64,000 nt of DNA. Source: Mytilus trossulus (taxonomy: Eukaryota). The stretch lies in the NCBI RefSeq assembly GCF_036588685.1, contig NC_086382.1, positions 72,664,001-72,728,000 of the forward strand, written 5' to 3'. The position numbers and the translations under genes were made by a program. Shown one piece after another: positions 1 through 64,000 of this stretch. Below the pieces are notes generated by a model. The model saw nothing but the letters and a program-made list of their open reading frames with translations. It had not been told where the DNA came from and searched no databases. Positions within the stretch are counted from its first letter, which is position 1. Every line of letters begins with the position of its first letter.

Positions 1-713
1 TCTTTTAATCCAAAAAAAAAATTTAAAGAAATTTTCATAATATTGATATTTTCCTAAAGTTTATAATGAAATATACTTCTTCTGATTTGACACGGAAAGG
101 AGAAGATATTTATTTGTACATTTATGAAAACTTTTGTATATTACAAAATTTAAACTCTGGCAATACATGTATACACACTGACAGGATGTTAGATGTCACC
201 TGGTTGCTTTTGGTTTGCACATCTACCTGACAATATATTATGATGTAACATTATAACCCAAGTTAGATTTCACCTGTTCGGTCAAGGAATGAAATTTTAA
301 AGGTATAGAATATTTATCTATTATAATTGGACATTGTTTTTTCCCTCTTAGGATGAAAACATTTTATTTTGTTCTAAAAGGAATGTATAAACATATTTCC
401 GAAGAAAGATAAAATATATGAAGAAAACTTAAAAAACACCCTTAAAAAAAAAGAGAATTTTTTTTTATTATAAATATTGGAAACTATTTTCTTGTAACAG
501 TATCTCCTGGATGAATAACTCTCAAAATAAATGTTCCCGTGTCATACTTAATTTTGTTTTTTATTAAGAAATTTTGAAATCAATGATATCGAAATATTAC
601 TAAAGAAAAATAACAGAAACATCAGAGATTCTTTATGAAAAATTAAATATAATCTAGGAAATTCCTACTATGGAAATCATTGATTTGATGCAACATCTCC
701 ATATGATACATCA

Positions 714-1142
714 GTCGCCATTTTGAAAAATTCGGGAAAGTCCCTTTTTTAAATCGACGTTTGACCGAATTTGCCCTGAAATTAAACTGTTTTAAGTTGT
801 ATTCCTCGCCAACTATATGTTTGAATATACTTAATCGATTTGCAAAGTTTGTGTTTTATTTACAGAATTTCTTTATTTGTTGTAAAAGTAGACATGGGTA
901 TCGGTAATTTAGCATTGAGTCAACGGAGAAATAACGAGAAAAAGTGCATGTTTTACGATTCCGATTTGACCGACTTTAATCAAAAATTAAACTGTTAGGA
1001 CCAACATTGTTTGATAGAAATATGTTTGAATATCAAGGATTGATTTGCAAAAGTAAGAAAACGAATCAGGTTTATGAGAAAATTAAACTTTATTGAAGCA
1101 TATATGCATTTTATATGGGGTAATATAATACAAAATGGCGGC
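714..1142. repeat. MITE-like remnant: two ~205-bp-spaced imperfect direct repeats between inverted gccattttg/caaaatggc motifs
   Basis: tttgaccga...aattaaactgtt...tatgtttgaatat...gatttgcaaa occurs at ~760-850 and ~965-1052. Confidence 0.45.
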
Positions 1143-1333
1143 TATAATACGTCACAAAAGTCACGTGATGTCGAACTTAGTTGGATATGTTTTTTTTTGT
1201 TTTTTTGAAATCCTAAAATTCTTTGATTCAAAATTTCTTTTAAGAACCGAGGCTGTCATTGCAATACTACTGGTGATAAGAATAAACATATGTACAATCT
1301 GTCAATTTATGTTGTACAGTAACACCACAGTCC

Positions 1334-1417
1334 CAGGTTACGTGGAGGGTTGACACGCCCTCAGACTAGTTTAACCCCGTCACATTCTTTAAATGCCTGG
1401 CCCAAGTCAGGAACCTG
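1334..1417 (+). ncRNA. Decayed twister-like motif, fourth family (also 9078-9157- and ~8901-8985-)
   Basis: Closing stem caggtt/aacctg; ga-ggg...taa-cccc...cctg-g-ccc-aa-gt-cagg. Confidence 0.45.
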
Positions 1418-3164
1418 TGGTTCAGACGTAGTCGTTTGTTGCTGTACATCGTATTTGTTTTTGTTCGTTTGAGTAGTTTTATTTTGTTATATCTCGCAAT
1501 TGGTGTTACGGTGTTACAACCTATAGTTTTTAATTTATGTGTCATTTTATCTTTTGAAGGGAGTCTCATTGGGAAGCATTACACATCTTCTCATGTTCAC
1601 TGCGATTTAAAAGCATATAAGTATAACAAACGTACTTCTGAAAATGAAAATTCTCAAAATGAATTATTGTTCTCCTTTTTTTTCCCTTTTTTTGACAGTT
1701 TCATCTGTTTTATGTTTAAAAAAAACATATTTGTAAATAAAGGCAATAGCAGTATTCATAAATCGATTGACTGAAACAAATCTGGGTGACAAACCAAAAC
1801 ACATCAACTATAAGACGAAAAACACAAAACAACAGAAACATTGGACTGCTACAAAACGCCAACATGAAAACCGTAATATAAACTTACCAGCCCAGTAGTC
1901 AGAACTTCTGTGTTGACATGACATATTATTGATGTGGTCATATTTATAAATAATCTGTTAACAAATATGCGACTAATTGATCGAAATACTAACGATGTTC
2001 CTCCTAAGGAATAGACAACATTAATTGTATTCGGCAAAAACTTCTTTTTAGTTTTGAATCTTAAATGCTCTAGCTTCAACTTCGTACGGTGTGTAGCTTT
2101 TTGTAATTTTGATTCGGATGTCACTGATGGGTCTGGTAGATGAAACGCGTTTGGCTTTAAACATTTATATTTTGGTAGTAATAGCTTTTATGAAAAAAAA
2201 TTCAGATCAACGTACTAGGTTTTTTTTCAAACGAGTTTCCTTCTTGATCCTATATAAGATAAATAATTGTCACAGGGGAAAGTGTTTTTTCTTTAACGAA
2301 TGATTGATTTCTGAAGTAAAAACTGACCATAAGAACAAACTGCATTAGTAATAAGATGACTATATTACAAATTATAGAAATAACTGTCGAGATTGTGGAT
2401 ATATCGGATTTATAATTAAGAAATACTTCCAGCTGTATACTCAAGCGATTCATTTCACCAAAATAAATCTTACGAGAATTTTCGATAATTAAAATCATTA
2501 TATTGACAATAAAACCTTATCACGTGTTCTTAATTACAACGATATACAATGTTATAGTTACTTGAATTTGAAATCCATTACAAGTATTACATAAAAATGA
2601 CAATAATGGTCTTAATCTGCAGGGAATCACATGTTTAACATCAGATTGCATGATAGTGTTGTTATATCACTTGACTGTGTGGTTGTGTTGTATGCCACCA
2701 CTTAATTTCACTTGTTTATTTAAAATCAGCGACAACAGTAGCTTTTGGTAAAAAAAAAAACAATTCGATTTTGAATATGCACAACCCAAAAAGTGCATTA
2801 ACGGTATCGAATACAAACGCTGGAAGAATTGTGTTTTGATAGAAAAAGCGTCTTATGCTTTTCAACTTCATTCTTGTAAGCATCACATAAACAGATAGTT
2901 TATAGATCTGACGACTTCTCTCGTACACTGCGATCTACGACGACAAAAACAGGTATTTTAGGAATTGTCACGCAGACACATCGTTCCATTATCACATTTC
3001 GGCTATCTAACATAAAACTTGCTTACGTCGATAACAATTGTCACCAATGGCTCAGTTTTCTTCGGTTTAGGACACGCGCCTAGTGATGGGGTCCGTTAGC
3101 ATGAATGAGCGTTTTTAACAAATGAAATATGTAATCGTCATACGACAGGACTGAGTGTATCTAA

Positions 3165-3358
3165 AGGACGAGATTAAAAGTTCAATGTAGGATAAAAAAA
3201 ACTTAATTCACATAGCTTTTTCACTGACCCCCCCTCTCCCCAACCATTTCTTAACTTAATTTGGGTATACAAAACTTGTAGAATCTTAACACCCCCCCCC
3301 CCCCCCCAACTATTTGATTTAAGTTTTTTATCCTACATCGATCTTTTGACGACGTCCC
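3165..3358. mobile_element. MITE with ~55-bp imperfect TIRs and TAA target duplication (PIF/Harbinger-like)
   Basis: taa|aggacg...atgtaggataaaaaaaacttaa ... ttaagttttttatcctacat...cgtccc|taa; internal poly-C tract. Confidence 0.65.
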
Positions 3359-3837
3359 TAACTGAAAAGAAATGGCAGTTCAAATAAAAAAGAATGAATA
3401 AGCCTTTTGGATGTCAGTTATATTCAGTGATGGATTTTAAAAAAGGTAACATTTTTGTATCTTTTGCGTAACGTACGAAGTTGACAATAAAATAAAATTA
3501 TATTAGAAAAGATGGAATATGTTATGGGACAGGAATCAATTTAAATGGTGAAGTACACAGAAGCAAACTTTGTTTCGTTTATGATTTTTTACATGTATAC
3601 CATAATAAAAGCAGTATATTATTTGAGCCAGTTGTAAGTTTAAAGAACGATAATTCAGAGTCAACTACTGAAGGAATGGTACAATAAGTTTGGTCTACAC
3701 TTAAATTGATTTCATTGTTTCTGTTCTATTAGAAGAATACAAATAGTGCTGAGTGAAAATAATATGTGTAGATTTTATGCTTTGAATGCTGATATTGAAA
3801 TAAAATGTATATGTAATACTTCGCTGATTTCAACACT

Positions 3838-5055
3838 TTATTTACAAACGAAATCCTTTGGTGTGAGCACAGCCCATGACTTGCCGGCAACTGGTGGTGG
3901 TCCTTTACAAACAGAAAGCCCTGTATCCTGTATCAGGTCTGGATGATCGTCTATCATTTGTCGGAGCCATCTTATATGACAGTCACAAATCCAAGGGTTA
4001 AAGTCTAAATAAATTACAGATAGATTTTTGTTGTATTTCAAATCAAATACTCCCTCTTGAAGTGTTGTTAAATTGTTCGAACTGAACCAGAGTTCCCGAA
4101 TAGCCGTCATTCGATGAAACGTTCCAACTTCAATTTTAGATACTTGATTTGAATCAAAGAAAAGTTGTTTTAATGCAGTGAGTCCATTAAAGGTGAGATT
4201 TGTTAAAACCGACGAGACGTGATCTTCCATAAAATCCAAAATTGTTAGCTTATTAAGTCCATAAAATGCGTTGTCCTCGACTGTTGTTATAGCGCCATTC
4301 CATACTTCTATTGTTTGTAAATTGGTCAATGTTCGCAGCGCAAAAGCAGGTATAACTTTTATCTGATTTCCAACCACATCAAAATGCTGTAAAGATCTTG
4401 GGAAATGTGTTGTATTTGGAAAGGTCTTCAGATCATTAAATCTGAATTCTAAATTCAATAACTTCTGATTCTTTACGAAAGATAACGGTGAAAAACTGCC
4501 ATCGACAAGTTTGTTAAAACTTAAATCAATTTCAGAAGCATTTACCAACGGATCAAAGACATGGTCTTCAATTGTTTTGAGTTGGTTGTATCTCAGTTCG
4601 AGGTATTCAATTGAAGATGCATTGACAAAACTATTGGCTGATAAATTTGTTATTGGATTATCGAAAAAATACAGTGTAGTAAAATTTGGGGGTAAACCTT
4701 GTGGTATTGACATATATGATCCACCTGAGAGGTCCAAAGTTTGAATGCTTGGAATGTTTAATGCGCCATTCAGAAAACTGGTTTCTGTGAACTGGTTACC
4801 ACCCAAACCTAGATACTGTAGTTGTTTAAGGTCCTTAAATGAACCTGTTGGTATCGATTTGATGTTGTTATATCCAAGATTTAAGGTCACTGTATTTTGG
4901 GGTAAATCTTTTGGAACCTCTGATATCCCAGTACTATTACAGAAAACTATAGTATTATCATCACGGCAATCACATGGAGAAGGACAATCGTCTGCTATGG
5001 TAAACGTAAACCTCAGTAATGATATCACCACGCATGTTAATGCAGAGTTCATCAT
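3838..5055 (-). CDS. Secreted LRR-only protein, paralog 1 (signal peptide, LRRNT, ~12-13 LRRs, LRRCT, no TM)
   Basis: 405-aa ORF: hydrophobic N-terminus, CPSPCDC...VFC cap, LxxLxLxxN repeats, NPWICDC...C..P...DFVCK* cap. Splice acceptor tttag| places the exon start at 5073; candidate 5'UTR donor AG|gtaag at ~5362. Confidence 0.93.
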   Translation of the reverse strand: MMNSALTCVVISLLRFTFTIADDCPSPCDCRDDNTIVFCNSTGISEVPKDLPQNTVTLNLGYNNIKSIPTGSFKDLKQLQYLGLGGNQFTETSFLNGALNIPSIQTLDLSGGSYMSIPQGLPPNFTTLYFFDNPITNLSANSFVNASSIEYLELRYNQLKTIEDHVFDPLVNASEIDLSFNKLVDGSFSPLSFVKNQKLLNLEFRFNDLKTFPNTTHFPRSLQHFDVVGNQIKVIPAFALRTLTNLQTIEVWNGAITTVEDNAFYGLNKLTILDFMEDHVSSVLTNLTFNGLTALKQLFFDSNQVSKIEVGTFHRMTAIRELWFSSNNLTTLQEGVFDLKYNKNLSVIYLDFNPWICDCHIRWLRQMIDDHPDLIQDTGLSVCKGPPPVAGKSWAVLTPKDFVCK

Positions 5056-6352
5056 GGTTAATTTGGTCCTAACCTAAAGTTTTGAAAATTTACAATTGTG
5101 TATATTAAGTAACAATGACGTAGACTGACCTATGGTAAATTGTAAATTCGAATGCTATCGATAGAAATACTTATATATACATGACGAAAAAGAAACTTTG
5201 TTTTAAAATATCTTTGGCAAACAATACAAAATACCTTTCCTTACATGAGATGCTAAAGTTACCAAATGACCTTTAAAAATCATTTTATCAAGACTGTGAA
5301 TTAAAGACTATTTAAAATGTTTATCTATATACGATTTGAACCAATTAAAATATTTAGCTTACCTTAGACAGTTGACTGATTTATAAATAGGACAAATTCT
5401 GGTATATTGGGACAGTAATGATACCGATTGTCCTAAAGTCAAACTATTAACCTTACAACAGATAGATAAATACTAATAATTCTTCAAGGTTAGTACATGT
5501 TCATCTTGCCACGTCTAGTATTCGGAGTGATCCAACCTTCGCAAATATAGATAACATTTGATTAACACAGAGGCATTCCCATTGATTTATAATTAAATTT
5601 ATCATAAACATAATAATACCTCAACATAACGACTAGTGTTCCAAATTTAGTTAGAAAGGTTCATATTAGTATGTTATACTCTATGATGCCGTTTTCATTG
5701 TTTTATTACTTCACACTTTTCTAGTAATGGACCATACGTAACACTATCCTACCTTAGTACGACCCTGAAAAAGCTACTTCCAACATTCTGGTTCTTACTG
5801 CGTTGTATTGGTATGCGACATCCGTTGTTTTCAGTCCTATCATTGTTTTTTTTGTTAAAAGACTTATAATTATACAATATCTTTATTCAGTATTTCTTTG
5901 TTTTTGGTTGTTATCCGGGTTGGTTTTTGCTTAACCGAAAGATGACTTTTGAACAGCGGTATACTGCTGTTGTTTTTATTTTCACGAATAATCATGAAAT
6001 GTATCGGTATTTCGCAAACATTATTTGGTCCGTTGAAGGGTTCTATTTAAAAGAAATTATCCCATACCTAATAATACGAAACAGTAGGTACAATAGTGTA
6101 GGATATCTTCAAAACAACCTATTTGATTGCATTTGTTGATCAGAAGATTATTGCTGTTACTACTTTTATTAATGTATGATACATTTGAAAAGGTTACATT
6201 TCGTGCCTTACAATATCAACATAAAAAACTAAGGATTTTCTTATCCCAGGAATAGATTACCTTAGTCGTATTTGGCACAACTTTTTGAAATGTTGGATCT
6301 TCAATGCTCTTCAACTTTGTACTTGTTTGGTTTTATAAATATTTTGATTTGA

Positions 6353-6395
6353 GCATCACTGATGAGTCTTATGTAGACGAAACGCGCGTCTGGCG
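6353..6395 (+). ncRNA. Minimal type I hammerhead ribozyme within a dispersed repeat (~6223-6430)
   Basis: gcatca CTGATGA gtct-tatgt-agac GAAA cgcgcg TC tggcg: intact core, 4-bp stem II, palindromic stem III. Confidence 0.8.
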
Positions 6396-6554
6396 AACTG
6401 AATAATAATCCTGGTACCTTTGATAACTATAAATATTATCAGTAGGTATAAAGATTTTGTCTGAGCAACTAAATTAATTCATGTTACATATAAAACAAAA
6501 TTATCAAAAAAAAACCAATTCATATTCTTTCTGACTTAAAATTGCTCAAACAGT

Positions 6555-7784
6555 TTAATTGTTATTTTCGTGATCAGCACAAACGAAGTCGTTTGGTTCT
6601 AAGCTATCCCAAGCCTTTCCAGCAACTTTTGGTGGTCCACTACACACTATAAGATGTGGATCCTGAATAACATTAGGTTCCTCCTCCATTTTTTGACGCA
6701 ACCATCTTAGATGACAGTCACAAATCCAAGGATTGTCGTCAATGTAAAGGGCAGATAACTGTGGAACAAAGGTTTTGTTGAGAACTTCTGGCACAAGTGA
6801 TGTTAATTTGTTGGAACCCAACCACAACTGTTGAATGCTTCTGGTAGTTTGAAACGCTCCAGGTTCTATTTTACTTATATTATTCAAATCCAGGAATACA
6901 TTCTGTAAACCAGTAAGACCATTTAATGTTAAATTTGTAATAGAAGAAACATGGTCTTGCATCATGTCTAAGTATGATAGTTTATTCAAACCATTAAATG
7001 CATTATTTTCGATATCGTTTATCTCCCCTTGCCAGAAAGCCATTGAAGTTAAGTTGGTGAGTGTTCGGAAAGCATAAGCTGGAATAACTTTTATCTTATT
7101 GCCAACGAAATCCAAACTTTGAAGCGAAACTGGAAAATTAGAAGTGTCAGGAATAGTCTTCAAATTGTTGAATCTGAATCCCAAATTTATCAACTTCTGA
7201 TTCTTGACAAAAGTCATTGGACCGAAACTTCCATCGACTAATTTGTTGAACGCAAGATCAATTTCTACAGCATTCACAAGCGGATCAAATGCATGATCTT
7301 CAATTTTGTTAAGTTGTGTGTTATCTAAGTACAGAAATTGGATCGTAGAATGATTGACAAAACTTGTTGCTTTCAACGTTGTTATTGGGTTATAATAAAA
7401 GTATATCCTGATTAGGTTAGGTGGCAGTTCCTGTGGTATCGTTATAAAGGAATTCTGAGTCAAATCTAACACAAGAAGACTCGGTATATTCAATGCTCCC
7501 TTTTCGATGCTACTTTCTTTAAAATTATTTCCTGAGAAATCGAGCCAAGCTAATTTATCTAGACCATCGAATGCGGTTTTTGCGATAAATTTTATCGGAT
7601 TATTTCCAATATATAGAGTCTCAGTGTTTATAGGTAAATCACTTGGAACATTGGTGATACCGGTCATATTGCAGTAAACAGTTGTGGAGATACATTCACA
7701 AGGTGGTGGACAGTTTTGTAACAATACAAAGTCGGGCACTAATATGAACACCATGACCAGTAAGGAACCAGGCAACATCATCAT
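6555..7784 (-). CDS. Secreted LRR-only protein, paralog 2
   Basis: 409-aa ORF colinear with paralog 1 (CPPPCEC, NPWICDCHLRWL, DFVC). Acceptor ttctag| at 7793, just upstream of the ATG. Confidence 0.93.
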   Translation of the reverse strand: MMMLPGSLLVMVFILVPDFVLLQNCPPPCECISTTVYCNMTGITNVPSDLPINTETLYIGNNPIKFIAKTAFDGLDKLAWLDFSGNNFKESSIEKGALNIPSLLVLDLTQNSFITIPQELPPNLIRIYFYYNPITTLKATSFVNHSTIQFLYLDNTQLNKIEDHAFDPLVNAVEIDLAFNKLVDGSFGPMTFVKNQKLINLGFRFNNLKTIPDTSNFPVSLQSLDFVGNKIKVIPAYAFRTLTNLTSMAFWQGEINDIENNAFNGLNKLSYLDMMQDHVSSITNLTLNGLTGLQNVFLDLNNISKIEPGAFQTTRSIQQLWLGSNKLTSLVPEVLNKTFVPQLSALYIDDNPWICDCHLRWLRQKMEEEPNVIQDPHLIVCSGPPKVAGKAWDSLEPNDFVCADHENNN

Positions 7785-9815
7785 TCTGTATACCTAGAAA
7801 GGAAATCATATAAAAAAATAAGAAGATGAGTAATGATTGTCAATGAAACAACTCTCCACATGATACCAAACGATAGGAATAAAATTCATATTTTCATATA
7901 TTTCAAATTCAAATATTTAACTTATTACAATCACTCAACGATTTTTACATCTAAAGTTTATATTTCCTAGTAAGTAAAACAATAATTAATAGGGGTATGT
8001 CATTATTTCCAAGATAGAGAAAGTGTTTAAATGATAGCTATTGAACTAAGGGTACTTGTTGGTGGAGATAAAGTCATCTTTCCGACAATAATCAAAGCAG
8101 GCCATCATGATTTGGTGGATCTGTATGGAATATTTATGTTACGGATGACCACGAATTTGGTGAGGTTGTCATAACCATAATCCCGTTCAAGTTGACTTAC
8201 ATATATTGCGTAGGAATCATTATTCACAACTGTCTCTCAAACAAAAATATGTTTCGAGGCAGTTGAATTTACAAATAAAAGTCGTTACCAAAAGTTTCTC
8301 TTCTGCTAACAGATTTGCTTTGATTGATATTGTTTTTCAAACTATCTGTCATCAACAAATATTGGACGATAAATAATGCAAAACTTTGTAATACTGTGAT
8401 TATATTGATTTAAAATAAATAATATCATTATCACTGAGCTAAAGGGCGGGAAATTTTTCATTACTATCCCTGGAAATGAACGTATTTGAGATAGGGCAGA
8501 CAATTTTCTTCATTTTCTTCAATTTTTTCATGCTTCTTTATTTGGCACAGATTGGGACACTTTACTTACACAAATCATTTATTAACACCGGAAATGACTC
8601 ACATCCAATTTGTACAAATCATATAGCCAAACGTACAACACACCTAGGAAAATAAGAAGATCTGGTAGGATCAGAATGGGACACCTCTCAACATTTGACC
8701 AAATTATACAGAAATAAATAACTATAGGCCACCGAACGCCCTTCGGCAATAAACAAAGCCCACACCGCATTGTCAGCTATAACAGGTTTCCGAAATGACA
8801 AGTAAAACAATTAATACAAGACAGATAACTGCCTAATTTATGCACAACACAATGAATGGATAACAATATGTAACACAGCAACAAACGGAAACCACTGAAC
8901 TATAGGCTCCTTACATAGGACAGGTACATCAGGAATGTTGCGGGGTTAAAACACTTTGACGGTGTCAACCCACCCCAAATTCTGGGATAGTGTTGCAACG
9001 TCACTACACAAGACAAATCCATACAAAACAAGAAACGAATTTGAGAAAACAGCGCTCAAAAGACAACCACTGAATTACAGACTCCTGACTTAAGACAGGC
9101 ACATATAGAAATTGCGGGGTTAAACCAGTTGCAAAGCACCTACCCTCCCTTAACCTGAGATATTGATGAAACAGTACAACATAAGAATAAGCTACAGAAA
9201 TGCTTAACTCGTCAGATGGATAACAAAACAAAGAGTGGGTGTGGATGGGTACTTATACATCCCCACAGTAAAATTACCCTTGGTAAAGAACTATGTGTTA
9301 TATAGTTACTGACACTACTTCAAAGTCATTACCCACTAATAAAAAAAGGCATGCATCTAAGACTAAGCCTCAAAACCCAGTAATGGCAATATGTCTATGT
9401 CGCATTCAACCAGTAAATGACAGGATGAGTAGGATTTTCAGCATTCTTGCTACAAAGTTAACAGCCAATATTAAACCCCCATTATTTTAGTTGGAACCAT
9501 TTTACTGACTCTCAAACCAACAAATTCATAACTCGAGCGCTATAACGATAGAACCAAAGCTGTAAATTCTAGGTTGGCTTAGTCAGGGATAAACCCGATG
9601 ACCACTCCTATTTACGGTTAATAAGATGTGACAAGTCCTTGAAATTAGGGAACTACCAATTGATTATTCTTGTAATTCAAAACAGTTTATCAGATTCTTT
9701 ACAACGGGCGTTACTATCTCTTATATACATTTGTACTATAATTAATGAATTTTATTATTACGCACATCTCTATATACTTGTAATCATAACAAGGCTTTTA
9801 AAAAAATATTTTAAT

Positions 9816-11024
9816 CTATTTGCAAACGAAGTCGCTAGGTTTAATATCGTCCCATGCCTTTCCAGCTAGCTTAGCAGGTCCGTCACACTTAACAAGATGT
9901 GCATCCGGGATTCTAAACGGACCTTTGTCCATAATTTCACGTAACCATTTCAGATGGCAGTCACACATCCATGGGTTTCCGGTGATAGACACAGCTACCA
10001 GTTGTGGTAAAAACTGTGTCTCTAGCACTCCAGATTCCAATGACGCAAGTTTATTGAAGTCTAACCAAAATATTCTGAGGTTTTTTAACGAATTAAATGT
10101 TCCATTTTGAATTTTGCTGATATGATTACCCGACAACCATAATGTATCTAATGACTCAAGACCGTTGAATTTCATTTGTGTTACTACTGACACGTTGTCA
10201 TTGGCAATGTTTAGTTCATATAGGTTGTCCAATCCTTTGAATGCATTATCCTCTAATGTTGTGTACGCACCTTCCCATAATAACAGATGAGTAAGATTTG
10301 TTAGCCTCCTGAAAGCGTTTGATGGAATAACGGTAATATTGTTCCCAAGGATACTAAGAAAATTCAACGAAGAGGGAAAATATGACATATCCGGAAGGGT
10401 TCTAATCTTGTTGATACTTAGATCTAAATGTGTCAGATTGATGTTTTTCATAAATATGCTTCTACTAATGCTGCCATCTAGTAACCTATTTCCACTCAAG
10501 CTTATTTCTGTAACACTGGATAAAGGATCGAATGTATGTTCCTCGATAAACGATATGAGGTTGTCATTTGCATACAAATAAATGATGGACGTAGAATTCA
10601 CGAAATCGTTTACTTTTAGTCTAGTTATATGATTATAGAAGATGGTCAATCTTAACAAGTTAGGCGGGAGTTCTCGTGGTATTAACGTGAACAAATTAGA
10701 TGACAAATCAAGAGTCTCTATAGTAGATATTCTCAAGCTACCATTTTCTATACTGTTTTCATTCAGTTGGTTTCCATTAAGTTGAAGATTTTTTAATTGG
10801 TATAACCCCTGAAAAGCAATTTTGGGTATATGGCTGATTTGGTTAAAGTTAAGATTTAGGTTCATTGTTTCTTTTGGTAAATCTTGTGGCACTTCTGTTA
10901 TTCCTTTGCCGGTACATGTGACAGTAATACCAAAGCAGGTGCACGGTTGTGGACATTTGTCTGCTATTATAGTCGTTGATACCAGAAGGCACAGGAGTGT
11001 TACTTGTTTGATAAATGCCATCAT
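9816..11024 (-). CDS. Secreted LRR-only protein, paralog 3 (probable start MMAFIKQ at 11024)
   Basis: Same architecture. Acceptor ttacag| at 11049 makes the ORF-track extension to 11093 intronic; the first ATG after the acceptor is 11024. Confidence 0.9.
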   Translation of the reverse strand: MMAFIKQVTLLCLLVSTTIIADKCPQPCTCFGITVTCTGKGITEVPQDLPKETMNLNLNFNQISHIPKIAFQGLYQLKNLQLNGNQLNENSIENGSLRISTIETLDLSSNLFTLIPRELPPNLLRLTIFYNHITRLKVNDFVNSTSIIYLYANDNLISFIEEHTFDPLSSVTEISLSGNRLLDGSISRSIFMKNINLTHLDLSINKIRTLPDMSYFPSSLNFLSILGNNITVIPSNAFRRLTNLTHLLLWEGAYTTLEDNAFKGLDNLYELNIANDNVSVVTQMKFNGLESLDTLWLSGNHISKIQNGTFNSLKNLRIFWLDFNKLASLESGVLETQFLPQLVAVSITGNPWMCDCHLKWLREIMDKGPFRIPDAHLVKCDGPAKLAGKAWDDIKPSDFVCK

Positions 11025-13731
11025 AAAAAAAGTCTTAGGAGATAAGAACCTGTAAGAGATGAAATTGTGATATCTGTAGTGACGACTTTTCAAATATTAT
11101 TGATGTTCTTTTCGAATATATGTATACCTTATGACCAACTTAGTAGTCAACACTTCTGGTTGACATGAACTAATTTTGACATGGTCAAAATAATAAATAA
11201 ACTGTTTATAAAATAAAACAAAACAAAAATAAAAATATTAATAGATTTCTACCACCGATATAGATTATCTAAGTATATTTGTATTTGGCAAAACCTTTAT
11301 AATTTTGTGCTTTCAATGTTCTTCGCCTTCATATTTTATTTAGTCTTTTTTATTTTTTTTATTTGAGCGTCACTGATAAGTCTTTTGTTGAGTAACCGCG
11401 CGTTTGGTTCAAACTTTAAACTTGTTATCCACGATTAGTTAATTCGAGAATTAAATGTACAGTATCCCCCGTAGTGCATTACCATTACCCTGTTTCATTA
11501 ACTTTAACTAAACTCAATTATGTTGGATGTTTTTATTTCCGTCTCTTGTATAATGAGAAAAATTGGATGCCCAAATATTTTAGCCTATGGTATCAATCTC
11601 TCAAGGAACGTTATTTGTCAATAATTGTCCCTTGTCCATCAGAATAGTTTCCAGATAAATAATAAAATTGCAATTGGTTTGTAACTCTGGTATAGACATG
11701 TACATCACAGGGGTATTACTAGTTAGTGATTCAAAACTTTATTCTGGTATTTAAATATTAAAAACGTATGTTTCGTTGAAAATATATTGACAAGGTTTTT
11801 AGATTCATTTTAATGGTTTTTGATCACCCTTAATGTGCAAAGCTCCTATTATAAAATATATCGAGCAATATACCTGTGTAGCAATTCTTTGTGTTGTTTT
11901 CAACCTACATAACAGTTATAATACACATAAAAGATGTTTGCCTAAATAACAAGTTTCAACGCCATTCGTTGGTAATGCGATTTAGGAGATACATGTATTG
12001 TTTTTAAGCTCCAAGTGCCTCAATTGGTGATTCGATGGTCGCGAATAAAGTTTACTATCGACAAGTTTGCGGTGCCAATGAACGGGTATTTGCATCATCA
12101 AATCCCAAATTGAAGCCGTCGGAGCTAAAAATGCAACATTGTTATTCCCATTCTAATGGAACGGACAGATATCAACCTTAAATAGTACATTTATAATATG
12201 AAATATGTTGTCTGCGTTTGTGCATATACGTTTTCATCTACCCAAATCAAACCAACATCTTACGTTTATTTTAATAATTCTCCGTTTTTACCGCTGGACC
12301 GCATAACCACTGTCAAAATACCGAGGTTACCATACATCCAGCAGACAAAGTTGACCTAATCAAGAGCTTGTACGAGGTCGATACCGCTGCTGCCTGGTGG
12401 ACGATGAGAAACATTGAACATCATTCACCTGAGTAGCAAGAGCACACCTCCTCCTTCCAAAAGATTGCATTTGGTCGACATCGATGATAGTGGACTATGG
12501 AATAACAAGGGTACCATCCATCCAATTGCCTGAGCTGTCCTGATTAGACTCTCATCTAGCGTTTGGATGAAGTCGTAGCGGAGGAATAAACATAAACGGA
12601 TGGTACCATATACTCAGTAGCCAGAGCTAATCTGATTTAATTGAAATAGTTTGGCCGCATATTTACAGTTTATGATTACGTAGCTGTTTTCAGTGTTTTC
12701 TTCTGGCAATGTAGATCTAAGTTTGTGTTGGGTTTTTCACATTTTTATTTTCTAGAACGATTTGCTTATGTTCGTAGCTTCCAAAATTATAGCAAGTTGT
12801 TGGTGCAACAATGTGGTATTTTGCGTTTGTATTAACTTATTGGTAGTATATTAACACAATAACGCGTCAAAAATAAGTTTCTACTTACAGAAAGGTTAAA
12901 TTCTTCGGATATAAACCAGTTTTGACAGCCTTATACGATATATTTATCTTATCTTTATACAGTATAGAATATGTCTATACTGATAAAGTACCTTTTCATA
13001 TGTAGAACGCTTTTTTCTCTCAATGGAAATGAATTCCAGTTAAAAAAATATTGTTTGAACATTACATTTGCAATTAGTTCTCTGTCTCATATATAGCATA
13101 ACATATTTTAACAGTAAACGAAAGCTTATTCGTCAAACTGTTGATTGTCAAGGAAAGCTGAATATACGTATAATAATGAATATGTAAATGGACGCGTATT
13201 TTAACATGTGTCGGTTCAAATTTAGTTTTCCCGGTTTGTTTGTTTTTTTGGTTTTTATTGCATACTAACGATACAAAGATTGTTGGATCAGTTCCACATT
13301 TTGACAATACATATCTTTTTATTGATTCGAGGTTTAAATATTGGTAAACTGAAAAACCTGACACCTACGCAGAAGAGTGAATGGACGAAAAGTGTTCAAA
13401 GTATAATCCAAAATTTGTTCATCAAAAGTCTAATTTTTAAATTGTTCTCCGGTTTTTTTTCGAACATATCATACTTTGATATATTTTGTAGAAATCTCTT
13501 ATTATTGAAAACCTGTAGATTATCGTGTTCACTTTTCGATCATAATAAAAAAAAAATGTTTTAAACTGTAGCATATCTCGTTAGAATTTATGCATTTCTT
13601 AACAAAATACCATAACTAATGTGAACAATTTTCGTACTACACATTTGTAAGAACCTACAAATAAGCTATAATTGGTTTTATTTTTACTCTCCAAAGAACT
13701 TGTCATTAAAGCATCTGTAATTAAACTGAAA

Positions 13732-15033
13732 TTAATTTTCGCATACAAAGTCCTCGGGTTTCAAGACATCCCATGCTTTTCCGGCAACTTTGGATGGTCC
13801 ACTACAAACAATAATATGTGGATACATTATAGTGTATGTTGCATTGTCCATTTTTTCCCTCAGCCATTTCAGGTGACAGTCACAAATCCATGGATTAAAA
13901 TCCATAAAAACTGAAGACAAACGTGGCATAAATTTGGTATCGAGGACTCCAGGGTCGAGGGTACTAAGCTTGTTATCACTCAACCATACATCTTGTATGC
14001 TTGTCAAGGAATGAAATGCTCCTGTCTCTATTTTACTTATCTTATTGTCGGTAAGGTATATTGTTTTTAATGCTGTTAGTCCATCTAATGTATGATTGGT
14101 AATCGGTGATGAAATTTGATTGTCCATGAAATTTACAATTGTTACTTTTGTTAATCCAAAGAATGCGTAATCAGCAAGAGTAGAAAGGGGACTATCCCGA
14201 ATCTCAATAACCTGGATGTTCGGTAGATGTCGGAAACCATATGATGGTATGACAGTTATGGGATTTCCAACGAAATCAAAATTTTGCAAAGTTGCAGGAA
14301 AATATGTCATGTTTGGAAATGTTTTAAGATTGTTGTATCTCAAAGATAAATACGTCAGATTCTGATTTTTAAAAAAGGCTGTTAGAGGTATGCTTCCGTC
14401 CTCCAACTGGTTGAAGCTTATGGCTATGTTAATAGCACCGGTCAATGGGTCGAATGCGTGTTCTTCAATCTTGCTAAGATTTGTATTACTTACAGTTAAA
14501 TACTGAATAGAAGGGTATTTAACAAAACTTGAGGCTGTCAATGTTTGAATTGGGTTATAAGCTATCGCAAATCCAATTAGTTTAGGAGGTAGTATTTGTG
14601 GAATTGAAGTGAATTTATTTATCGATAAATCCAAATTGGCAATGCTAGGTAAATCAAGTGCACCGTCTTGTATACTTCCTTCTTTAAACTGGTTATCTGT
14701 AAGATCAAGCGACTGAAGATGAATCAATCCGCTAAATGAATCTGTTGGTACTACTTTTATCTGATTCGATCCGAGATATAAAGAAACTGTCGTTATTGGT
14801 AAATTCTTTGGAATTTCGGTAATTCCTATCCCATTACAATACACTTCAGTATTTTCGGTTTGACATGTGCAAGGAGAAGGACATTCACCTGCTTGGGAGA
14901 TCGTGGTAAATAACATCAGATGAAGGTACAGGAGAACCATTATAACATCAGATGAAGGTACAGGAGAACCATTATAACTGTCATCATTGACCATCAGATG
15001 AAGGTACAGGAGAACCATTATAACTGTCATCAT
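13732..15033 (-). CDS. Secreted LRR-only protein, paralog 4; N-terminus disrupted by a tandem repeat (in-frame ATGs include 15033 and 14940)
   Basis: Intact LRRNT-LRR-LRRCT body. The acceptor tttcag| is at 16048, beyond the repeat array; expression is uncertain. Confidence 0.8.
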   Translation of the reverse strand: MMTVIMVLLYLHLMVNDDSYNGSPVPSSDVIMVLLYLHLMLFTTISQAGECPSPCTCQTENTEVYCNGIGITEIPKNLPITTVSLYLGSNQIKVVPTDSFSGLIHLQSLDLTDNQFKEGSIQDGALDLPSIANLDLSINKFTSIPQILPPKLIGFAIAYNPIQTLTASSFVKYPSIQYLTVSNTNLSKIEEHAFDPLTGAINIAISFNQLEDGSIPLTAFFKNQNLTYLSLRYNNLKTFPNMTYFPATLQNFDFVGNPITVIPSYGFRHLPNIQVIEIRDSPLSTLADYAFFGLTKVTIVNFMDNQISSPITNHTLDGLTALKTIYLTDNKISKIETGAFHSLTSIQDVWLSDNKLSTLDPGVLDTKFMPRLSSVFMDFNPWICDCHLKWLREKMDNATYTIMYPHIIVCSGPSKVAGKAWDVLKPEDFVCEN

Positions 15034-16041
15034 TGACCATCAGATGAAGGTACAGGAGAACCATTATAACTGTCATCATTGACCATCAGTTGAAGGTACA
15101 GGAGAACCATTATAACTGTCATCATTGACCATCAGATGAAGGTACAGGAGAACCATAATAACTGTCATCATGAAGGTACAGGATAACCATAATAACTGTC
15201 ATCATTGACCATCAGATGAAGGTACAGGAGAACCATTATAACTGTCATCATTGACCATCAGATGAAGGTACAGGAGAACCATAATAACTGTCATCATTGA
15301 CCATCAGATGAAGGTACAGGAGAACCATTATAACTGTCATCATTGACCATCAGATGAAGGTACAGGAGAACCATAATAACTGTCATCATTGACCATCAGA
15401 TGAAGGTACAGGATAACCATAATAACTGTCATCATTGACCATCAGATGAAGGTACAGGAGAACCATTATAACTGTCATCATTGACCATCAGATGAAGGTA
15501 CAGGAGAACCATAATAACTGTCATCATTGACCATCAGATGAAGGTACAGGAGAACCATTATAACTGTCATCATTGACCATCAGATGAAGGTACATGAGAA
15601 CCATAATAACTGTCATCATTGACCATCAGATGAAGGTACAGGATAACCATAATAACTGTCATCATTGACCATCAGATGAAGGTACAGGTGAACCATTATA
15701 ACTGTCATCATTGACCATCAGATGAAGGTACAGGAGAACCATAATAACTGTCATCATTGACCATCAGATGAAGGTACAGGAGAACCATTATAACTGTCAT
15801 CATTGACCATCAGATGAAGGTACAGGAGAACCATTATAACTGTCATCATTGACCATCAGATGAAGGTACAGGAGAACCATTATAACTGTCATCATTGACC
15901 ATCAGATGAAGGTACAGGAGAACCATTATAACTGTCATCATTGACCATCAGATGAAGGTACAGGAGAACCATTATAACTGTCATCATTGACCATCAGATG
16001 AAGGTACAGGAGAACCATTATAACTGTCATCATTGACCATC
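14914..16041. repeat. 46-bp minisatellite, ~24 units plus one 32-bp partial unit, derived from the start codon/signal-peptide sequence of paralog 4
   Basis: Minus-strand unit gtcaATGATGACAGTTATAATGGTTCTCCTGTACCTTCATCTGATG, head-to-tail with no spacers. One unit near 15170 has a 12-bp deletion. Confidence 0.97.
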
Positions 16042-16488
16042 AAGTGTGCTGAAATAAATTCAACTTTGAAGTTATTTTGTTTCTATAAGGTAACATTGAA
16101 CTTTCAGGGTTTTGACCGCAAGTCGGTTTATTTTCCAATTTCAGCCCAGGTCTAGATATCATAATTGGTCAAAGGTTTTACCTGACGGTAAAATAGATTT
16201 AAAGTTGAAGCAAAATTTTATCTGCAGTACAAATGAGATATTGCGCATCAAGCTTTGGCGATCGTCAGAATGTTAACAAAATTTGGCAATTGCGCTTGAA
16301 GTCTTGGTTGTTTTCAGTCTAATTGTTTTTGTATATTAGAGGATACAGAAATTTGATAATGACGTATTAGAATAATTACTACTGGTTGTACTTTCTTAGC
16401 TGTATTTGGCAAAACGTTTAGGAATTTTGGTCCTCAATGCTCTTCAACTTCGTACCTTTTTGGGCCTTTTTAACTTCTTTGGATTCAA

Positions 16489-16532
16489 GCGTCACTGATG
16501 AGTCTTTTGTAGACGAAACGCGCGTTTGACGT
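16489..16532 (+). ncRNA. Minimal type I hammerhead ribozyme within a dispersed repeat (~16395-16572)
   Basis: gcgtca CTGATGA gtct-tttgt-agac GAAA cgcgcg TT tgacgt; GUU cleavage triplet, stem I fully paired. Confidence 0.8.
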
Positions 16533-17362
16533 ATATACTAAATTTAGTCCCGGTATCTATGATGAGTTTATTTCTAACGTTTTACAATTTCTCACGTTTT
16601 GGTACCGAGCGAACTTAATAAAACACGTTTTGTAATGTCATAGTAATCATTTTGATATCAATACAATTTTTTTTTAATATGAAATTACAAAGCAAAACAT
16701 TTGTGCCTTCTTCAAATGTGCTTCATACTCTATGTGTAAACTACTCTTGAAATATTACGTTACAAGGTAAACCAATTTCATCAATATAACATTCACAACC
16801 GCTTGTCTTCATGATGTAGTCGTAAATGTATAAATTCTCTTTTAGTATCAAGTCGGTGATGGGTTTTTTTCGTAACTGCTATGTGACCTTTAGACAAATC
16901 ACTACCGTTTAAGAAGAACATAACACGTTAACAGTATCTCTTAGTTGAAAATAAGCTTATATTGAGTAATGCATAAAACTAATAGTATATATATCGTAGC
17001 AAAATATATTAACTTGATGTGATATGTATACTTACATTGTAAACTTAAGTCAAAATAGATGTGTATATTATATACTATTATCTTTATTTGTCAAACACTC
17101 TTGTTATAAATATATACACAAATCTACACATATCTAAGATATATACACAAATCACCAATTATTTCATATATCATAAATTTATCAAACCAAAGCTAGACTT
17201 TTGCCATAATTAGCTTTACAATAGCGATTATAATACTAGTATGTTTATGAAGTCTTTGTAATATGTTGAATAGAGCTTATATTTTTGTTTGAAGTAATTC
17301 TCATTTTCTACCTATTAACTCACAATCATGACAATAAACAAGAATTCGTTGCAATTTCTGTT

Positions 17363-18604
17363 TTATTTACAAACAAAATCACTTGGTTTAAGATCCGCCC
17401 ATGTCTTTCCCGCGACATTGAGAGGCCCTGCACAGTCAGTAAGACTAGGAGAGCCTACTTTGTAAGAAGCATTGTCCATTTTCTCCCTCAGCCATCTTAA
17501 ATGACAATCACATGTCCATGGATTTCCGTAAATATAAACTGCTGATAATTTCGGAATAAACGTTGTATCCAGTACTGCAGGCTCTATTGCCATCAATTTA
17601 TTCTCACTAAGTCCAAGTTCTTGTAGATTTTTCATAGGATAAAAAGCTCCTGCTTCAATTTTAGAAACGTTATTTATGTCTAGTGACAAGCCTTGTAGTG
17701 ACACCAGACCATTAAATGTTAAATGTGTTATTGTACCCGACAAATGTCCTTGACTTAAATCAAGGAACCTTAGATTGTCTAAGCCGAAAAACGCATTGTC
17801 TTCAATAGAGTTAATGGTTCCCTGTGCTACTGCCAAGTTTGTTAGGTTCGACAATGATTTGAATGCATATGACGGTATCATTGTTATCTCGTTACCATAT
17901 ATATTTAATTTTTGTAAAGAACTTGGAAGATAGGATGTATCTGGTATAGCTTGCATCTGATTATAGTTTAAACTCAATTCATTTAGCTTCAAATTTTTGG
18001 AGAACGCTTTCGGACTTAAACTGCTATCGTTAAGACTGTTTGAACTTAAGTCGATCACTCGAACATTTATCAATGGATCAAAGGCATGTTCCTCGGCTGT
18101 ATATATTTGATTTGCGAGCATGTTAAGGTATTGTATGGATGTTGCATGTACGAAACTATTGGTCTTAAGTGTCGAAATAGGGTTGTTGTAGAAATTCAAA
18201 GTTAAAAGTTTTGGTGGAAGTTCTTGTGGAATTGAGGTAAAGAGATTTGCCGACAAGTCTATCATGTCTATGCTTGACAAATTAAATGCTCCTCTTTCAA
18301 TGCTATTATCTTGTAACTTATTTCTTGTCATGTCTATGTAACTAAGCTGGTATAGTCCATCAAATGCAGCCTTCGGTATGTGCGAGATTTCGTTGGACCT
18401 TAGAAGCAATGCTATCGTATTTCTGGGTAAACCTTTTGGTATTGCTGTTATCCCTGTTTGGTTACACACAACAGTTGTGTTATTATATAAACACCAGCAT
18501 GGTGACGGACACGGATCAGATAAGCAGTACTGTAGACACAGGAGAACTAAAATGACTGCAATTTGCTTCAATACTGTTAACATTCTTGTACGTACTTTCC
18601 ACAT
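17363..18604 (-). CDS. Secreted LRR-only protein, paralog 5 (probable start MWKVRTRM at 18604)
   Basis: Same architecture (CPSPCWC, NPWTCDCHLRWL, DFVCK*). Acceptor ttgcag| at 18613; the ORF-track start is a TTG in the intron. Confidence 0.9.
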   Translation of the reverse strand: MWKVRTRMLTVLKQIAVILVLLCLQYCLSDPCPSPCWCLYNNTTVVCNQTGITAIPKGLPRNTIALLLRSNEISHIPKAAFDGLYQLSYIDMTRNKLQDNSIERGAFNLSSIDMIDLSANLFTSIPQELPPKLLTLNFYNNPISTLKTNSFVHATSIQYLNMLANQIYTAEEHAFDPLINVRVIDLSSNSLNDSSLSPKAFSKNLKLNELSLNYNQMQAIPDTSYLPSSLQKLNIYGNEITMIPSYAFKSLSNLTNLAVAQGTINSIEDNAFFGLDNLRFLDLSQGHLSGTITHLTFNGLVSLQGLSLDINNVSKIEAGAFYPMKNLQELGLSENKLMAIEPAVLDTTFIPKLSAVYIYGNPWTCDCHLRWLREKMDNASYKVGSPSLTDCAGPLNVAGKTWADLKPSDFVCK

Positions 18605-19862
18605 TTCAAGTATCTGCAACAGATTATAACAATGAGAGAAAAATTGCTTTTATACATTTCGCAATAATAATATAATAAGTCCGGGTGCGGAATTATTTCG
18701 TTGTGTTGAAGACCCTTTGGTGGCCTTCTGTTGTTTTCTGCTATATGGTCGGATTGCTGTCTCTTTGTCACATTCTACATTTCCATTCTCAATTGTATCA
18801 GTATATATAAAAGTATATACTACGATAAAGATCCCAAGGAAGCTGTCACACTAATTTTCCATATGGAAAGGCACTTAAAACAAGTGACGGAATTGAGTAA
18901 TCATTCGGGATGCTCGGATCTCCTACTTTTTTTTATATTGATCCGCTAAATAGGTTGATATATGGAATAGAAATTGGCCATATAAATGTAGCCATTGAAT
19001 AATACCAATCTATAAGCATGTCAGCGTTGCATGGATGCTTTACGTATTATTCAATGGCTATTTTTTGTGCTTTTATATAAAAAAAAATATTCTGTGACTT
19101 CAAGCGTATGCTATCAATTATAATGTATGATATTTATGCAGATCTATACTTACGAACCTTGTTTACAATTCTATTTCGTTAATGCCTTATCTCTCTGGTT
19201 AGGTGATTATCCCGTAATATTATAGATAAAGTTCTTAATTTTACAACGTGAGACGTAGCAATTTAGGTTTTATTTTAAACTTTGAAATCCATGGGAAGAT
19301 ATAGGTGTATTTTTTTTTCTTTTTGGAAGTGTGATAGACAAGAATATTTTGGTATTTTTAATATATTTATTTTTTGTTGGAATGGGCTTTTGATAAAGAA
19401 AATTTGTCTTCATAAGTTGTGATCACTGCAGAGTAGAATTCAGTTTTTCTTCTTTAGTCACATAATTCAGTCTTATTTTAAAATAATATACTTAATATTA
19501 ATAAGTTTATTTCAATTCAGGCTCATGGCTTACCTTTACAAATTGTGTCTAGGATTGAGGGTTGTCTCATTGGCACTCATACCACATCTACTTATATCTA
19601 TCAAATAAGGGTAAATTGAAAAATTCTAAATCTTACATTATTTTTACTGTACTTCTTCTTCTTGGTATAAGCCTCCTTTAATTAGGAGCACCTCCAAATA
19701 TATATGGAGTTTTCCCTTAACTTCAAATTTTGTTTTTAAAATGATAAAACAAAAAATTTTCCAACATATGTACAGCACATATAAATAAACACTTAACAAT
19801 AGGAATGTCATGCAGGGCATATTTATATGGACCTTATTATTACAAAGTATTCCACCATACAA

Positions 19863-20122
19863 TAGATATAGGAAGATGTGGTGTGAGTGCCAATGAGACA
19901 ACTCTCCATCCAAATATCAATTTAAAAATTAAACCATTATAGGTTAAAGTACGGCCTTCAACACGGAGCCTTGGCTCACACCGAACAACAAGCTATAAAG
20001 GGCCCCAAAATTACTAGTGTAAAACCATTCAAACGGGAAAACCAACGGTCTAATCTATATAAACAAAACGAGAAACGAGAAACACGTATATATTATATAA
20101 ACAAACGACAACTACTGTACAT
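19863..20122 (-). mobile_element. Terminal 260 bp of a dispersed non-autonomous element, inverted relative to the copy at 21319-21578
   Basis: Near-perfect reverse complement of 21319-21578 (about 2 mismatches). The terminus ttgtctcattggca(c/a)tca(c/t)accacatctt recurs at ~19561, 23400, 25448(-), 30325(-) and 53262. Confidence 0.9.
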
Positions 20123-20999
20123 GTAGTGTACAAAATGTTTATAGGAGTTCTGTATTCAAATTTAACGGACTTCAACAAATGACAAGTATCAATTCGTTTA
20201 TTGAATACTAATTCATAAAATACAATGTAGAACACAACAGTATCTGTCTTCATAGCCATCAGGTTTTATGCTATGCATAACTCAAACTGTTTTTAATCAA
20301 AATAGTTCATGAACAAATTTGTATATACTATAGGTTTGTTTCTGACAATAAAACTGGATTTTAATCAAATAATAAAGTAAATGTTATCCGATGAAATTCA
20401 ATGTACAATGCAGGGTTAACCATCTACATGCACATGTACAAATGTAACAAAAAACGGAATGACATTATATGAAGATGTTTTTGTGTGTGTGTGTTGCAAT
20501 GTCGTTTATTTTTAGTTGCACTTCAGTGTTTTCCTCTTATAGTTGACGTGTTTCCATCAGTTTTAGTTTGTAACCGAAATTTGTTTTCTCTCAATCGATT
20601 TATGACTGTTGAACAGCGCCATACTTCCTCGTCTTCATTTGAAAAAAAAAACCAACTGCCAAGGACAAAATGTGTCTGAAATAAATAAGATGGTACAAGA
20701 TATGACTTACTCTGAATATTGAACCTGCACGTTCTGGTTATGTGGTGTCCATTCATCATAGAAACCATACCCGTGTGGTATATATCGTCTACCTCTGGGT
20801 TTGTAGGGGCCATAATCAGTACAAATATTCTGTAGCTGTGGGTAGTGTCGCTTTTCACGTTCTGAAATTAAAAATAAATCATCATGTTCAAGATCTTCTC
20901 TATAGTTAATGTTGATCATTTAACTGCACATGCATTGTATATTTATAAACACAGCCTCATGTACATGTATTTCTAAAAAAGCTACTGCTCTATAATTAC
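20120..20999 (-). pseudogene. Inverted ~880-bp duplicate of SPATS1 exon 2 plus flanking intron (source 24229-25108)
   Basis: Reverse complement of 24229-25108 with roughly 8-10 differences; exon and both splice sites intact. ORF-track peptides at 20707-20919(-) and 24309-24521(+) differ by one residue. Confidence 0.95.
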
Positions 21000-21019
21000 A
21001 AACCAAAGACCAAAAAGAT

Positions 21020-21578
21020 CTGTGTATTAAAATAATAATAGGCTAAGAATTTGTTTGAGAGCCTTTTGGTCATGACTGTTTGTCTCTAATATTTAATTAA
21101 CTGTGCATTTGTATTCAGATATCGCAGATCAAATTTATTCGTTCTTTGTGTAATCATACGTTTTTTGATTGAGTTAAGTCTGCTAATTGATATTTTATCG
21201 TATGTTTTTATATGTTGTGATGTTATGCTATTGTTTCAGAAAAAGGGAGAAGGTTTGGGCCCATTAAAACGTTTAATCCCGCTGCAAATGTTTGCACCTG
21301 TCCTAAGTCAGGAATCTGATGTACAGTAGTTGTCGTTTGTTTATGTAATATATACGTGTTTCTCGTTTCTCGTTTTGTTTATATAGATTAGACCGTTGGT
21401 TTTCCCGTTTGAATGGTTTTACACTAGTAATTTTGGGGCCCTTTATAGCTTGTTGTTCGGTGTGAGCCAAGGCTCCGTGTTGAAGGCCGTACTTTAACCT
21501 ATAATGGTTTAATTTTTAAATTGTTATTTGGATGGAGAGTTGTCTCATTGGCACTCACACCACATCTTCCTATATCTA
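21020..21578 (+). mobile_element. Dispersed non-autonomous retroelement-like copy carrying a twister-like motif
   Basis: Shares its terminus with other copies in the window and the cctgtc.aagtcagg core with the Penelope-like 3' region at 45350-45441. The 5' boundary is approximate. Confidence 0.7.
21236..21319 (+). ncRNA. Twister-ribozyme-like motif, P5-type permutation (best copy); predicted cleavage U21274^A21275
   Basis: P5 tcaga/tctga; P2 tccc/ggga; GA; T1 cct/agg; UAA; T2 gc/gt; P3 tgcaaa/tttgca; P4 cctg/cagg with loop U-CCU-AA-GU. No canonical P1. Confidence 0.7.
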
Positions 21579-21941
21579 AGATGTAAGAATTCAATAAAAT
21601 CTAAAAAGGCAGTTTTTCTTAGTGGAATGTTATGTACTTCATGATCAATGTATATTAAAAATCTTTTAAAAAGTTATAAAAAACTTGTTTTGCCCCTAAC
21701 AAAAGATTTAAAAAGGTTATATTAATGCTAAGCACTGTATAATAAATTGTATAAGGCTGTTGGGGATAGTGATTTTTTAAATATTTTAGATTCTTACAAT
21801 TATTAAATGACAGACTCTGTGTTGGTATTATATATGTCACTTATGATAATCATTATTCTCATTTGGTTGTCAATTCTTCCACTTTATTATATATGTATCT
21901 TTAGATAACTATATATATATATATATGCATATTATGTGATT

Positions 21942-22803
21942 CTATTTGTTGTCTAAAATTTTCAGTCTCTCTATATGCATTTGAAATAACATGTTTCTAG
22001 TTTTGTTTTCAATATTTTCCATGAATTTTTCACAGCTATCAAACAACTCCTTGTATTTTGAACAGTCTATTAGCAATTGAACTATTGCTGTTTTGTTCAC
22101 GAAGGTGCAGTTCCATTTTGCTGGAGTGATTTTATCAGTGATATATTTTCTTATATCAAGGAAATATTTTTCTCTCGTAGTACTGAGTATTGGACATGTT
22201 GTCATGAAATGAGTTATGTCTTCATTGGCGGTTTGACATAATTGGCAAGTTGGATCTACTGTATACGGAGTGAATTTATGTTGATCTGCCTGAAGTATGT
22301 ATGTTCCAGTTATCATTCTAGTCTTGATTATTGCTTTTCTAAGTTCAAAACCAGGCAAATGCTTTATTTTCCAAACTTGGTGATATTTATTGATCTCAGA
22401 GTTTTCCATATTCATGAATTTTAAGCTTGTTTTTCCTTCAGATTGTATTAAGGTCTTGTCCTTCCAAAATGTGTCTACTTTCAGTTTGATAGTTCTTTTC
22501 CATTGTTCTTTCTTTGGAACATTGCTTTTAAGTTGTATGATAGTTGGGAGTTCATACAGATCTAATATATCCATAACTCTAGAAAAGAAGCTATGTTTGT
22601 TATCAAAGTTTGTTGTTATTTGTCTTTCCATAAGCTGATGTATTTTTTCATTTTCACATGTAAGTAGTGCAAGTAGGAGAGACAAAACTCTTTTATGAAT
22701 TTCTGCTTCTATTGGTAGTGCTCCTAACAGTAGTAATACTGCAGAGTTAGCAGTTCTTTCTGGAAGAGATTGTATCTGGCGAAGATTTTTTCTCACTAAA
22801 TCA
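21942..22803 (-). mobile_element. 5'-truncated non-LTR retrotransposon, C-terminal part of the RT ORF
   Basis: LRQIQSLP..TAN.AV..LLG.LPIEA.IHKR post-RT motif and a CQLC...EDITHF...CP zinc knuckle; (TA)n downstream. Confidence 0.8.
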
Positions 22804-23654
22804 GGTATAATCAATCAATCAGCGTTGCTCGTTGACTTTGAACAGTGAACATTTTCAAATGGCGTTAAAAAAACGTCAAACGGGTAACGCATTTAAAGCT
22901 GTGGGTTTTGTTCAATAATTGTAAATCAATTCGTATGTCGTTTTTATATTAAATTAGAAAATTTCGAGTATTCAAGTTTTCCCATGTTATAATTTTTTTT
23001 GTTTCTAAATTGTCATAAATGGGGGAGATTTTTGTTTTCTGTAGCTAAAACCGCCCTTGCCTAAATGTAACTTGTGCAGTCGTTCTTACTGTAAAATCTG
23101 CATAGTTTCTATTACAACTAGCGTATGAAATCAGGGACCAGTTTTATATGGTTCTGATTAAACCTTGGGCTGGTATTTTTTTTCTATATTACGGTAGCAT
23201 ATAAACATAAACTTTAAAATAATTTAGTTAAAGAAAAAACAAATCACAGCCAGTCTGTGTCCTGCTGATAGAGATGTCGGTTCAAAGCTCATTAAAGCTT
23301 ATGCTTGTCTATGTTATATACCATGCCGACTCTAAATAAAGCTTATTTATTGTTATTTATATTTATAGAGCAGTTTTCTATTAATTCATAAATATACATC
23401 ACACCACATCTTCTTTTTCATTTATTCGGGCTGTTAACGAATTTATATATTGAAAGCTTTTTTTAAAAATCGATTTCCTGCTTATTTCAAAAATATTTTG
23501 TTAATAAAACCTTCGACTAATATTATAGATAAAAACCTATTTTTTTCAGTTTTTTTATTTAGAGTTACTTTTCCTGAAATCAATTAAGAGTGAAACGTCC
23601 GTCAGATGTCGTGAGAGAAAGTACCTGTTCATGCGTGTAAATCACCAAGGTCAC

Positions 23655-23706
23655 GGCTTCCTTTCCGGCACATGGCGGTGTTTAAACTTTTGTTTACATG
23701 TTTACA
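23655..23706 (+). promoter_or_regulatory. Probable SPATS1 promoter/5'UTR with ETS-like TTCCGG, YY1-like CATGGCGG and tandem forkhead TGTTTAC motifs
   Basis: Local CpG enrichment ~90-140 bp upstream of the ATG; short motif matches only. Confidence 0.35.
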
Positions 23707-23792
23707 AAAGACCACGAATTAATTATAAGTAAAATCAATATGTAACGAGAGTCAATATTTAGGTTCAAACGTTAAAGTAAAAAAGATACAAA

Positions 23793-26700
23793 ATGTTGCA
23801 CGTAACAACAGAAATTGGAAGACCGGGAAAGAAAGGTAAAATTAATATTAATTAATCAGCTGATCCAGCTGAAATATCTCCAGGTAAAAAGATAATAAAC
23901 AAACAAACTTCAATTAGAGTGGACATGGTAAACAAAACAAAAACGTGACACCAGCTCCATTAAGCTTTTTGCAGACATAATAGCCTTTAGGAGATGCAGA
24001 TCCATGATTTTGAAAAAAAGGGGGACAAACTATACAGTGTTAAAATGTAGAAGTACAAATGTAGCTGCGAATATATAGCTCTTAAGGTCATTTTGATATG
24101 TGCAGAACATTTATGTCGCCCAACAGGTTTAGAATAAACCTATTTACACATGTATACATCATTCATGTACACCATGTATAAAACGTTAAAACAGTCCTAT
24201 CAGGATTACAGTCTGTTTATTTTGGTTAGTAATTATAGAGCAGTAGCTTTTTTAGAAATACATGTACATGAGGCTGTGTTTATAAATATACAATGCATGT
24301 GCAGTTAAATGATCACCATTAACTATAGAGAAGATCTTGAACATGATGATTTATTTTTAATTTCAGAACGTGAAAAGCGACACTACCCACAGCTACAGAA
24401 TATTTGTACTGATTATGGCCCCTACAAACCCAGAGGTAGACGATATATACCACACGGGTATGGTTTCTATGATGAATGGACACCACATAACCAGAACGTG
24501 CAGGTTCAATATTCAGAGTAAGTCATATCTTGTACCATCTTATTTATTTCAGACACATTTTGTCCTTGGCAGTTTTTTGTTTTTTTTCAAATGAAAACGA
24601 GGAAGTATGGCGCTGTTCAACAGTCATAAATCGATTGAGAGAAAACAAATTTCAGTTACAAAGTAAAACTGATGGAAACACATCAACTATAAGAGGAAAA
24701 CACTGAAGTGCAACTAAAAATAAACGACATTGCAACACACACACACAAAAACATCTTCATATAATGTCATTCCGTTTTTGTTACATTTGTACATGTGCAT
24801 GTAGATGGTTAACCCTGCATTGTACATTGAATTTCATCGGATAACATTTACTTTATTATTTGATTAAAATCCAGTTTTATTGTCAGAAACAAACCTATAG
24901 TATATACAAATTTGTTCATGAACTATTTTGATTAAAAACAGTTTGAGTTATGCATAGCATAAAACCTGATGGCTATGAAGACAGATACTGTTGTGTTCTA
25001 CTTTGTATTTTATGAATTAGTATTCAATAAACGAATTGATACTTGTCATTTGTTGAAGTCCGTTAAATTTGAATACAGAACTCCTATATACATTTTGTAC
25101 ACTACATGCAGCATTTACAAATAATTGTATGTTGTCTGCTCCTCAACAATTCTTGGTTATCAATATGAAATAATTTTATGAGTCACATTTTATTAATCAT
25201 GAACAGAGCTGGTCCAGATTGGTCTTCCAAACTGAAATATATAGATCATCCTCAGAACCCAAAGTACCCAGCAGCAGAGATCTTCCCTGAGAACTGGAAA
25301 GCTATGAGACCATACCCATGTAAGTACTCATTGGTCATTTTGAACTTGTATTCTTAAGGCCATATATATATATCTAAGTGTTAGTGTAAGAACTCGGCTT
25401 TGAAGAAGTATATACATGTACAATACAATATGTAGATATACATGTAAGAAGATGTGGTATGAGTGCCAATGAGACAATTCTCCATCCAAAATACTATTTA
25501 TAAAAGTAAACTATTATAGTTCAAAGTAATGTCTTCAATATGTAGCCTTGTACATGTATATACAATGTATAGTGTCTGTTTTGATTTTTGAAGCCTATTG
25601 TTATCTGATATATTATATGTATGATTTATAAAACCACTTATAAATGATAATCTGCAATGAATGGTATTTACTTATAATTGTGTAATTGTCCTGATAAAAC
25701 TTAAAACAATAATAAAAAAAAGGAATGAGGACTACATCCAACTACCATTATCTGTGCCAATAATTGTCATGAGGTAATCAAATAGAAGAGGAATTCTGAA
25801 TGATTTGAAATAGAAAAAATCTTCCTTGGTGGTGTGAAAATTGTAAAGAATATCAGAAGGACATAAGAGCTATGGTTCCGCAGCTAGAATAAAAGGTATG
25901 AGAGTACACATCAAGGAGAGACCAACATAAAAACACAATAAACAAAAAGACTTAAAGGTAAACAGATAGTTTTCACTAACATACAAAGCTTTAAATCACT
26001 CTGGTTTAAAACAAATATGTATCTGATGATGTTTGCTGTTTTCTGTAGATATAATGAATAATTGTTTCCGTGTTTTTCAGTTACTTACAGGAGGTCGGAT
26101 AATGAGTGGCTATTAGACCCTGGACTGTCCAGTAAAGGGATGAAATGTACATTTAATGGTGTTCATAGAGCCACAGATACTTCCTCTGATGAAATCACAC
26201 ATAGAATGTTATATGGTAGAGGCAGAAGGGGTAATACTATAAGATAATGCAGATTAAGTTAAAATTAAGTTTGTTTGACATTTGATAATGGTAATGTTGT
26301 TCAATAATTAATCTGGACTCAAAGTAAATTATGCTTAAAAATTACTTACACCAATAATATTGCACTATAAAAGGTCATTCCTTTTTATATTTTGATGTCA
26401 GGTTCTAAATGAAATAGTTGGTGACCGTCTGCTGTTGTCTGCTCTATGGTCGGGTTGTCTCTTTGACACATTCCCCATTTCCATTCTCTATTTTAATATC
26501 ACAACAATTGCTATGTCGAAATTTAGTATATTGACTTGATTTTATAAAAAAAAAAAAAATGTTATGTTTCTAATTTTGTATGAAAATGCTTGTAGGTGCT
26601 TTGAAAAAAAAGTTGATTGCCATTAAAACTTAAGGGATAAATTTGTCTGTACATTCCCTCACTATATTGTACTTATAAAGTTTTAAACAAAACTATGTCA

Positions 26701-29700
26701 GATAAATACCATCTTCTTCCTGAAAAATAAAAAATCATGTGTTTGTTTTTTTATTTACAGAAGTAACCATAGATAAGAGGAATGGTCTACCCTATGCCTC
26801 TGAAGGGGACAAGAATTATCAGGCTCCAGAATATAGTTCAGGCTTTCATCGAGTCGGATCTTCCCTTCCACTGCCTCAGTTCGGGTAATTATTTATTAAT
26901 ATATTTGATATCTTTGTTGTACAAGTATAACTAAGTCAATGTTAAGTGGTAAGAAGAAGTTTTCAATGTGGACATTTAATAAATCTGTAAAAAATATATT
27001 TAAACAAAATTGAGGTGTAATAAGATAACTATGATTCTATAAATTTTATTTTTGTAGCACTGTCAGGTAGTTACATTCTGTGAATTAACATACATTTGTT
27101 TGTGTCTGTGTGTTGTAACAATAGTCATCCAAGATCTTGTCCTTTTGAAGAAGAGGATTTACTTTCCTTTTTTAACAGAATCACAATGTTAAAAATGTCT
27201 AATGATTTCACAATATTATGAGCAATAAAATAAGCAATTGGTGACCTCACTTAAAATTGGTTCATTTAATCATAGGAATTATTTCTTTTGACCAAAAGAT
27301 AATTCAGTTTTATGGAGAATATTTTAGTTTAAAATTTTTTGGCTATATATACATTCATAGCATTATTGACTTTATTGTTTCAATTTTTAAATCTCTATAA
27401 ACTCTTACAATATATATTACCAGAGGCTAAATAGATGAAGGAGAATAATAAAAAAATCTCTCTTATGATGAAGTCAAGAAAATTAATAATAAAACAAAGC
27501 TGGTGACAAAATTGATCAAAAGTTATTTCTGATCAACAATCGTACATTTTAAAGAAATTATTTGTTGAATGTTGTCTTTTCCCGTGTATAATAGATTAAA
27601 AAAGTCAAATCTGTGCAGGTTCTTAAATAAAAGATGAATATTTTTAATACACCCAAATGCATTAGAAAACTTAATTGAATTTTGGTCCAAGAATTTATTG
27701 GCATATCAACATTTTAAACCACTTTCTTTAACACTAATTGAGATTGTTTGTTGAATTCCTCTTTATTATGTTATTCTAGGAGGGAAATGGTAACATAATT
27801 ACAGTCATGTTTAGTTTTATTTAAATCTTATTTTATTGTAACTTTTTACCAGAACATTTTCATGTGAATTTATTATTAATAGCATCCCTGCTAAAAAGAG
27901 ACACACAGAGAAAAGAGTAAAATTTCTGTGTTTACAGGGGAGGTAATATTTTGTCACTAGATTTCCCATTTTTGCTACATTGTATATATAGTACCCATAT
28001 TTTAAAGGGTTTGATTTTTGTGGCCATTTAATAGAAAAAGTAATGAATTTATAGCTTCACCCACTGAAAAAAAAAGTATATCACAAGAAACATTGTTTTG
28101 CTCACTCCACCAGGGGAGAGGGTTCATGGATTATCCTTGTCAGTCTGTTAATCATTATGTTAGTCCTGAAATCTTAACAAAAGTTTACCTCAACCAAATG
28201 TTTGATTTTTGGTGGCACCTTTTTAACCTTTCTTGAGTAATGACTTTTGAAATAGTATATGTAAGGTTAGGCACAGTCTGTGCCCCAATTATTTATTTTG
28301 TAAAGAATTAAGCATGTAAAAAGTACATTTGTTTTATATACATGTATAAGAATCAATTATCATACATCAACTTTCCATTTTCTATAGAAGGAATTTGTCT
28401 GGAAAATAATATAAGAAACATACCTAATCTAGCTATTGATATACAAATGTAAGCCAACACTATAAATAGAATATAAAATCCTCTATCATTGACTTTGTAG
28501 TATATATAGGTGGAAAAAACCATGGCCATCTTTTGTTCACGTCTATGACTAGTAAGTTCCTGTAGAGAACTACATTTATAGGAAAGGGAATCATTTATAA
28601 ATAATATAGTTAGTCTTTGGAATATTTTTGGAGATATGGTTACTTCATTTAAAAATTCTATTGTATAGATATGTTTTTTTGTCTTTTCTTTCTTTTAGAA
28701 TTAAGATCTATTCATTTTAGATTTATTACTGATAATTGACCTTACTTTATATTATATATTAGATTTTAGTTAAAAAGAAGTTAATAGATATTAATTAATA
28801 AATCGAATGATAGGCTAGCTATAATAACAAAACCAATCTTACATGCATTTATAACATCTTTAAAAATTGTAAAACTTAATGTTTTATATCAAATCAAATG
28901 TAGCTATACAGTATAATAATGTTTTTAAATGACAGTGCTTGGTAAACGTATAAGGCTGGCTGGAAAAAAATATATTCATAACATATGTATTATATCATGT
29001 ATATTATGGCAATTCAGGTTGCACTATGATTAATTATTTATTCTTTCATTCTTTGAAAAATAACTAGTGTTTGCAATCTCTGTTTTGCGTCTGAAGATAT
29101 TTAAACGTCCCATCAAATGATTGTTTCACAGTAGTAAAAATTAATAAACTTAAAAGGTTTACGATAATTGATAATGTTTCATTAATCATATTTTAAAACA
29201 AAAACGTTTTAATTATAAATAGTGTAAGAGACTTCCTAACACTAATCCCTTTGTAGAAGATACTTATATATGTGTTTTATCCTTGTGTTGAATGTTATAA
29301 ACATATTAATACCAGTCCTGCCAGTTGTATTTCAGTCTCCTTTTGGTATGCCAGGAATTTATTGACATCTGAATTGTTAAATTAATTAAAGATAAGATAT
29401 ATATGGGCTGTGACTGGGTTCTGTATCAGAATAGATATTCTGTGATTCTTTTTATTAAGTGGGAACCATTTCAAAAGGATTGTTACTTTCATAAATATGT
29501 ATTAATCATTCATTTTATCACTTTACAAAATTAATGATGGGACTATATTTTGTTAAAAATTATAATTTCCTGGTATACCAAACAACAAAACCATTCCCAA
29601 TTTAACCTTGTGTATGTGTGTATTATATTGCTTACCATGTGTTGTGTGTTTGTTGCAGTGCTAATTTTGGCAAAAAACAAGTAGATACATTCGTACCCCT

Positions 29701-32689
29701 CCAGCCTTTACCATCCGTCAAAAGGTACCATATCTTTCTTATTAGCATGAATTTGTAGTATAATCTTTTAGCATGCACATTTCCTCTTTCACATGTTATC
29801 CTTTGTTTTATTTTTGTATTGTTACTCTTTATTGCATGCTCTTTTGATATACAATTTATTTATATTAACTGTCTATTTTCTGAAGCCACTATATATATAT
29901 AGGGTTTTTAAACCTGGTTGCAGTTGGAATACTGCATTTTCTTACTTTGCTATGCTCATTTTTGAAAATCAGAACCTAAAATCTTTCTGAATGTAACACA
30001 TATATAATTCAGCATACTTTTTACTAATTAACTTCTTATTTCTGTTTGAAAACACTTGGTTCTTCTGTGTATTATTCTAGCATGATCAACAACTACATGG
30101 TTTGTAGAAGTTTAGGGTATATAAATTGTGATTTACAGACACATTTCAATTAATGGTGATTGTTTTGAGGCAAAGAACTCAAAAATTATAATAGTTTTTT
30201 AGGATGTGGTATGATAGTGCAGAGCATTATGTTGGCTTGAAATAACAATTATTCTTCGTTATCTAAGCACCAACAGTAATTTTAACTGAATCATCAATTA
30301 TGTACTAAATGAAACTATAAAAAAAGAAGATGTGGTATGATTGCCAATGAAACAACTCTCCACAAGAGACCAAAAGGACACAGAAATTAACACCTATAGG
30401 TCACCATACAGCCTTCAAAAATTAGCAAAGCCCATGATTAGTTAATCATATTGTAGTCAAATGCAAACATAAGAATTAATTTATATTGCAATAGTTCAAA
30501 TTAAATGAACCATAAATGATACATGTACATGTAATAGTCATACTTTTAGTTTGAATCAAGTTAGAAAGCACTGAAAAAAGCTTTTATTTAACAGTTTAGT
30601 CTGACTTATTCAAATTATTTTTCATTTCATACTTGGTTCTTTATTACCTGTCAGAATGATTTAGTTAAGAAGGCTCGCGGGTATAAGAATTTCAGAAAAA
30701 AAAATCAACTTTAATTTTTCATTACAAAATTTATGTAGTACCTTTAGTAGTTGTAACTTTATCATATGGTACAAAAATCATTCCAAAATATCAATTTGTG
30801 TTGGCTCCATGTGACTTTTAAATTGTAGATATCAGTGAACAAGCTCCAAATTATCTCCCTTTGGTGCAAAAATGCCATTTTTCGGCATTAAAATTGAAAT
30901 ATCTTTTTTAACTTATCTGTGACCTATATGTTTTATTGTTATTTTCGAATAAGCTGTACATAAACTAAATAATTATAAAATTTAAGCGATTTCTGTAATT
31001 CAGTTCTTTTTTTATTTCGATATTACCGCTATTTCTCCTATTAGTTTAACAGAAAAAAAGGACATTAACAAAAGTGTATGCTTCTTTCGAAAGCAGATTG
31101 TGAGCGTAAATGAACGGTGACCCCATTTTTTTATTTCATTTTTCTATGAAGTATAAGATAAACTATAGAGAAATCCTATATTAAATTAAAAAAATTATTT
31201 AGACCCGCGAGCCCCCTTAACATATCTCTACATTACAGGATTACTGCCCAATTATTTTTAAAAAATCCAAAAAAAATTAATGAAAATTGAGTTATCTGCC
31301 CCTTTTTAGCTCACCTGACCTGAAAGGTCAAGTGAGCTTTTCTCATCACTTGGCGTCCATTGTCCGGCGTCTGTAAACTTTTACAAAAATCTTCTCTGAA
31401 ACAACTGGGCCAAATTTAACTCAATCATCATTGGGATATCTAGTTATAAAAATGTGTCGGATGACCTGGTCAACCAACCAAGATGGCTGCCATGTCTAAA
31501 AATAGAACATAGGGGTAAAATGTAGATTTTGGCTTATAGCTCTGTAACCAAAGCATTTAGAGCCAATCTGACAGGGGTAAAAGTGTTGATAGGTCACGAG
31601 TCAAGATCTATCTGCCCTGAAATTTTCGGACAAATCGGACAACCCATTGTTGGGTTGCTGCCCCCGTATTGGTAATTTTAAGGAAATTTTGCAGATTTTG
31701 ATTATTATCTTGAATATTATTGCAGAAAGAGATAAACTGTAAACAGCAATAATTTTCAGAAAAATAAGATCTACAAATAAGTCAACATGACCAAAATTGT
31801 CAGTTGTCTCCACTAAGGAGTTATTGCCCTTTATAGTCAATTTTTAACATTTTTTGTAAATTTTTAACAATTTTTGTAAATTTTAGAATTTTTTTCCACT
31901 CTTATTACTGGGCCAAGTTCATTATAGATAGAGATAATTGTAGCAACAAGAATGTTCAGTAAAGTAAGATCTACAAACACATCACCAAAACACAATTTTG
32001 TCATGAATTTATCTGTGTCCGTTGTTTAATATGCACATAGACCAAGGTGAGCGACACGTTATGTTCATGGTATCTTTTCTGGTGAATTTAATGTTGCTTT
32101 ATAATGCTGTTTACAGTTGTTTAAGATGATGCTTTGTCCATTAAACAAATAACAGAACCACAGTGTCTTTGTAGTATTTTTATTATGCTATTTGCATCAG
32201 CTTGAGCTTGAAAATAAAATATTGACATTGCAAATATCAATTAAAGAATTTTTACAAAGATTTTATTGTATTAATGTATTCAATATATAATTACTTATCT
32301 GTTTGTCTCATGATGAAATGACTGTTTTATCATGTTATAAGTTGTTTGGATAATTAACAAATCTGTGTATAAACGTAATTTAGATTTTTTATATATCTCT
32401 TTCAAAATGAAATTTTAATAACCATTTCTTATGTATTTTTTATTAAGAATAAAGTCAGGAAAAAACTAAAAACATACACCAGTACATAAAAATTGCAAAA
32501 TAAAAGTATTTGTAATCAGAAAGTAACTTGTTTCATTTTTTATATAGAGACACATTTAGAGAAGTAGAGAAAAGAAAACAGAAAGAAAATGAAATCAATG
32601 TGGTGAAAAATTTAGATGTATGGAAACCTGCCACACCACTGAACATTATACAACACAACGAGGAAGTGGCTGCTGCCACCAAAAAGTAA
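23793..32689 (+). CDS. SPATS1: Spermatogenesis-associated serine-rich protein 1-like, 7 coding exons: 23793-23835, 24367-24517, 25207-25319, 26081-26230, 26761-26884, 29659-29724, 32548-32689 (262 aa)
   Basis: All junctions are GT-AG with consistent phases (789 nt total). The C-terminus DKRNGLPYASEGDKNYQAPEYSSGFHRVGSSLPLPQFG...KKQVDTFVPLQPLP...ENEINVVKNLDVWKPATPL matches the SPATS1 conserved domain as I recall it (RNGIP...GD..Y.YPE.S.GFH..GS...DTFIPLEPLP...LD.W.PA.PL). Confidence 0.85.
30669..31216. mobile_element. Non-autonomous DNA transposon with TTAA TSD and purine-starting TIRs (Kolobok-like), in SPATS1 intron 6
   Basis: ttaa|gaaggctcgcgggt ... acccgcgagccccc|ttaa. Confidence 0.75.
31303..32057 (+). 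mobile_element. Helentron/HINE (DINE-1-like) non-autonomous element, 3' end truncated
   Basis: Starts in a T-run with tagctcacctgacctgaaaggtcaagtgagc (subterminal IR plus hairpin) and ends with the complementary aggtgagc. Confidence 0.6.
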
Positions 32690-35600
32690 TAATGTGCTAC
32701 CACTGCCATATCATCTGTTTTGGCTGCCATTTAAATAGCAATGTTCTGCCATGGTTTTCCTATCAGTATTAGACATCTTAATAGATATTTTTCTTAATTT
32801 ACATGGCATCTTACATTTATATTGTATTTTTGATATCTGATGAAATGAAATTTGAAGTTATTGATGTTTTTTTAATCTAACATTGATTATATATTTTCTC
32901 AAAGCTTCAAAAAGAGTTGCAAACTTTCCTTTCTTTATATTTTTCCTAATCAAATCCAATAAATCATTTGGTGCAAGTTATTTTGCTTAAGACTATCGGT
33001 ATATCTTTTTTTTCTAATTTTGAATGTTAACTTAGGTGTATGTAAAATTATTTGCAAAATGAGTTCATAAGTAGACAAAGTGTTAAATTAGTGCTCAAAA
33101 TAACAATGGAATTGTACATGTTGTGAGTTTCTGTGCAAACTTCCAACATCTGCAATCTGTTGTCCTTTTTGTATTCAATTTCATTATATGAAGTAACTTA
33201 TATATATGTGAAGAAAGTGGCAGATGACAATATAAACATAAATGTAGCTATAAGTGATAAAAAAATCAATGCTATTTGAGTGACTTTAATAGCTTTTTAT
33301 CCTTTACTGCCCTTTTGAAACATAATGCCTATTCTTAGTTGTTTTCTTCCTAAAAGTTCACTTCTATTGAAAATTTATGATTGAATCACTATAGTTCAGT
33401 CTTTATACAGAAATGCACAATAGTTATATATCCTTGTATTTATAAATACAAATTTATTTCTATGATTTGCTCAATTATTTATTTAATTATATAAGATATT
33501 TATGTGTTTTTGAGAGATACATACAATGTATGATTGATATAATTTTGTGATAAATGTTTTACATGGTATATATTGGGTTATGTAGATTTTCATTGAAAAG
33601 TTATGATACAAAAGAATTTGTCTACACCAAGTGAATGGACTTCGTGTTGTGATAAGATATTATTTATGTTCAAATATGGAAATGTTATAAGTGTAAGTTA
33701 TATAAATATCAGTTAAAGACTAGGTTCTGTCTAACCTCGAACAAGTTTAATTTGAGATTTACTCAATACAACTTCAAACTACAGAGACCTGTTTGTTTTT
33801 ACATACAAATAATAGTTTTTTGTTTTTTCACAAGTCAAACTTCAACAATGCACCATGGTTTTCATATTGAAACAGTAATCACAAATGGCATTAAACTAGT
33901 ACTAATTTCTAACATATTAGTGAATAAAGTGCAAAACCTAAAATTTAATATTTTTCAATCTGGAAATAGAGACAAATGATCAATCAAGATGTATTAATAT
34001 GAAGCCCAGACGAATAGATTTTAAATAAAATTGACATCAGTATGTGAAATAATTGTTATGTTTCTGAAGAAATAAATGTTAGATGTTTCATGACAATTGC
34101 TGTTTTGTTAACGCTATCAGTATTTTAATATTGATATTACAACCTTATATCTATTGATGTATAATTTCTTTTTCTTTTTTATATTGAAAATATTACTTCA
34201 GTTTGAATTCTGAAAAAAAATCCCAATTTATTCTGAATGCTCTATAAAATATGATTAAAATTTTGTGTGTTGAATAACTTATTTGATTTTATAATATCTG
34301 CTTTTATTATTCCATATCTTTTTGCTAACCATCAGTATTAAAGCTTGTATGTGATATATTTTATAATGTTGTATGATACAGGGTTTGCTTTTAAGATAGA
34401 GCTCAATATTATCAAAATTTACAATATTTTAGAAATATGCATTTTAAATCAGTTTGTTTGTTTAAATTTAGAAATCTTATATTTTTGTGTTTTGTTTACA
34501 TAGATGTGATATATTTACATGTTTGTGTTGTTGTTTTATCTTAACATCATTGTCTATTTATATTTACAATTTATACTATGCTGTTATCTATATATAAAAA
34601 TCTGTGATATTTTGTATACCATTCTTTATCATGTAAATTGTGTGTACCCTTTTGGAAAGTAAATTGCACTGATAATTTTCATAATAAATATATTATTTAT
34701 CAATAAAATTTGAGGAATTGTTTTAAATGGATATTCCTATAACTGACATTGGTCTCTAAAATTCTCCATTTTTTTTCTATAAAACAATCATGTTTGAATC
34801 TTCTTAACTATCTGTGACAATGTATTTACATTATGTATCTGATTGCTTATTATCATATTGCTTCAATCATTTTATTCTTTATTAAAATTTTAAGAAAATC
34901 AGACATTTTTTGTTTTGAATGAAAAAAAATTGACTTAGTCTGGAAATTAGGTAAGTTTGACTATCTTAGAAATTTTAGATGGCAATTGTTTAAAGCTTGA
35001 TTTATTTGTCTATAATTGATACGGCTAGCAGCTATGGTATTTATATATAAAAATAAGAGGTTGGATGATTGCCAGTGAGACAGTTCTAGCAGAGACCCAA
35101 TGATGTAGGAGGTTATCTATTATTGTTCACAGTATGACCTAACAGTGAACAAAACCTATATCCCTAGAGTTGTTTGTGTATACATAAATTTGATTTCAAC
35201 CTTATTCATGTGAAATCACAATAATAAAAGTTCAAAACCTGCATCCATGATGTGGGATTTACTATCCAATCTTTTCTCTTACAGTTGAGAAATATTTGCC
35301 TTTATGGGGTGTTAACAATTCTTTTTATTTAAAATCTGAATCAATACAATGATTTAAAAAAGTAGGTACTAGTATTAAAATGAGGGTTGAAATGCTCAGC
35401 AAACAGAAAGTAGATGTATGGTACATGTAAAAATTGCTTACCCCCTACTTCTCAACATTATGAACCTGTAGGCCAAATATGAAATCATCTTTTTAAAAGA
35501 AACCAAGAAAGTTTGACATATGTTTCCTCGTAACAATGTGTGTTGTAAGTTTTCAAACCTTATTGAACAGGGAGTGGCTGCATGGTAGAGGTCTGGATGA

Positions 35601-36140
35601 CAGATGTAATAAAGTGTAGCATGATTTTTTGGTCAAACCTTCATGGATTTTTATGAAATTTGACCAAAGCTTATCTAGAAGACTAAAAAATAACATTAAA
35701 GAAAATTTTGTATTTTACTGATACATGTTCCACGGTGCCCTTTGCAAATTTTAGATTAAAGTGTTCGTGGTATCAGACCTGACATCAACAACAAATCTTA
35801 AGCATTACAAAAATAAGATAACTAAAGATGAGTGGTAACTGCCTCGGGTATTATAATCAGTTTAGTGTAAAGATTTCCGTTTTGTCGGATTTACTTGTAC
35901 TCATTTTCATAATTCATTCCTCAACATATGACTAGATCAGAATACTGTATATTAAAAAAAAAACGGGACAACTTGGAATGCATGAGATGCTCATTTTGAC
36001 ATGATTAAATGATATCGAATTAAAATGTATTTTATTTCATTTTGCCCACTTCACGAGTAAAGGAGATTGGATATTCTGTAAAAGCTATAGTTTAACCCTC
36101 CCTAAAACAGCAATCAATGAAACCAGGATTATAATTTAGA

Positions 36141-36184
36141 ACGCCAGACGCGTGTTTCGTCTACATAAAACTCATCAGTGACGC
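36141..36184 (-). ncRNA. Minimal hammerhead ribozyme, inverted copy (element ~36122-36325)
   Basis: Minus strand: gcgtca CTGATGA gttt-tatgt-agac GAAA cacgcg TC tggcgt. Confidence 0.75.
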
Positions 36185-36853
36185 TAATTTCAAAATATTT
36201 ATAAAACCAAGCAAGTACAAGTTGAAGAGCATTGAGGATCCAAAATTCCAAAACGTTGTGCCAAATACGTCTAAGGTTATGTATGTCTGGGATAAAAAAA
36301 TCCGAAGTTTTTCGAAAAAATCAACATGAGACTGTTCCAAGCAAAACAAAACGTCAGTCTTTTGATATATCTTAGCTTAGCTTTTGTAATTTGGTGAATT
36401 TGAGGTTTGTGTTAGTCCTCTGATACTCTGTTTAAAATTATCATCTTTTACTTTCTACATCCGATTACATGTCGACATACTTTCGCCCATTATGTATGTT
36501 ACCATGACAATTTTCCACAACTTAGTAGTAATATACAATTTAACTTCAACTGCATATAGGATACATATTTTCCAATTTATTCGGTGTTCAAGAGATTGCA
36601 GATGCTGCTCTGACTTTGAGAGTATCACCAGCCCAGTATTCAGCACTTCGATGTTGACATGAATATCAATTATATGGTCCTATTTTTTATAAATTTTCTG
36701 TTTACAAAACTTAGAATTTTTCGAAAAACTAAGGATTTTTTTACCCCCGGGAGTAGATTACCTTAGCCGTAATTGGTACAACTTTTTGGAATTTTGGGTC
36801 CTCAATGCTCTTCAACTTTGTATTTGTTTGGCTTTTTAACTGTTTTGATCTGA

Positions 36854-36897
36854 GCGTCACTGATGAGTCTTATGTAGACGAAACGCGCGTCTGGCGT
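36854..36897 (+). ncRNA. Minimal type I hammerhead ribozyme in the most complete (~300 bp) repeat copy, 36622-36927
   Basis: gcgtca CTGATGA gtct-tatgt-agac GAAA cgcgcg TC tggcgt. Confidence 0.88.
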
Positions 36898-36927
36898 ATA
36901 AAATTATAATTCTGGAACCTTTGATAA

Positions 36928-37476
36928 TAAAATTGAGAATGGAAATGGGGAATGTGTCAAAGAGACAACAACCCGACCAAAATAAAAAAACACAACAGCA
37001 GAAGGTCACCAACAGGTCTTCAATGAAGCGAGAAATTCCCGCACCCGGAGGCGTCCTTCAGCTTGCCCCATAACAAATATATACTAGTTCAGTGATAATG
37101 AACGCCATACTAATTTCCAAATTGTACACAAGAAACTAAAATTTAAATAATACAAGACTAACAAAGGCCAGAGGCTCCTGACTTGGGACAGGCGCAAAAA
37201 TGCGGCGGGGTTAAACATGTTTGTGAGATCTCAACCCTCCCCCTATACCTCTAACCAGTGTAGAAAAGTAAAAGCATAACAATACGCACATTAAAATTCA
37301 GTTCAAGAGAAGTCCGAGTCTGATGTCAGAAGATGTAACCAAAGAAAATAAACAAAATGACAATAATACATAAATAACAACAGACTACTAGCAGTTAACT
37401 GACATGCCAGCTCCAGACTTCAATTAAACTGACTGAAAGATTATGATTTCATCATATGAACATCAGGCACAATCCT
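36928..37476 (-). mobile_element. 5'-truncated 3' segment of a Penelope-like element, inserted into the end of a hammerhead repeat
   Basis: Reverse complement of ~45128-45677; flanked by the direct repeat tttgataa (36920-36927, 37477-37484). Confidence 0.75.
37166..37256 (-). ncRNA. Twister-ribozyme-like motif, P5-type, second family
   Basis: Minus strand reads ggttagagg tata gggg ga ggg ttgagatctcacaaacatgtt taa cccc gc cgca tttt tgcg cctg t ccc aa gt cagg ag cctctggcc. Confidence 0.7.
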
Positions 37477-40264
37477 TTTGATAACTATTTGTAAAACGTC
37501 ACCAATGTCTGAGCAGAATTTTGATGAACCAGGGTAATGTTAAAAACAGAAGATAATTGGAAGGATCCAAGACCTTGTTATTAAATATTTCGTACCTACG
37601 TCACAATTGGTACATGATAGTTTTGAAGAATAGATTCTGAGTACTTACCTTGTTTGTCAACTTCATAACGTGTAAATAAACTCATCATAGATACCAGGTT
37701 TCAAATTTTATATCTACACCAAAAATATATTCTTTCATTTATCTTTTTGAATATTGATTTTACTGTTTAGTCTATTTTTGGTGTTCATTTGACGTGGCTA
37801 CATACTTGTACACCCCGTCATTGTGTTGTTGTGTTACAGTAAATTTTTGTATTCTTGTCTTTCATTTTTGCTTATGTGCTTTGTCTATATGCCATTTTGT
37901 ATATCTTTGATACATATTGCTTTGTTTTTATAGTGATAACGCTGATAACACAATGCTGACTGTTGGACCACTATTTTGTTATTTTTACCTATTGTGTCTG
38001 GATTGTTTTTTCAAACTCCATTGTCAATATAATAGAACGTTATGCGACTGTTATACACGTGTGAGGTTTAACTAGGTATATAACTAGGTTAAATCCACCA
38101 GGTTTTTTTACAAAATGAAATGCCTGTCTGAGTTAGGAATATGATAGTTGTAATCCATTCGTTTAATGTGATTGTGTTTTTAATTTTGCCAATTTTACGG
38201 GACTTTCCGTTTTAAATTTTCATCGGAGTTCATAGTTTTTGTGATTTTACTTTTTATTCTCGATAAAAGAAACGATTTTTTAGTGGAAGAAGACGTCAAG
38301 TCTTCTGAAGACTTAAGGGGCCGACCCTTGGCATTGAGTCTCTGTATGCCGCATTCGTTTCTGTGTATTACAATTTCAAAACAACTTAGATTCCTGACAC
38401 CGATTTTTACACATGATTAGGCATCTGAATCATTTAATTTGTAAATTATGATTGTAAAACAATCACAATCGTAAATATGACCCTTTTATTAATGTAAATT
38501 ACTAGATTTCATCTCATCCACATGAACGTTATTTGTTTACTTGTAACAGGATGTTTTAACTGTAGATATTTGTATTACGCATGCGTGAATTTGGTATCGG
38601 GACAACTCGCCCTGTTTACAAGTTCGCCCTTGAAGTTACGAATTTTCAATCCTGCAGACAAGAAGATTTTGTTTTTATATAAATAAAAAGGATATATAAA
38701 GTGTTGTCTTTATTCATGGTTTTCTTTTGTCATGTGAATTAGATGCCCTTCGTAACATACAAGTGAACCTCCCGTTTAGGAGCAAAAACTCCCGTGTATG
38801 AAATTTTTCAGACTCCATATTTGAACATTTACTACTGTACGGGTGTAATTGACACCTGTGTTAAATTTTACCTGAACATCAAAGAAGATGTATAATTATA
38901 TGGCTTCACTTGACAACTTGGGTGTCAAACATACTGGTAATCAACGATGTTTACCTCCGGCTAACTGCCGTTGTGTTATCAAAACGATGTGTATTGGGAA
39001 TATTGAAATACTTTTTTGTTACTTCCCTTTGTTTTATCCTGTTTTCAGTTATTTTGCTTTTAAAATTGTAAATTGCAAAAAGACTAAAAATGATTAATAT
39101 TTTAATCATTAATCATAAAAGGATGTTGATTAAATGAATTTAAATGATTTTGGACAAATAAAAAAATTAAAATTTGTAAATTATTTTAGCAAACTAGACC
39201 TCCTTTCAAGGATTAAATTGAAGTTTATATAATAAATTTGTTTACATCTGATTTGATTTAACATACAATATGTGCAACTAGACTAATAAAAGGTCTAGTA
39301 GTTGGATCCTAGTAAAATTTTGAAATTTAAATTTGTAAATGTTAGTAAATAGCAAGACATTGTACACTGTTTTTAAGTCTTTTTAAGCTTTCTACAAATA
39401 TGACTTTCATAATGCTTAAAATCCATGCAGTACTAGTGTTAGTGTATGTTATTTTTTTAATTAATTTACGATGTTGCAAATATACATGTGGAGCTTATTT
39501 CTTTCTTATTTGTCTATACATTTACAAATGATAAGGAGATGGAAACACGAACAAAAATATATACAGATAAGATATATAAATATAATGATTCATTTGCAAG
39601 CAGTGAACAATCATTTGTCAAAAACAAAATAAAACAAAACAAGAAACAGATTCTTCTTATTATTTTATTTAATTCAAATAGAGAGGCAATAAGGGAACTA
39701 TAAACATTACAATTTGATGGAAATTTGATGAAAAAACACAATTTCTACATCATTTGGTTACATTAACGACAAAATTTATGTCGATAAAAAAACATGATGT
39801 TTTGACCATTCAGTACTTAATAGATGCATAGTTCTTGGGGAAAAGTTTCATCAAATAATATGAATATAAATGACTTTTTTTGTGCTCATTTTTTTCAGTG
39901 GGTTGTGATGATCTTCCAGTTAGGTTACCCTCATTTGGAGTGTTGTTCCCAACTTGTTAAAGGTCCATCTTTGTGCATAATTCAAAATTGGAAATTTCAA
40001 CAAGCATCTAATATTCTTAATCTGGAAAATAAACCCTGGTCTGCTAGCTTCATGTATATTTTTTCTACCGATTTAATATATAACTAGAATCATGCAAACA
40101 GACTTAAGGAAAAGGCATGTAAGTTCATCATACAAATATGACACTTTTTCTAGACAATCCAGATCTTGCAAAATACGTCGCTAAAAATTGTAACCTTTAA
40201 AATTGTTGTTGTGCAGTAAAAACCAATATGGAAACTTTCAAAAGTTATGTAACAAGTCTTACTA

Positions 40265-40523
40265 TTTTTATGCTCCATTTATGGGCAATATGTTTTCTAG
40301 TCTGTCCGTCCGTCCTGCTTCTGGTTATAAAGTTTATGGTCGAGGTAGTTTTTGATGAAGTTGAAATCCAATCAACTTGAAACTTAGTACACATGTGTTC
40401 CTCTTGATATGATCTTCTTAATTACTGCCAAATTAAAGATTTTACCTAATTTTCATAGTCAACTGAACATAGAAAATGATTGTACGGATGGGAAATCCAT
40501 GTACTTATGACCTTTTCTTGTTT
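40265..40523 (+). mobile_element. Short HINE-like element with a (GTCC)n microsatellite
   Basis: tttttatgctccatttatgggca hairpin start, gtctgtccgtccgtcc tract, T-rich ends. Confidence 0.5.
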
Positions 40524-41609
40524 GAAGAAAAAAAATACATTTTAACGATAATGGAACAAAGCAGCCTGGGTAAGTGGGGGCTGCTTTTATGGTAATTCAA
40601 GTTACCTTTTATTCACCTTCTTCCACTTCAGAGCTATCAGCTCTTTGATTATTTCTTATTGTTCGTTATCTATTATTATTTTTTTAACTTATGTTTTCCT
40701 TATCGATTAATGAGATTTAAACAAACGACTTTAACCTATATTGTTTTTCGCATGTTTAGTTGATTAATAGCGTTTGACTTTGTCAGTGGACTTCCCCTTT
40801 TTAATTTACCACGGCGTTTCCGGGTCTTTTGTTAAACTATTTTAGACGTCTGACTTTTGTTAATATCACATGTGTTTATTTGAAGCTTCCGAAGAGCATT
40901 GAGAGGATTCGCATTACAGAGAAATACCCAAAAATGTTATCATTATTGAAAAATGATCAACACACACAGCTTGTAGGATTTATAAAATACAAATATATAA
41001 TGTGTTGAGAAACACAGTTTAGTAACTCGTGACTTCATATCGGACTAATGCAAACATTCAACTATCTAACTTAAAAGACATTTAAAAGTCCATGTACATA
41101 TGCAACTTGGTAGCCAAATAAAATATAGAGCTCAAATTTATGGCTGTAGATAAAACATACTAGGTTACAGTTCATTAAATAAAATCCAATAGAGTATTCT
41201 TTGGTGGAGGTTCAAGTTTTTTTTTATTCGCATAAATGTATATTAGTCCACTATTTTTATATTGAAGTGCTTTTACACCCTATATTTCGTAAGAAAACTG
41301 GCTACCAATCTTTTTTGCACATGCAACATCATCATTTGGTCAACAACAAACAAAGTTGTTGTAAGTTTTATATTTTTAAACTAGATTACAAGTTTAACCA
41401 CATATTAAGCAAGTTACGATTCGTGCAAAGTTTGCAACCAAATCTGAATTTTATAGTTAAATCGTTCTGACACTGCTCTCAAACCTATTATAGAATTGAA
41501 AAATATTTTTAAAAATCAAATCTCGACACATTATTCTTATGAAATGTTTGAATGGAAATTTATACGTTCTATATATATATATTTCTGTTTTTAATGGTTT
41601 ATTATCTAT

Positions 41610-43304
41610 TCAGGTTTGAACATGGTAAACATAAACACACTCCCCTCCATTACTAGTAAGCACCAGCTCATTAGTTCTGTTGTTGAAATTTACATGAGAA
41701 ACACTCGCTATTCCATCCTTTTCTGTTAGCACAGTATTTCGTTCGCCAGATCTCAGTTTCCATAGCTTATTTGTTATAGGCTCACAAACATATACACCAC
41801 CAGATGCGTCGCTTGCAATACGACAACTGTTACCTATATTGCTATTTTTGTAATATACCGCGTGTTCTCCAATAACCGATACCTCTGAAATTTCGTTCCG
41901 GTCCTTGTGAGTGCAGATGAACGAATCGCAGCGAAAATTCATGCACATATCACTTATATCCGTTTTCAAAGGAATTGATTTTAATATTTCACCCTCAAAA
42001 TTTATTGAACAAATATATGTTGAGTCTTTTCCTTTGATACAACACTCGATACACACCCATATCTGGAAGCCTTTTCCAAATATAAATGAACACTCGATAT
42101 TTTGACCTGTATCTTTTCCAACCAGAGTGTCAATGCATGGTCGAATATATTTCCTGTCTGTTGTGATTGATTGTACATCAACGACAACTATCGGTAGTTT
42201 GTTCTTACACGTGACTAAAACACGCGATTTCTCAAAAGAACACAACTGGTTGGGTTCCTCGGGAAGTGATATGGAAACTCGCTCAGTTTTCCCAGATTTG
42301 ATATCAAAAATGCTAAGTTTGTATTTTGAATCCCATTTTGATTCTGTTAGAACGATTCGATTGTCTTCAGTAAAGCAACATGCACCAAATATGAAACCTT
42401 TAGTTGGCGTTAGCGTCTGTATTTTGGTTGCTGATATAAATTCTGTTGATATTTTGCCATGGACATTTAATTTTGTTTTGTTTAGCAAGGAATGATCGGT
42501 ATATCCTGTTCCTTCTAACGATGAGATTAAATCTGTCAATTTCCTTGTAAAATTTGCTGGTATCATGTTAAGTTGAATTGATTCCAGTTCTTGATTTGTT
42601 TTTGCAATGTCGTTTTCGTTGGCATCCTGTTTTGACCTAAGGTTGTGCAACACTAGAAATATATGTGTTTGATTAGTACTGTAATTAAGGTGATCTGCTG
42701 TTTCCATATTTGAATCTAAATCACTTTGTAATGTTTTTAACTTGGTCTCAATTTCTGATATATTGTGATTCTGTTGGCTAAATCTGCATAATACCCCTTT
42801 CTCTATTTGGTCCAACTTTCCATTAACTAACTCACGAATGTTCAAAATTTCATTGAGAATTGAGGTCTTTTGCTGATGCAATTGTTTAGAACGATTTGAT
42901 ATTTTGAACACAGTATCCTTTGTGCTAATGTTCAATCGTTTCAAACTTTCTTGTAAATTTTTTAAAGCAAGTCCATCCTTTAGTTCCTCAGAAGCCTTTT
43001 CTATTGATTGTACATTTTTACATTTACTGTGAAAGTCAGATATACACTTCTGACACAACACTTTTCCATGACATTTACAGAAAGCTTTTAATTCTTGACC
43101 AGCATGGCGACGGCATATCTTTATAATAGTCCTGTCCATTATTGAAATTTTATGAATGTCATTCACTTTATGAGGAGTTGCAAATTTTCTATGGACTTTC
43201 CCGCATGGATCACATAATGCTTCCGAACAATCATAGCACCATAAATCTGCCTGAATCTTCTCATTGTCCCTTAGACAAGCTGTGCAATTCTCTGATTTTT
43301 GCAT
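41610..43304 (-). CDS. RING-less TRIM-like protein: two B-boxes, coiled coil, divergent NHL-like beta-propeller
   Basis: 564-aa ORF with CTAC...WCYDCSEALCDPCGKVH...H and CRRH...FCKCHGKVLCQKCISDFH, a heptad-rich middle and a beta-rich C-terminus. Acceptor tttcag|acATG; candidate upstream donor AG|gtaagt at ~43672. Confidence 0.88.
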   Translation of the reverse strand: MQKSENCTACLRDNEKIQADLWCYDCSEALCDPCGKVHRKFATPHKVNDIHKISIMDRTIIKICRRHAGQELKAFCKCHGKVLCQKCISDFHSKCKNVQSIEKASEELKDGLALKNLQESLKRLNISTKDTVFKISNRSKQLHQQKTSILNEILNIRELVNGKLDQIEKGVLCRFSQQNHNISEIETKLKTLQSDLDSNMETADHLNYSTNQTHIFLVLHNLRSKQDANENDIAKTNQELESIQLNMIPANFTRKLTDLISSLEGTGYTDHSLLNKTKLNVHGKISTEFISATKIQTLTPTKGFIFGACCFTEDNRIVLTESKWDSKYKLSIFDIKSGKTERVSISLPEEPNQLCSFEKSRVLVTCKNKLPIVVVDVQSITTDRKYIRPCIDTLVGKDTGQNIECSFIFGKGFQIWVCIECCIKGKDSTYICSINFEGEILKSIPLKTDISDMCMNFRCDSFICTHKDRNEISEVSVIGEHAVYYKNSNIGNSCRIASDASGGVYVCEPITNKLWKLRSGERNTVLTEKDGIASVSHVNFNNRTNELVLTSNGGECVYVYHVQT

Positions 43305-44819
43305 GTCTGAAATGAAGTTAAATATGATTATCTAATAGAAAAGCTAGTAGTTCAAAGAGTATTCCTCTTCTGCTTAAAATATTCATCACAAAACAAAAAT
43401 TGCACTATTAAACAGTTCATATGTGCACATATAGATAAATATATAATGATTTATTACAACCATTTTCATTTAACACGGTAATATTTCAAAACAGTGGATT
43501 TTTTTATAAATATTATGAATCTATATGTTATATAAAATATTTAAAAACAATAGAAATATCACACTAACTACACATTCGATCATATTTTTGGGTCCTAAAC
43601 ATTTGTTCCGAAGTGACACAGGTACATCATAATACACAGCTAAAGTTATAATAATTTATAATAATTACTTACCTTCTACATTTGTTCTACAGAGATCCTG
43701 CAACTAAGTTCTGTCTAATATTCCAGGTATTCAAATATCAGTCCATTTCTGTGCCAAGTTAATTACCGATATGTTTGTATTTACATGTATCACGATACAA
43801 ATTGTATTTTAATTGTACAGTGACGTCAATGTAAGGAGATTTCAATTGTAGATATATAAAAGGTATAATAGTATACAAATAACGTATTTATAATTTACAC
43901 ACCTGAACAATATTTCATTTTTATGTAAATAAGGGTTAATAATAAGCCATAATCAATCCTCAGGTATTAAATATCATTTTGACGTATTACAAGTTGGACG
44001 TTGGTCCTTGTGATAAAAATGCATATAATTTTATTGTTCTTTGCTTAAAACATGACGCAATTATAATATTAGTGATTACGTTATAAAATTAACACCACAA
44101 TGGTTACGTGTTACTAGGTTATCTCAGTCCATTTTTAAAACCGATTTATTATTTGATATACAATGTAGTTTACAGTTCAAAGTAAGAAGTCAGAATGTAA
44201 ATCAAAAGTATTAACAAACAACGTAAGCCAAATGTGATTATGCATTATCTATGACGGATATATTTGAAAATCATATGTTTATAAATCGGCATACATTAAG
44301 TGGATTAAGAGGGTTGATACCCCATTTTTTGACAATCCAAGCTTTTGAATATTATAACACAAAGCTGACTGCTGTACCCTTTTTTGACATGTTTACCTAT
44401 TATGTCTGTTTGTGTTGTTATCTAACGTGGTCAATATAATGAAATTTTATGCGACTGTCATACAAGTGAGAGGTTAAGCTAGCTTTTCAACCTAGTTTAG
44501 TCCACCATTTTCTACAAGAGAATATGCCTGAACGAAGTCAGGAATATGACAATTATAGTCCATTCGTTTGAGGTGTTTGATCTTTTAGTTTTGGGATTTG
44601 ATAAGTGACTTTCCGTTTTAAATTTTCCTCGGAGTTCAGTATTATTGTGATTTTACTTTTTTGTTTAAGATGGACCCCTTTTATCTTGGGTTGGACCCAC
44701 CTTTGAAAATGACAGGATCCGCCCATGTGCGTGTGTTGTTTATCTGATTATTATTTATTCTATTGACAGAAGCTCGAATGAGCTATATGTTTTCGCAGAT
44801 GAAAATAAAGCGTTTGCAG

Positions 44820-45677
44820 AATTCTTATACGTTTAGGTATTTCACATCCAATTTTTTTATGGAAAAATTCTTTATAGAGCACAAAAATGTCAGTATTCAC
44901 CACAGAAACTAACTAAACCTTTAAATAGACTTATAAAGAAGGGATATAGTTACGATACTGTTGTCAGGTCATTAAAGATCGCATATTTTGGTGTTAATAT
45001 TGATTCACTTATAGGGTCTTTGCATCGTAACTAAATACATTTATTAAAAAAAAACAGTTGTTGGCATGACAAGGATTACGTTCTTCTCATATATGTTATG
45101 ATGGTATGATACTAAACCCCTTACGGGAAGGATTGTGCCTGATATTCATATGATTAAATCATAATCTTTCAATCAGTTTAATTGAAGTCTGGAGCCGGCA
45201 TGTCAGTTAACTGCTAGTAGTCTGTTGTTATTTTTGTAGTATTGTCATTCTATTCATTTTCTTTTGTTACATCTTTTGACATCGGACTCGAACTTCTCTT
45301 GAATTGAATTTTAAATGTACGTATTGTTATGCGTTTACTTTTCTACATTGGCTAGATGTATATGGGGAGGGGTTGAGATCTCATAAACATGTTTCACCCC
45401 GCCGCATGTTTGCGCCTGTCCCAAGTCAGGAGCCTCTGGTCTTTGTTAGTCTTGTATTATTTTAATTTTAGTTTCTTGTGTACAATTTGGAAATTAGTAT
45501 GGCGTTCATTATCACTGAACTAGTATATAATTGTTTAGGGGCCAGCTGAAAGACGCCTCCGGGTACGGGAGTTTTTCGTTACATTGAAGACCTGTTGGTG
45601 ACCTTCTGCTGTTGTTTTTTCTATGGTCGGGTAGTTGTCTCTTCGATACATTCCCCATTTCCATTCTCAAGTTTATT
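44820..45677 (+). mobile_element. Penelope-like retroelement 3' fragment (ORF C-terminus plus 3' region)
   Basis: Frameshifted peptide GISHPIF/YGKILYRAQKCQYSPQKLTKPLNRLIKKGYSYDTVVRSL...*, then a ~640-bp tail ending cattccccatttccattctcaa, a terminus also seen at ~18790, 26480 and 36930(-). Family assignment is from memory. Confidence 0.55.
45350..45441 (+). ncRNA. Twister-like motif in the 3' region of a Penelope-like element; cleavage-site A mutated (tttCacccc), probably inactive
   Basis: Same family as 37166-37256, with substitutions in P5 and at the U^A site. Confidence 0.55.
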
Positions 45678-45934
45678 TGTCAACCAGTAACGGACCGAAT
45701 AAATTCGTAGATCTTAATTTACAAACAGTACTGATGGACCGATGTCTACGGATGTTTTTGTATTAATAAAATTTGCCGTAACAGAATGTTTTAAATTATT
45801 ATAAATTAAGGAATGTCTCTCCCTAATGCAAAGCTGTGATTCCTTTCACGGATTTGGCTATACTTTTCGGACCTTTTGGGTTATAAATCTTCATCTTTTA
45901 TATAAGCTTTGGATTTCAAATATTTTGGCCACGA

Positions 45935-45978
45935 GCAACACTGAAGAAACATGTATTGTCGAAATGCGCATCTGGTGC
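45935..45978 (+). ncRNA. Hammerhead motif of a divergent repeat family (partly decayed)
   Basis: gcaaca CTGAAGA aac-atgtatt-gtc GAAA tgcgca TC tggtgc; the stem III palindrome covaries (tgcgca vs cgcgcg). Confidence 0.6.
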
Positions 45979-46669
45979 AGGGAAATTGATATCGTTAATG
46001 TTATGACTATGCCTGTACAATTTTTATTCGATTTCATTGTAGCAAAATAAGATTTAGTAGTCGCAGATACACGTATTTGTGAGAAAAGTTGAGGTCTTAT
46101 GCTAACTGTTACATTTTTTTTAAATATAAAAGTGAATTCAATCAAAAGTTTGTCAATTTAATTTGTTTTCCCTTTTATATCAAACGTTTCACTTTTCACC
46201 GTGATTTGTTGCTCGACTATTTTTACCAAATGCAAGCATTAGATACGGCTTAACGTCTTATTTGGCTTATATATGTGTATATGACTGTAGTAAAGTCAGA
46301 GAAGCTTTTGAAGAGCATTGAGGATTCAAATTCCAGAAAGGTTGGGTCAAATACGGTTAAGGTAATATATGCCTGGGATAAGAAAATCATTAGTTTTTAC
46401 AATAAATTTAAAGTTGTGTAAACAGGAAATTAATGAAAATGACCATATTATTGATATTCATGTCAACACAGAAGTGTTGACTACTGGGCTGGTGATACCC
46501 TCAGGGACGAAACGTCTAATTACAACAATATGTCATACTTTCTGATATGTATCAAGTATACATGTATTAGAAAAGAACTAGCAAAAAACTGAAGGGGGAA
46601 GTCCATAAAAAACTGAAAAAATCAAACGCTCGACTTAACAACATACATAACAAATGGAAAACAACTGCT

Positions 46670-47090
46670 TTGATACGTGACTGCACTTAAATGTTTACTA
46701 GATAAAAATTTTGTTCGCTAAGGACATTCCATATATCGCCAAGTTATTGGGATGTCAATGGGAACTTACTGTGCACTACTAATTGCGGTCCTGATTCTGT
46801 ATTGTTACGAGTTGTAATTTAGGACTTAAATCAGCAAAGAACCATCAAAACAACATCTGATACAAACATTTTATAAAAGTTATAGATATTTTCATGACAC
46901 ACTGGCTCTCAATAATGACGACTCTCGTATGTATACTAAATATAGTTATCCCTATGATCTGACTTTAAATAAAGATAATACTAACAATTAACACTGCCCT
47001 TTCCCAGATCTTGATATCTATATCTTTAGCAGGAAGTTCAATACCAAATTTATGATGAAAGAGATGATTTTTCATATCCTATTATACATA
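46670..47090 (+). mobile_element. Decayed Penelope-like reverse transcriptase fragment
   Basis: YRQVIGMSMGTYCALLIAVLILYCYE and YRYFHDTLALNND resemble the PLE RT motifs Q..GIPMGT.CAP..ADLFL and RY.DD; stops and frameshifts present. Confidence 0.7.
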
Positions 47091-47269
47091 TCTTTTTTTT
47101 ATAATTTGTAAAAGTGGAGTACTGCTAGAACATTGTCTACGGTTAGGTAGAGTCTTTGCATTGGCGTCATCAAATGTTTAGAGCCCTTAGTTTTTGTAAA
47201 GTAATCTAAGAAATAGCTCAAACAAAAAGATGATTTTATTGTAAAAAAAAATACGGGTCACAATTATGC

Positions 47270-50200
47270 TTAAAGCATATCTTTTGGCATTTCGCTATAT
47301 TTATTAAGAACTTTTCTGTCTACTATAGTGAATTGTCTGGTAAGTATGTTTGAAGATATCACTTTCGATTGTCCCGGTTGCTGACCACCTATAAATAACT
47401 GTATCTTTCCTGAAAAAGAAATGAGATGGTTTTTTTTACTTTTTCTTTAACATTTATATTCATTACTAGTACTTAAACACAAACTCTGCATATTAAGCAT
47501 TGACCAGATTTCCTTACAAAGAAACGAAATACCATTGTCAACGTCCACACATAAGTTTTATTCAATTATTCAAAATATGTAAAATAAAAAACAAAATATA
47601 GACAAAAACAGCTTTGAAAACGATTTGAAACATTATTTTACTGAGCTGGGCACATAATTCAGCTTAAAACATATTTCTTATCCACGCAAAGTGCCATTGG
47701 ATCTAATTATTATTCTATCGCGAATAAGAAACATAAAATGACCTACCAAAGCTTTCAGAAAGAAAAAAAAGCAAACTCGGTAATGCACATGTTATTTGAA
47801 AGACTTAAAAAATATATAAAAATGAATTCTTGATCGTCCTTTAAATAATCCCTTTGAACATTACAAACGTAGAAGAAATCAACAGGAACATTGTACATGA
47901 TCTTTATTCTTATATTTATTTTTTAAGCATTAGCAGAATCAAAGACAATCGGAATTACCTGGTTCTATAACAAATCCGTCCTTGTCATCCCATACCGCCA
48001 TAGATTCAGGTGATATAAATAACAAGAAGTTCAACACCTGTTGTGGCTCCAGGTGAACTCTCTTAAATGACACTAACTGAATATTTGGCATCTCTTGTGT
48101 AATGTTTGTCCATTTAAGGTATATCTGTACTATCTGTAACAAAAAGACTCACAGCAATAACAATATATGTTCGTGGGGTATATTTCAGTAACGTTGTTAT
48201 ATTTAATAGAAAAATATAAATCTAGTGGGGTTTTTACTAGTTTTTTTTCTATGATCGTTTGCAATTTAACATATAGATCTGTTTTAACGTCTTCTTTATG
48301 ATTTATTAATTTTATTTGTATACATTTTCAACATTGGTTTCAAAAGAAAAAATTACAAAAATACTGAACTCAAAGGAGATCCTATTAGATAGTTCATAAT
48401 CACATGGCAAAATCAAATGACAATACACATCAAAAACGAATGGACAAGAACTGTCATATTTCTGACTTAGTACAGGCATTTTCAAATGTAGAAAATGGCT
48501 GATTAAACCTGGTTTTATAGCGCTAAATCTCTCACTTTGTACGACAGTGTAAAATATAAAGGGATGAACACTCATTTCCTTTGAAAAACAAACAAATATG
48601 TATTATAGTGACAGATGTTAAATAATTTTTATCATATATTATGTTTCGCATGCTCCTATTGGATGTGTGCAAGGATATACATACTGCACTTATATTGTAA
48701 TTATTTATACCTCATCTCCGGCATATGGACCACTATTGCCTACTTCGATTCGTATCCCTTGTTTAGTTCCAGCTTTGATAGATGGATTCATCCATGCGTT
48801 ATAATAATAGAATTTGGAATATGATAATCCATAGCCGAATGGATATAGTGGTTTTCCAGTAAAATATCGATAGGTTCTCTGTGTCATGGAATAATCTGTC
48901 ATTGATGGAATCTGAAATGTTATATTTGCATAGTTTTAATTGTTGGAGTGCTGTGAAATTCGTGTACTTATTAACAAAAGTATGAAAATATAAGCAATTA
49001 ATGGAATGGTATGTTTCAAAACTACTACTTTGAACTTGATTTCTTGACATATTTGCTTGCTCACTCATTAATCCATTCATTTTTATTTACATCAATGTTA
49101 AAAGTGATACCTAGTATGCATCATCATGGTAAATGGTTGTCGTCTTAGTAATTTCGAATGGTTACTGAGGGTACTGTACCATTTAATGTCCTTTATAGAA
49201 TTGTTTAAATCGAAAATAAAAATAGCGGTATGTTAAATACTTCTTTCTTCCTTTTATTAAAATATTTCGTTACTAAATCAATAACTTGTTCACTATTGAT
49301 GACCATAAATTTGAAATATTTAATAGATGTTCATCAAATAATAAATTTCGTGGACGATGTAAATTTCTGTTTTTGAAGTTTTTATTATGTAAATAACCTG
49401 ATTCCTATTCTTATACCACGTAAATGGCAGCCTTCCTGCAGGATTTGAATTGTTTCCACTGTTAGTTAACACCTGCTTAATGGCATCCCCAGTTGCTTGA
49501 GCAGGAAAAAAACATTCCATAATGGAATATATACGCGGGTGTTCATCCATCCAAGTTATATTTAAGGGTCCAGCATTAAATAACAAAAGTACAATTGGTG
49601 TAGATCCTAAGAAAAATAAAACTTTGAAGTTTTAATTTAGATTTACTCACATTCAATAAATATAAAGTATATGGTAAATGAAAAAATTAAGGTTTTTCCT
49701 AGTTCAAACATAATCCAATGTAAAATAGAAATGGAAATGTGAAATAAAAACTCCTGAAGTTTGACGCCCTTACACTCGCAGGGTTTTGTATCTTACCATG
49801 TACCAAACAAACTAATCTTAATGAAATAAAATAAACATAGATAGCAACCGAAAAATCCAGCCTGGTCAACAAATTTCATCTGATGTAAGCGGATTACATA
49901 ACGATTTACGCTGTGAGCAGATCGTATTGCATAAAAGTGTGTGTATTCACACATGTTATAACCGTTGAAGTCCGACTGAAATTATGCATTCTCAATTTTA
50001 TTTAATGAAAAAACTTCTTTTGTGACTATCATTTTTGTGCTAGCAGATCTTTAGTGAGATATTCAGCTATCTACAAAACATGTTTAATCCACCATTTTCT
50101 ACATAGGAAATTGACTGTATCAAGTCAGGAATATGACAGTTGTTATCGATTCGTTTGATGTGTTTACGCTTTTGATTTTGCCATTTGAAATCTTTAATTA

Positions 50201-53200
50201 GGGACTTACTGTTTTGAATTTTCCGCGGTGTTCAGTATTTTTGTTATTTTACTTTTTATCAAACGTTAATTAAAAATTCAAATTCTGGAATAAGTAAAGG
50301 CATAAGTAGTATACTGCTGTTTAATAGTGATAATCTGATTTAGCAGAAACAAATTCAGGTAACAAACAATAACCGAAGGAAACACATCAACTTTAAGATG
50401 AAAACAACAGAACAACACGACAAATTCTAACGCCAAATCGTATATTAAAAATCTGTCGAAGAGATGTCATTGTAGCATTAGCCTTGTCAATGCTGTTTGT
50501 GCCGGAAATATTGCGTAAGGCTTTGCTTGGATCTGTCACATCTTATATAAAGGTTAATGGTAAACTAAAAAATAACTAATTCATATTTGTAAATCATATA
50601 AACATTGAGATAAAATTGCTACTCGATATTTTTTTTTTTCGTTTCTTATATTATTTCCTACTAGTGTTAAATTACCAGAAAATTGAACGGCGTCTTTTAC
50701 AATTTGAGACTGATTCACCGGAAGTTCCATGGACCCCCTGTCATTATCTTCACTTTCTAATTCTAGTCCTGTAATGAAACATGTTGATTTAAAAAAAAAA
50801 GTCATCTAATGTACCAGGCTTAAATGGTGTATGCCATAAGTGAAGCTGGTATCAAATATATTAAACGGTCACATAAAGAATAAAGCATTGATGATCAAAA
50901 AATCAAAAAGGATTTGCGAAATACAGAAATAAGGTTGTCTATTTCTTGGATAGAAAATCCGAAATGTTAACAATACCGAAGTATCTCAATAGTGTTGTAT
51001 ACACTTAAGAATTGTTCAATATATAATGTACAAAACATAAATGCAAAACCCTACCTGTTCCTAGACAAATAAATATGACATCAACATTATTCACTGCTGA
51101 CTTCACTGCCGAACTGCTGTAATGAATGCATCTATTGTCTTTGCATCCGGCTGCGAAGTTAGTGACATCTGACAACTGCTTAAGACCATCCAATGGAGTT
51201 GTAGTATACATTGGCATAACATTAGGGTTGTAATTACCAAACTGTTGGATTACATTATTTGCCATGGGTCCTAATACCTAATAACACAACAACAAATATA
51301 TCAGAATGCAAATATTTAGTAAATGTTATAGTAATTAACTATAAGGTCCTTGCTATTCGTTGACTTCGATGTCGATAATTTACATGTAGTATGGTTTTTG
51401 GTTTTTTTAATTGAAATTATCAACAAATTGAACCAAAATCGGACCTGATGAAAATAACATTCTAAAAATGTCGTGCGTCCCATGCGTTTTTATGGATTCA
51501 CCTTCACCGGGAACGCTCAAACCTTAACATTTGAAAGTAAAAAATGTTTATTTACGTAGAACTGATATTTTATTTGAGAGACATTATGAAATAATGCTTT
51601 ACATTCTACATGCTTCTGTCCATATTTCATTTACTACAAAACATCTGAAATAAACATTGCTTTGCTTTATATGAAGGATACATATATGAACTTTTAATAA
51701 GATTTCTAGTTTATAACTTACTGCAATTTTCTTTAGCCTTTTTGTCAGTGGTAGAAAGCTGCCGTTATTCTTCAGAAGAACAAATGATTTTTTAGCAGCA
51801 TCTAAAGCAATCTGTCTGTGATCCTCGCTCTGGACTAATGACATATCAAGATAATTGTAAGGATTCATTTTCAAAGGATCAAACTCTCCAAGCTTCATTC
51901 TTGTGTAAAATAATGGCTTCGCAGATTCTAAAACTGTTTCTTTTGACAATTTTCCAGCTTTGATTGCATCGACTGATAAAATAAAATGGTATACTAGTAT
52001 TAATCTAAGTTATCGTAATCGCAGGTCAGTGGTAATACGCGACATTCCTTGATGATAAATCAAATCAGGATGGCGTTCCTGCAATATTCGAAGGAATGAT
52101 TTTTAATTTTTTTTACCATTTAAAATTATTGATGCAATAGCTTCCTATACTTAAAGATAGGCGGAAATTATTAAAAAGCTTATGATTCGATCCAATTTTG
52201 TGATAAGTCTTATTCGGTAGGTAACATTTGAGGGGTGAAAAAGAGAACGGAGGACGCGGTTGTTGTAAGACAACCAGAACCTATTCGTTGTCATATGTGA
52301 AGCAGATACTCTAACCGGTCAAACAATTTGTCGCCGACCTAATTTATCAACGAAACCATGAACAGATAGCAATCAAGACCTCTAACAGCTATCAACGGGA
52401 AAATATAAACATCATGTGACCCTGCTTGTGGAATATTGCTAAAAAAACATAAAGTTCACAATGAAAAAACTTGAAATCCTAGAGTTCGTCGTCCATAGAC
52501 CTCAAAGTCACTGGTATTAAAGAGATAATCGTAACTGCAATTACGATTATCCCAATATGGCGACGGTAGATATAGATAAAATCTTTACACTCATTTTTCT
52601 TAAATGTAGCATGTTTTTGTCAATAGTTACTCAGCTGCATACTAGTATATCATAAAATGGAAGGGTGAACAAACTTCAAGAAATTTGGAAATGGGAAAAC
52701 ACGAACTTTGTTAATATACAGAAATTTTCAAGAACTAGGTATGCCACAAAATATGTGAATGAGCGATTGAAATTATGATACATGACAATAATTGTCAGGC
52801 GACACGCATGTGTCACCTTACATCAGATTTCTGATTAAGACAGTCAACAAAAATTAATTTATCCTGAAGTAAATAGTAAATATAGTTAATATTGTTTAAA
52901 TTCATTTATTGCAGGTGGTTATATGTGCTATTTCTGCTCCCGGGAGGCCACTGCTGATTTAATTCTAGAACATACCCTATTATGCCATAACGAAGTAGGA
53001 GAGACATTTAGTATTCGTCAAAAACCGTTTGACGAGAAATTTAATAGTGGCTACAGTTTTTATGTCACTTCGATCATTTTTCATGGATGATATCACAACT
53101 TAAAAGTTATGATGAACAAGGGATAACTTTGAAAAGTGTTTTACAGTGTCATTTCGGAGTCTGTTATAGCTGACTATGCGGTATAGGCTTTGTTCATTGT

Positions 53201-56200
53201 TGAAGACCGTAAGGTGACCTATATTTGTTAATTTCTGAGTCATGTTGGTCTCTTGTGGAAAGTTGTCTCATTGGCAAACATACCACATCTTCTTATTTAT
53301 TTTGGCTACTCAATGACTGTCACTGAAATTTCAGTATCTCAGATATAAACTATAAACAACACAAAATAATTTTGAATTATGATAATATGACATCCTTAAA
53401 ACATTTAATGCTATATAAGACTAGAGAAAGATTGGCCCTACATGGGATTCTTTGTGCATTATGAAATTAATTATAAGTAACGTGGAGTTCATTGACAAAC
53501 ATGGATTTGTGTTCTTTTATAGTTTTGCCAAAAGCCCGAAAATAAAGAAATAAAATTGATCTAGCTTTAAATTTTCTTACAAGAAATACTTATTCAAAGA
53601 ATGACTGCAAAGTTGAGAATAAAATAACGCATATTCCGCAAAATTAGAAACAAACTTATTAAAAAAGCATAAATACTCGGTATATGAAAAGTATGCTGCA
53701 TACATATGCATGGAAGATATTGTAGAGAAAACTATTGAAGGTACTAAGCAAGGAACATTTTTGTATTTGCATACTTGCCATATAATTAGTACTTTTCTAT
53801 TAAATGAAAACAAATATTAGCCTTACCTAATTTATGCATTTTTCTGAAGCACACAACATTTGTTTTAAAATCTATAAAAATCTTTGTAATTAAACCAGTT
53901 CCGACTGTGATGATCTACATGTAATGCCCTTTGATGTAATTTATCAATATACATATTTGTGGTTTTTTTCCGTCTGTCAAATGCTTCGTAAGACTAAAGG
54001 TAAGGTTAATAAAAACAAAAAACAAAAGTAACAATAAACAAAAGTAACAAAAAACAAAAGTGACAATAAACAATAGTAACAATAAACTGGTAAGTATTTA
54101 AGATCCTTTACCATCCACACTGTTTAAGGAAACGTCCTAATAAGCATGGGTATTTGATCAAAACATTTGAATTTAATTTTTAAAATCATATATTATATCA
54201 GTATAAAATAGAAAAAGTGAATCCAAGGGGGAAATATGGACGGCTGAATTTATTGAATTATAAGGAAAAGGGAGATATGAACACTAGATCCGACAGTTAT
54301 AAAGTTATTGACGGAAACTTTTGTTCATTTCGCACATAATTTTAGTATAAACGTGATATAAGAGGCAACACATATGACATATGAAAATGTGGTATAAGTG
54401 ACTTACATTTTGAGCAATGAATTGAAAGGATTGCACTTTTGGAATATGGAATAAAGCTAATCCATCCTTTTTCTCATCAAATAGAGATATATAGATAAAT
54501 TTATCCTAGATATTAACCCGTAAATTTCTTCATTTATTTTTATATGCGTTAATGTCATCGTTAAACTGGGCATTTACATTTTTAACACACAAAATACCAT
54601 TGAAATGCTGAGACACATTTATTAATTTTCAGTTACTTTTATCCGATAAAGAAAATTACGATTATCAAAGAAGAAAAATAACATAGAGATACGATTATCA
54701 TCCCGAATTTTTCAACGGCTATTTTCACAGCGCTTAGACAATTCCAGTGCACCGTTACGATTCAAATATGATGTAATGGTATAGATAAACCTTGCAGCTG
54801 AGTAACAGTTTTCTATTGACAAAAACATGCTACATTTAAGAAAAACGAGTGTAAAGATTTTACCTATATCTACCGTCGCCATATTGGGATAATCGCAATT
54901 GCAGTTACGATTATCTCTTTAATACCAGTGAAAGTGAATTTAAAGAATTCTTTAAATGTCAGTGTTGTATATCTACAAAATGTATCTTACGCATAGAAAA
55001 ATAGATCGGTTTCTCCAGGTTGGTTGACAGTTCCAAGTTACATCCAGCATTAACACACAAAGCTACTGTGTCTACAGAGTTATTGGTATAGTGGTGATAG
55101 TCTATGATGTTCTCTATAGCAGCTTGGTCACTCACCACGTAACCTGTAAATCCAAGCTCTTTACGGAGGATATCTGTCAGGAGCTTCTTGTTACCACATG
55201 CTGGTACACCATTTATCCTTCAATATGATTATGTATTACTATAAAAATGCATTAAGACACGTATCAAAAATCTTTATTGGCATATGAATCATAAAATACG
55301 ATAACAATATAATAAAAGCATCATGAGGGGAACATATTACGATCCCAAATTAAGACATGCCGAAGATTCAGTCTGATTGTGTCAAGCTCAAAGATGTTCC
55401 GTGTAGTGAATAATGTTACAGAGACAGTAAAGAGCTATTTCTACACAAATGGAAAGAGAACGCCACGGTATAACTAAATACAGTTGTGTTTTCCTATAAT
55501 ATGGGCCTTGTCTTTTCTTTGAATTTATATGCAATTATTTATGGTCGTTTTGATATTCTTAAACGAAATGTTTTGCCAATATAAGTTATTAAGCACACTA
55601 TTTAGCTTATCTATACCTATTGAAGCTACACATGAAACTGTAAGTTCCAGCTTCTACACATTTTTTGAATGCAGGTAGAAATGTTAATCTCCAATCTCTT
55701 TCTGTCACCTGTAAATATATATATACATGTCATAAGTAAGTTTATCAGAAGATTAAGATAATGATGATAAATGCACAAAAATACATTTAGAAATGTTCAC
55801 ATTTCCACATCGCAAAAATATTTTTTATTGCAAAAGTAAAATCACAAAAATACCAGTTTCTTAATCAAATGGCACAATCAAAAGCTCTTATACATCATAC
55901 GAATGGATAACGACTGTCATCTTGGTACAGGCATTTTCATTTGTAGAAAATGGTGGCTTAAACCTGGTTTTATAGCTAGCTAAACCTTTCACTTCTATGA
56001 CAGTCACAAAATTATAAAAGCTTACCTTTGCGTCAAATGAAAATCTAGACACAGGAATATTTTCTGGTCCTCCATGGACGTCCAGGTGTTTACATCCAGC
56101 ATTAGTTCGGACATAACGCGGATTTCCCCCTTGTAATCCCTGAACAAAACTATAAGCTAGAGTTCCCGACAGAAGGGGATCTTCTCCATATGTCTCCTGA

Positions 56201-57725
56201 ATTACGAATATAGAAAGAGAATTATCTAACGTCTTTCCACAAAAAAGCATTTTCACGATTAAATCATTAAAACACTATAAATGTCGATAGTCATTGGCAC
56301 TTAATGATTGAATTTTGTATTTAGAAAATATGAGGTCACCTATACTTCTCCATTCTCATATTAGAATCGTTTGTGCAGGATTTATGAATATACAGTTACG
56401 TCCGGTCACCAGAACAATCTGATGGATTTGCTATAAAATGTTTTCCCCGTCTCTAATATGAATGTTGTATTGCAACCTGACCTTGATCAGAGTACAATTA
56501 TTTAATCAATCGCAGAGCTTACTTGTTAAACAGCTTTTATACAGAGGTACTATCAATTTAATTGTTAACAGAAACGAATAAGTTTTATGTATATTAATTA
56601 TATGTCACCAAGAAAATAAATATGGTTTATTAAAAAGTATAGGAACGAAAATTTGTCTCCAAAAAAATAATGTTTTACTAACTTGAACACAAGTTCTAAA
56701 CTGAAGATGCTATATGGTTAACTTTTGTTAAAATGGTGATATTTGACCGCTTTTCAACATTCAAATGCAATTACTAAATGCGTTTTTGTATAAGCTAGTT
56801 CTCAAGGCATGAGACATGGCATACCACCTCCGTTTAAACTGCCGAGTCGAGTGATATGTGCTCTTACTTCTCAATGCTGCCTGCTAACCATAAACACAGC
56901 TTAGTCTTTGTTTGACTCATCCGGGGAGTGACACTATACTGTACAAAAATCAAAGTAACTTCAAAGTATCAAACCTGATTCCGTCCCCATAGTGGATGTC
57001 TCATAATATTTACAACAGGACTAAAACAACTGATTCCCTTGTGGTCACCGTATTGTTTATTTTCTCGAAAGAAGTTATATTTAGCTCTGACTTCTATACT
57101 TGTAGCTTCGGAAACCTTGTGAATTACTTCTGTGCTACAATGAAATAAAAGTGAAACTGCCACGTATACTAGTATAGGCACATGAATGTATCAGTAAAGA
57201 CTGACAGTTATACATAATATATAATATATTGCAACATACCACTTTAATTAGTAATTAACTAATCTAATGGTACAAGTTGAAATACATACACTATTAGACC
57301 TTACAACAGCCTGACCTGACTAATACATGCGTTAAAACGTAGAAGATAATAATAGGTAACTAATTTTGACACAGTCTTATATATATATTTTATAACTGTA
57401 TTAACGTATCCGAAACATACCTCCATGTAGCAGCTAATCCTAACGCCTGAGGAAAAGCCGTGGCATTACCAGAATCACCATCTCCACGAAGACACTCGGT
57501 GTTCCAACTCCAAGGATCAATCTTAAGTCTAGGGATAGCTGGTGCTGGACCACCGTGAGGACCGGACCCACCTCTACTCATCTGGACCATTAACTCTTCT
57601 ATTGTCAGGCGGTTAATAAGATCGTTAACTCTGTCATGCCATGACAGTGAGGTATTCCGAAATGGAAGTTCTCCTGCGCTAACTAAAGCAAGGGTTGTTA
57701 CAAACAATATCCTTATATCCACCAT
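47270..57725 (-). CDS. Secreted GH3 beta-D-xylosidase/arabinofuranosidase-like glycosidase, 12 exons: 57725-57421, 57134-56975, 56196-56026, 55708-55617, 55217-54991, 51972-51722, 51277-51055, 50768-50676, 49606-49398, 48911-48711, 48133-47959, 47409-47270 (748 aa)
   Basis: All junctions GT-AG with consistent phases (2247 nt). Motifs SPVVNIMRHPLWGRNQETYGEDP, CKH, MCSFNRINGVPAC, GFTGYVVSD (nucleophile), VLLKN, ESEDNDR, PAGRLPFTWY, YPFGYGLSY and an Fn3-like C-terminus. Confidence 0.93.
48451..48547 (-). ncRNA. Decayed twister-like motif, third family (also 38049-38147+, 44455-44550+, ~50054-50140+, 55913-56004-)
   Basis: Closing stem ctgtcgta/tatgacag, P3 cattttc/gaaaatg; family consensus gtga-ga-ggt...taa-tcc-ac...cctg-t-acc-aa-gt-cagg. 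Confidence 0.45.
52509..54930. mobile_element. 2.4-kb non-autonomous DNA transposon with ~130-bp TIRs starting CACTGG and a 5-bp TSD AAAGT (Transib-like), in GH3 intron 5
   Basis: aaagt|cactggtattaaagagataatcgtaactgc ... gcagttacgattatctctttaataccagtg|aaagt. Confidence 0.82.
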
Positions 57726-59209
57726 TGTAGAAAATGTTTAATCACATGATAATGAATTGATGAACAAAAGAAATATGTAGGTGTCAAAATAGATGTCATT
57801 TCAGTTAAATACTAGTCAAGATCATTAATTATAAAAACATTGACATGCATAAAACAATCGTTTTGTTTTTATCCTACTATACGATAATTTAATGTGTTTT
57901 CTGACTAAATTTGTATATTGTGTTGAATTGTGTGTCTGTTTTTGTTGTTTTTTTTCAAATGTTTCCTGCTGGTTTGAACAATAGTTCAGCTATTTTTCTT
58001 GATTATGTGGATTCTATTCTTTTCAAATTGGCATTGTACCTTTTTACTTCTATGAAAGGATTTATTCTCTGCAATGTCTCTTCCAATAGATTCACCCGTC
58101 ATACATTGTGCGAATAACTAGTGAATACATCTTATCATTTATTTACCTTTAAGCAATGTGTTAAAGATAATGGGTTTGCCTCTTCTATAACAAATAATTT
58201 TAATGTTTCCCATTTATATTTTATAAGTTATTAACTATGTTCAATCTATTTACAATTATTTAAACAACTTGGCCTTATATGTTTTTCAAATAATTCAGAA
58301 TTTAGCCTAATCATGCCATAAAGACCTACCTCGATCAAGCTTGGCGTCATGTTCAAATTCAACACAATGACCTAGATAATGGGAAATACAGGACAAAAAG
58401 AAGTCGATCTTTGAAGTCATTTTAGATCACCTAACTATAAGGTATGTCTTGTTGATCATTTAAGTTGCTCGTGTTCTCTGTATGTATATATCTACAACAT
58501 AGTTCTGTAGCTAAAAATAAATTGGTAAAATTAGTCATTTAAGGACAGAAACTCCATAAAGTTTTGATTGATAATTTCAATTATGTTGACTTATTATAGA
58601 TCATTTTTAAGAGGGAACAGTTTGTTTCCGTATCCTATATTAGTTATCAATAGAATAGTCAGAAATTTTTGTTTCTTATAGTCTCCTTCTATTCATCCCT
58701 GGATTGATACATCAATTGGTAGCAGATTCCATCATGTGTTTCGCCTAAAACACCTCAGTGTTGGGAAAAACTGTCATATTCTTTCCATCAGTCCAGATAT
58801 TCTTTAAAAATTGAAAGAAAAATTAGCAAAAACCCTAGGAAATGATTGAATGAAAAGAACATAAAAGGTCATAAAAATGATCGAAAAAGTCTATTGAAAA
58901 TTATTCTAGATCAGTGAATGATGATTTTAGAAAGGAACATGATTTGATCAAATTGCACATTGTTTAGGTAATATTAAACAACCTCTGACTATAGACATCG
59001 CAAAATGGTCGAAAAAACTCCTTCAAACGATAGTCATAGATATAATGTTCTACTTTTCTTTAATCTGACACAACAAGTTAGATTCTATACGCAGAGCAAA
59101 ACCTTTTTTTAATTTGTTTAGATATTGTTCGTTAGTAAATACTTTTTGCACATCGGCTAATTTAATATAATTTTTATTTAAACTTCTCGAAATGCCTTTT
59201 GAATGATAA

Positions 59210-62149
59210 TTTTTTTTTATTTTTTATTGATCTTTTTGGTGTTCAAACTACAGTGCATACATACATTCATACATTTTTACAATACATAAGTGATTGACCT
59301 ATATGGCATAGTCATACTATTGATATTTTCGAATAAGACATAGTAAAAAACAAATACAAGTAAATGATGTGAATAATCGGTATATGATACAAGTAAAAGA
59401 TACTTTGGAATATATTAAATATACATGATCATATCGAGAATAGATTTAATTAATAACTTCCATAAATTCCCCCCATCTGTCGACACATGACTCGTGCTTG
59501 TCTTTAGAAAGATATAAATATTCTAATATCTCCAGACGTCTTTTTAAAAATTTGAGAAAAGCTTGCACAGATATAAACAATCTGTCTAATTGTGTGTACT
59601 TTACGTAAAATACAATAGTTTAACACTAAGTTATCAGAATTCAATACACCAAAAATGACACTGTCTTTATTTAAAAATACTTTTACTCCAAAAACTAAAT
59701 GCCACCAATTAGAAAATTCTCTCCAAAATCGTTTTATTTCTATACATTCAAAACATTTATGCTCTTTAGTTTCTATTTCTTTACAACAGGCACATTCATT
59801 AGTTAAAGAAAGTTTATATTTTTCAAGGAGATAATTATGTGAGACTATTCTGTGTAACACTTTATATTGAAAAGCTTGTAGTTTGCTTTCAATAGTACAT
59901 TTAAAAGCTAGTGAATAAATATTGTTCCACTTTTCGTAACTAATTTCTAAATTAAAACTTTCTTCCCACCTTTGTTGTGAAATAGGAGAAACACTCACCC
60001 GATCGATAAAAAGTGAATATACATCTTTAGTATATAATTTGCTAATAGGCATTTTTTTATTCTCATGCTCAAAAACGAATCCAAAAGAGTTGCTCTTAGG
60101 TGACATGTGTTGTTGTAATAACAAATCTTTCCAGTCACGTGGTATAGCAAGTTTAATAGAAAGGATGTCTACAAAAGTAACATTCAAATTATATTTTTTG
60201 TTAATAGCGTCATGAGACAAAAAATCGCCTTTATCATCTACAATATCATTAATGAACCTTATGCCTTTCGTGTACCAAGATCTGTAAAAAATACTCGATC
60301 TGTTGACCTTGATAAACGGATTGAACCAAATAAATTCTTTTCTAACATGAAATGCATTTAACGGGATTAAAATACCCTTGAAACGTTTCCAAGCAAATAG
60401 CACTTCTATTTTAAAAAAAAGAGGTGCTTTTAAATTTAAAAACTCAAATTCACATCTGCTCATAGATAAATCCTCTAAATCAAAAAGGGAGAAGAATGCT
60501 TTGGAAACATGTTTCCATTTAGAGTCATGTTCTGACAAAAATCTGTTTACCCACATGATACGAAAGGATAACAGCTGTACTTCAAAATTTTGTGCTTTCA
60601 GTCCCCCCTCGCTAGGAGACTTTTGAATAACTTCCGATTTATCTTTCGGAGTACTATCATTCCATTAAAAGTTATTAATGTCCCTTTGTATTTTAATTAC
60701 ATAAGATCTTGGTACATGTGTAGATGAAATGACATAGATAAGCTTCGATATTGCAAGTGATTTAAGAATTACGATTTTACCGATCAAGGAAAGGTTTCTG
60801 ATCCTCCATATTTTAATCATTGATTCCATTTTTTCTATGCATGTATCTAAGTTAGAACAAACCATTTCATCAAAAGCGTTAAATTTTAAACCTAAGGTTT
60901 TAAAACCATCTGTCCATTTAATAGGAAGGGAACCTTCTTTGTTAAATTTATTTCTTCCAATCCATGTTACTTCTGTTTTCGAAAAATTGACTTTTAACCC
61001 TGAACACTTCTCAAAATCATTAAAGGAATCTAATAAAATTTGCGCAGAAAATACATCTTTCAAAAAACAAGTGGTATCATCAGCCAACTGTGAAATTTTT
61101 ATTTCAGTATCCCCAATTTTTATACCTGATATATGGTTGTTCTTACGAATATTTATTGCCAGCAGTTCAACGGCCAAAATAAATAAAAAAGGTGACAAAG
61201 GACACCCTTGTCGAACACCTCTCTCAATTTTGAACGGACTAGAACTAAATCCATTATTAACGACAAGACTAGATATATTTGAGTATAAAGTTAAGACCCA
61301 TTTCCGGAACTTGCTACGAAAATAAAAACAAGCTAATGCTTTTTGAATAAATTTCCATTCTAGCGTATCAAACGCCTTTTCGAAATCGACTAGTAATATA
61401 AGCCGTGGATAATTTTTTAAAGTAGTAAACAATATAATATAAGCAATTAGTCGAAGATTTTCACCAATATATCTACCAGCCACATATCCTGTCTGATCCG
61501 GATCTATAAGTTTCGGAAGAAATAAATTCATTCTTTCCGCAATAACTTTAGCTAATAATTTGTAATCAAAATTTAAGAGAGAAAGAGGTCGCCAGTTCGA
61601 CAAGAGTGTTCTATCTTTATCTTTCTTTGGAATAAGAGTCAGAATACCCCGTCTTTGGTCTATTGAGAGGATTCCGGTCTCGAAGGAAAATTCATAGTTT
61701 TCCAAAACATATTTTTTTACATCAATCCTTTGTAAAACTCAGCGGTGAGCCCAAATGTTTTTAAAACTTTAACGCACTCAGATTCTGAAATATCTGCATC
61801 GCATATATCCTTTTCCAGATCTGTTAGCTTAGGAATAAAATTTAAATCAAAAAAGTTAGAATCACCTGAATATTGATCAGGGTCTTCTTTTGATGAGTAC
61901 AGATTTTCGTAGAAATTTCTCTCTTCGTTTAGAATTTTTTCCTGTGACAATATTTCAATGTCGTTTACAACTAATTTGTTAATACATTTATTTTTTCTAA
62001 TGATAAGAAATATTTAGAATTTCGCAGTGCTCGGCATGTGATCGTATAATAGCCCCTCTTGTTTGATTATTTACTATTTGCTCTAAATCTTCTTTAACAA
62101 TATCTAATTCAATTAAAAGTGTATTTATATCTTTATCTAAATATGTATA
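59210..62149 (-). mobile_element. 5'-truncated, frameshifted L1/Tx1-clade LINE (ORF2 RT plus C-terminal zinc knuckle)
   Basis: NWRPLSLLN.DYK, DQTGY, LLVDFEKAFD, RGVRQGCPLSP, QLADDT, C..C...ET.EH.CFEC; AATAAA plus A-tail at ~59210-59230; possible degenerate TSD ttgaatgataa (59199-59209) / ttgaatgagaa (62150-62160). Confidence 0.92.
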
Positions 62150-64000
62150 TTGAATGAGAACTTGGTCACGGAAAATATTTCACAGCATATACATGTTGAT
62201 CATAAAGATCCAAGCAATGCTTGTTTGTCTAAGACTTACTTGTCAACAATTATAACAAAATAAAACCTTAAATGATAAAGGATTTTATGACGTTCATCTC
62301 TCAAATAGACGACATCATGATTTAAAGCTGAAAATATGCGTGCACCATAACAACACAGAAAGACAAACTATAAAATATCGAGTGAAATGGCTTAAATCAA
62401 TCAAAAGACATAAACACAAATGCACATTCATTGAACAAATAAATTTGATTTTGCAATTGGAAAAGGGACTTTCCGTTTCGAATTTTTCGAATTTTTCCTC
62501 GTAGTTCAGTATTTTTGTGACTTTACTTTTGATCTATGAAACAATGTAAATACAAAATCAATAAAATAGGGGATGAATTAATCAATTAACTAAATATATA
62601 TTCTCTAATTCAAAATAATTTTGAAATTGTTTTACGGATATCCTGGTTAAAACAATATTGTTTATTTGTTATCATGTCTGAACCTCATCACTATTGCGCA
62701 TATGCAATAGATGTACGATAGTCTCAAGTGCACCGGAAAAGTAAGCAGATCTTATTCCATATATAACACCCGTTGTTTTGCTAATATAGGTAAAATAAAG
62801 AACCAGTTTAATTCGGGACGTGACATTGAAAAAGAAAAGGAAAGAAGATATATGCTTTCGGAATTTTCGGTCCTAAATGATATTCAACTTCGCTCCTTAT
62901 AGGGGCAATTTTACATGTTTTGTTATCCTAGTTATTACAAGTATGATGACACGAGGTACCCTGGTATCTATGGTAAGTTTGATTTTGTGACATCATGATT
63001 ACTTTTAAAAGTGTTAGTTAAAGATCTTTGTTTTTTCTGTTTTTTTTTTTTAATCTCTGGTTACACATACATAATATGTTTATACAAGGAAAGGTCAGTC
63101 AATTATCTCTCAACCTTTAAGTGCTTCCCATAACATTGGAGAAGCTCAGACAATTTTGCCCATACTATTCTAAATCCGCGAATATGTCGTGACAGATTTT
63201 GTTGTAACGGAAAAACAATAGTGATAATGTTCTGTGGTGTACACACAGTGTTTGGATCGTGCCTTTTGGGACATCATATACATCGATATAATGCCATAAC
63301 GGTGTTATCGAAAACACTCGTGACAAGACAGAATCCAATATACTAGTATTCATCAGAAATGGTCTTGGAATTTCGGTTAGGCATAGCCAACAGTCTATAC
63401 TTCTTCTTCTTCTACTTAAGGTATCCAGCTATCAATCAGATTTTTTATGATAACGTGCATCCTATAATGGTCGGAAAACTCAGACAATTTTGTCCAGTTA
63501 GCTTAAAATTCAGATTCTGCTGTATCGGATCAAAATTTTAACAAAGTCTTGTATTGTACAAACATAGTCTTTTAGGCCGGGTTCATTCGCGTGTTTTACT
63601 GACGTCATTTATAGGACCACCCCCGATTACAATTGGCCATAAGTCTGACCAAGTTCCTATGAGTCGTTGCTGGAAATTCAACCTTCAATTACAATTTCTA
63701 TAATCAATTATATAATATTACGACAAAAATCAGATATTGATTAGGAAGCGTGTAAATTCAGCCATTTCCACCCGAAATTTTCACGATTATGGTTTTCTCA
63801 ATACTCTTCTTATCCGATTTGAGTTGTTGCATGATACAAGTACGACAGCGTCCTGATTCTACCTGTTTGGATTATTGACTAGAGCTGCTTTTTTGTCTGC
63901 ACAGTTAGCACCATGAACTTCGACAACGTAAAGAATGTTTGACCATTCACCGGTTATGATTCTTACGTCCTCGACATCTTTACGATCAACGTGTCTGATT

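Follow-up and report, generated by a model that had tools for sequence, protein, structure and literature searches.

The LRR gene cluster and its minisatellite

The window that we analysed, 64,000 nt of Mytilus trossulus DNA (contig NC_086382.1), carries on its minus strand five paralogous leucine-rich repeat (LRR) genes with ORFs of ~400-430 aa, one of which, at 13732-16048, contains a minisatellite over its start codon (Table 1). A protein search of the genome limited the close family to these five (51-60% identity among paralogs), the next match reaching only 34%. Among the homologues, Mytilus proteins reach 92-96% identity across the mature portion, whereas those of oyster and clam reach 44-48%. 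A record that its source labels M. trossulus reproduces residues 1-380 of three window ORFs without a difference. The window DNA is AT-rich, and the genome measures 1.3 Gb.

Pfam analysis revealed LRR_8 in six stretches (E 4e-40) and no other family above the cut-off, LRRNT falling slightly below it (24.6 vs 25.8 bits), and the best PDB matches were LRIG1, LRRC4B and LRRC15. With repeats and an N-terminal cap and no further domain in Pfam or PDB, the product falls among LRR-only proteins and is predicted to be extracellular. The public record P0038 is identical to the 428-aa form starting at 15018.

Table 1. Features of the array-bearing LRR gene and its surroundings. Coordinates are those of the window.
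Feature	Position	Strand	Remarks
Five single-coding-exon LRR paralogs	3838..18649	minus	3838-5055, 6555-7784, 9816-11024, array gene, 17363-18604
Longest in-frame ORF	13732..15033	minus	433 aa, hydrophobic N-terminus doubled
402-aa ORF	13732..14940	minus	signal-like peptide of 18 aa, then LRRNT-like cap, LRRs and a Cys-rich cap at the C-terminus; free of stops
Minisatellite array	14914..16037	minus	23 x 46 bp + 1 x 34 bp + 1 x 32 bp = 1124 bp
Terminal 32-bp copy	14914..14945	minus	puts AUGs of unit 15033-14994 in frame (46+32=78); holds in-frame AUG 14940, strong context
Higher-order repeat	15078..15755	minus	units 7-21; 5-unit (230-bp) block x 3; two recurrent substitutions as markers
34-bp unit	15170..15203	minus	12-bp deletion; internal to array
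First-unit start codon	16031..16033	minus	original start position; now opens 31-aa uORF
Extra out-of-frame AUG	16038..16040	minus	in upstream TGATG; missing from X6 single-unit contig
Predicted 3' splice acceptor AG	16049..16050	minus	15 nt before first ATG (16033); coding exon would begin at 16048
High-copy interspersed repeat (~180 bp)	16392..16570	.	in intron; in window and beside array-type flanks of X1 and X6; not in X6 single-unit contig

Tandem Repeats Finder reported 24.1 copies of a 46-bp unit at 14946-16042 with 95% matches, together with a 32-bp duplication at 14910-14978. Head-to-tail units of this kind, longer than 10 bp, are one hallmark of a variable number tandem repeat (VNTR), and every 46-bp unit contains the ATGATG start of the gene along with signal-peptide codons 1-14. 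A first-pass annotation, made from the sequence alone, had proposed that ~24 units of 46 bp amplify the start codon and signal peptide of the gene and that a 32-bp partial unit ends the array. Tandem Repeats Finder and the strand anatomy confirmed this description, to which the internal 34-bp unit, overlooked at that stage, has to be added. The annotation was also right that the LRR body is free of stops, as the 402-aa ORF is intact.

The order of the units is patterned. A period-5 run of 11 matches was reached by 45 of 20,000 shuffles, and the 5-unit higher-order repeat is, judging by this pattern, a trace of stepwise unequal exchange and not of polishing. We found 19 occurrences of a 24-nt unit motif in the whole genome, all 19 inside the array (control, 0), indicating that the unit originated locally and does not belong to a dispersed element. 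Likewise, we found no second genomic copy of the gene or array, as the gene gave a single DNA match in the genome and the motif mapped to the array in 19 of 19 cases. A degenerate unit pattern gave no matches in metagenome contigs, a collection that may contain no Mytilus DNA.

Every unit brings its own start codons

By acceptor position the array is exonic: the predicted AG precedes it and is placed as in the four paralogs, where the AG lies 9-25 nt ahead of the ATG; this supports the placement inside the exon made by the first-pass annotation. The array and the complete CDS form one uninterrupted stretch, that is, a single exon. When we collapsed the array to one unit by script, a 407-aa ORF preceded by the acceptor AG was obtained, which equals the length of the single-unit homologues P0001 and P0040 and bears out the earlier idea that collapse restores a normal exon.

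A normal unit carries four AUGs that share one frame and open a 31-aa upstream ORF (uORF), in agreement with what had been proposed; the uORF measures 27 aa beside the deletion and 15 aa in the last instance. Between 16048 and 14914 we counted 99 AUGs, 89 of which, in 23 short uORFs, precede the first in-frame AUG (15033), and the out-of-frame AUGs of the exon down to 14914 end at 24 distinct uORF stops. The in-frame AUGs are 15033, 15030, 15018 and 14994, which owe their frame to the sum 46+32=78, and 14940 and 14916. The restoration of frame near the 3' end that had been attributed to this sum therefore holds for 15033-14994, but too little weight was given to AUG 14940, whose frame does not depend on the number of units and which lies in a strong context and leaves an 18-aa signal-like peptide. 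The best 9-aa hydropathy mean of this peptide is 2.3, versus 2.7-3.7 in the paralogs. Each of the 24 uORF stops shares nucleotides with an AUG downstream (AUGAUG 23 times, UAAUG once), and the two alternating uORF chains both terminate at an in-frame AUG, either 15033 or 14940.

Because each unit brings AUGs and upstream frames stop within two units, copy number sets the uORF load and not the frame of the body. An opa-type rule, by which copy number modulo 3 sets the frame, does not describe the array. The contingency-type frame switch suggested by the first-pass annotation is therefore not supported in that form, since each unit has its own AUG, no uORF extends past a second unit and the final unit reads in frame however many precede it. 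Its suggestion of nonsense-mediated decay is likewise not supported in the junction-dependent form, which is not expected when the array and the whole CDS share one exon, unless introns interrupt the 3' UTR; decay through a long 3' UTR could still occur.

In protein databases, a cluster at 90% identity comprises 11 members: the 428-aa product of the window, three proteins that lack the N-terminus, and seven that retain it and all have a single copy of the unit, with M. galloprovincialis and M. coruscus represented among them. A search for array-derived N-termini with residues 1-90 of the 433-aa form retained one cluster among 41 candidates, that of the single-unit P0001. A shared 5' leader exon, an idea drawn from isoform labels in other Mytilus, was discarded, as the minus strand of the window offers nothing that could encode the four additional residues at the N-terminus of P0081.

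Single-unit and array forms in public runs

Five of the 21 listed public runs were compared with the two flanks, each carrying one unit, and four (X1, X2, X6 and X9) were compared at the 3' edge. The runs were examined as contigs, not raw long reads, and the count of 24 units is that of the assembly; contig depth is a rough measure that gives no copy number and was read as one versus many units and as apparently different mixes. Contigs spanning a unit-to-unit junction at the 3' edge were present in three of the four runs, under three study codes, one of the runs being probably RNA. The possibility that the data would hold only a single unit, which the first-pass annotation had named against itself, is thus answered at the level of contigs. 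The junction contig of X1 had a depth of 572 versus 41.5 for the flank (~14x), that of X6 a depth of 247 versus 24-47 (5-10x the haplotype depth), and that of X9 a depth of 14 versus 4.7 for the body (~3x). Conversely, X2 gave a 99-bp contig across a single unit at a depth of 9.29, against 9.3 for the flank (1.0x). X6 yielded an additional contig of 1207 bp, which leads out of the body, crosses one unit and enters the intron. Since both this single-unit contig and a junction contig are present, X6 carries both forms. In X6 the 32-bp junction had a depth of 143.8, or about 3-6 copies.

These rough counts, from a single unit (X2 and one X6 contig) through 5-10x in X6 and ~14x in X1 to 24 in the window, amount to VNTR variation. 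The array is real, common to several mussels and apparently length-variable, with unit mixes that apparently differ. The variation among individuals anticipated by the first-pass annotation is thus apparent among the contigs of the runs, as approximate counts. X1 showed one flank contig per side at full depth; both of its haplotypes may bear arrays, and if they do, X1 would be left without a working allele. In this run a single array-proximal contig continues into two haplotypes, distinguished by 13 sites in 14539-14783, a sign of recombination near the array.

We also considered whether the array could be an artefact of assembly or polishing or be private to one animal. Tandem arrays are prone to assembly error, and the exact count of 24 is that of the assembly. 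However, junction contigs at the 3' edge in three of four runs from three study codes, the patterned 5-unit repeat and the linkage of the array to a distinct intron haplotype make such an origin extremely improbable.

TGATG is found on both sides of the array in the window, and such microhomology may be either the cause or the product of the array. The first-pass annotation had noted it at the array boundaries; the motif is there, but its ancestral origin is unsupported as the single-unit contig of X6, which differs from the window at 16038-16039 by two substitutions and one inserted base, lacks the upstream TGATG. Consequently, a contracted window allele would not equal the X6 single-unit state, because AUG 16040 would remain in the former and is missing from the latter. 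Reactivation by contraction, also put forward earlier, is therefore not the simple event envisaged, since its single-unit product would retain this out-of-frame AUG.

The array probably remains in the RNA

Two runs that are guessed to be RNA, X9 and X12, cover the unit at summed depths of 55 and 13, respectively, and have zero depth at 16083-16390, where the DNA runs are continuous. Most of the body is covered in X9 as well, the gaps in this coverage carrying no weight in either direction, and the run contains a 1358-bp contig of the next paralog. The DNA background, roughly estimated from the intron repeat at ~0.13x in X9 and ~0.07x in X12, is too low to account for unit depths of 13-26 in these runs, which makes array-containing RNA probable. 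The array thus probably remains in the RNA, according to contigs of guessed RNA status. As to the question whether the array is part of the mRNA, presumed RNA covers the unit and not the intron, in contigs and not in whole molecules. The unit-to-body ratio of X9 was 3-5.5, compared to 14-24 copies in X1 and the window, a low value that fits partial skipping as well as it fits shorter alleles or 5' bias.

This ratio bears on the main alternative, less likely than a low-output allele but quite possible, in which the array is for the most part circumvented and close to neutral: a weak AG acceptor present in each unit (the last exon start being 14977), or an internal start, would in some transcripts give a 402-aa protein from AUG 14940. 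The array contains 24 AG sites, and AUG 14940 offers an in-frame start in strong context whatever the copy number. Nevertheless, the AGs of the array have 5 pyrimidines among the 15 upstream nucleotides, versus 8-11 of 15 at five predicted real acceptors, and junction contigs occur in X9, the presumed RNA run. Moreover, sense-strand AGGT is absent, so that duplication would provide no clean intron, and the shortened signal peptide is less hydrophobic than those of the paralogs. Intron gain through exon duplication was rejected as such, given the missing AGGT and the weak array acceptors.

The LRR body is well kept

No stop or indel was found in the body among the 40 differences listed for four runs (57 further differences exist). 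After exclusion of four of the listed differences, three of which come from a paralog and one from the 3' UTR, changed codons comprised 9 synonymous and 9 nonsynonymous in X1, 9 and 8 in X9, and 10 and 7 in the single-unit run X2. Under neutrality the nonsynonymous share would be 0.72-0.78; X1 lies below it (P 0.008-0.037), as does X9 (P 0.005-0.024), although the two tests overlap because most variants are common to both runs. Relaxed selection on the window allele was examined and rejected, as the residue changes specific to the window (10 vs 4) are no more skewed than those of the neighbouring paralog (16 vs 9).

An intact body with a signature of purifying selection in array-bearing runs, among them X1 with possibly two array haplotypes, fits a gene still in use through a bypass, either a weak AG or an internal start. 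It also fits old variation recombined onto array haplotypes, in which case the selection signal may be older than the array and says less in favour of a bypass.

Predicted effect of the array on translation

We built a toy model of scanning, in which initiation rates were assumed to be 0.9/0.6/0.3. With 20-40% resumed scanning, the window allele yielded 4e-6 to 5e-4 of the single-unit output. With direct stop-start coupling, output was 2e-8 at 20% coupling and 7e-4 at 50%, and rose to 0.17 only at 80%. Long arrays are thus predicted by the model to repress translation at least 1,000-fold at plausible reinitiation rates. For comparison, one review gives ~10% for influenza B reinitiation with TURBS and describes permissive uORFs in mammals as mostly shorter than 30 codons (PMC5972666), and another has overlapping out-of-frame uORFs as repressive (PMC10275272). 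The translational silencing proposed in the first-pass annotation therefore survives as strong repression in the model, and its frame-based on/off character is unsupported.

At small copy numbers, the modelled output swings 10- to 50-fold between neighbouring counts. The period of this oscillation follows the reinitiation lag and not the frame, being 3 units for a lag of 50 nt and 4 units for one of 100 nt. Furthermore, the 32-bp copy raises the output of a two-unit allele from ~1% to 100% in the model, suggesting that the 46+32 combination could be a working intermediate.

Such behaviour could be taken to indicate that selection has made the array a tunable dial or a contingency locus, in which copy number and the mix of 46- and 32-bp units set the dose by chained reinitiation, and in which expansion and contraction switch the gene in lineages or cells. 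Array length and composition apparently differ between runs, none of the 24 uORF stops is without an overlapping AUG downstream, both chains exit in frame, and the model shows both the swings and the effect of the 32-bp copy. However, the overlaps are not a sign of design: 632 of 656 arbitrary non-triplet duplications of the start region (96%) produced overlaps, and the same null gave 8%, 30%, 89% and 97% in the four paralogs. Overlaps are expected by chance because the gene begins with ATGATG in AT-rich DNA, and here they would be a by-product. In addition, a random second duplication restores the frame one time in three, frame is independent of copy number, and an allele of 24 units would require dozens of contractions, or one precise one, to return. 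We therefore regard a selected dial or contingency locus as improbable. A related reading is that of a heritable translational dial in an animal, built of units that each carry the start codon of the gene itself, so that every copy brings one more uORF: alleles of 1 to ~24 units and mixtures of 46- and 32-bp units would grade the dose or make it oscillate, the 32-bp unit would be kept as an in-frame exit, and the body would be under purifying selection with useful protein made. We consider this reading rather unlikely.

A segregating allele of likely low output

The window allele is best read as a segregating low-output VNTR allele. The minisatellite is real and was likely born of tandem duplication of the start codon and the beginning of the signal peptide; at about even odds (a probability of roughly 0.5), it cuts the output of the gene by orders of magnitude, acting as a low-output allele and not as a frame switch.

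A course of events can be proposed. Single-unit alleles, which are observed, encode a protein of 405-407 aa. Duplications of 46 bp and 32 bp would then have arisen, jointly adding 78 bp and thus giving a working in-frame allele. Subsequent expansion of the unit by unequal exchange is partly visible in the 5-unit block copied three times and would have produced other mixes elsewhere. In the RNA, which probably retains the array, scanning ribosomes are predicted to initiate at the first AUGs and make peptides of 18-31 aa, and ~7-11 successive reinitiations would be needed before an in-frame AUG. Finally, the loss may be buffered by four paralogs and, in some populations, by single-unit alleles, which would allow the allele to persist, and the body may be continually refreshed by recombination. 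The good state of the body despite the array stands in tension with the low-output reading.

If the low-output reading is true, the silencing is hidden from annotation: the ORF is intact and P0038 looks like a normal protein of 428 aa, with ~90 decoy starts ahead of it. The allelic series of one unit, short mixed arrays and 24 units would also allow a natural test of the number of reinitiations that animal ribosomes are able to carry out in succession. Conversely, should array alleles still give protein, reinitiation or splicing would behave in an unexpected manner.

Comparison with known systems

In Neisseria gonorrhoeae opa (P.II) genes, CTCTT repeats in the region coding for the signal peptide cause phase variation of translation (PMC3899988). 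The mussel array resembles this system in having a non-triplet tandem repeat of variable number in the signal-peptide region of a multi-copy family of surface or secreted proteins. In opa, however, the repeat number sets the frame from an upstream start, whereas the mussel unit itself holds the start codon, every upstream frame ends by the second unit and the final unit stays in frame; the mussel unit is also 46 bp long and the host is an animal. Variable minisatellites in genes for extracellular proteins are likewise described for yeast FLO1 and FLO11 (PMC3899988), where the repeats lengthen the protein, while the mussel repeat breaks the frame, so that former coding sequence becomes leader.

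GCN4-type leaders, with upstream AUGs and short ORFs that control output through leaky scanning and reinitiation, provide a second likeness (PMC10275272, PMC5972666). GCN4 has a few short, distinct uORFs of regulated use, whereas the mussel gene has 24 uORFs that are near-identical copies of its own start, which a minisatellite has generated and which vary from allele to allele. By analogy, the array would work like an extreme, self-made multi-uORF leader. A third likeness is to the coupled termination-reinitiation of caliciviruses and of influenza B segment 7 (AUGA/UAAUG) (PMC10275272, PMC5972666). The overlap of stop and start that characterizes TURBS was found at all 24 mussel uORF stops, but UGGGA (TURBS motif 1) was not found in any unit sequence of the array. 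Besides lacking this core, the mussel case differs from viral coupling in that the overlap is expected by chance and that the chain would have ~11 steps, not one.

Regarding the protein, the scallop LRR-only proteins CfLRRop-1 to -6, which bind microbial ligands, are also bivalve proteins made of LRR motifs alone (PMC5877582). They are described with 1-4 LRR domains, while the mussel protein has six LRR_8 stretches and caps.

A literature search through titles and abstract openings, with most subscription papers outside its reach, found no animal minisatellite with a start codon in its unit and nothing on this locus. An exonic VNTR and uORF repression, which the array combines, are both known, and the search offers a faint hint that the start-codon unit may be novel. 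Furthermore, the array may be of use, together with the intron insertion linked to it, as a Mytilus ancestry marker.

Isoform labels and truncated proteins among the LRR paralogs

Among the paralogs (3838-11096 in the window; public protein records P0076-P0087), those of M. edulis and M. galloprovincialis (412 aa and 401 aa) carry numbered-isoform labels assigned by their sources, with consecutive accessions. In the records of these two species, the 412-aa and 401-aa paralogs labelled as isoforms have quite dissimilar sequences, and a single record, P0086 (1213 aa), merges three ORFs of the window. Across the LRR cluster, one common 5' exon may be joined by splicing to different coding exons, each used whole; alternatively, these gene models may be artefactual.

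In the protein cluster of the array gene, some of the proteins encoded by contigs are truncated (P0041, P0044, P0046 and P0047). P0041 has a single-unit start and departs from the normal sequence past ~195 residues in a frameshift-like manner. These truncated proteins may represent null alleles of other kinds or result from contig errors.

Other features of the window

We observed that a very high-copy interspersed repeat lies upstream of three LRR paralogs. Its copy at 16392-16570 is polymorphic, as it is missing in the single-unit contig of X6, a public sequencing run that also contains array-type contigs.

Features found near and beyond the LRR paralogs.
Feature	Position	Strand	Description
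Interspersed repeat	6261-6424; 11280-11406; 16392-16570		~180 bp
Inverted duplication	19863-20122 / 21319-21578		260 bp, 99%
Inverted duplication	20228-21007 / 24221-25000		at least 780 bp, 99%
Open frame	21942-22814		290 aa
ORF	41610-43331	minus	573 aa; Cys/His-rich N-terminal stretch, coiled-coil-like region
Several frames	51599-57737	minus	exon size
Two successive frames	59504-61738	minus	357 + 386 aa

The 573-aa ORF, which we take by eye to be TRIM/B-box-like, returned zero matches in a Pfam scan at E 0.001. The exon-sized frames look like a candidate glycoside hydrolase family 3 gene, and the two successive frames resemble a putative non-LTR retrotransposon reverse transcriptase interrupted by a stop. 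The 290-aa open frame is flanked by the two near-identical inverted duplications, together with which it possibly constitutes a recent mobile element.

Follow-up and report, generated by a model that had tools for sequence, protein, structure and literature searches.

An inverted copy of a SPATS1 exon joined to a truncated Naiad-type Penelope-like element in Mytilus trossulus

The window analyzed here is a stretch of 64,000 nucleotides from Mytilus trossulus (contig NC_086382.1, 72664001-72728000). Upstream of a SPATS1-family gene, and outside it, two ends of a Penelope-like element lie back to back, 35 bp of target DNA apart, and an inverted copy of part of the gene is joined to the left one, hereafter the arm. 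The features of the locus, together with the parent open reading frame (ORF) of the element, are the following.

19652-19862, minus strand: left part of the host repeat, 84-97% match to the paralogues L040-L045
19863-20122, minus strand: Naiad 3' end (the arm), 260 bp, 5'-truncated; its 3' terminus adjoins the left flank and begins exactly at the fixed 3' end of the family
20120-20122: 3-nt microhomology between arm and donor
20120-21007, minus strand: inverted copy of 24221-25108, 888 bp, with 146 nt of intron 1, exon 2 and 591 nt of intron 2
20711-20861, minus strand: copied SPATS1 exon 2, 151 nt, identical to the donor exon, acceptor and donor sites intact
21008-21011: 4-nt filler at the internal junction
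21012-21046: native target DNA, 35 bp, separating both element ends, 92-95% match to paralogues
21043-21046/48 (left) and 21576-21579/81 (right): target duplication of the right element, 4-6 bp
21047-21578, plus strand: Naiad 3' end (the right copy), 532 bp, 5'-truncated
21236-21319, plus strand: twister-like motif, P5-type order, no canonical P1, predicted cut 21274/21275
21579-21808, minus strand: right part of the host repeat, 92-93% match to L040, L044 and L045
21942-22814, minus strand: LINE-like ORF remnant, 290 aa, zf-RVT with E 3e-5, below the Pfam cut-off
23793-32690, plus strand: SPATS1-family gene, seven coding exons
24221-25108, plus strand: donor segment in SPATS1
L036:1509-4622, minus strand, and L033:4700-7516, plus strand: parent Naiad ORF

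Comparison of the window with itself gave an inverted match of 19863-20122 to 21319-21578 (99.2% identity, 2 differences in 260) and one of 20120-21007 to 24221-25108 (98.65% identity, 12 differing columns in 889). Arm and captured copy share CAT at 20120-20122, a 3-mer that occurs 234 times within 5 kb to the right on both strands. An earlier note, made from the sequence alone, had described the inverted 260-bp element end, its stop at 21319 as the last base of the closing stem of a predicted fold, and the CAT microhomology, and all three were borne out. It had also given an 880-bp SPATS1 copy from 25108 to 24229; the inverted copy with exon 2 is there, but it runs to 24221 and measures 888 bp. 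The filler at 21008-21011 might repeat the preceding 6-mer through slippage, or it might copy 21064-21071 by fold-back, the latter being suggestive at most because its 8-mer was also found in 160 of 9115 random 140-nt windows.

Six other loci, paralogues of the host repeat, match the 35 bp that precede the right copy. At 84-97% identity, these paralogues serve as a substitute for the empty site, in place of an orthologous empty allele, and allow the junctions of the insertion to be interpreted. In the six paralogues, 19652-19862 is followed by 109 bp missing from the window, then by 21012-21048 and by 21577 onward, so that, relative to them, arm and captured DNA replace 109 bp of target. From this order, the right copy can be recognised as an insertion of the usual kind, bounded by a 4-6-bp target duplication of its own. 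Both the duplication and the deletion that the earlier note had wanted sought at empty sites were thus obtained, and its picture of three contiguous parts had to be given up, since 35 bp of target DNA intervene, 109 bp are deleted, the target duplication is separate and the longer copy starts at 21047. The host repeat is probably the 3' UTR of a low-copy LINE-like element, a reading of its strand and nature based on its simple-repeat end and the ORF at 21942-22814.

The element was compared with 1.30 Gb of genome. Copies of its family have a fixed 3' end and variable 5' truncation, and 4601 plus 193 matches extend to the region of -260 (counted from the 3' end). The segment 21047-21578 showed one difference from 29 of 29 fetched top copies. 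With TGA read as a sense codon, long copies contain a single ORF of about 1000 aa, in which a GIY-YIG-like motif comes first and reverse transcriptase (RT) motifs come last, both read by eye. A CxC linker, with UGA at the first C, and a DKA motif are present in both L033 and L036, giving the order GIY-YIG-like region, CxC, DKA, RT; a Pfam search with the read-through ORF returned no family. By this order the element classifies as a Penelope-like element of the Naiad type, in agreement with the class proposed in the earlier note. L036 has five in-frame UGA codons at cysteine-type positions, and the four covered by L033 are shared. The SECIS_1 model gave a full-length but weak match to the 3' UTR (L002:1152-1209, plus strand; 22.2 bits against a cut-off of 35, E 0.064). 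The parent element is therefore likely, as far as codon and motif positions tell, a Naiad that encodes a selenoprotein, of the kind known from clams and spiders. Both element ends belong to the youngest subfamily, as do 9 of 27 random copies. Each of the two differences of the arm recurs singly elsewhere, none of 40 scored copies has both, and a separate source element for the arm was not found among these 40 of 615 candidates. Older 3' fragments of the same element lineage, 77-83% identical, flank the locus at 19525-19601 (plus strand) and 25438-25550 (minus strand). In a young copy elsewhere (L097:1370-1761), the 5' end is joined directly to a second element stretch (-307 to -205), and this partial tandem begins near the predicted cut site.

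The identity of the donor gene, named as SPATS1 in the earlier note, was supported by nine of nine homologues that carry PF15160 (61-76% identity; those named are from bivalves), and single SPATS1 exons gave no match to Pfam. The donor contains coding exon 2 at 24367-24517. The ends of the captured piece lie 99 and 146 nt from acceptors, neither at a splice landmark. On the minus strand, both splice sites of the copied exon are preserved, and a candidate acceptor of a leucine-rich-repeat (LRR) gene is located 2.1 kb downstream of the exon. When the copied exon was joined in silico to one downstream LRR exon, no fused reading frame resulted: the frame that offers start codons terminates two residues further on, the SPATS1 frame is short and has no start codon within the exon, and the frame that leads into the LRR protein is interrupted by stops inside the copied exon. 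With its 151 nt the exon is frame-shifting, and a new protein from the insertion appears unlikely. Of the exon shuffling envisaged before, the intact splice sites remain, but the exon length and the joined frames speak against it. Five single-ORF LRR genes of 411-435 aa lie in tandem at 3838-18649 (minus strand), and a 46-bp tandem array lies within their region at about 14.9-16.0 kb. At 23622-23690 (minus strand) there is a possible first exon, with a donor-like site, of a divergent transcript facing away from SPATS1; if this exon is real, the transcript could run across the insertion.

The junctions were not seen in contigs of six DNA runs (four per check), which does not prove that they are absent. 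In contigs of X1, X3, X4 and X7, which represent four other individuals, the donor continues into its own flanks. The mismatch at 24228 corresponds to an allele that other individuals share with the copy. Likewise, the bases of the copy at 20226, 20633 and 21000 are alleles in other individuals, and so is 20649-20653 in two runs; the difference at 20912 was absent from four of four runs. Judged by these alleles, the captured copy is from another haplotype than the adjacent donor. From 3 differences in 792 bp, about 10 crossovers would be expected in the 2.6-kb gap, an estimate that assumes a recombination rate equal to the mutation rate. Recombination since the insertion thus suffices to explain the haplotype mismatch, and for this reason trans capture from the homologous chromosome cannot be deduced from it. 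The 12 differing columns, several of them alleles of other individuals, and the lack of the junctions in all four runs would also be compatible with an assembly artefact joining two haplotypes. An artefact would hardly place the target fragments in empty-site order, together with a target duplication, a deletion and filler; moreover, the absence of the 20912 difference from all four runs is expected of an aged copy, and the crossovers account for the mismatch. We consider the artefact very improbable; the insertion looks real and rare.

Head-to-head pairs less than 150 bp apart are expected by chance about 0.07 times genome-wide for the youngest subfamily and 0.66 times for all copies. Young head-to-head partners were found in none of 67 rows within 1.5 kb and at one of 120 loci within 5 kb; 12 screened loci recur among the 67 rows, one of which is the reference copy. 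The left flank of the arm matches the T that follows most family ends and shares no base with the sequence after the local copy. Since the arm starts at the 3' terminus of the family and the flanking T matches the family, it was likely reverse-transcribed afresh. These data bear on a rearrangement by DNA alone, in which a stalled fork would have copied the 3' end of the right element and SPATS1 and returned to the target by three template switches, with no second retrotransposition. Events of fork stalling and template switching typically leave three junctions, a deletion and inverted local copies, and all are present at the locus; the 99.2% identity of the arm to the local copy and the rarity of head-to-head young partners also fit. 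However, the exact start of the arm at the element 3' end and the bases of the left flank are at odds with it, and we regard this explanation as improbable. We favour a single episode. Two independent insertions could also have produced the locus, since the right copy is whole in itself, target duplication included.

The right copy contains a motif resembling the twister ribozyme, and the closing stem of its predicted fold ends at 21319 (folding z-score -0.58). At gathering score, Rfam reported nothing in the window. The match to twister-P1 (RF03160) was weak (14.4 bits versus a gathering score of 67.2, E 5.1), and the twister P3 and P5 models gave no Rfam match. A motif search yielded 88 hits, 29 of them distinct, from about three repeat families. 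Among the 88, the first P2 pair is U-A in 66 and C-G in 19, the third pair of pseudoknot T1 is U-A in 66 and C-G in 15, and the first P3 pair is U-A in 67 and C-G in 19. These two-sided changes between families support the predicted P2, P3/P4 and T1 by covariation, with few independent events because the hits represent about three families. A P1 helix is not formed, both sides being U-rich with two short palindromes between them. P1 can be dispensable in twister ribozymes. With twister the motif shares UAA at the cut site, P2, GC, P3, P4 with an 8-nt loop and the pseudoknot partner; it differs by a score far below gathering and by the two short palindromes in place of P1 pairing. We therefore call it twister-like, with putative ribozyme activity. 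The palindromes in the P1 position might allow dimer pairing; they vary in sequence between families yet stay palindromic. An 8-mer palindrome overlapping the junction motif occurs 32 times in the window versus 5.1 expected, a six-fold excess. At least two further repeat families contain the twister-like motif (37163-37264, minus strand; 45340-45445, plus strand; L069, L128 and L130). One 550-bp repeat with the motif forms an inverted pair in the window (36926-37477 and 45128-45677, 92% identical, 8 kb apart). The accessible part of PMC10085705 makes no mention of Mytilus, and that of 10.64898/2026.07.22.740005 none of twister.

According to the earlier note, reverse transcription had stalled at the ribozyme stem, and truncations of the family should pile up there. 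We counted a truncation where three non-consensus bases precede a 21-nt core, with the position given from the 3' end; the counts are raw and not normalised, filters differ, denominators are not matched and control sites were not inspected. There were 71 truncations at -260, which corresponds to 21319, and 96 at -266, six bases upstream, compared with 9 at -250 and 16 at -359. At the predicted cut (-304) a harsher filter gave 9, and no excess was seen. Two ribozyme-free positions that also start with A reached 71 (-131, inside a small hairpin) and 47 (-167, two-base filter). A first count of 193 at -260 was discarded as inflated, since at 17 of 30 inspected sites the copy was not truncated at that base. 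Most of the pile-up disappeared under stricter filters and against controls; the stem is indeed a frequent stop, but so are the controls. Fetched sites contained true truncations in 35 of 40 cases at -260 and 74 of 80 at -266. The 3' edge of the stem is thus a common but not a special truncation point, and the stem as the cause of the switch finds no support in 71 truncations that are equalled at a ribozyme-free control. As other A-starting positions are also frequent stops, we infer that microhomology with the flank is a main factor in the choice of the truncation site.

For a screen of the 5' junctions, 120 loci were fetched, namely 40 hand-picked from the 71 at -260, a set that left out most apparent one-base deletions, and the first 80 of the 96 at -266. 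Eleven were not truncations, and the remaining 109 comprised 101 distinct sites. None of these 101 other sites showed local capture within 5 kb, the reach of the screen, beyond which captures would be missed. The same script recovered the present locus, which is the only capture among 102 insertion sites checked, and the 95% upper bound on the capture rate is 2.9%. Four short capture-like matches were rejected as three tandem repeats and one likely inverted-repeat element end. Stalling at the stem as a general route to capture, as once suggested, is therefore not borne out.

The nascent pre-mRNA proposed as template in the earlier note would imply that the RT, after starting the left cDNA on element RNA, changed to nascent, still unspliced RNA of SPATS1 and copied it from 25108 to 24221, and that end joining followed. 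Its polarity argument holds: the orientation is that of one cDNA copying SPATS1 sense RNA, although this is a one-in-two match that a DNA template gives half the time. SPATS1 is expressed in the germline of vertebrates. The switch point lies at the 3' edge of the predicted structure, where 71 and 96 truncations exceed two of the controls (9 and 16). The 71 and 47 truncations at the two ribozyme-free positions and the absence of capture at other sites truncated at this edge count against the switch, as does the lack of a splice landmark at either end of the copy. Marks of an RNA donor (splicing, editing, poly(A), an RNA end) were not seen in the copy; nascent RNA need leave none. Introns persist in Penelope-like elements, which have also transported host spacers and a host gene with introns (PMC3846280; PMC8557442, in the parts available), and same-orientation chimeras from two RNAs occur with L1 (PMC11702581, likewise in part). 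Taken together, we rate the switch to RNA as possible but not probable. More doubtful is the full scenario of a selenoprotein Naiad with an active P1-less twister in the place of the hammerhead of other Penelope-like elements, priming from both strands of one target, an RT jump to a nascent germline transcript and duplication of a spliceable exon.

The explanation to which we would give about even chances is that the insertion was templated locally, with DNA as the template, while a doubly primed integration was under repair. The element nickase would have cut both strands about 140 bp apart, either within a single episode or shortly one after the other. The bottom-strand end would prime the 532-nt cDNA, followed by normal joining to target DNA, and the top-strand end at 19862 would prime a second cDNA that leaves its RNA after 260 nt. 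The free cDNA end might then anneal by 3 nt to a SPATS1 intron about 4 kb away and be lengthened by 888 nt in the direction of the break, in the manner of strand-annealing repair. Microhomology-mediated end joining would then connect it with the target, and the filler and the deletion would result. This reading is favoured because the six paralogues provide the empty-site order, because the arm starts at the fixed 3' end, where priming of reverse transcription would place it, because both ends belong to the youngest subfamily and chance pairs are rare, and because the donor is local and unspliced, with ends away from acceptors. It is also favoured by parallels with L1: in the accessible parts of PMC11702581 and 10.1101/2024.08.27.596794, DNA templates are given as the source of locally templated segments, and opposite-facing products are explained by two primed ends. 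Several points stand against it. The data fit a template of DNA and one of unspliced RNA alike, and the polarity is that required for RNA. The captured piece is 888 bp long and lies 3.7-4.2 kb away, whereas templated insertions of L1 are typically below 250 bp and within 15 bp of the site (10.1101/2024.08.27.596794, part available). Finally, a single episode has to accommodate a complete right copy that possesses a separate target duplication, and no junction-spanning read or contig was seen.

As a single rare event without a protein product, the insertion carries modest weight; the twister-like motif, in a clade reported without hammerheads, is the more testable lead. The following comparisons refer to the available parts of the cited papers. 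Naiads (Craig et al., 2021, PMC8557442) show the same N-terminal GIY-YIG, CxC, DKA and C-terminal RT in at least 3.8 kb, are likewise heavily 5'-truncated and often lack a clear target duplication; no canonical hammerhead is reported for them, whereas the family described here has the twister-like motif. An inverted 5'-truncated copy at the 5' end is frequent in Naiads, where it is immediately adjacent; at the present locus host DNA and 35 bp of target intervene. The origin of inverted ends in Penelope-like elements, and of the host DNA that they acquire, is described as an open question (PMC8557442), and the junctions reported here, with target DNA between two apparently primed ends, differ from the usual picture of adjacent inverted copies, which lacks such DNA. 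In Adineta vaga, intron-containing host DNA is likewise framed by Penelope terminal repeats (PMC3846280); there, the gene lies between direct pLTRs and was moved to a new locus with one target duplication, whereas here the capture is local and inverted and accompanied by a deletion. The templated and two-ended chimeras of L1 show the same copying of local DNA, opposite-facing products, microhomology, filler and target deletion, and at the present locus, too, a local genomic segment is joined to the cDNA 5' junction by microhomology. The L1 cases are somatic or from cell culture; here a different enzyme class is involved, the event is inherited and a whole exon was copied. The event is thus a variant of those known for L1 and Penelope.

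Follow-up and report, generated by a model that had tools for sequence, protein, structure and literature searches.

Two palindromes in place of stem P1 in a twister-like fold of Naiad Penelope-like retroelements

On the minus strand of the window, by which we mean the whole 64,000-nucleotide stretch of DNA analysed, positions 37166..37256 can be drawn as a type-P5, that is, circularly permuted, twister-like fold of 91 nt. The drawing has one gap: the 22 nt that stand at the position of P1 form no stem and hold two palindromes instead. The locus raises the question of whether such a fold is a twister at all, in what kind of element it resides and what two self-complementary tracts may be doing beside a predicted cleavage site. 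An earlier note, made from the letters of the sequence, had described a twister fold with P1 lost and had suggested dimerisation or a conformational switch, active only in tandem transcripts. The first half of that description agrees with what we find, both in the covariation of the core and in the missing P1 pairs; the suggested activation fared unevenly and is taken up further below.

The twister-like core and its parts

Read from 37256 on the minus strand, which is the sense strand of the element, the motif consists of P5, a 4-nt linker, GGGG, G, A, GGG, the 22-nt segment and AA, and continues with CCCC, GC, the P3 hairpin, P4 with its U-CCC-AA-GU loop, AG and the P5 partner. The parts follow one another as in a type-P5 twister; both pseudoknots are present, and the catalytic A and G stand where expected. 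The 5′ strand of P5 (37248..37256) forms 9 bp with 37166-37174 at pair probabilities of 0.98-1.0, and in other families unrelated P5 sequences pair in the same way. P2 joins its 3′-side strand GGGG (37243-37240) to its 5′-side strand CCCC (37210-37207); the former is followed by the predicted general-base G (37239), an A (37238) and the T1 strand GGG (37237-37235). The predicted cleavage site U^AA occupies 37211..37213, the cut, placed according to the twister consensus, falling between 37213 and 37212, 287 nt upstream of the element's 3′ end, and A 37212 being the predicted general acid. Beyond P2 come the T2 strand GC (37206-37205), the P3 hairpin (37204-37193) and P4 (CCUG/CAGG) with its loop L4 (37177..37192; pair probability 0.99), all on the minus strand. 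We take the residues of the focal motif to map onto those of the rice twister.

The core can be judged by how its paired parts change together. In this genome, the T1 pseudoknot occurs as CCC/GGG, CCU/AGG and ACC/GGU, with two-sided change in two of its three pairs, T2 varies between G.U and A-U, and P3 is closed by C-G or U-A; the stems P2 and P4 are backed by folding as well as by covariation. In an alignment of seven related sequences, in which only one P2 pair is scored, the alignment being out of register at P2, paired cells make up 94.8%, against 23-46% for slid controls. An intact core was parsed in 79 of 223 profile hits, by a parse that requires conserved bases and gives a set enriched for family F1. 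The general-acid A, the A next to it, the general-base G and the U and AA of L4 (the roles of the conserved catalytic nucleotides are set out in passages of PMC11662667) are all present in the focal copy, and they are kept in all five families found here and in all eight published Naiad ends that bear the fold. By covariation, the focal fold is a twister core, and very probably its RNA self-cleaves at U^A like other twisters.

The motif can be set beside the type-P5 twister consensus (Roth et al. 2014), as passages of PMC5408937 describe it. The two agree in the termini lying in P5, in P2, an optional P3 and P4, in the covarying T1 and T2, in the N^AA site, in the G-A before T1 and in the U-NNN-AA-GN form of L4. 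They differ in that P1, one of the three stems that the consensus treats as 'essential', is missing from the motif, 0-2 of its four pairs being formed in each of eight representative segments, and its place is held by a loop of 19-24 nt with two sequence-variable palindromes. P2 is, moreover, reduced to 3 bp with a bulge in F2, F4, Bpla and Mphi, and the Rfam twister covariance models give no gathering-score match in the window and none at E<=10 in 36900-37500. Since both P1 and the Rfam models fail, we file the motif as a twister-like variant and not as a canonical member.

A Naiad host and its relatives

The motif lies in the 3′ UTR, or pseudo-LTR, of a 5′-truncated solitary element copy of 552 nt (36926..37477, minus strand; family F1), whose fixed 3′ end is at 36926. 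The copy is 98-99% identical to 30 genomic loci with a sharp common 3′ end and a variable 5′ start, and it belongs to a young family, as all 40 scored genome hits are 100% identical over 121 nt. Long copies encode, by eye, an N-terminal GIY-YIG (IQYVGET), CNC (CxC), PADKAA (DKA) and a C-terminal YLDD RT; Pfam gave no curated match on two ORF halves. N-terminal GIY-YIG, CxC, DKA and C-terminal RT are the diagnostic set of Naiad Penelope-like elements (PLEs; Craig et al. 2021, PMC8557442), and the likeness extends from the order of domains to the 5′ truncation, the partial tandems and a unit of 3.4-4.4 kb: locus L037 is a head-to-tail partial tandem with a unit at 4643-8657, of 4,015 nt or 4.0 kb. 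The twister motif stands on the sense strand, about 340 nt past the ORF stop and downstream of a SECIS-like hairpin. The latter is complete at L037:8075-8132, about 60 nt past the ORF stop; the focal copy keeps its 3′ arm (37461..37474, minus strand), the remainder having been lost by 5′ truncation. In other families, a Naiad RT ends 155-663 nt upstream of the F2, F3 and F5 motifs, a full-length Naiad ORF lying upstream of the F5 motif in L178, and no upstream Naiad RT link was found for the F4 motifs. From these sequence features, a Naiad PLE is well supported as the host. The position of the F1 twister matches the PLE layout given in passages of PMC11167929, where the pseudo-LTR contains the ribozyme and reverse transcription has an internal start further downstream.

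The reading frames have a feature of their own. The F1 ORF (L037:5170-6575) contains four in-frame TGA codons, at least three of them at sites described for the selenoprotein Naiads of clams (8 aa past DKA, the first CCHH Cys, the zinc finger), and F5 (L178:4698-7418) likewise has an in-frame TGA. An in-frame UGA combined with a SECIS-like hairpin is known from Naiads (PMC8557442), and judging by sequence, F1 and F5 look like selenoprotein Naiads in a mussel, one absent from the metadata of the 2021 paper.

In the genome, one motif pattern has 11,257 hits and 0 control hits, and the motif profile gives 169 hits in 1.12 Mb, in five main families (F1 to F5), and 0 on reversed sequence. In one raw RNA run (X24; 6,883 reads used, ~6% of the run), depth is ~1,000 or more within the element and under 20 past its end; the motif itself is covered ~950-1,100x with no pile-up of starts or ends at the predicted site, in reads whose strand is unknown and from which cleaved RNA may be lost.

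A retrozyme-like satellite was ruled out as the host, as none of the short tandem arrays among the window repeats examined contains the focal motif. The window does have a 46-bp tandem array of about 24 copies and 95% identity (14946-16042). It also has, at +6359, +16495, +36860 and -36178, hammerheads of the minimal PLE type whose stem III is palindromic and which belong to another PLE family. The focal Naiad copy adjoins the opposite-strand hammerhead at +36860, which we rejected as a part of the focal element: the 30 F1 loci share no such flank, and it belongs to a separate PLE. Within 36926-37477 there is no CUGANGA / GAAA hammerhead core. Between the twister and the fixed 3′ end, the F1 tail contains a conserved GC-rich stretch with hairpin potential (37017-37070, minus strand), a candidate protein-binding or RT-initiation element.

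The fold recurs among the published Naiads. Of the 54 consensi in File S5 of PMC8557442, 31 had their 3′ ends judged by eye, 24 of them over the last 500-700 nt, and eight show the twister fold: those of the ctenophore Mley, the hydrozoan 4_Chem, the box jellyfish 1_Movir and the bivalves Mgal, Bpla, Mphi, Scon and Mmer. The other 23 have no twister within the stretch examined. The F2 motif and its flanks match, again by eye, the 3′ end of the published Naiad_Mgal, which points to a mytilid mussel as the probable host. Among the eight, T1 takes the versions CGA/UCG and CAC/GUG, with U.U as the third pair in Mphi, Scon and Mmer, and T2 is GC/GC, or CC/GG in two clam Naiads; four further versions of P2 and four of P4 (CCCG/CGGG, ACCG/CGGU, CCAG/CUGG or CCGG/CCGG) are added. 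The original paper reports Naiads to be without canonical hammerheads; the word 'twister' has 0 occurrences in its main text, and the motif stands in its consensus file, undescribed in the parts examined.

Two other patterns came up in the same set. Ten of the 31 ends (CGi, Sglo, Olur, Tgra, Pmar, 1_Skow, 2_Skow, 1_Pfla, 2_Pfla and 1_Chem) carry another conserved RNA-like motif with one variable 10-nt palindrome (TGACCGGTCA, TAGCTAGCTA, TTGCATGCAA, CCACATGTGG, TAGCATGCTA or ACTCTAGAGT), placed between GGGTG and a CAG(A)G...CT(C/T)AC element. This may be another self-pairing ribozyme, perhaps one resembling twister-sister; it had no match in the local sequence with a pattern that may have been too tight. 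In the Bfor, Amil and Plae ends, GCCGAAAC precedes CTGATG, whereas hammerhead core blocks usually come in the opposite order, and these are possibly permuted hammerheads missed by the canonical descriptor.

Palindromes that keep their symmetry

As the earlier note held, the segment at the position of P1 cannot close as a simple hairpin: on top of the missing P1 pairs, its hairpin energy taken alone is 0 to -1.1 kcal/mol in all eight representative segments. In the focal copy, palindrome A (TGAGATCTCA, 10 nt, 37233-37224, minus strand) starts 1 nt past T1 and has a self-duplex energy of -15.4 kcal/mol, and palindrome B (AAACATGTTT, 10 nt, 37222-37213, minus strand) has one of -8.8 kcal/mol; the centres are 11 nt apart, and the last nucleotide of B is directly 5′ of the predicted scissile bond. 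The other tracts that the note had named are also present. The F5 motif at 21223..21333 (plus strand) has TGGGCCCA as A (21256-21263) and AAACGTTT as B (21267-21274), and two F2 motifs on the minus strand combine a B of AAACC-A-GGTTT with TAGCGCTA in a decayed copy (48451..48555) and with TAGCTAGCTA in a copy that has lost the 3′ side of P4, so that part of P4/L4 is gone (55913..56011). Both F2 copies are real, but 48451 and 55913, given in the note for the palindromes, are the downstream ends of the motifs. An older F1 copy (45341..45445, plus strand) has the first A of the cleavage-site AA changed to C. The window copies at about 1395 and 9100 are without clean palindromes; having best relatives that are just 79-83% identical, they look like old decayed single copies and not like family consensuses, and palindromy is not refuted by them. 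Separately, 8882-9190 (minus strand) contains two old twister-like motifs ~174 nt apart, an unusually short repeat.

The register of the palindromes is tied to the core. A begins 0-2 nt past T1, B ends at, or one base before, the nucleotide N-1, and 11-12.5 nt separate the two centres; in a set of 18 distinct segments, palindromy has sharp peaks at a centre 6.5 from the 5′ side and ~3.5-5 nt before the segment end. Against 799,602 background windows, the chance of two palindromes in fixed register is 0.20% for arms of at least 3 and 0.023% for arms of at least 4, figures that cannot be multiplied across the families because these share ancestry. The summed self-duplex energy of -19 to -27 kcal/mol is matched by 0-19 of 1000 dinucleotide shuffles. 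Taken by pair, the duplex energies are -13 to -19 kcal/mol for A:A, -6 to -9 for B:B and -3.3 to +0.6 for A:B.

The earlier note had made its proposal hang on palindromy being conserved across the family consensuses, and conserved it is, with compensatory change at the centre. Among 100 listed copies of the 2,754 F5 hits, obtained with the tract left open in the pattern and counted by eye, the two innermost bases of A are GC in 57, AT in 34, TA in 6 and GT in 3, which makes them self-complementary in 97 copies with three different centres. F4, an older family with many single mutants, has CATG centres and a CTAG minority (~11 among 100 copies listed), F2 has a symmetric 2-nt indel in the palindrome, and F1 and F3 differ by GA..TC versus GG..CC flanking GATC. 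We counted 11 different self-complementary 6-mer centres for A and nine for B, and both palindromes are present in all five families here and in all eight published ends that bear the twister. The two innermost bases of A are adjacent and unpairable in a hairpin, so that only a duplex with a second copy explains their compensatory change; the unpaired central base that B often has fits a duplex rather than a hairpin; and the U.G closing pairs seen on the sense strand (F3, Bpla, Mley, 1_Movir) favour RNA over DNA. Pairing of the palindromes between two RNA copies is strongly implied by these patterns, and in all likelihood A pairs with A′ and B with B′, be it between tandem pseudo-LTRs or between two RNAs held by protein.

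Pairing between copies and its possible link to cleavage

The purpose of the pairing can be read in more than one way. The reading that we prefer is that P1 has been replaced by two palindromes that pair with those of a second copy and that self-cleavage is promoted when copies meet; taken as a whole, we hold it with slightly less than even confidence. Granted cleavage at U^A and the pairing of A with A′ and B with B′, the balance tips somewhat in favour of the pairing gating cleavage, by stabilising the active fold or by stripping away a monomer misfold. The partner strand would span the gap left by P1, from the last base of T1 to the strand with the cleavage site; it would come from the other pseudo-LTR of a tandem transcript or from a separate RNA that the element's protein holds together with the first (a PLE protein is modelled as a dimer in passages of PMC11167929). 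Such gating would spare host transcripts that carry thousands of solitary copies.

Geometry narrows the form that this pairing could take. On geometric grounds, a strand-swapped core is ruled out, since all four helix ends would have to come together; with a domain-swapped two-helix dimer geometrically excluded and A:B pairing nil, each core should stay intramolecular. The homodimer fold given by ViennaRNA was a strand-swapped misfold and was set aside. In the model, the one-turn spacing of the centres suits two side-by-side helices with their crossovers on one face. As two closed loops cannot wind two near-full-turn helices and stay unlinked, a single kiss, by the stronger A, is expected before cleavage, and the full two-helix form would become accessible once the cut frees the 3′ end of B.

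Gating is favoured by the palindromes adjoining both catalytic strands and by a parallel in other PLEs. The minimal type-I hammerheads of PLEs (Cervera and de la Pena 2014; Lunse et al. 2017) have, according to passages of PMC6765202 and PMC7761336, a palindromic stem III and cleave as dimers. Like these, the Naiad motif lies in a PLE pseudo-LTR, upstream of a fixed 3′ end, and has palindromic sequence in place of a required helix beside the cleavage site, with a dimer proposed. The analogy had been drawn in the earlier note and has become stronger than was claimed there: a Naiad is a PLE, and its twister motif occupies the site that the hammerhead has in other PLEs. It also has its limits. 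The catalytic class is different, there are two palindromes instead of one, the helix missing in the Naiad motif is dispensable in twisters, and the geometry permits only cis cores bridged by the partner. Double hammerheads, in contrast, have a strand-swapped core.

The dispensability of P1 counts against gating. A twister without P1 retains wild-type activity according to PMC5408937, and P1 imperfections were without effect in a screen of 1,948 twisters, according to passages of PMC11662667; the monomer may simply cut. Hammerhead cleavage was, furthermore, unnecessary for PLE insertion in vitro in the experiments described in parts of PMC11167929. The preferred reading is also weakened by the missing Rfam match and by the 23 of 31 published ends in which the stretch examined has no twister. 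As to the conformational switch of the earlier note, the idea has some hold in F1. There, the lowest-energy monomer fold sequesters the cleavage-site AA with a probability of 0.98-0.99, barring the segment from cis pairing releases the AA, and sequestration of T1 in two common F1 segments is as high in just 3 and 5 of 100 shuffles. In F2, F3, F4 and F5, by contrast, the off-fold is within the range of the shuffles (21-62 of 100 as high), and in this comparison, made with a model that ignores pseudoknots, a conserved monomer off-switch is unsupported outside F1. Activity in tandem transcripts only, as the note had it, is not directly supported: 4.0 kb separate the tandem units, a unit start follows the 3′ end at one of 60 loci in an exact-match test, the RNA depth in run X24 falls off past the element's end, and pairing between separate RNAs is equally allowed.

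If the monomer does cleave alone, the palindromes may act afterwards, the freed A-B 3′ ends of two RNAs zipping into a two-helix dimer that would hold two template RNAs for a dimeric RT/endonuclease, or hold ends for re-ligation into circles. We regard this as a credible minority reading. It draws not only on the dispensability of P1 but also on B ending exactly at the scissile bond, so that the cut frees it, and on the spacing of about one turn, which would fit a closed two-helix dimer that is topologically allowed only with a free end; the predicted dimeric state of the PLE protein (in the same passages of PMC11167929) and the RNA ligation to circles proposed for PLEs in passages of PMC6765202 would suit it as well. 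Genomic copies, however, end 287 nt past the cut, so a B-ended RNA would not be a template unless re-ligated, and a pure dimerisation signal could have occupied the freely varying P3 or P5 instead of adjoining both catalytic strands. The RNA reads, without end pile-up at the site, speak weakly against it, their strand being unknown and cleaved RNA perhaps lost.

It is unlikely that P1 was lost and that the palindromes fold into short hairpins within one strand or bind a protein, the RNAs never pairing in trans. The outer three pairs of A do close a 4-nt loop in some folds, and parts of B pair with the tail of T1 in nested folds, but the hairpin energies given above are close to nil, the innermost two to four would-be loop bases covary as complements, and the 11 different 6-mer centres of A argue against a sequence-specific protein.

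Still less likely is a role at the DNA level, with the palindromes, merely lying inside a ribozyme, being sites for a dimeric DNA-binding protein or endonuclease, p53-like half-sites or a means of cDNA fold-back. RRRCWWGYYY is the consensus of the p53 half-site. The sequence AAACATGTTT fits it, but the B of F2, F5 and Mley does not, and with only some families fitting, the half-site reading was dropped. Recognition of pLTR DNA by the PLE endonuclease, described in passages of PMC11167929, would agree with a DNA-level role; against it, the symmetry stays while the sequence changes, the U.G closures on the sense strand make sense only in RNA, and the palindromes keep a fixed register with the ribozyme core.

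A catalytically dead twister-like scaffold, serving for protein binding or dimerisation only, is highly improbable, for although there is no Rfam match, no end pile-up in the RNA reads (subject to the same reservation about strand and lost RNA) and a U.U third T1 pair in three published bivalve Naiads, the cleavage-site A, its neighbour, the general-base G and the U/AA of L4 are kept in every family here and in every published end with the fold.

The nearest relatives in other elements are the truncated twisters at the 5′ end of RTE non-LTR retrotransposons, in preparation according to a passage of PMC7761336, and the P1-less mini-twister. The former share with the Naiad motif a twister in a retrotransposon, and a reduced P1 is common to all. 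The RTE twisters, unlike the Naiad motif, are at the 5′ end of a LINE and the mini-twister is engineered, and the passages on them mention no palindromes or dimer. In openly available full texts, with few of their supplements, we found no description of a palindromic or a Naiad twister; unusual twister permutations were sought and none found according to passages of PMC10085705, and 'twister' does not occur in a 2026 retrozyme preprint, nor 'Naiad' or 'Penelope' in a 2026 preprint on ribozyme discovery. By its sequence, the Naiad motif would share its way of working with the type-P5 twister, and it shares its place in the element with the PLE hammerhead; it is a variant for which we found no published description.

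Naiads dominate many invertebrate genomes and have been described as lacking the hammerhead of other PLEs, an absence in which a hint was seen that hammerheads may merely be parasites of PLEs (PMC8557442). Finding a twister in the hammerhead's position, once more with palindromes next to the predicted cut, speaks for an RNA that cleaves itself and pairs with itself as part of the PLE life cycle, and the role of PLE ribozymes becomes testable with a 91-nt RNA. More tentatively, self-cleavage gated by a partner may have arisen in PLEs on at least two unrelated ribozyme scaffolds: the Naiads, from ctenophores to bivalves, would have a natural dimer-dependent twister in which a second copy, through two helices spaced by one turn, takes the place of P1, and another Naiad lineage would use a further structured RNA with a single variable palindrome. 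If so, PLE ribozymes would exist to count RNA copies, whatever their chemistry class. The palindrome-paired twister fold is, as far as sequence conservation can tell, a real and deeply conserved feature, from comb jellies to clams, and its link to cleavage is a matter of modelling; if the gating is true, it would be a natural concentration-sensing twister architecture, missed by Rfam and present in over 11,000 copies in one genome.
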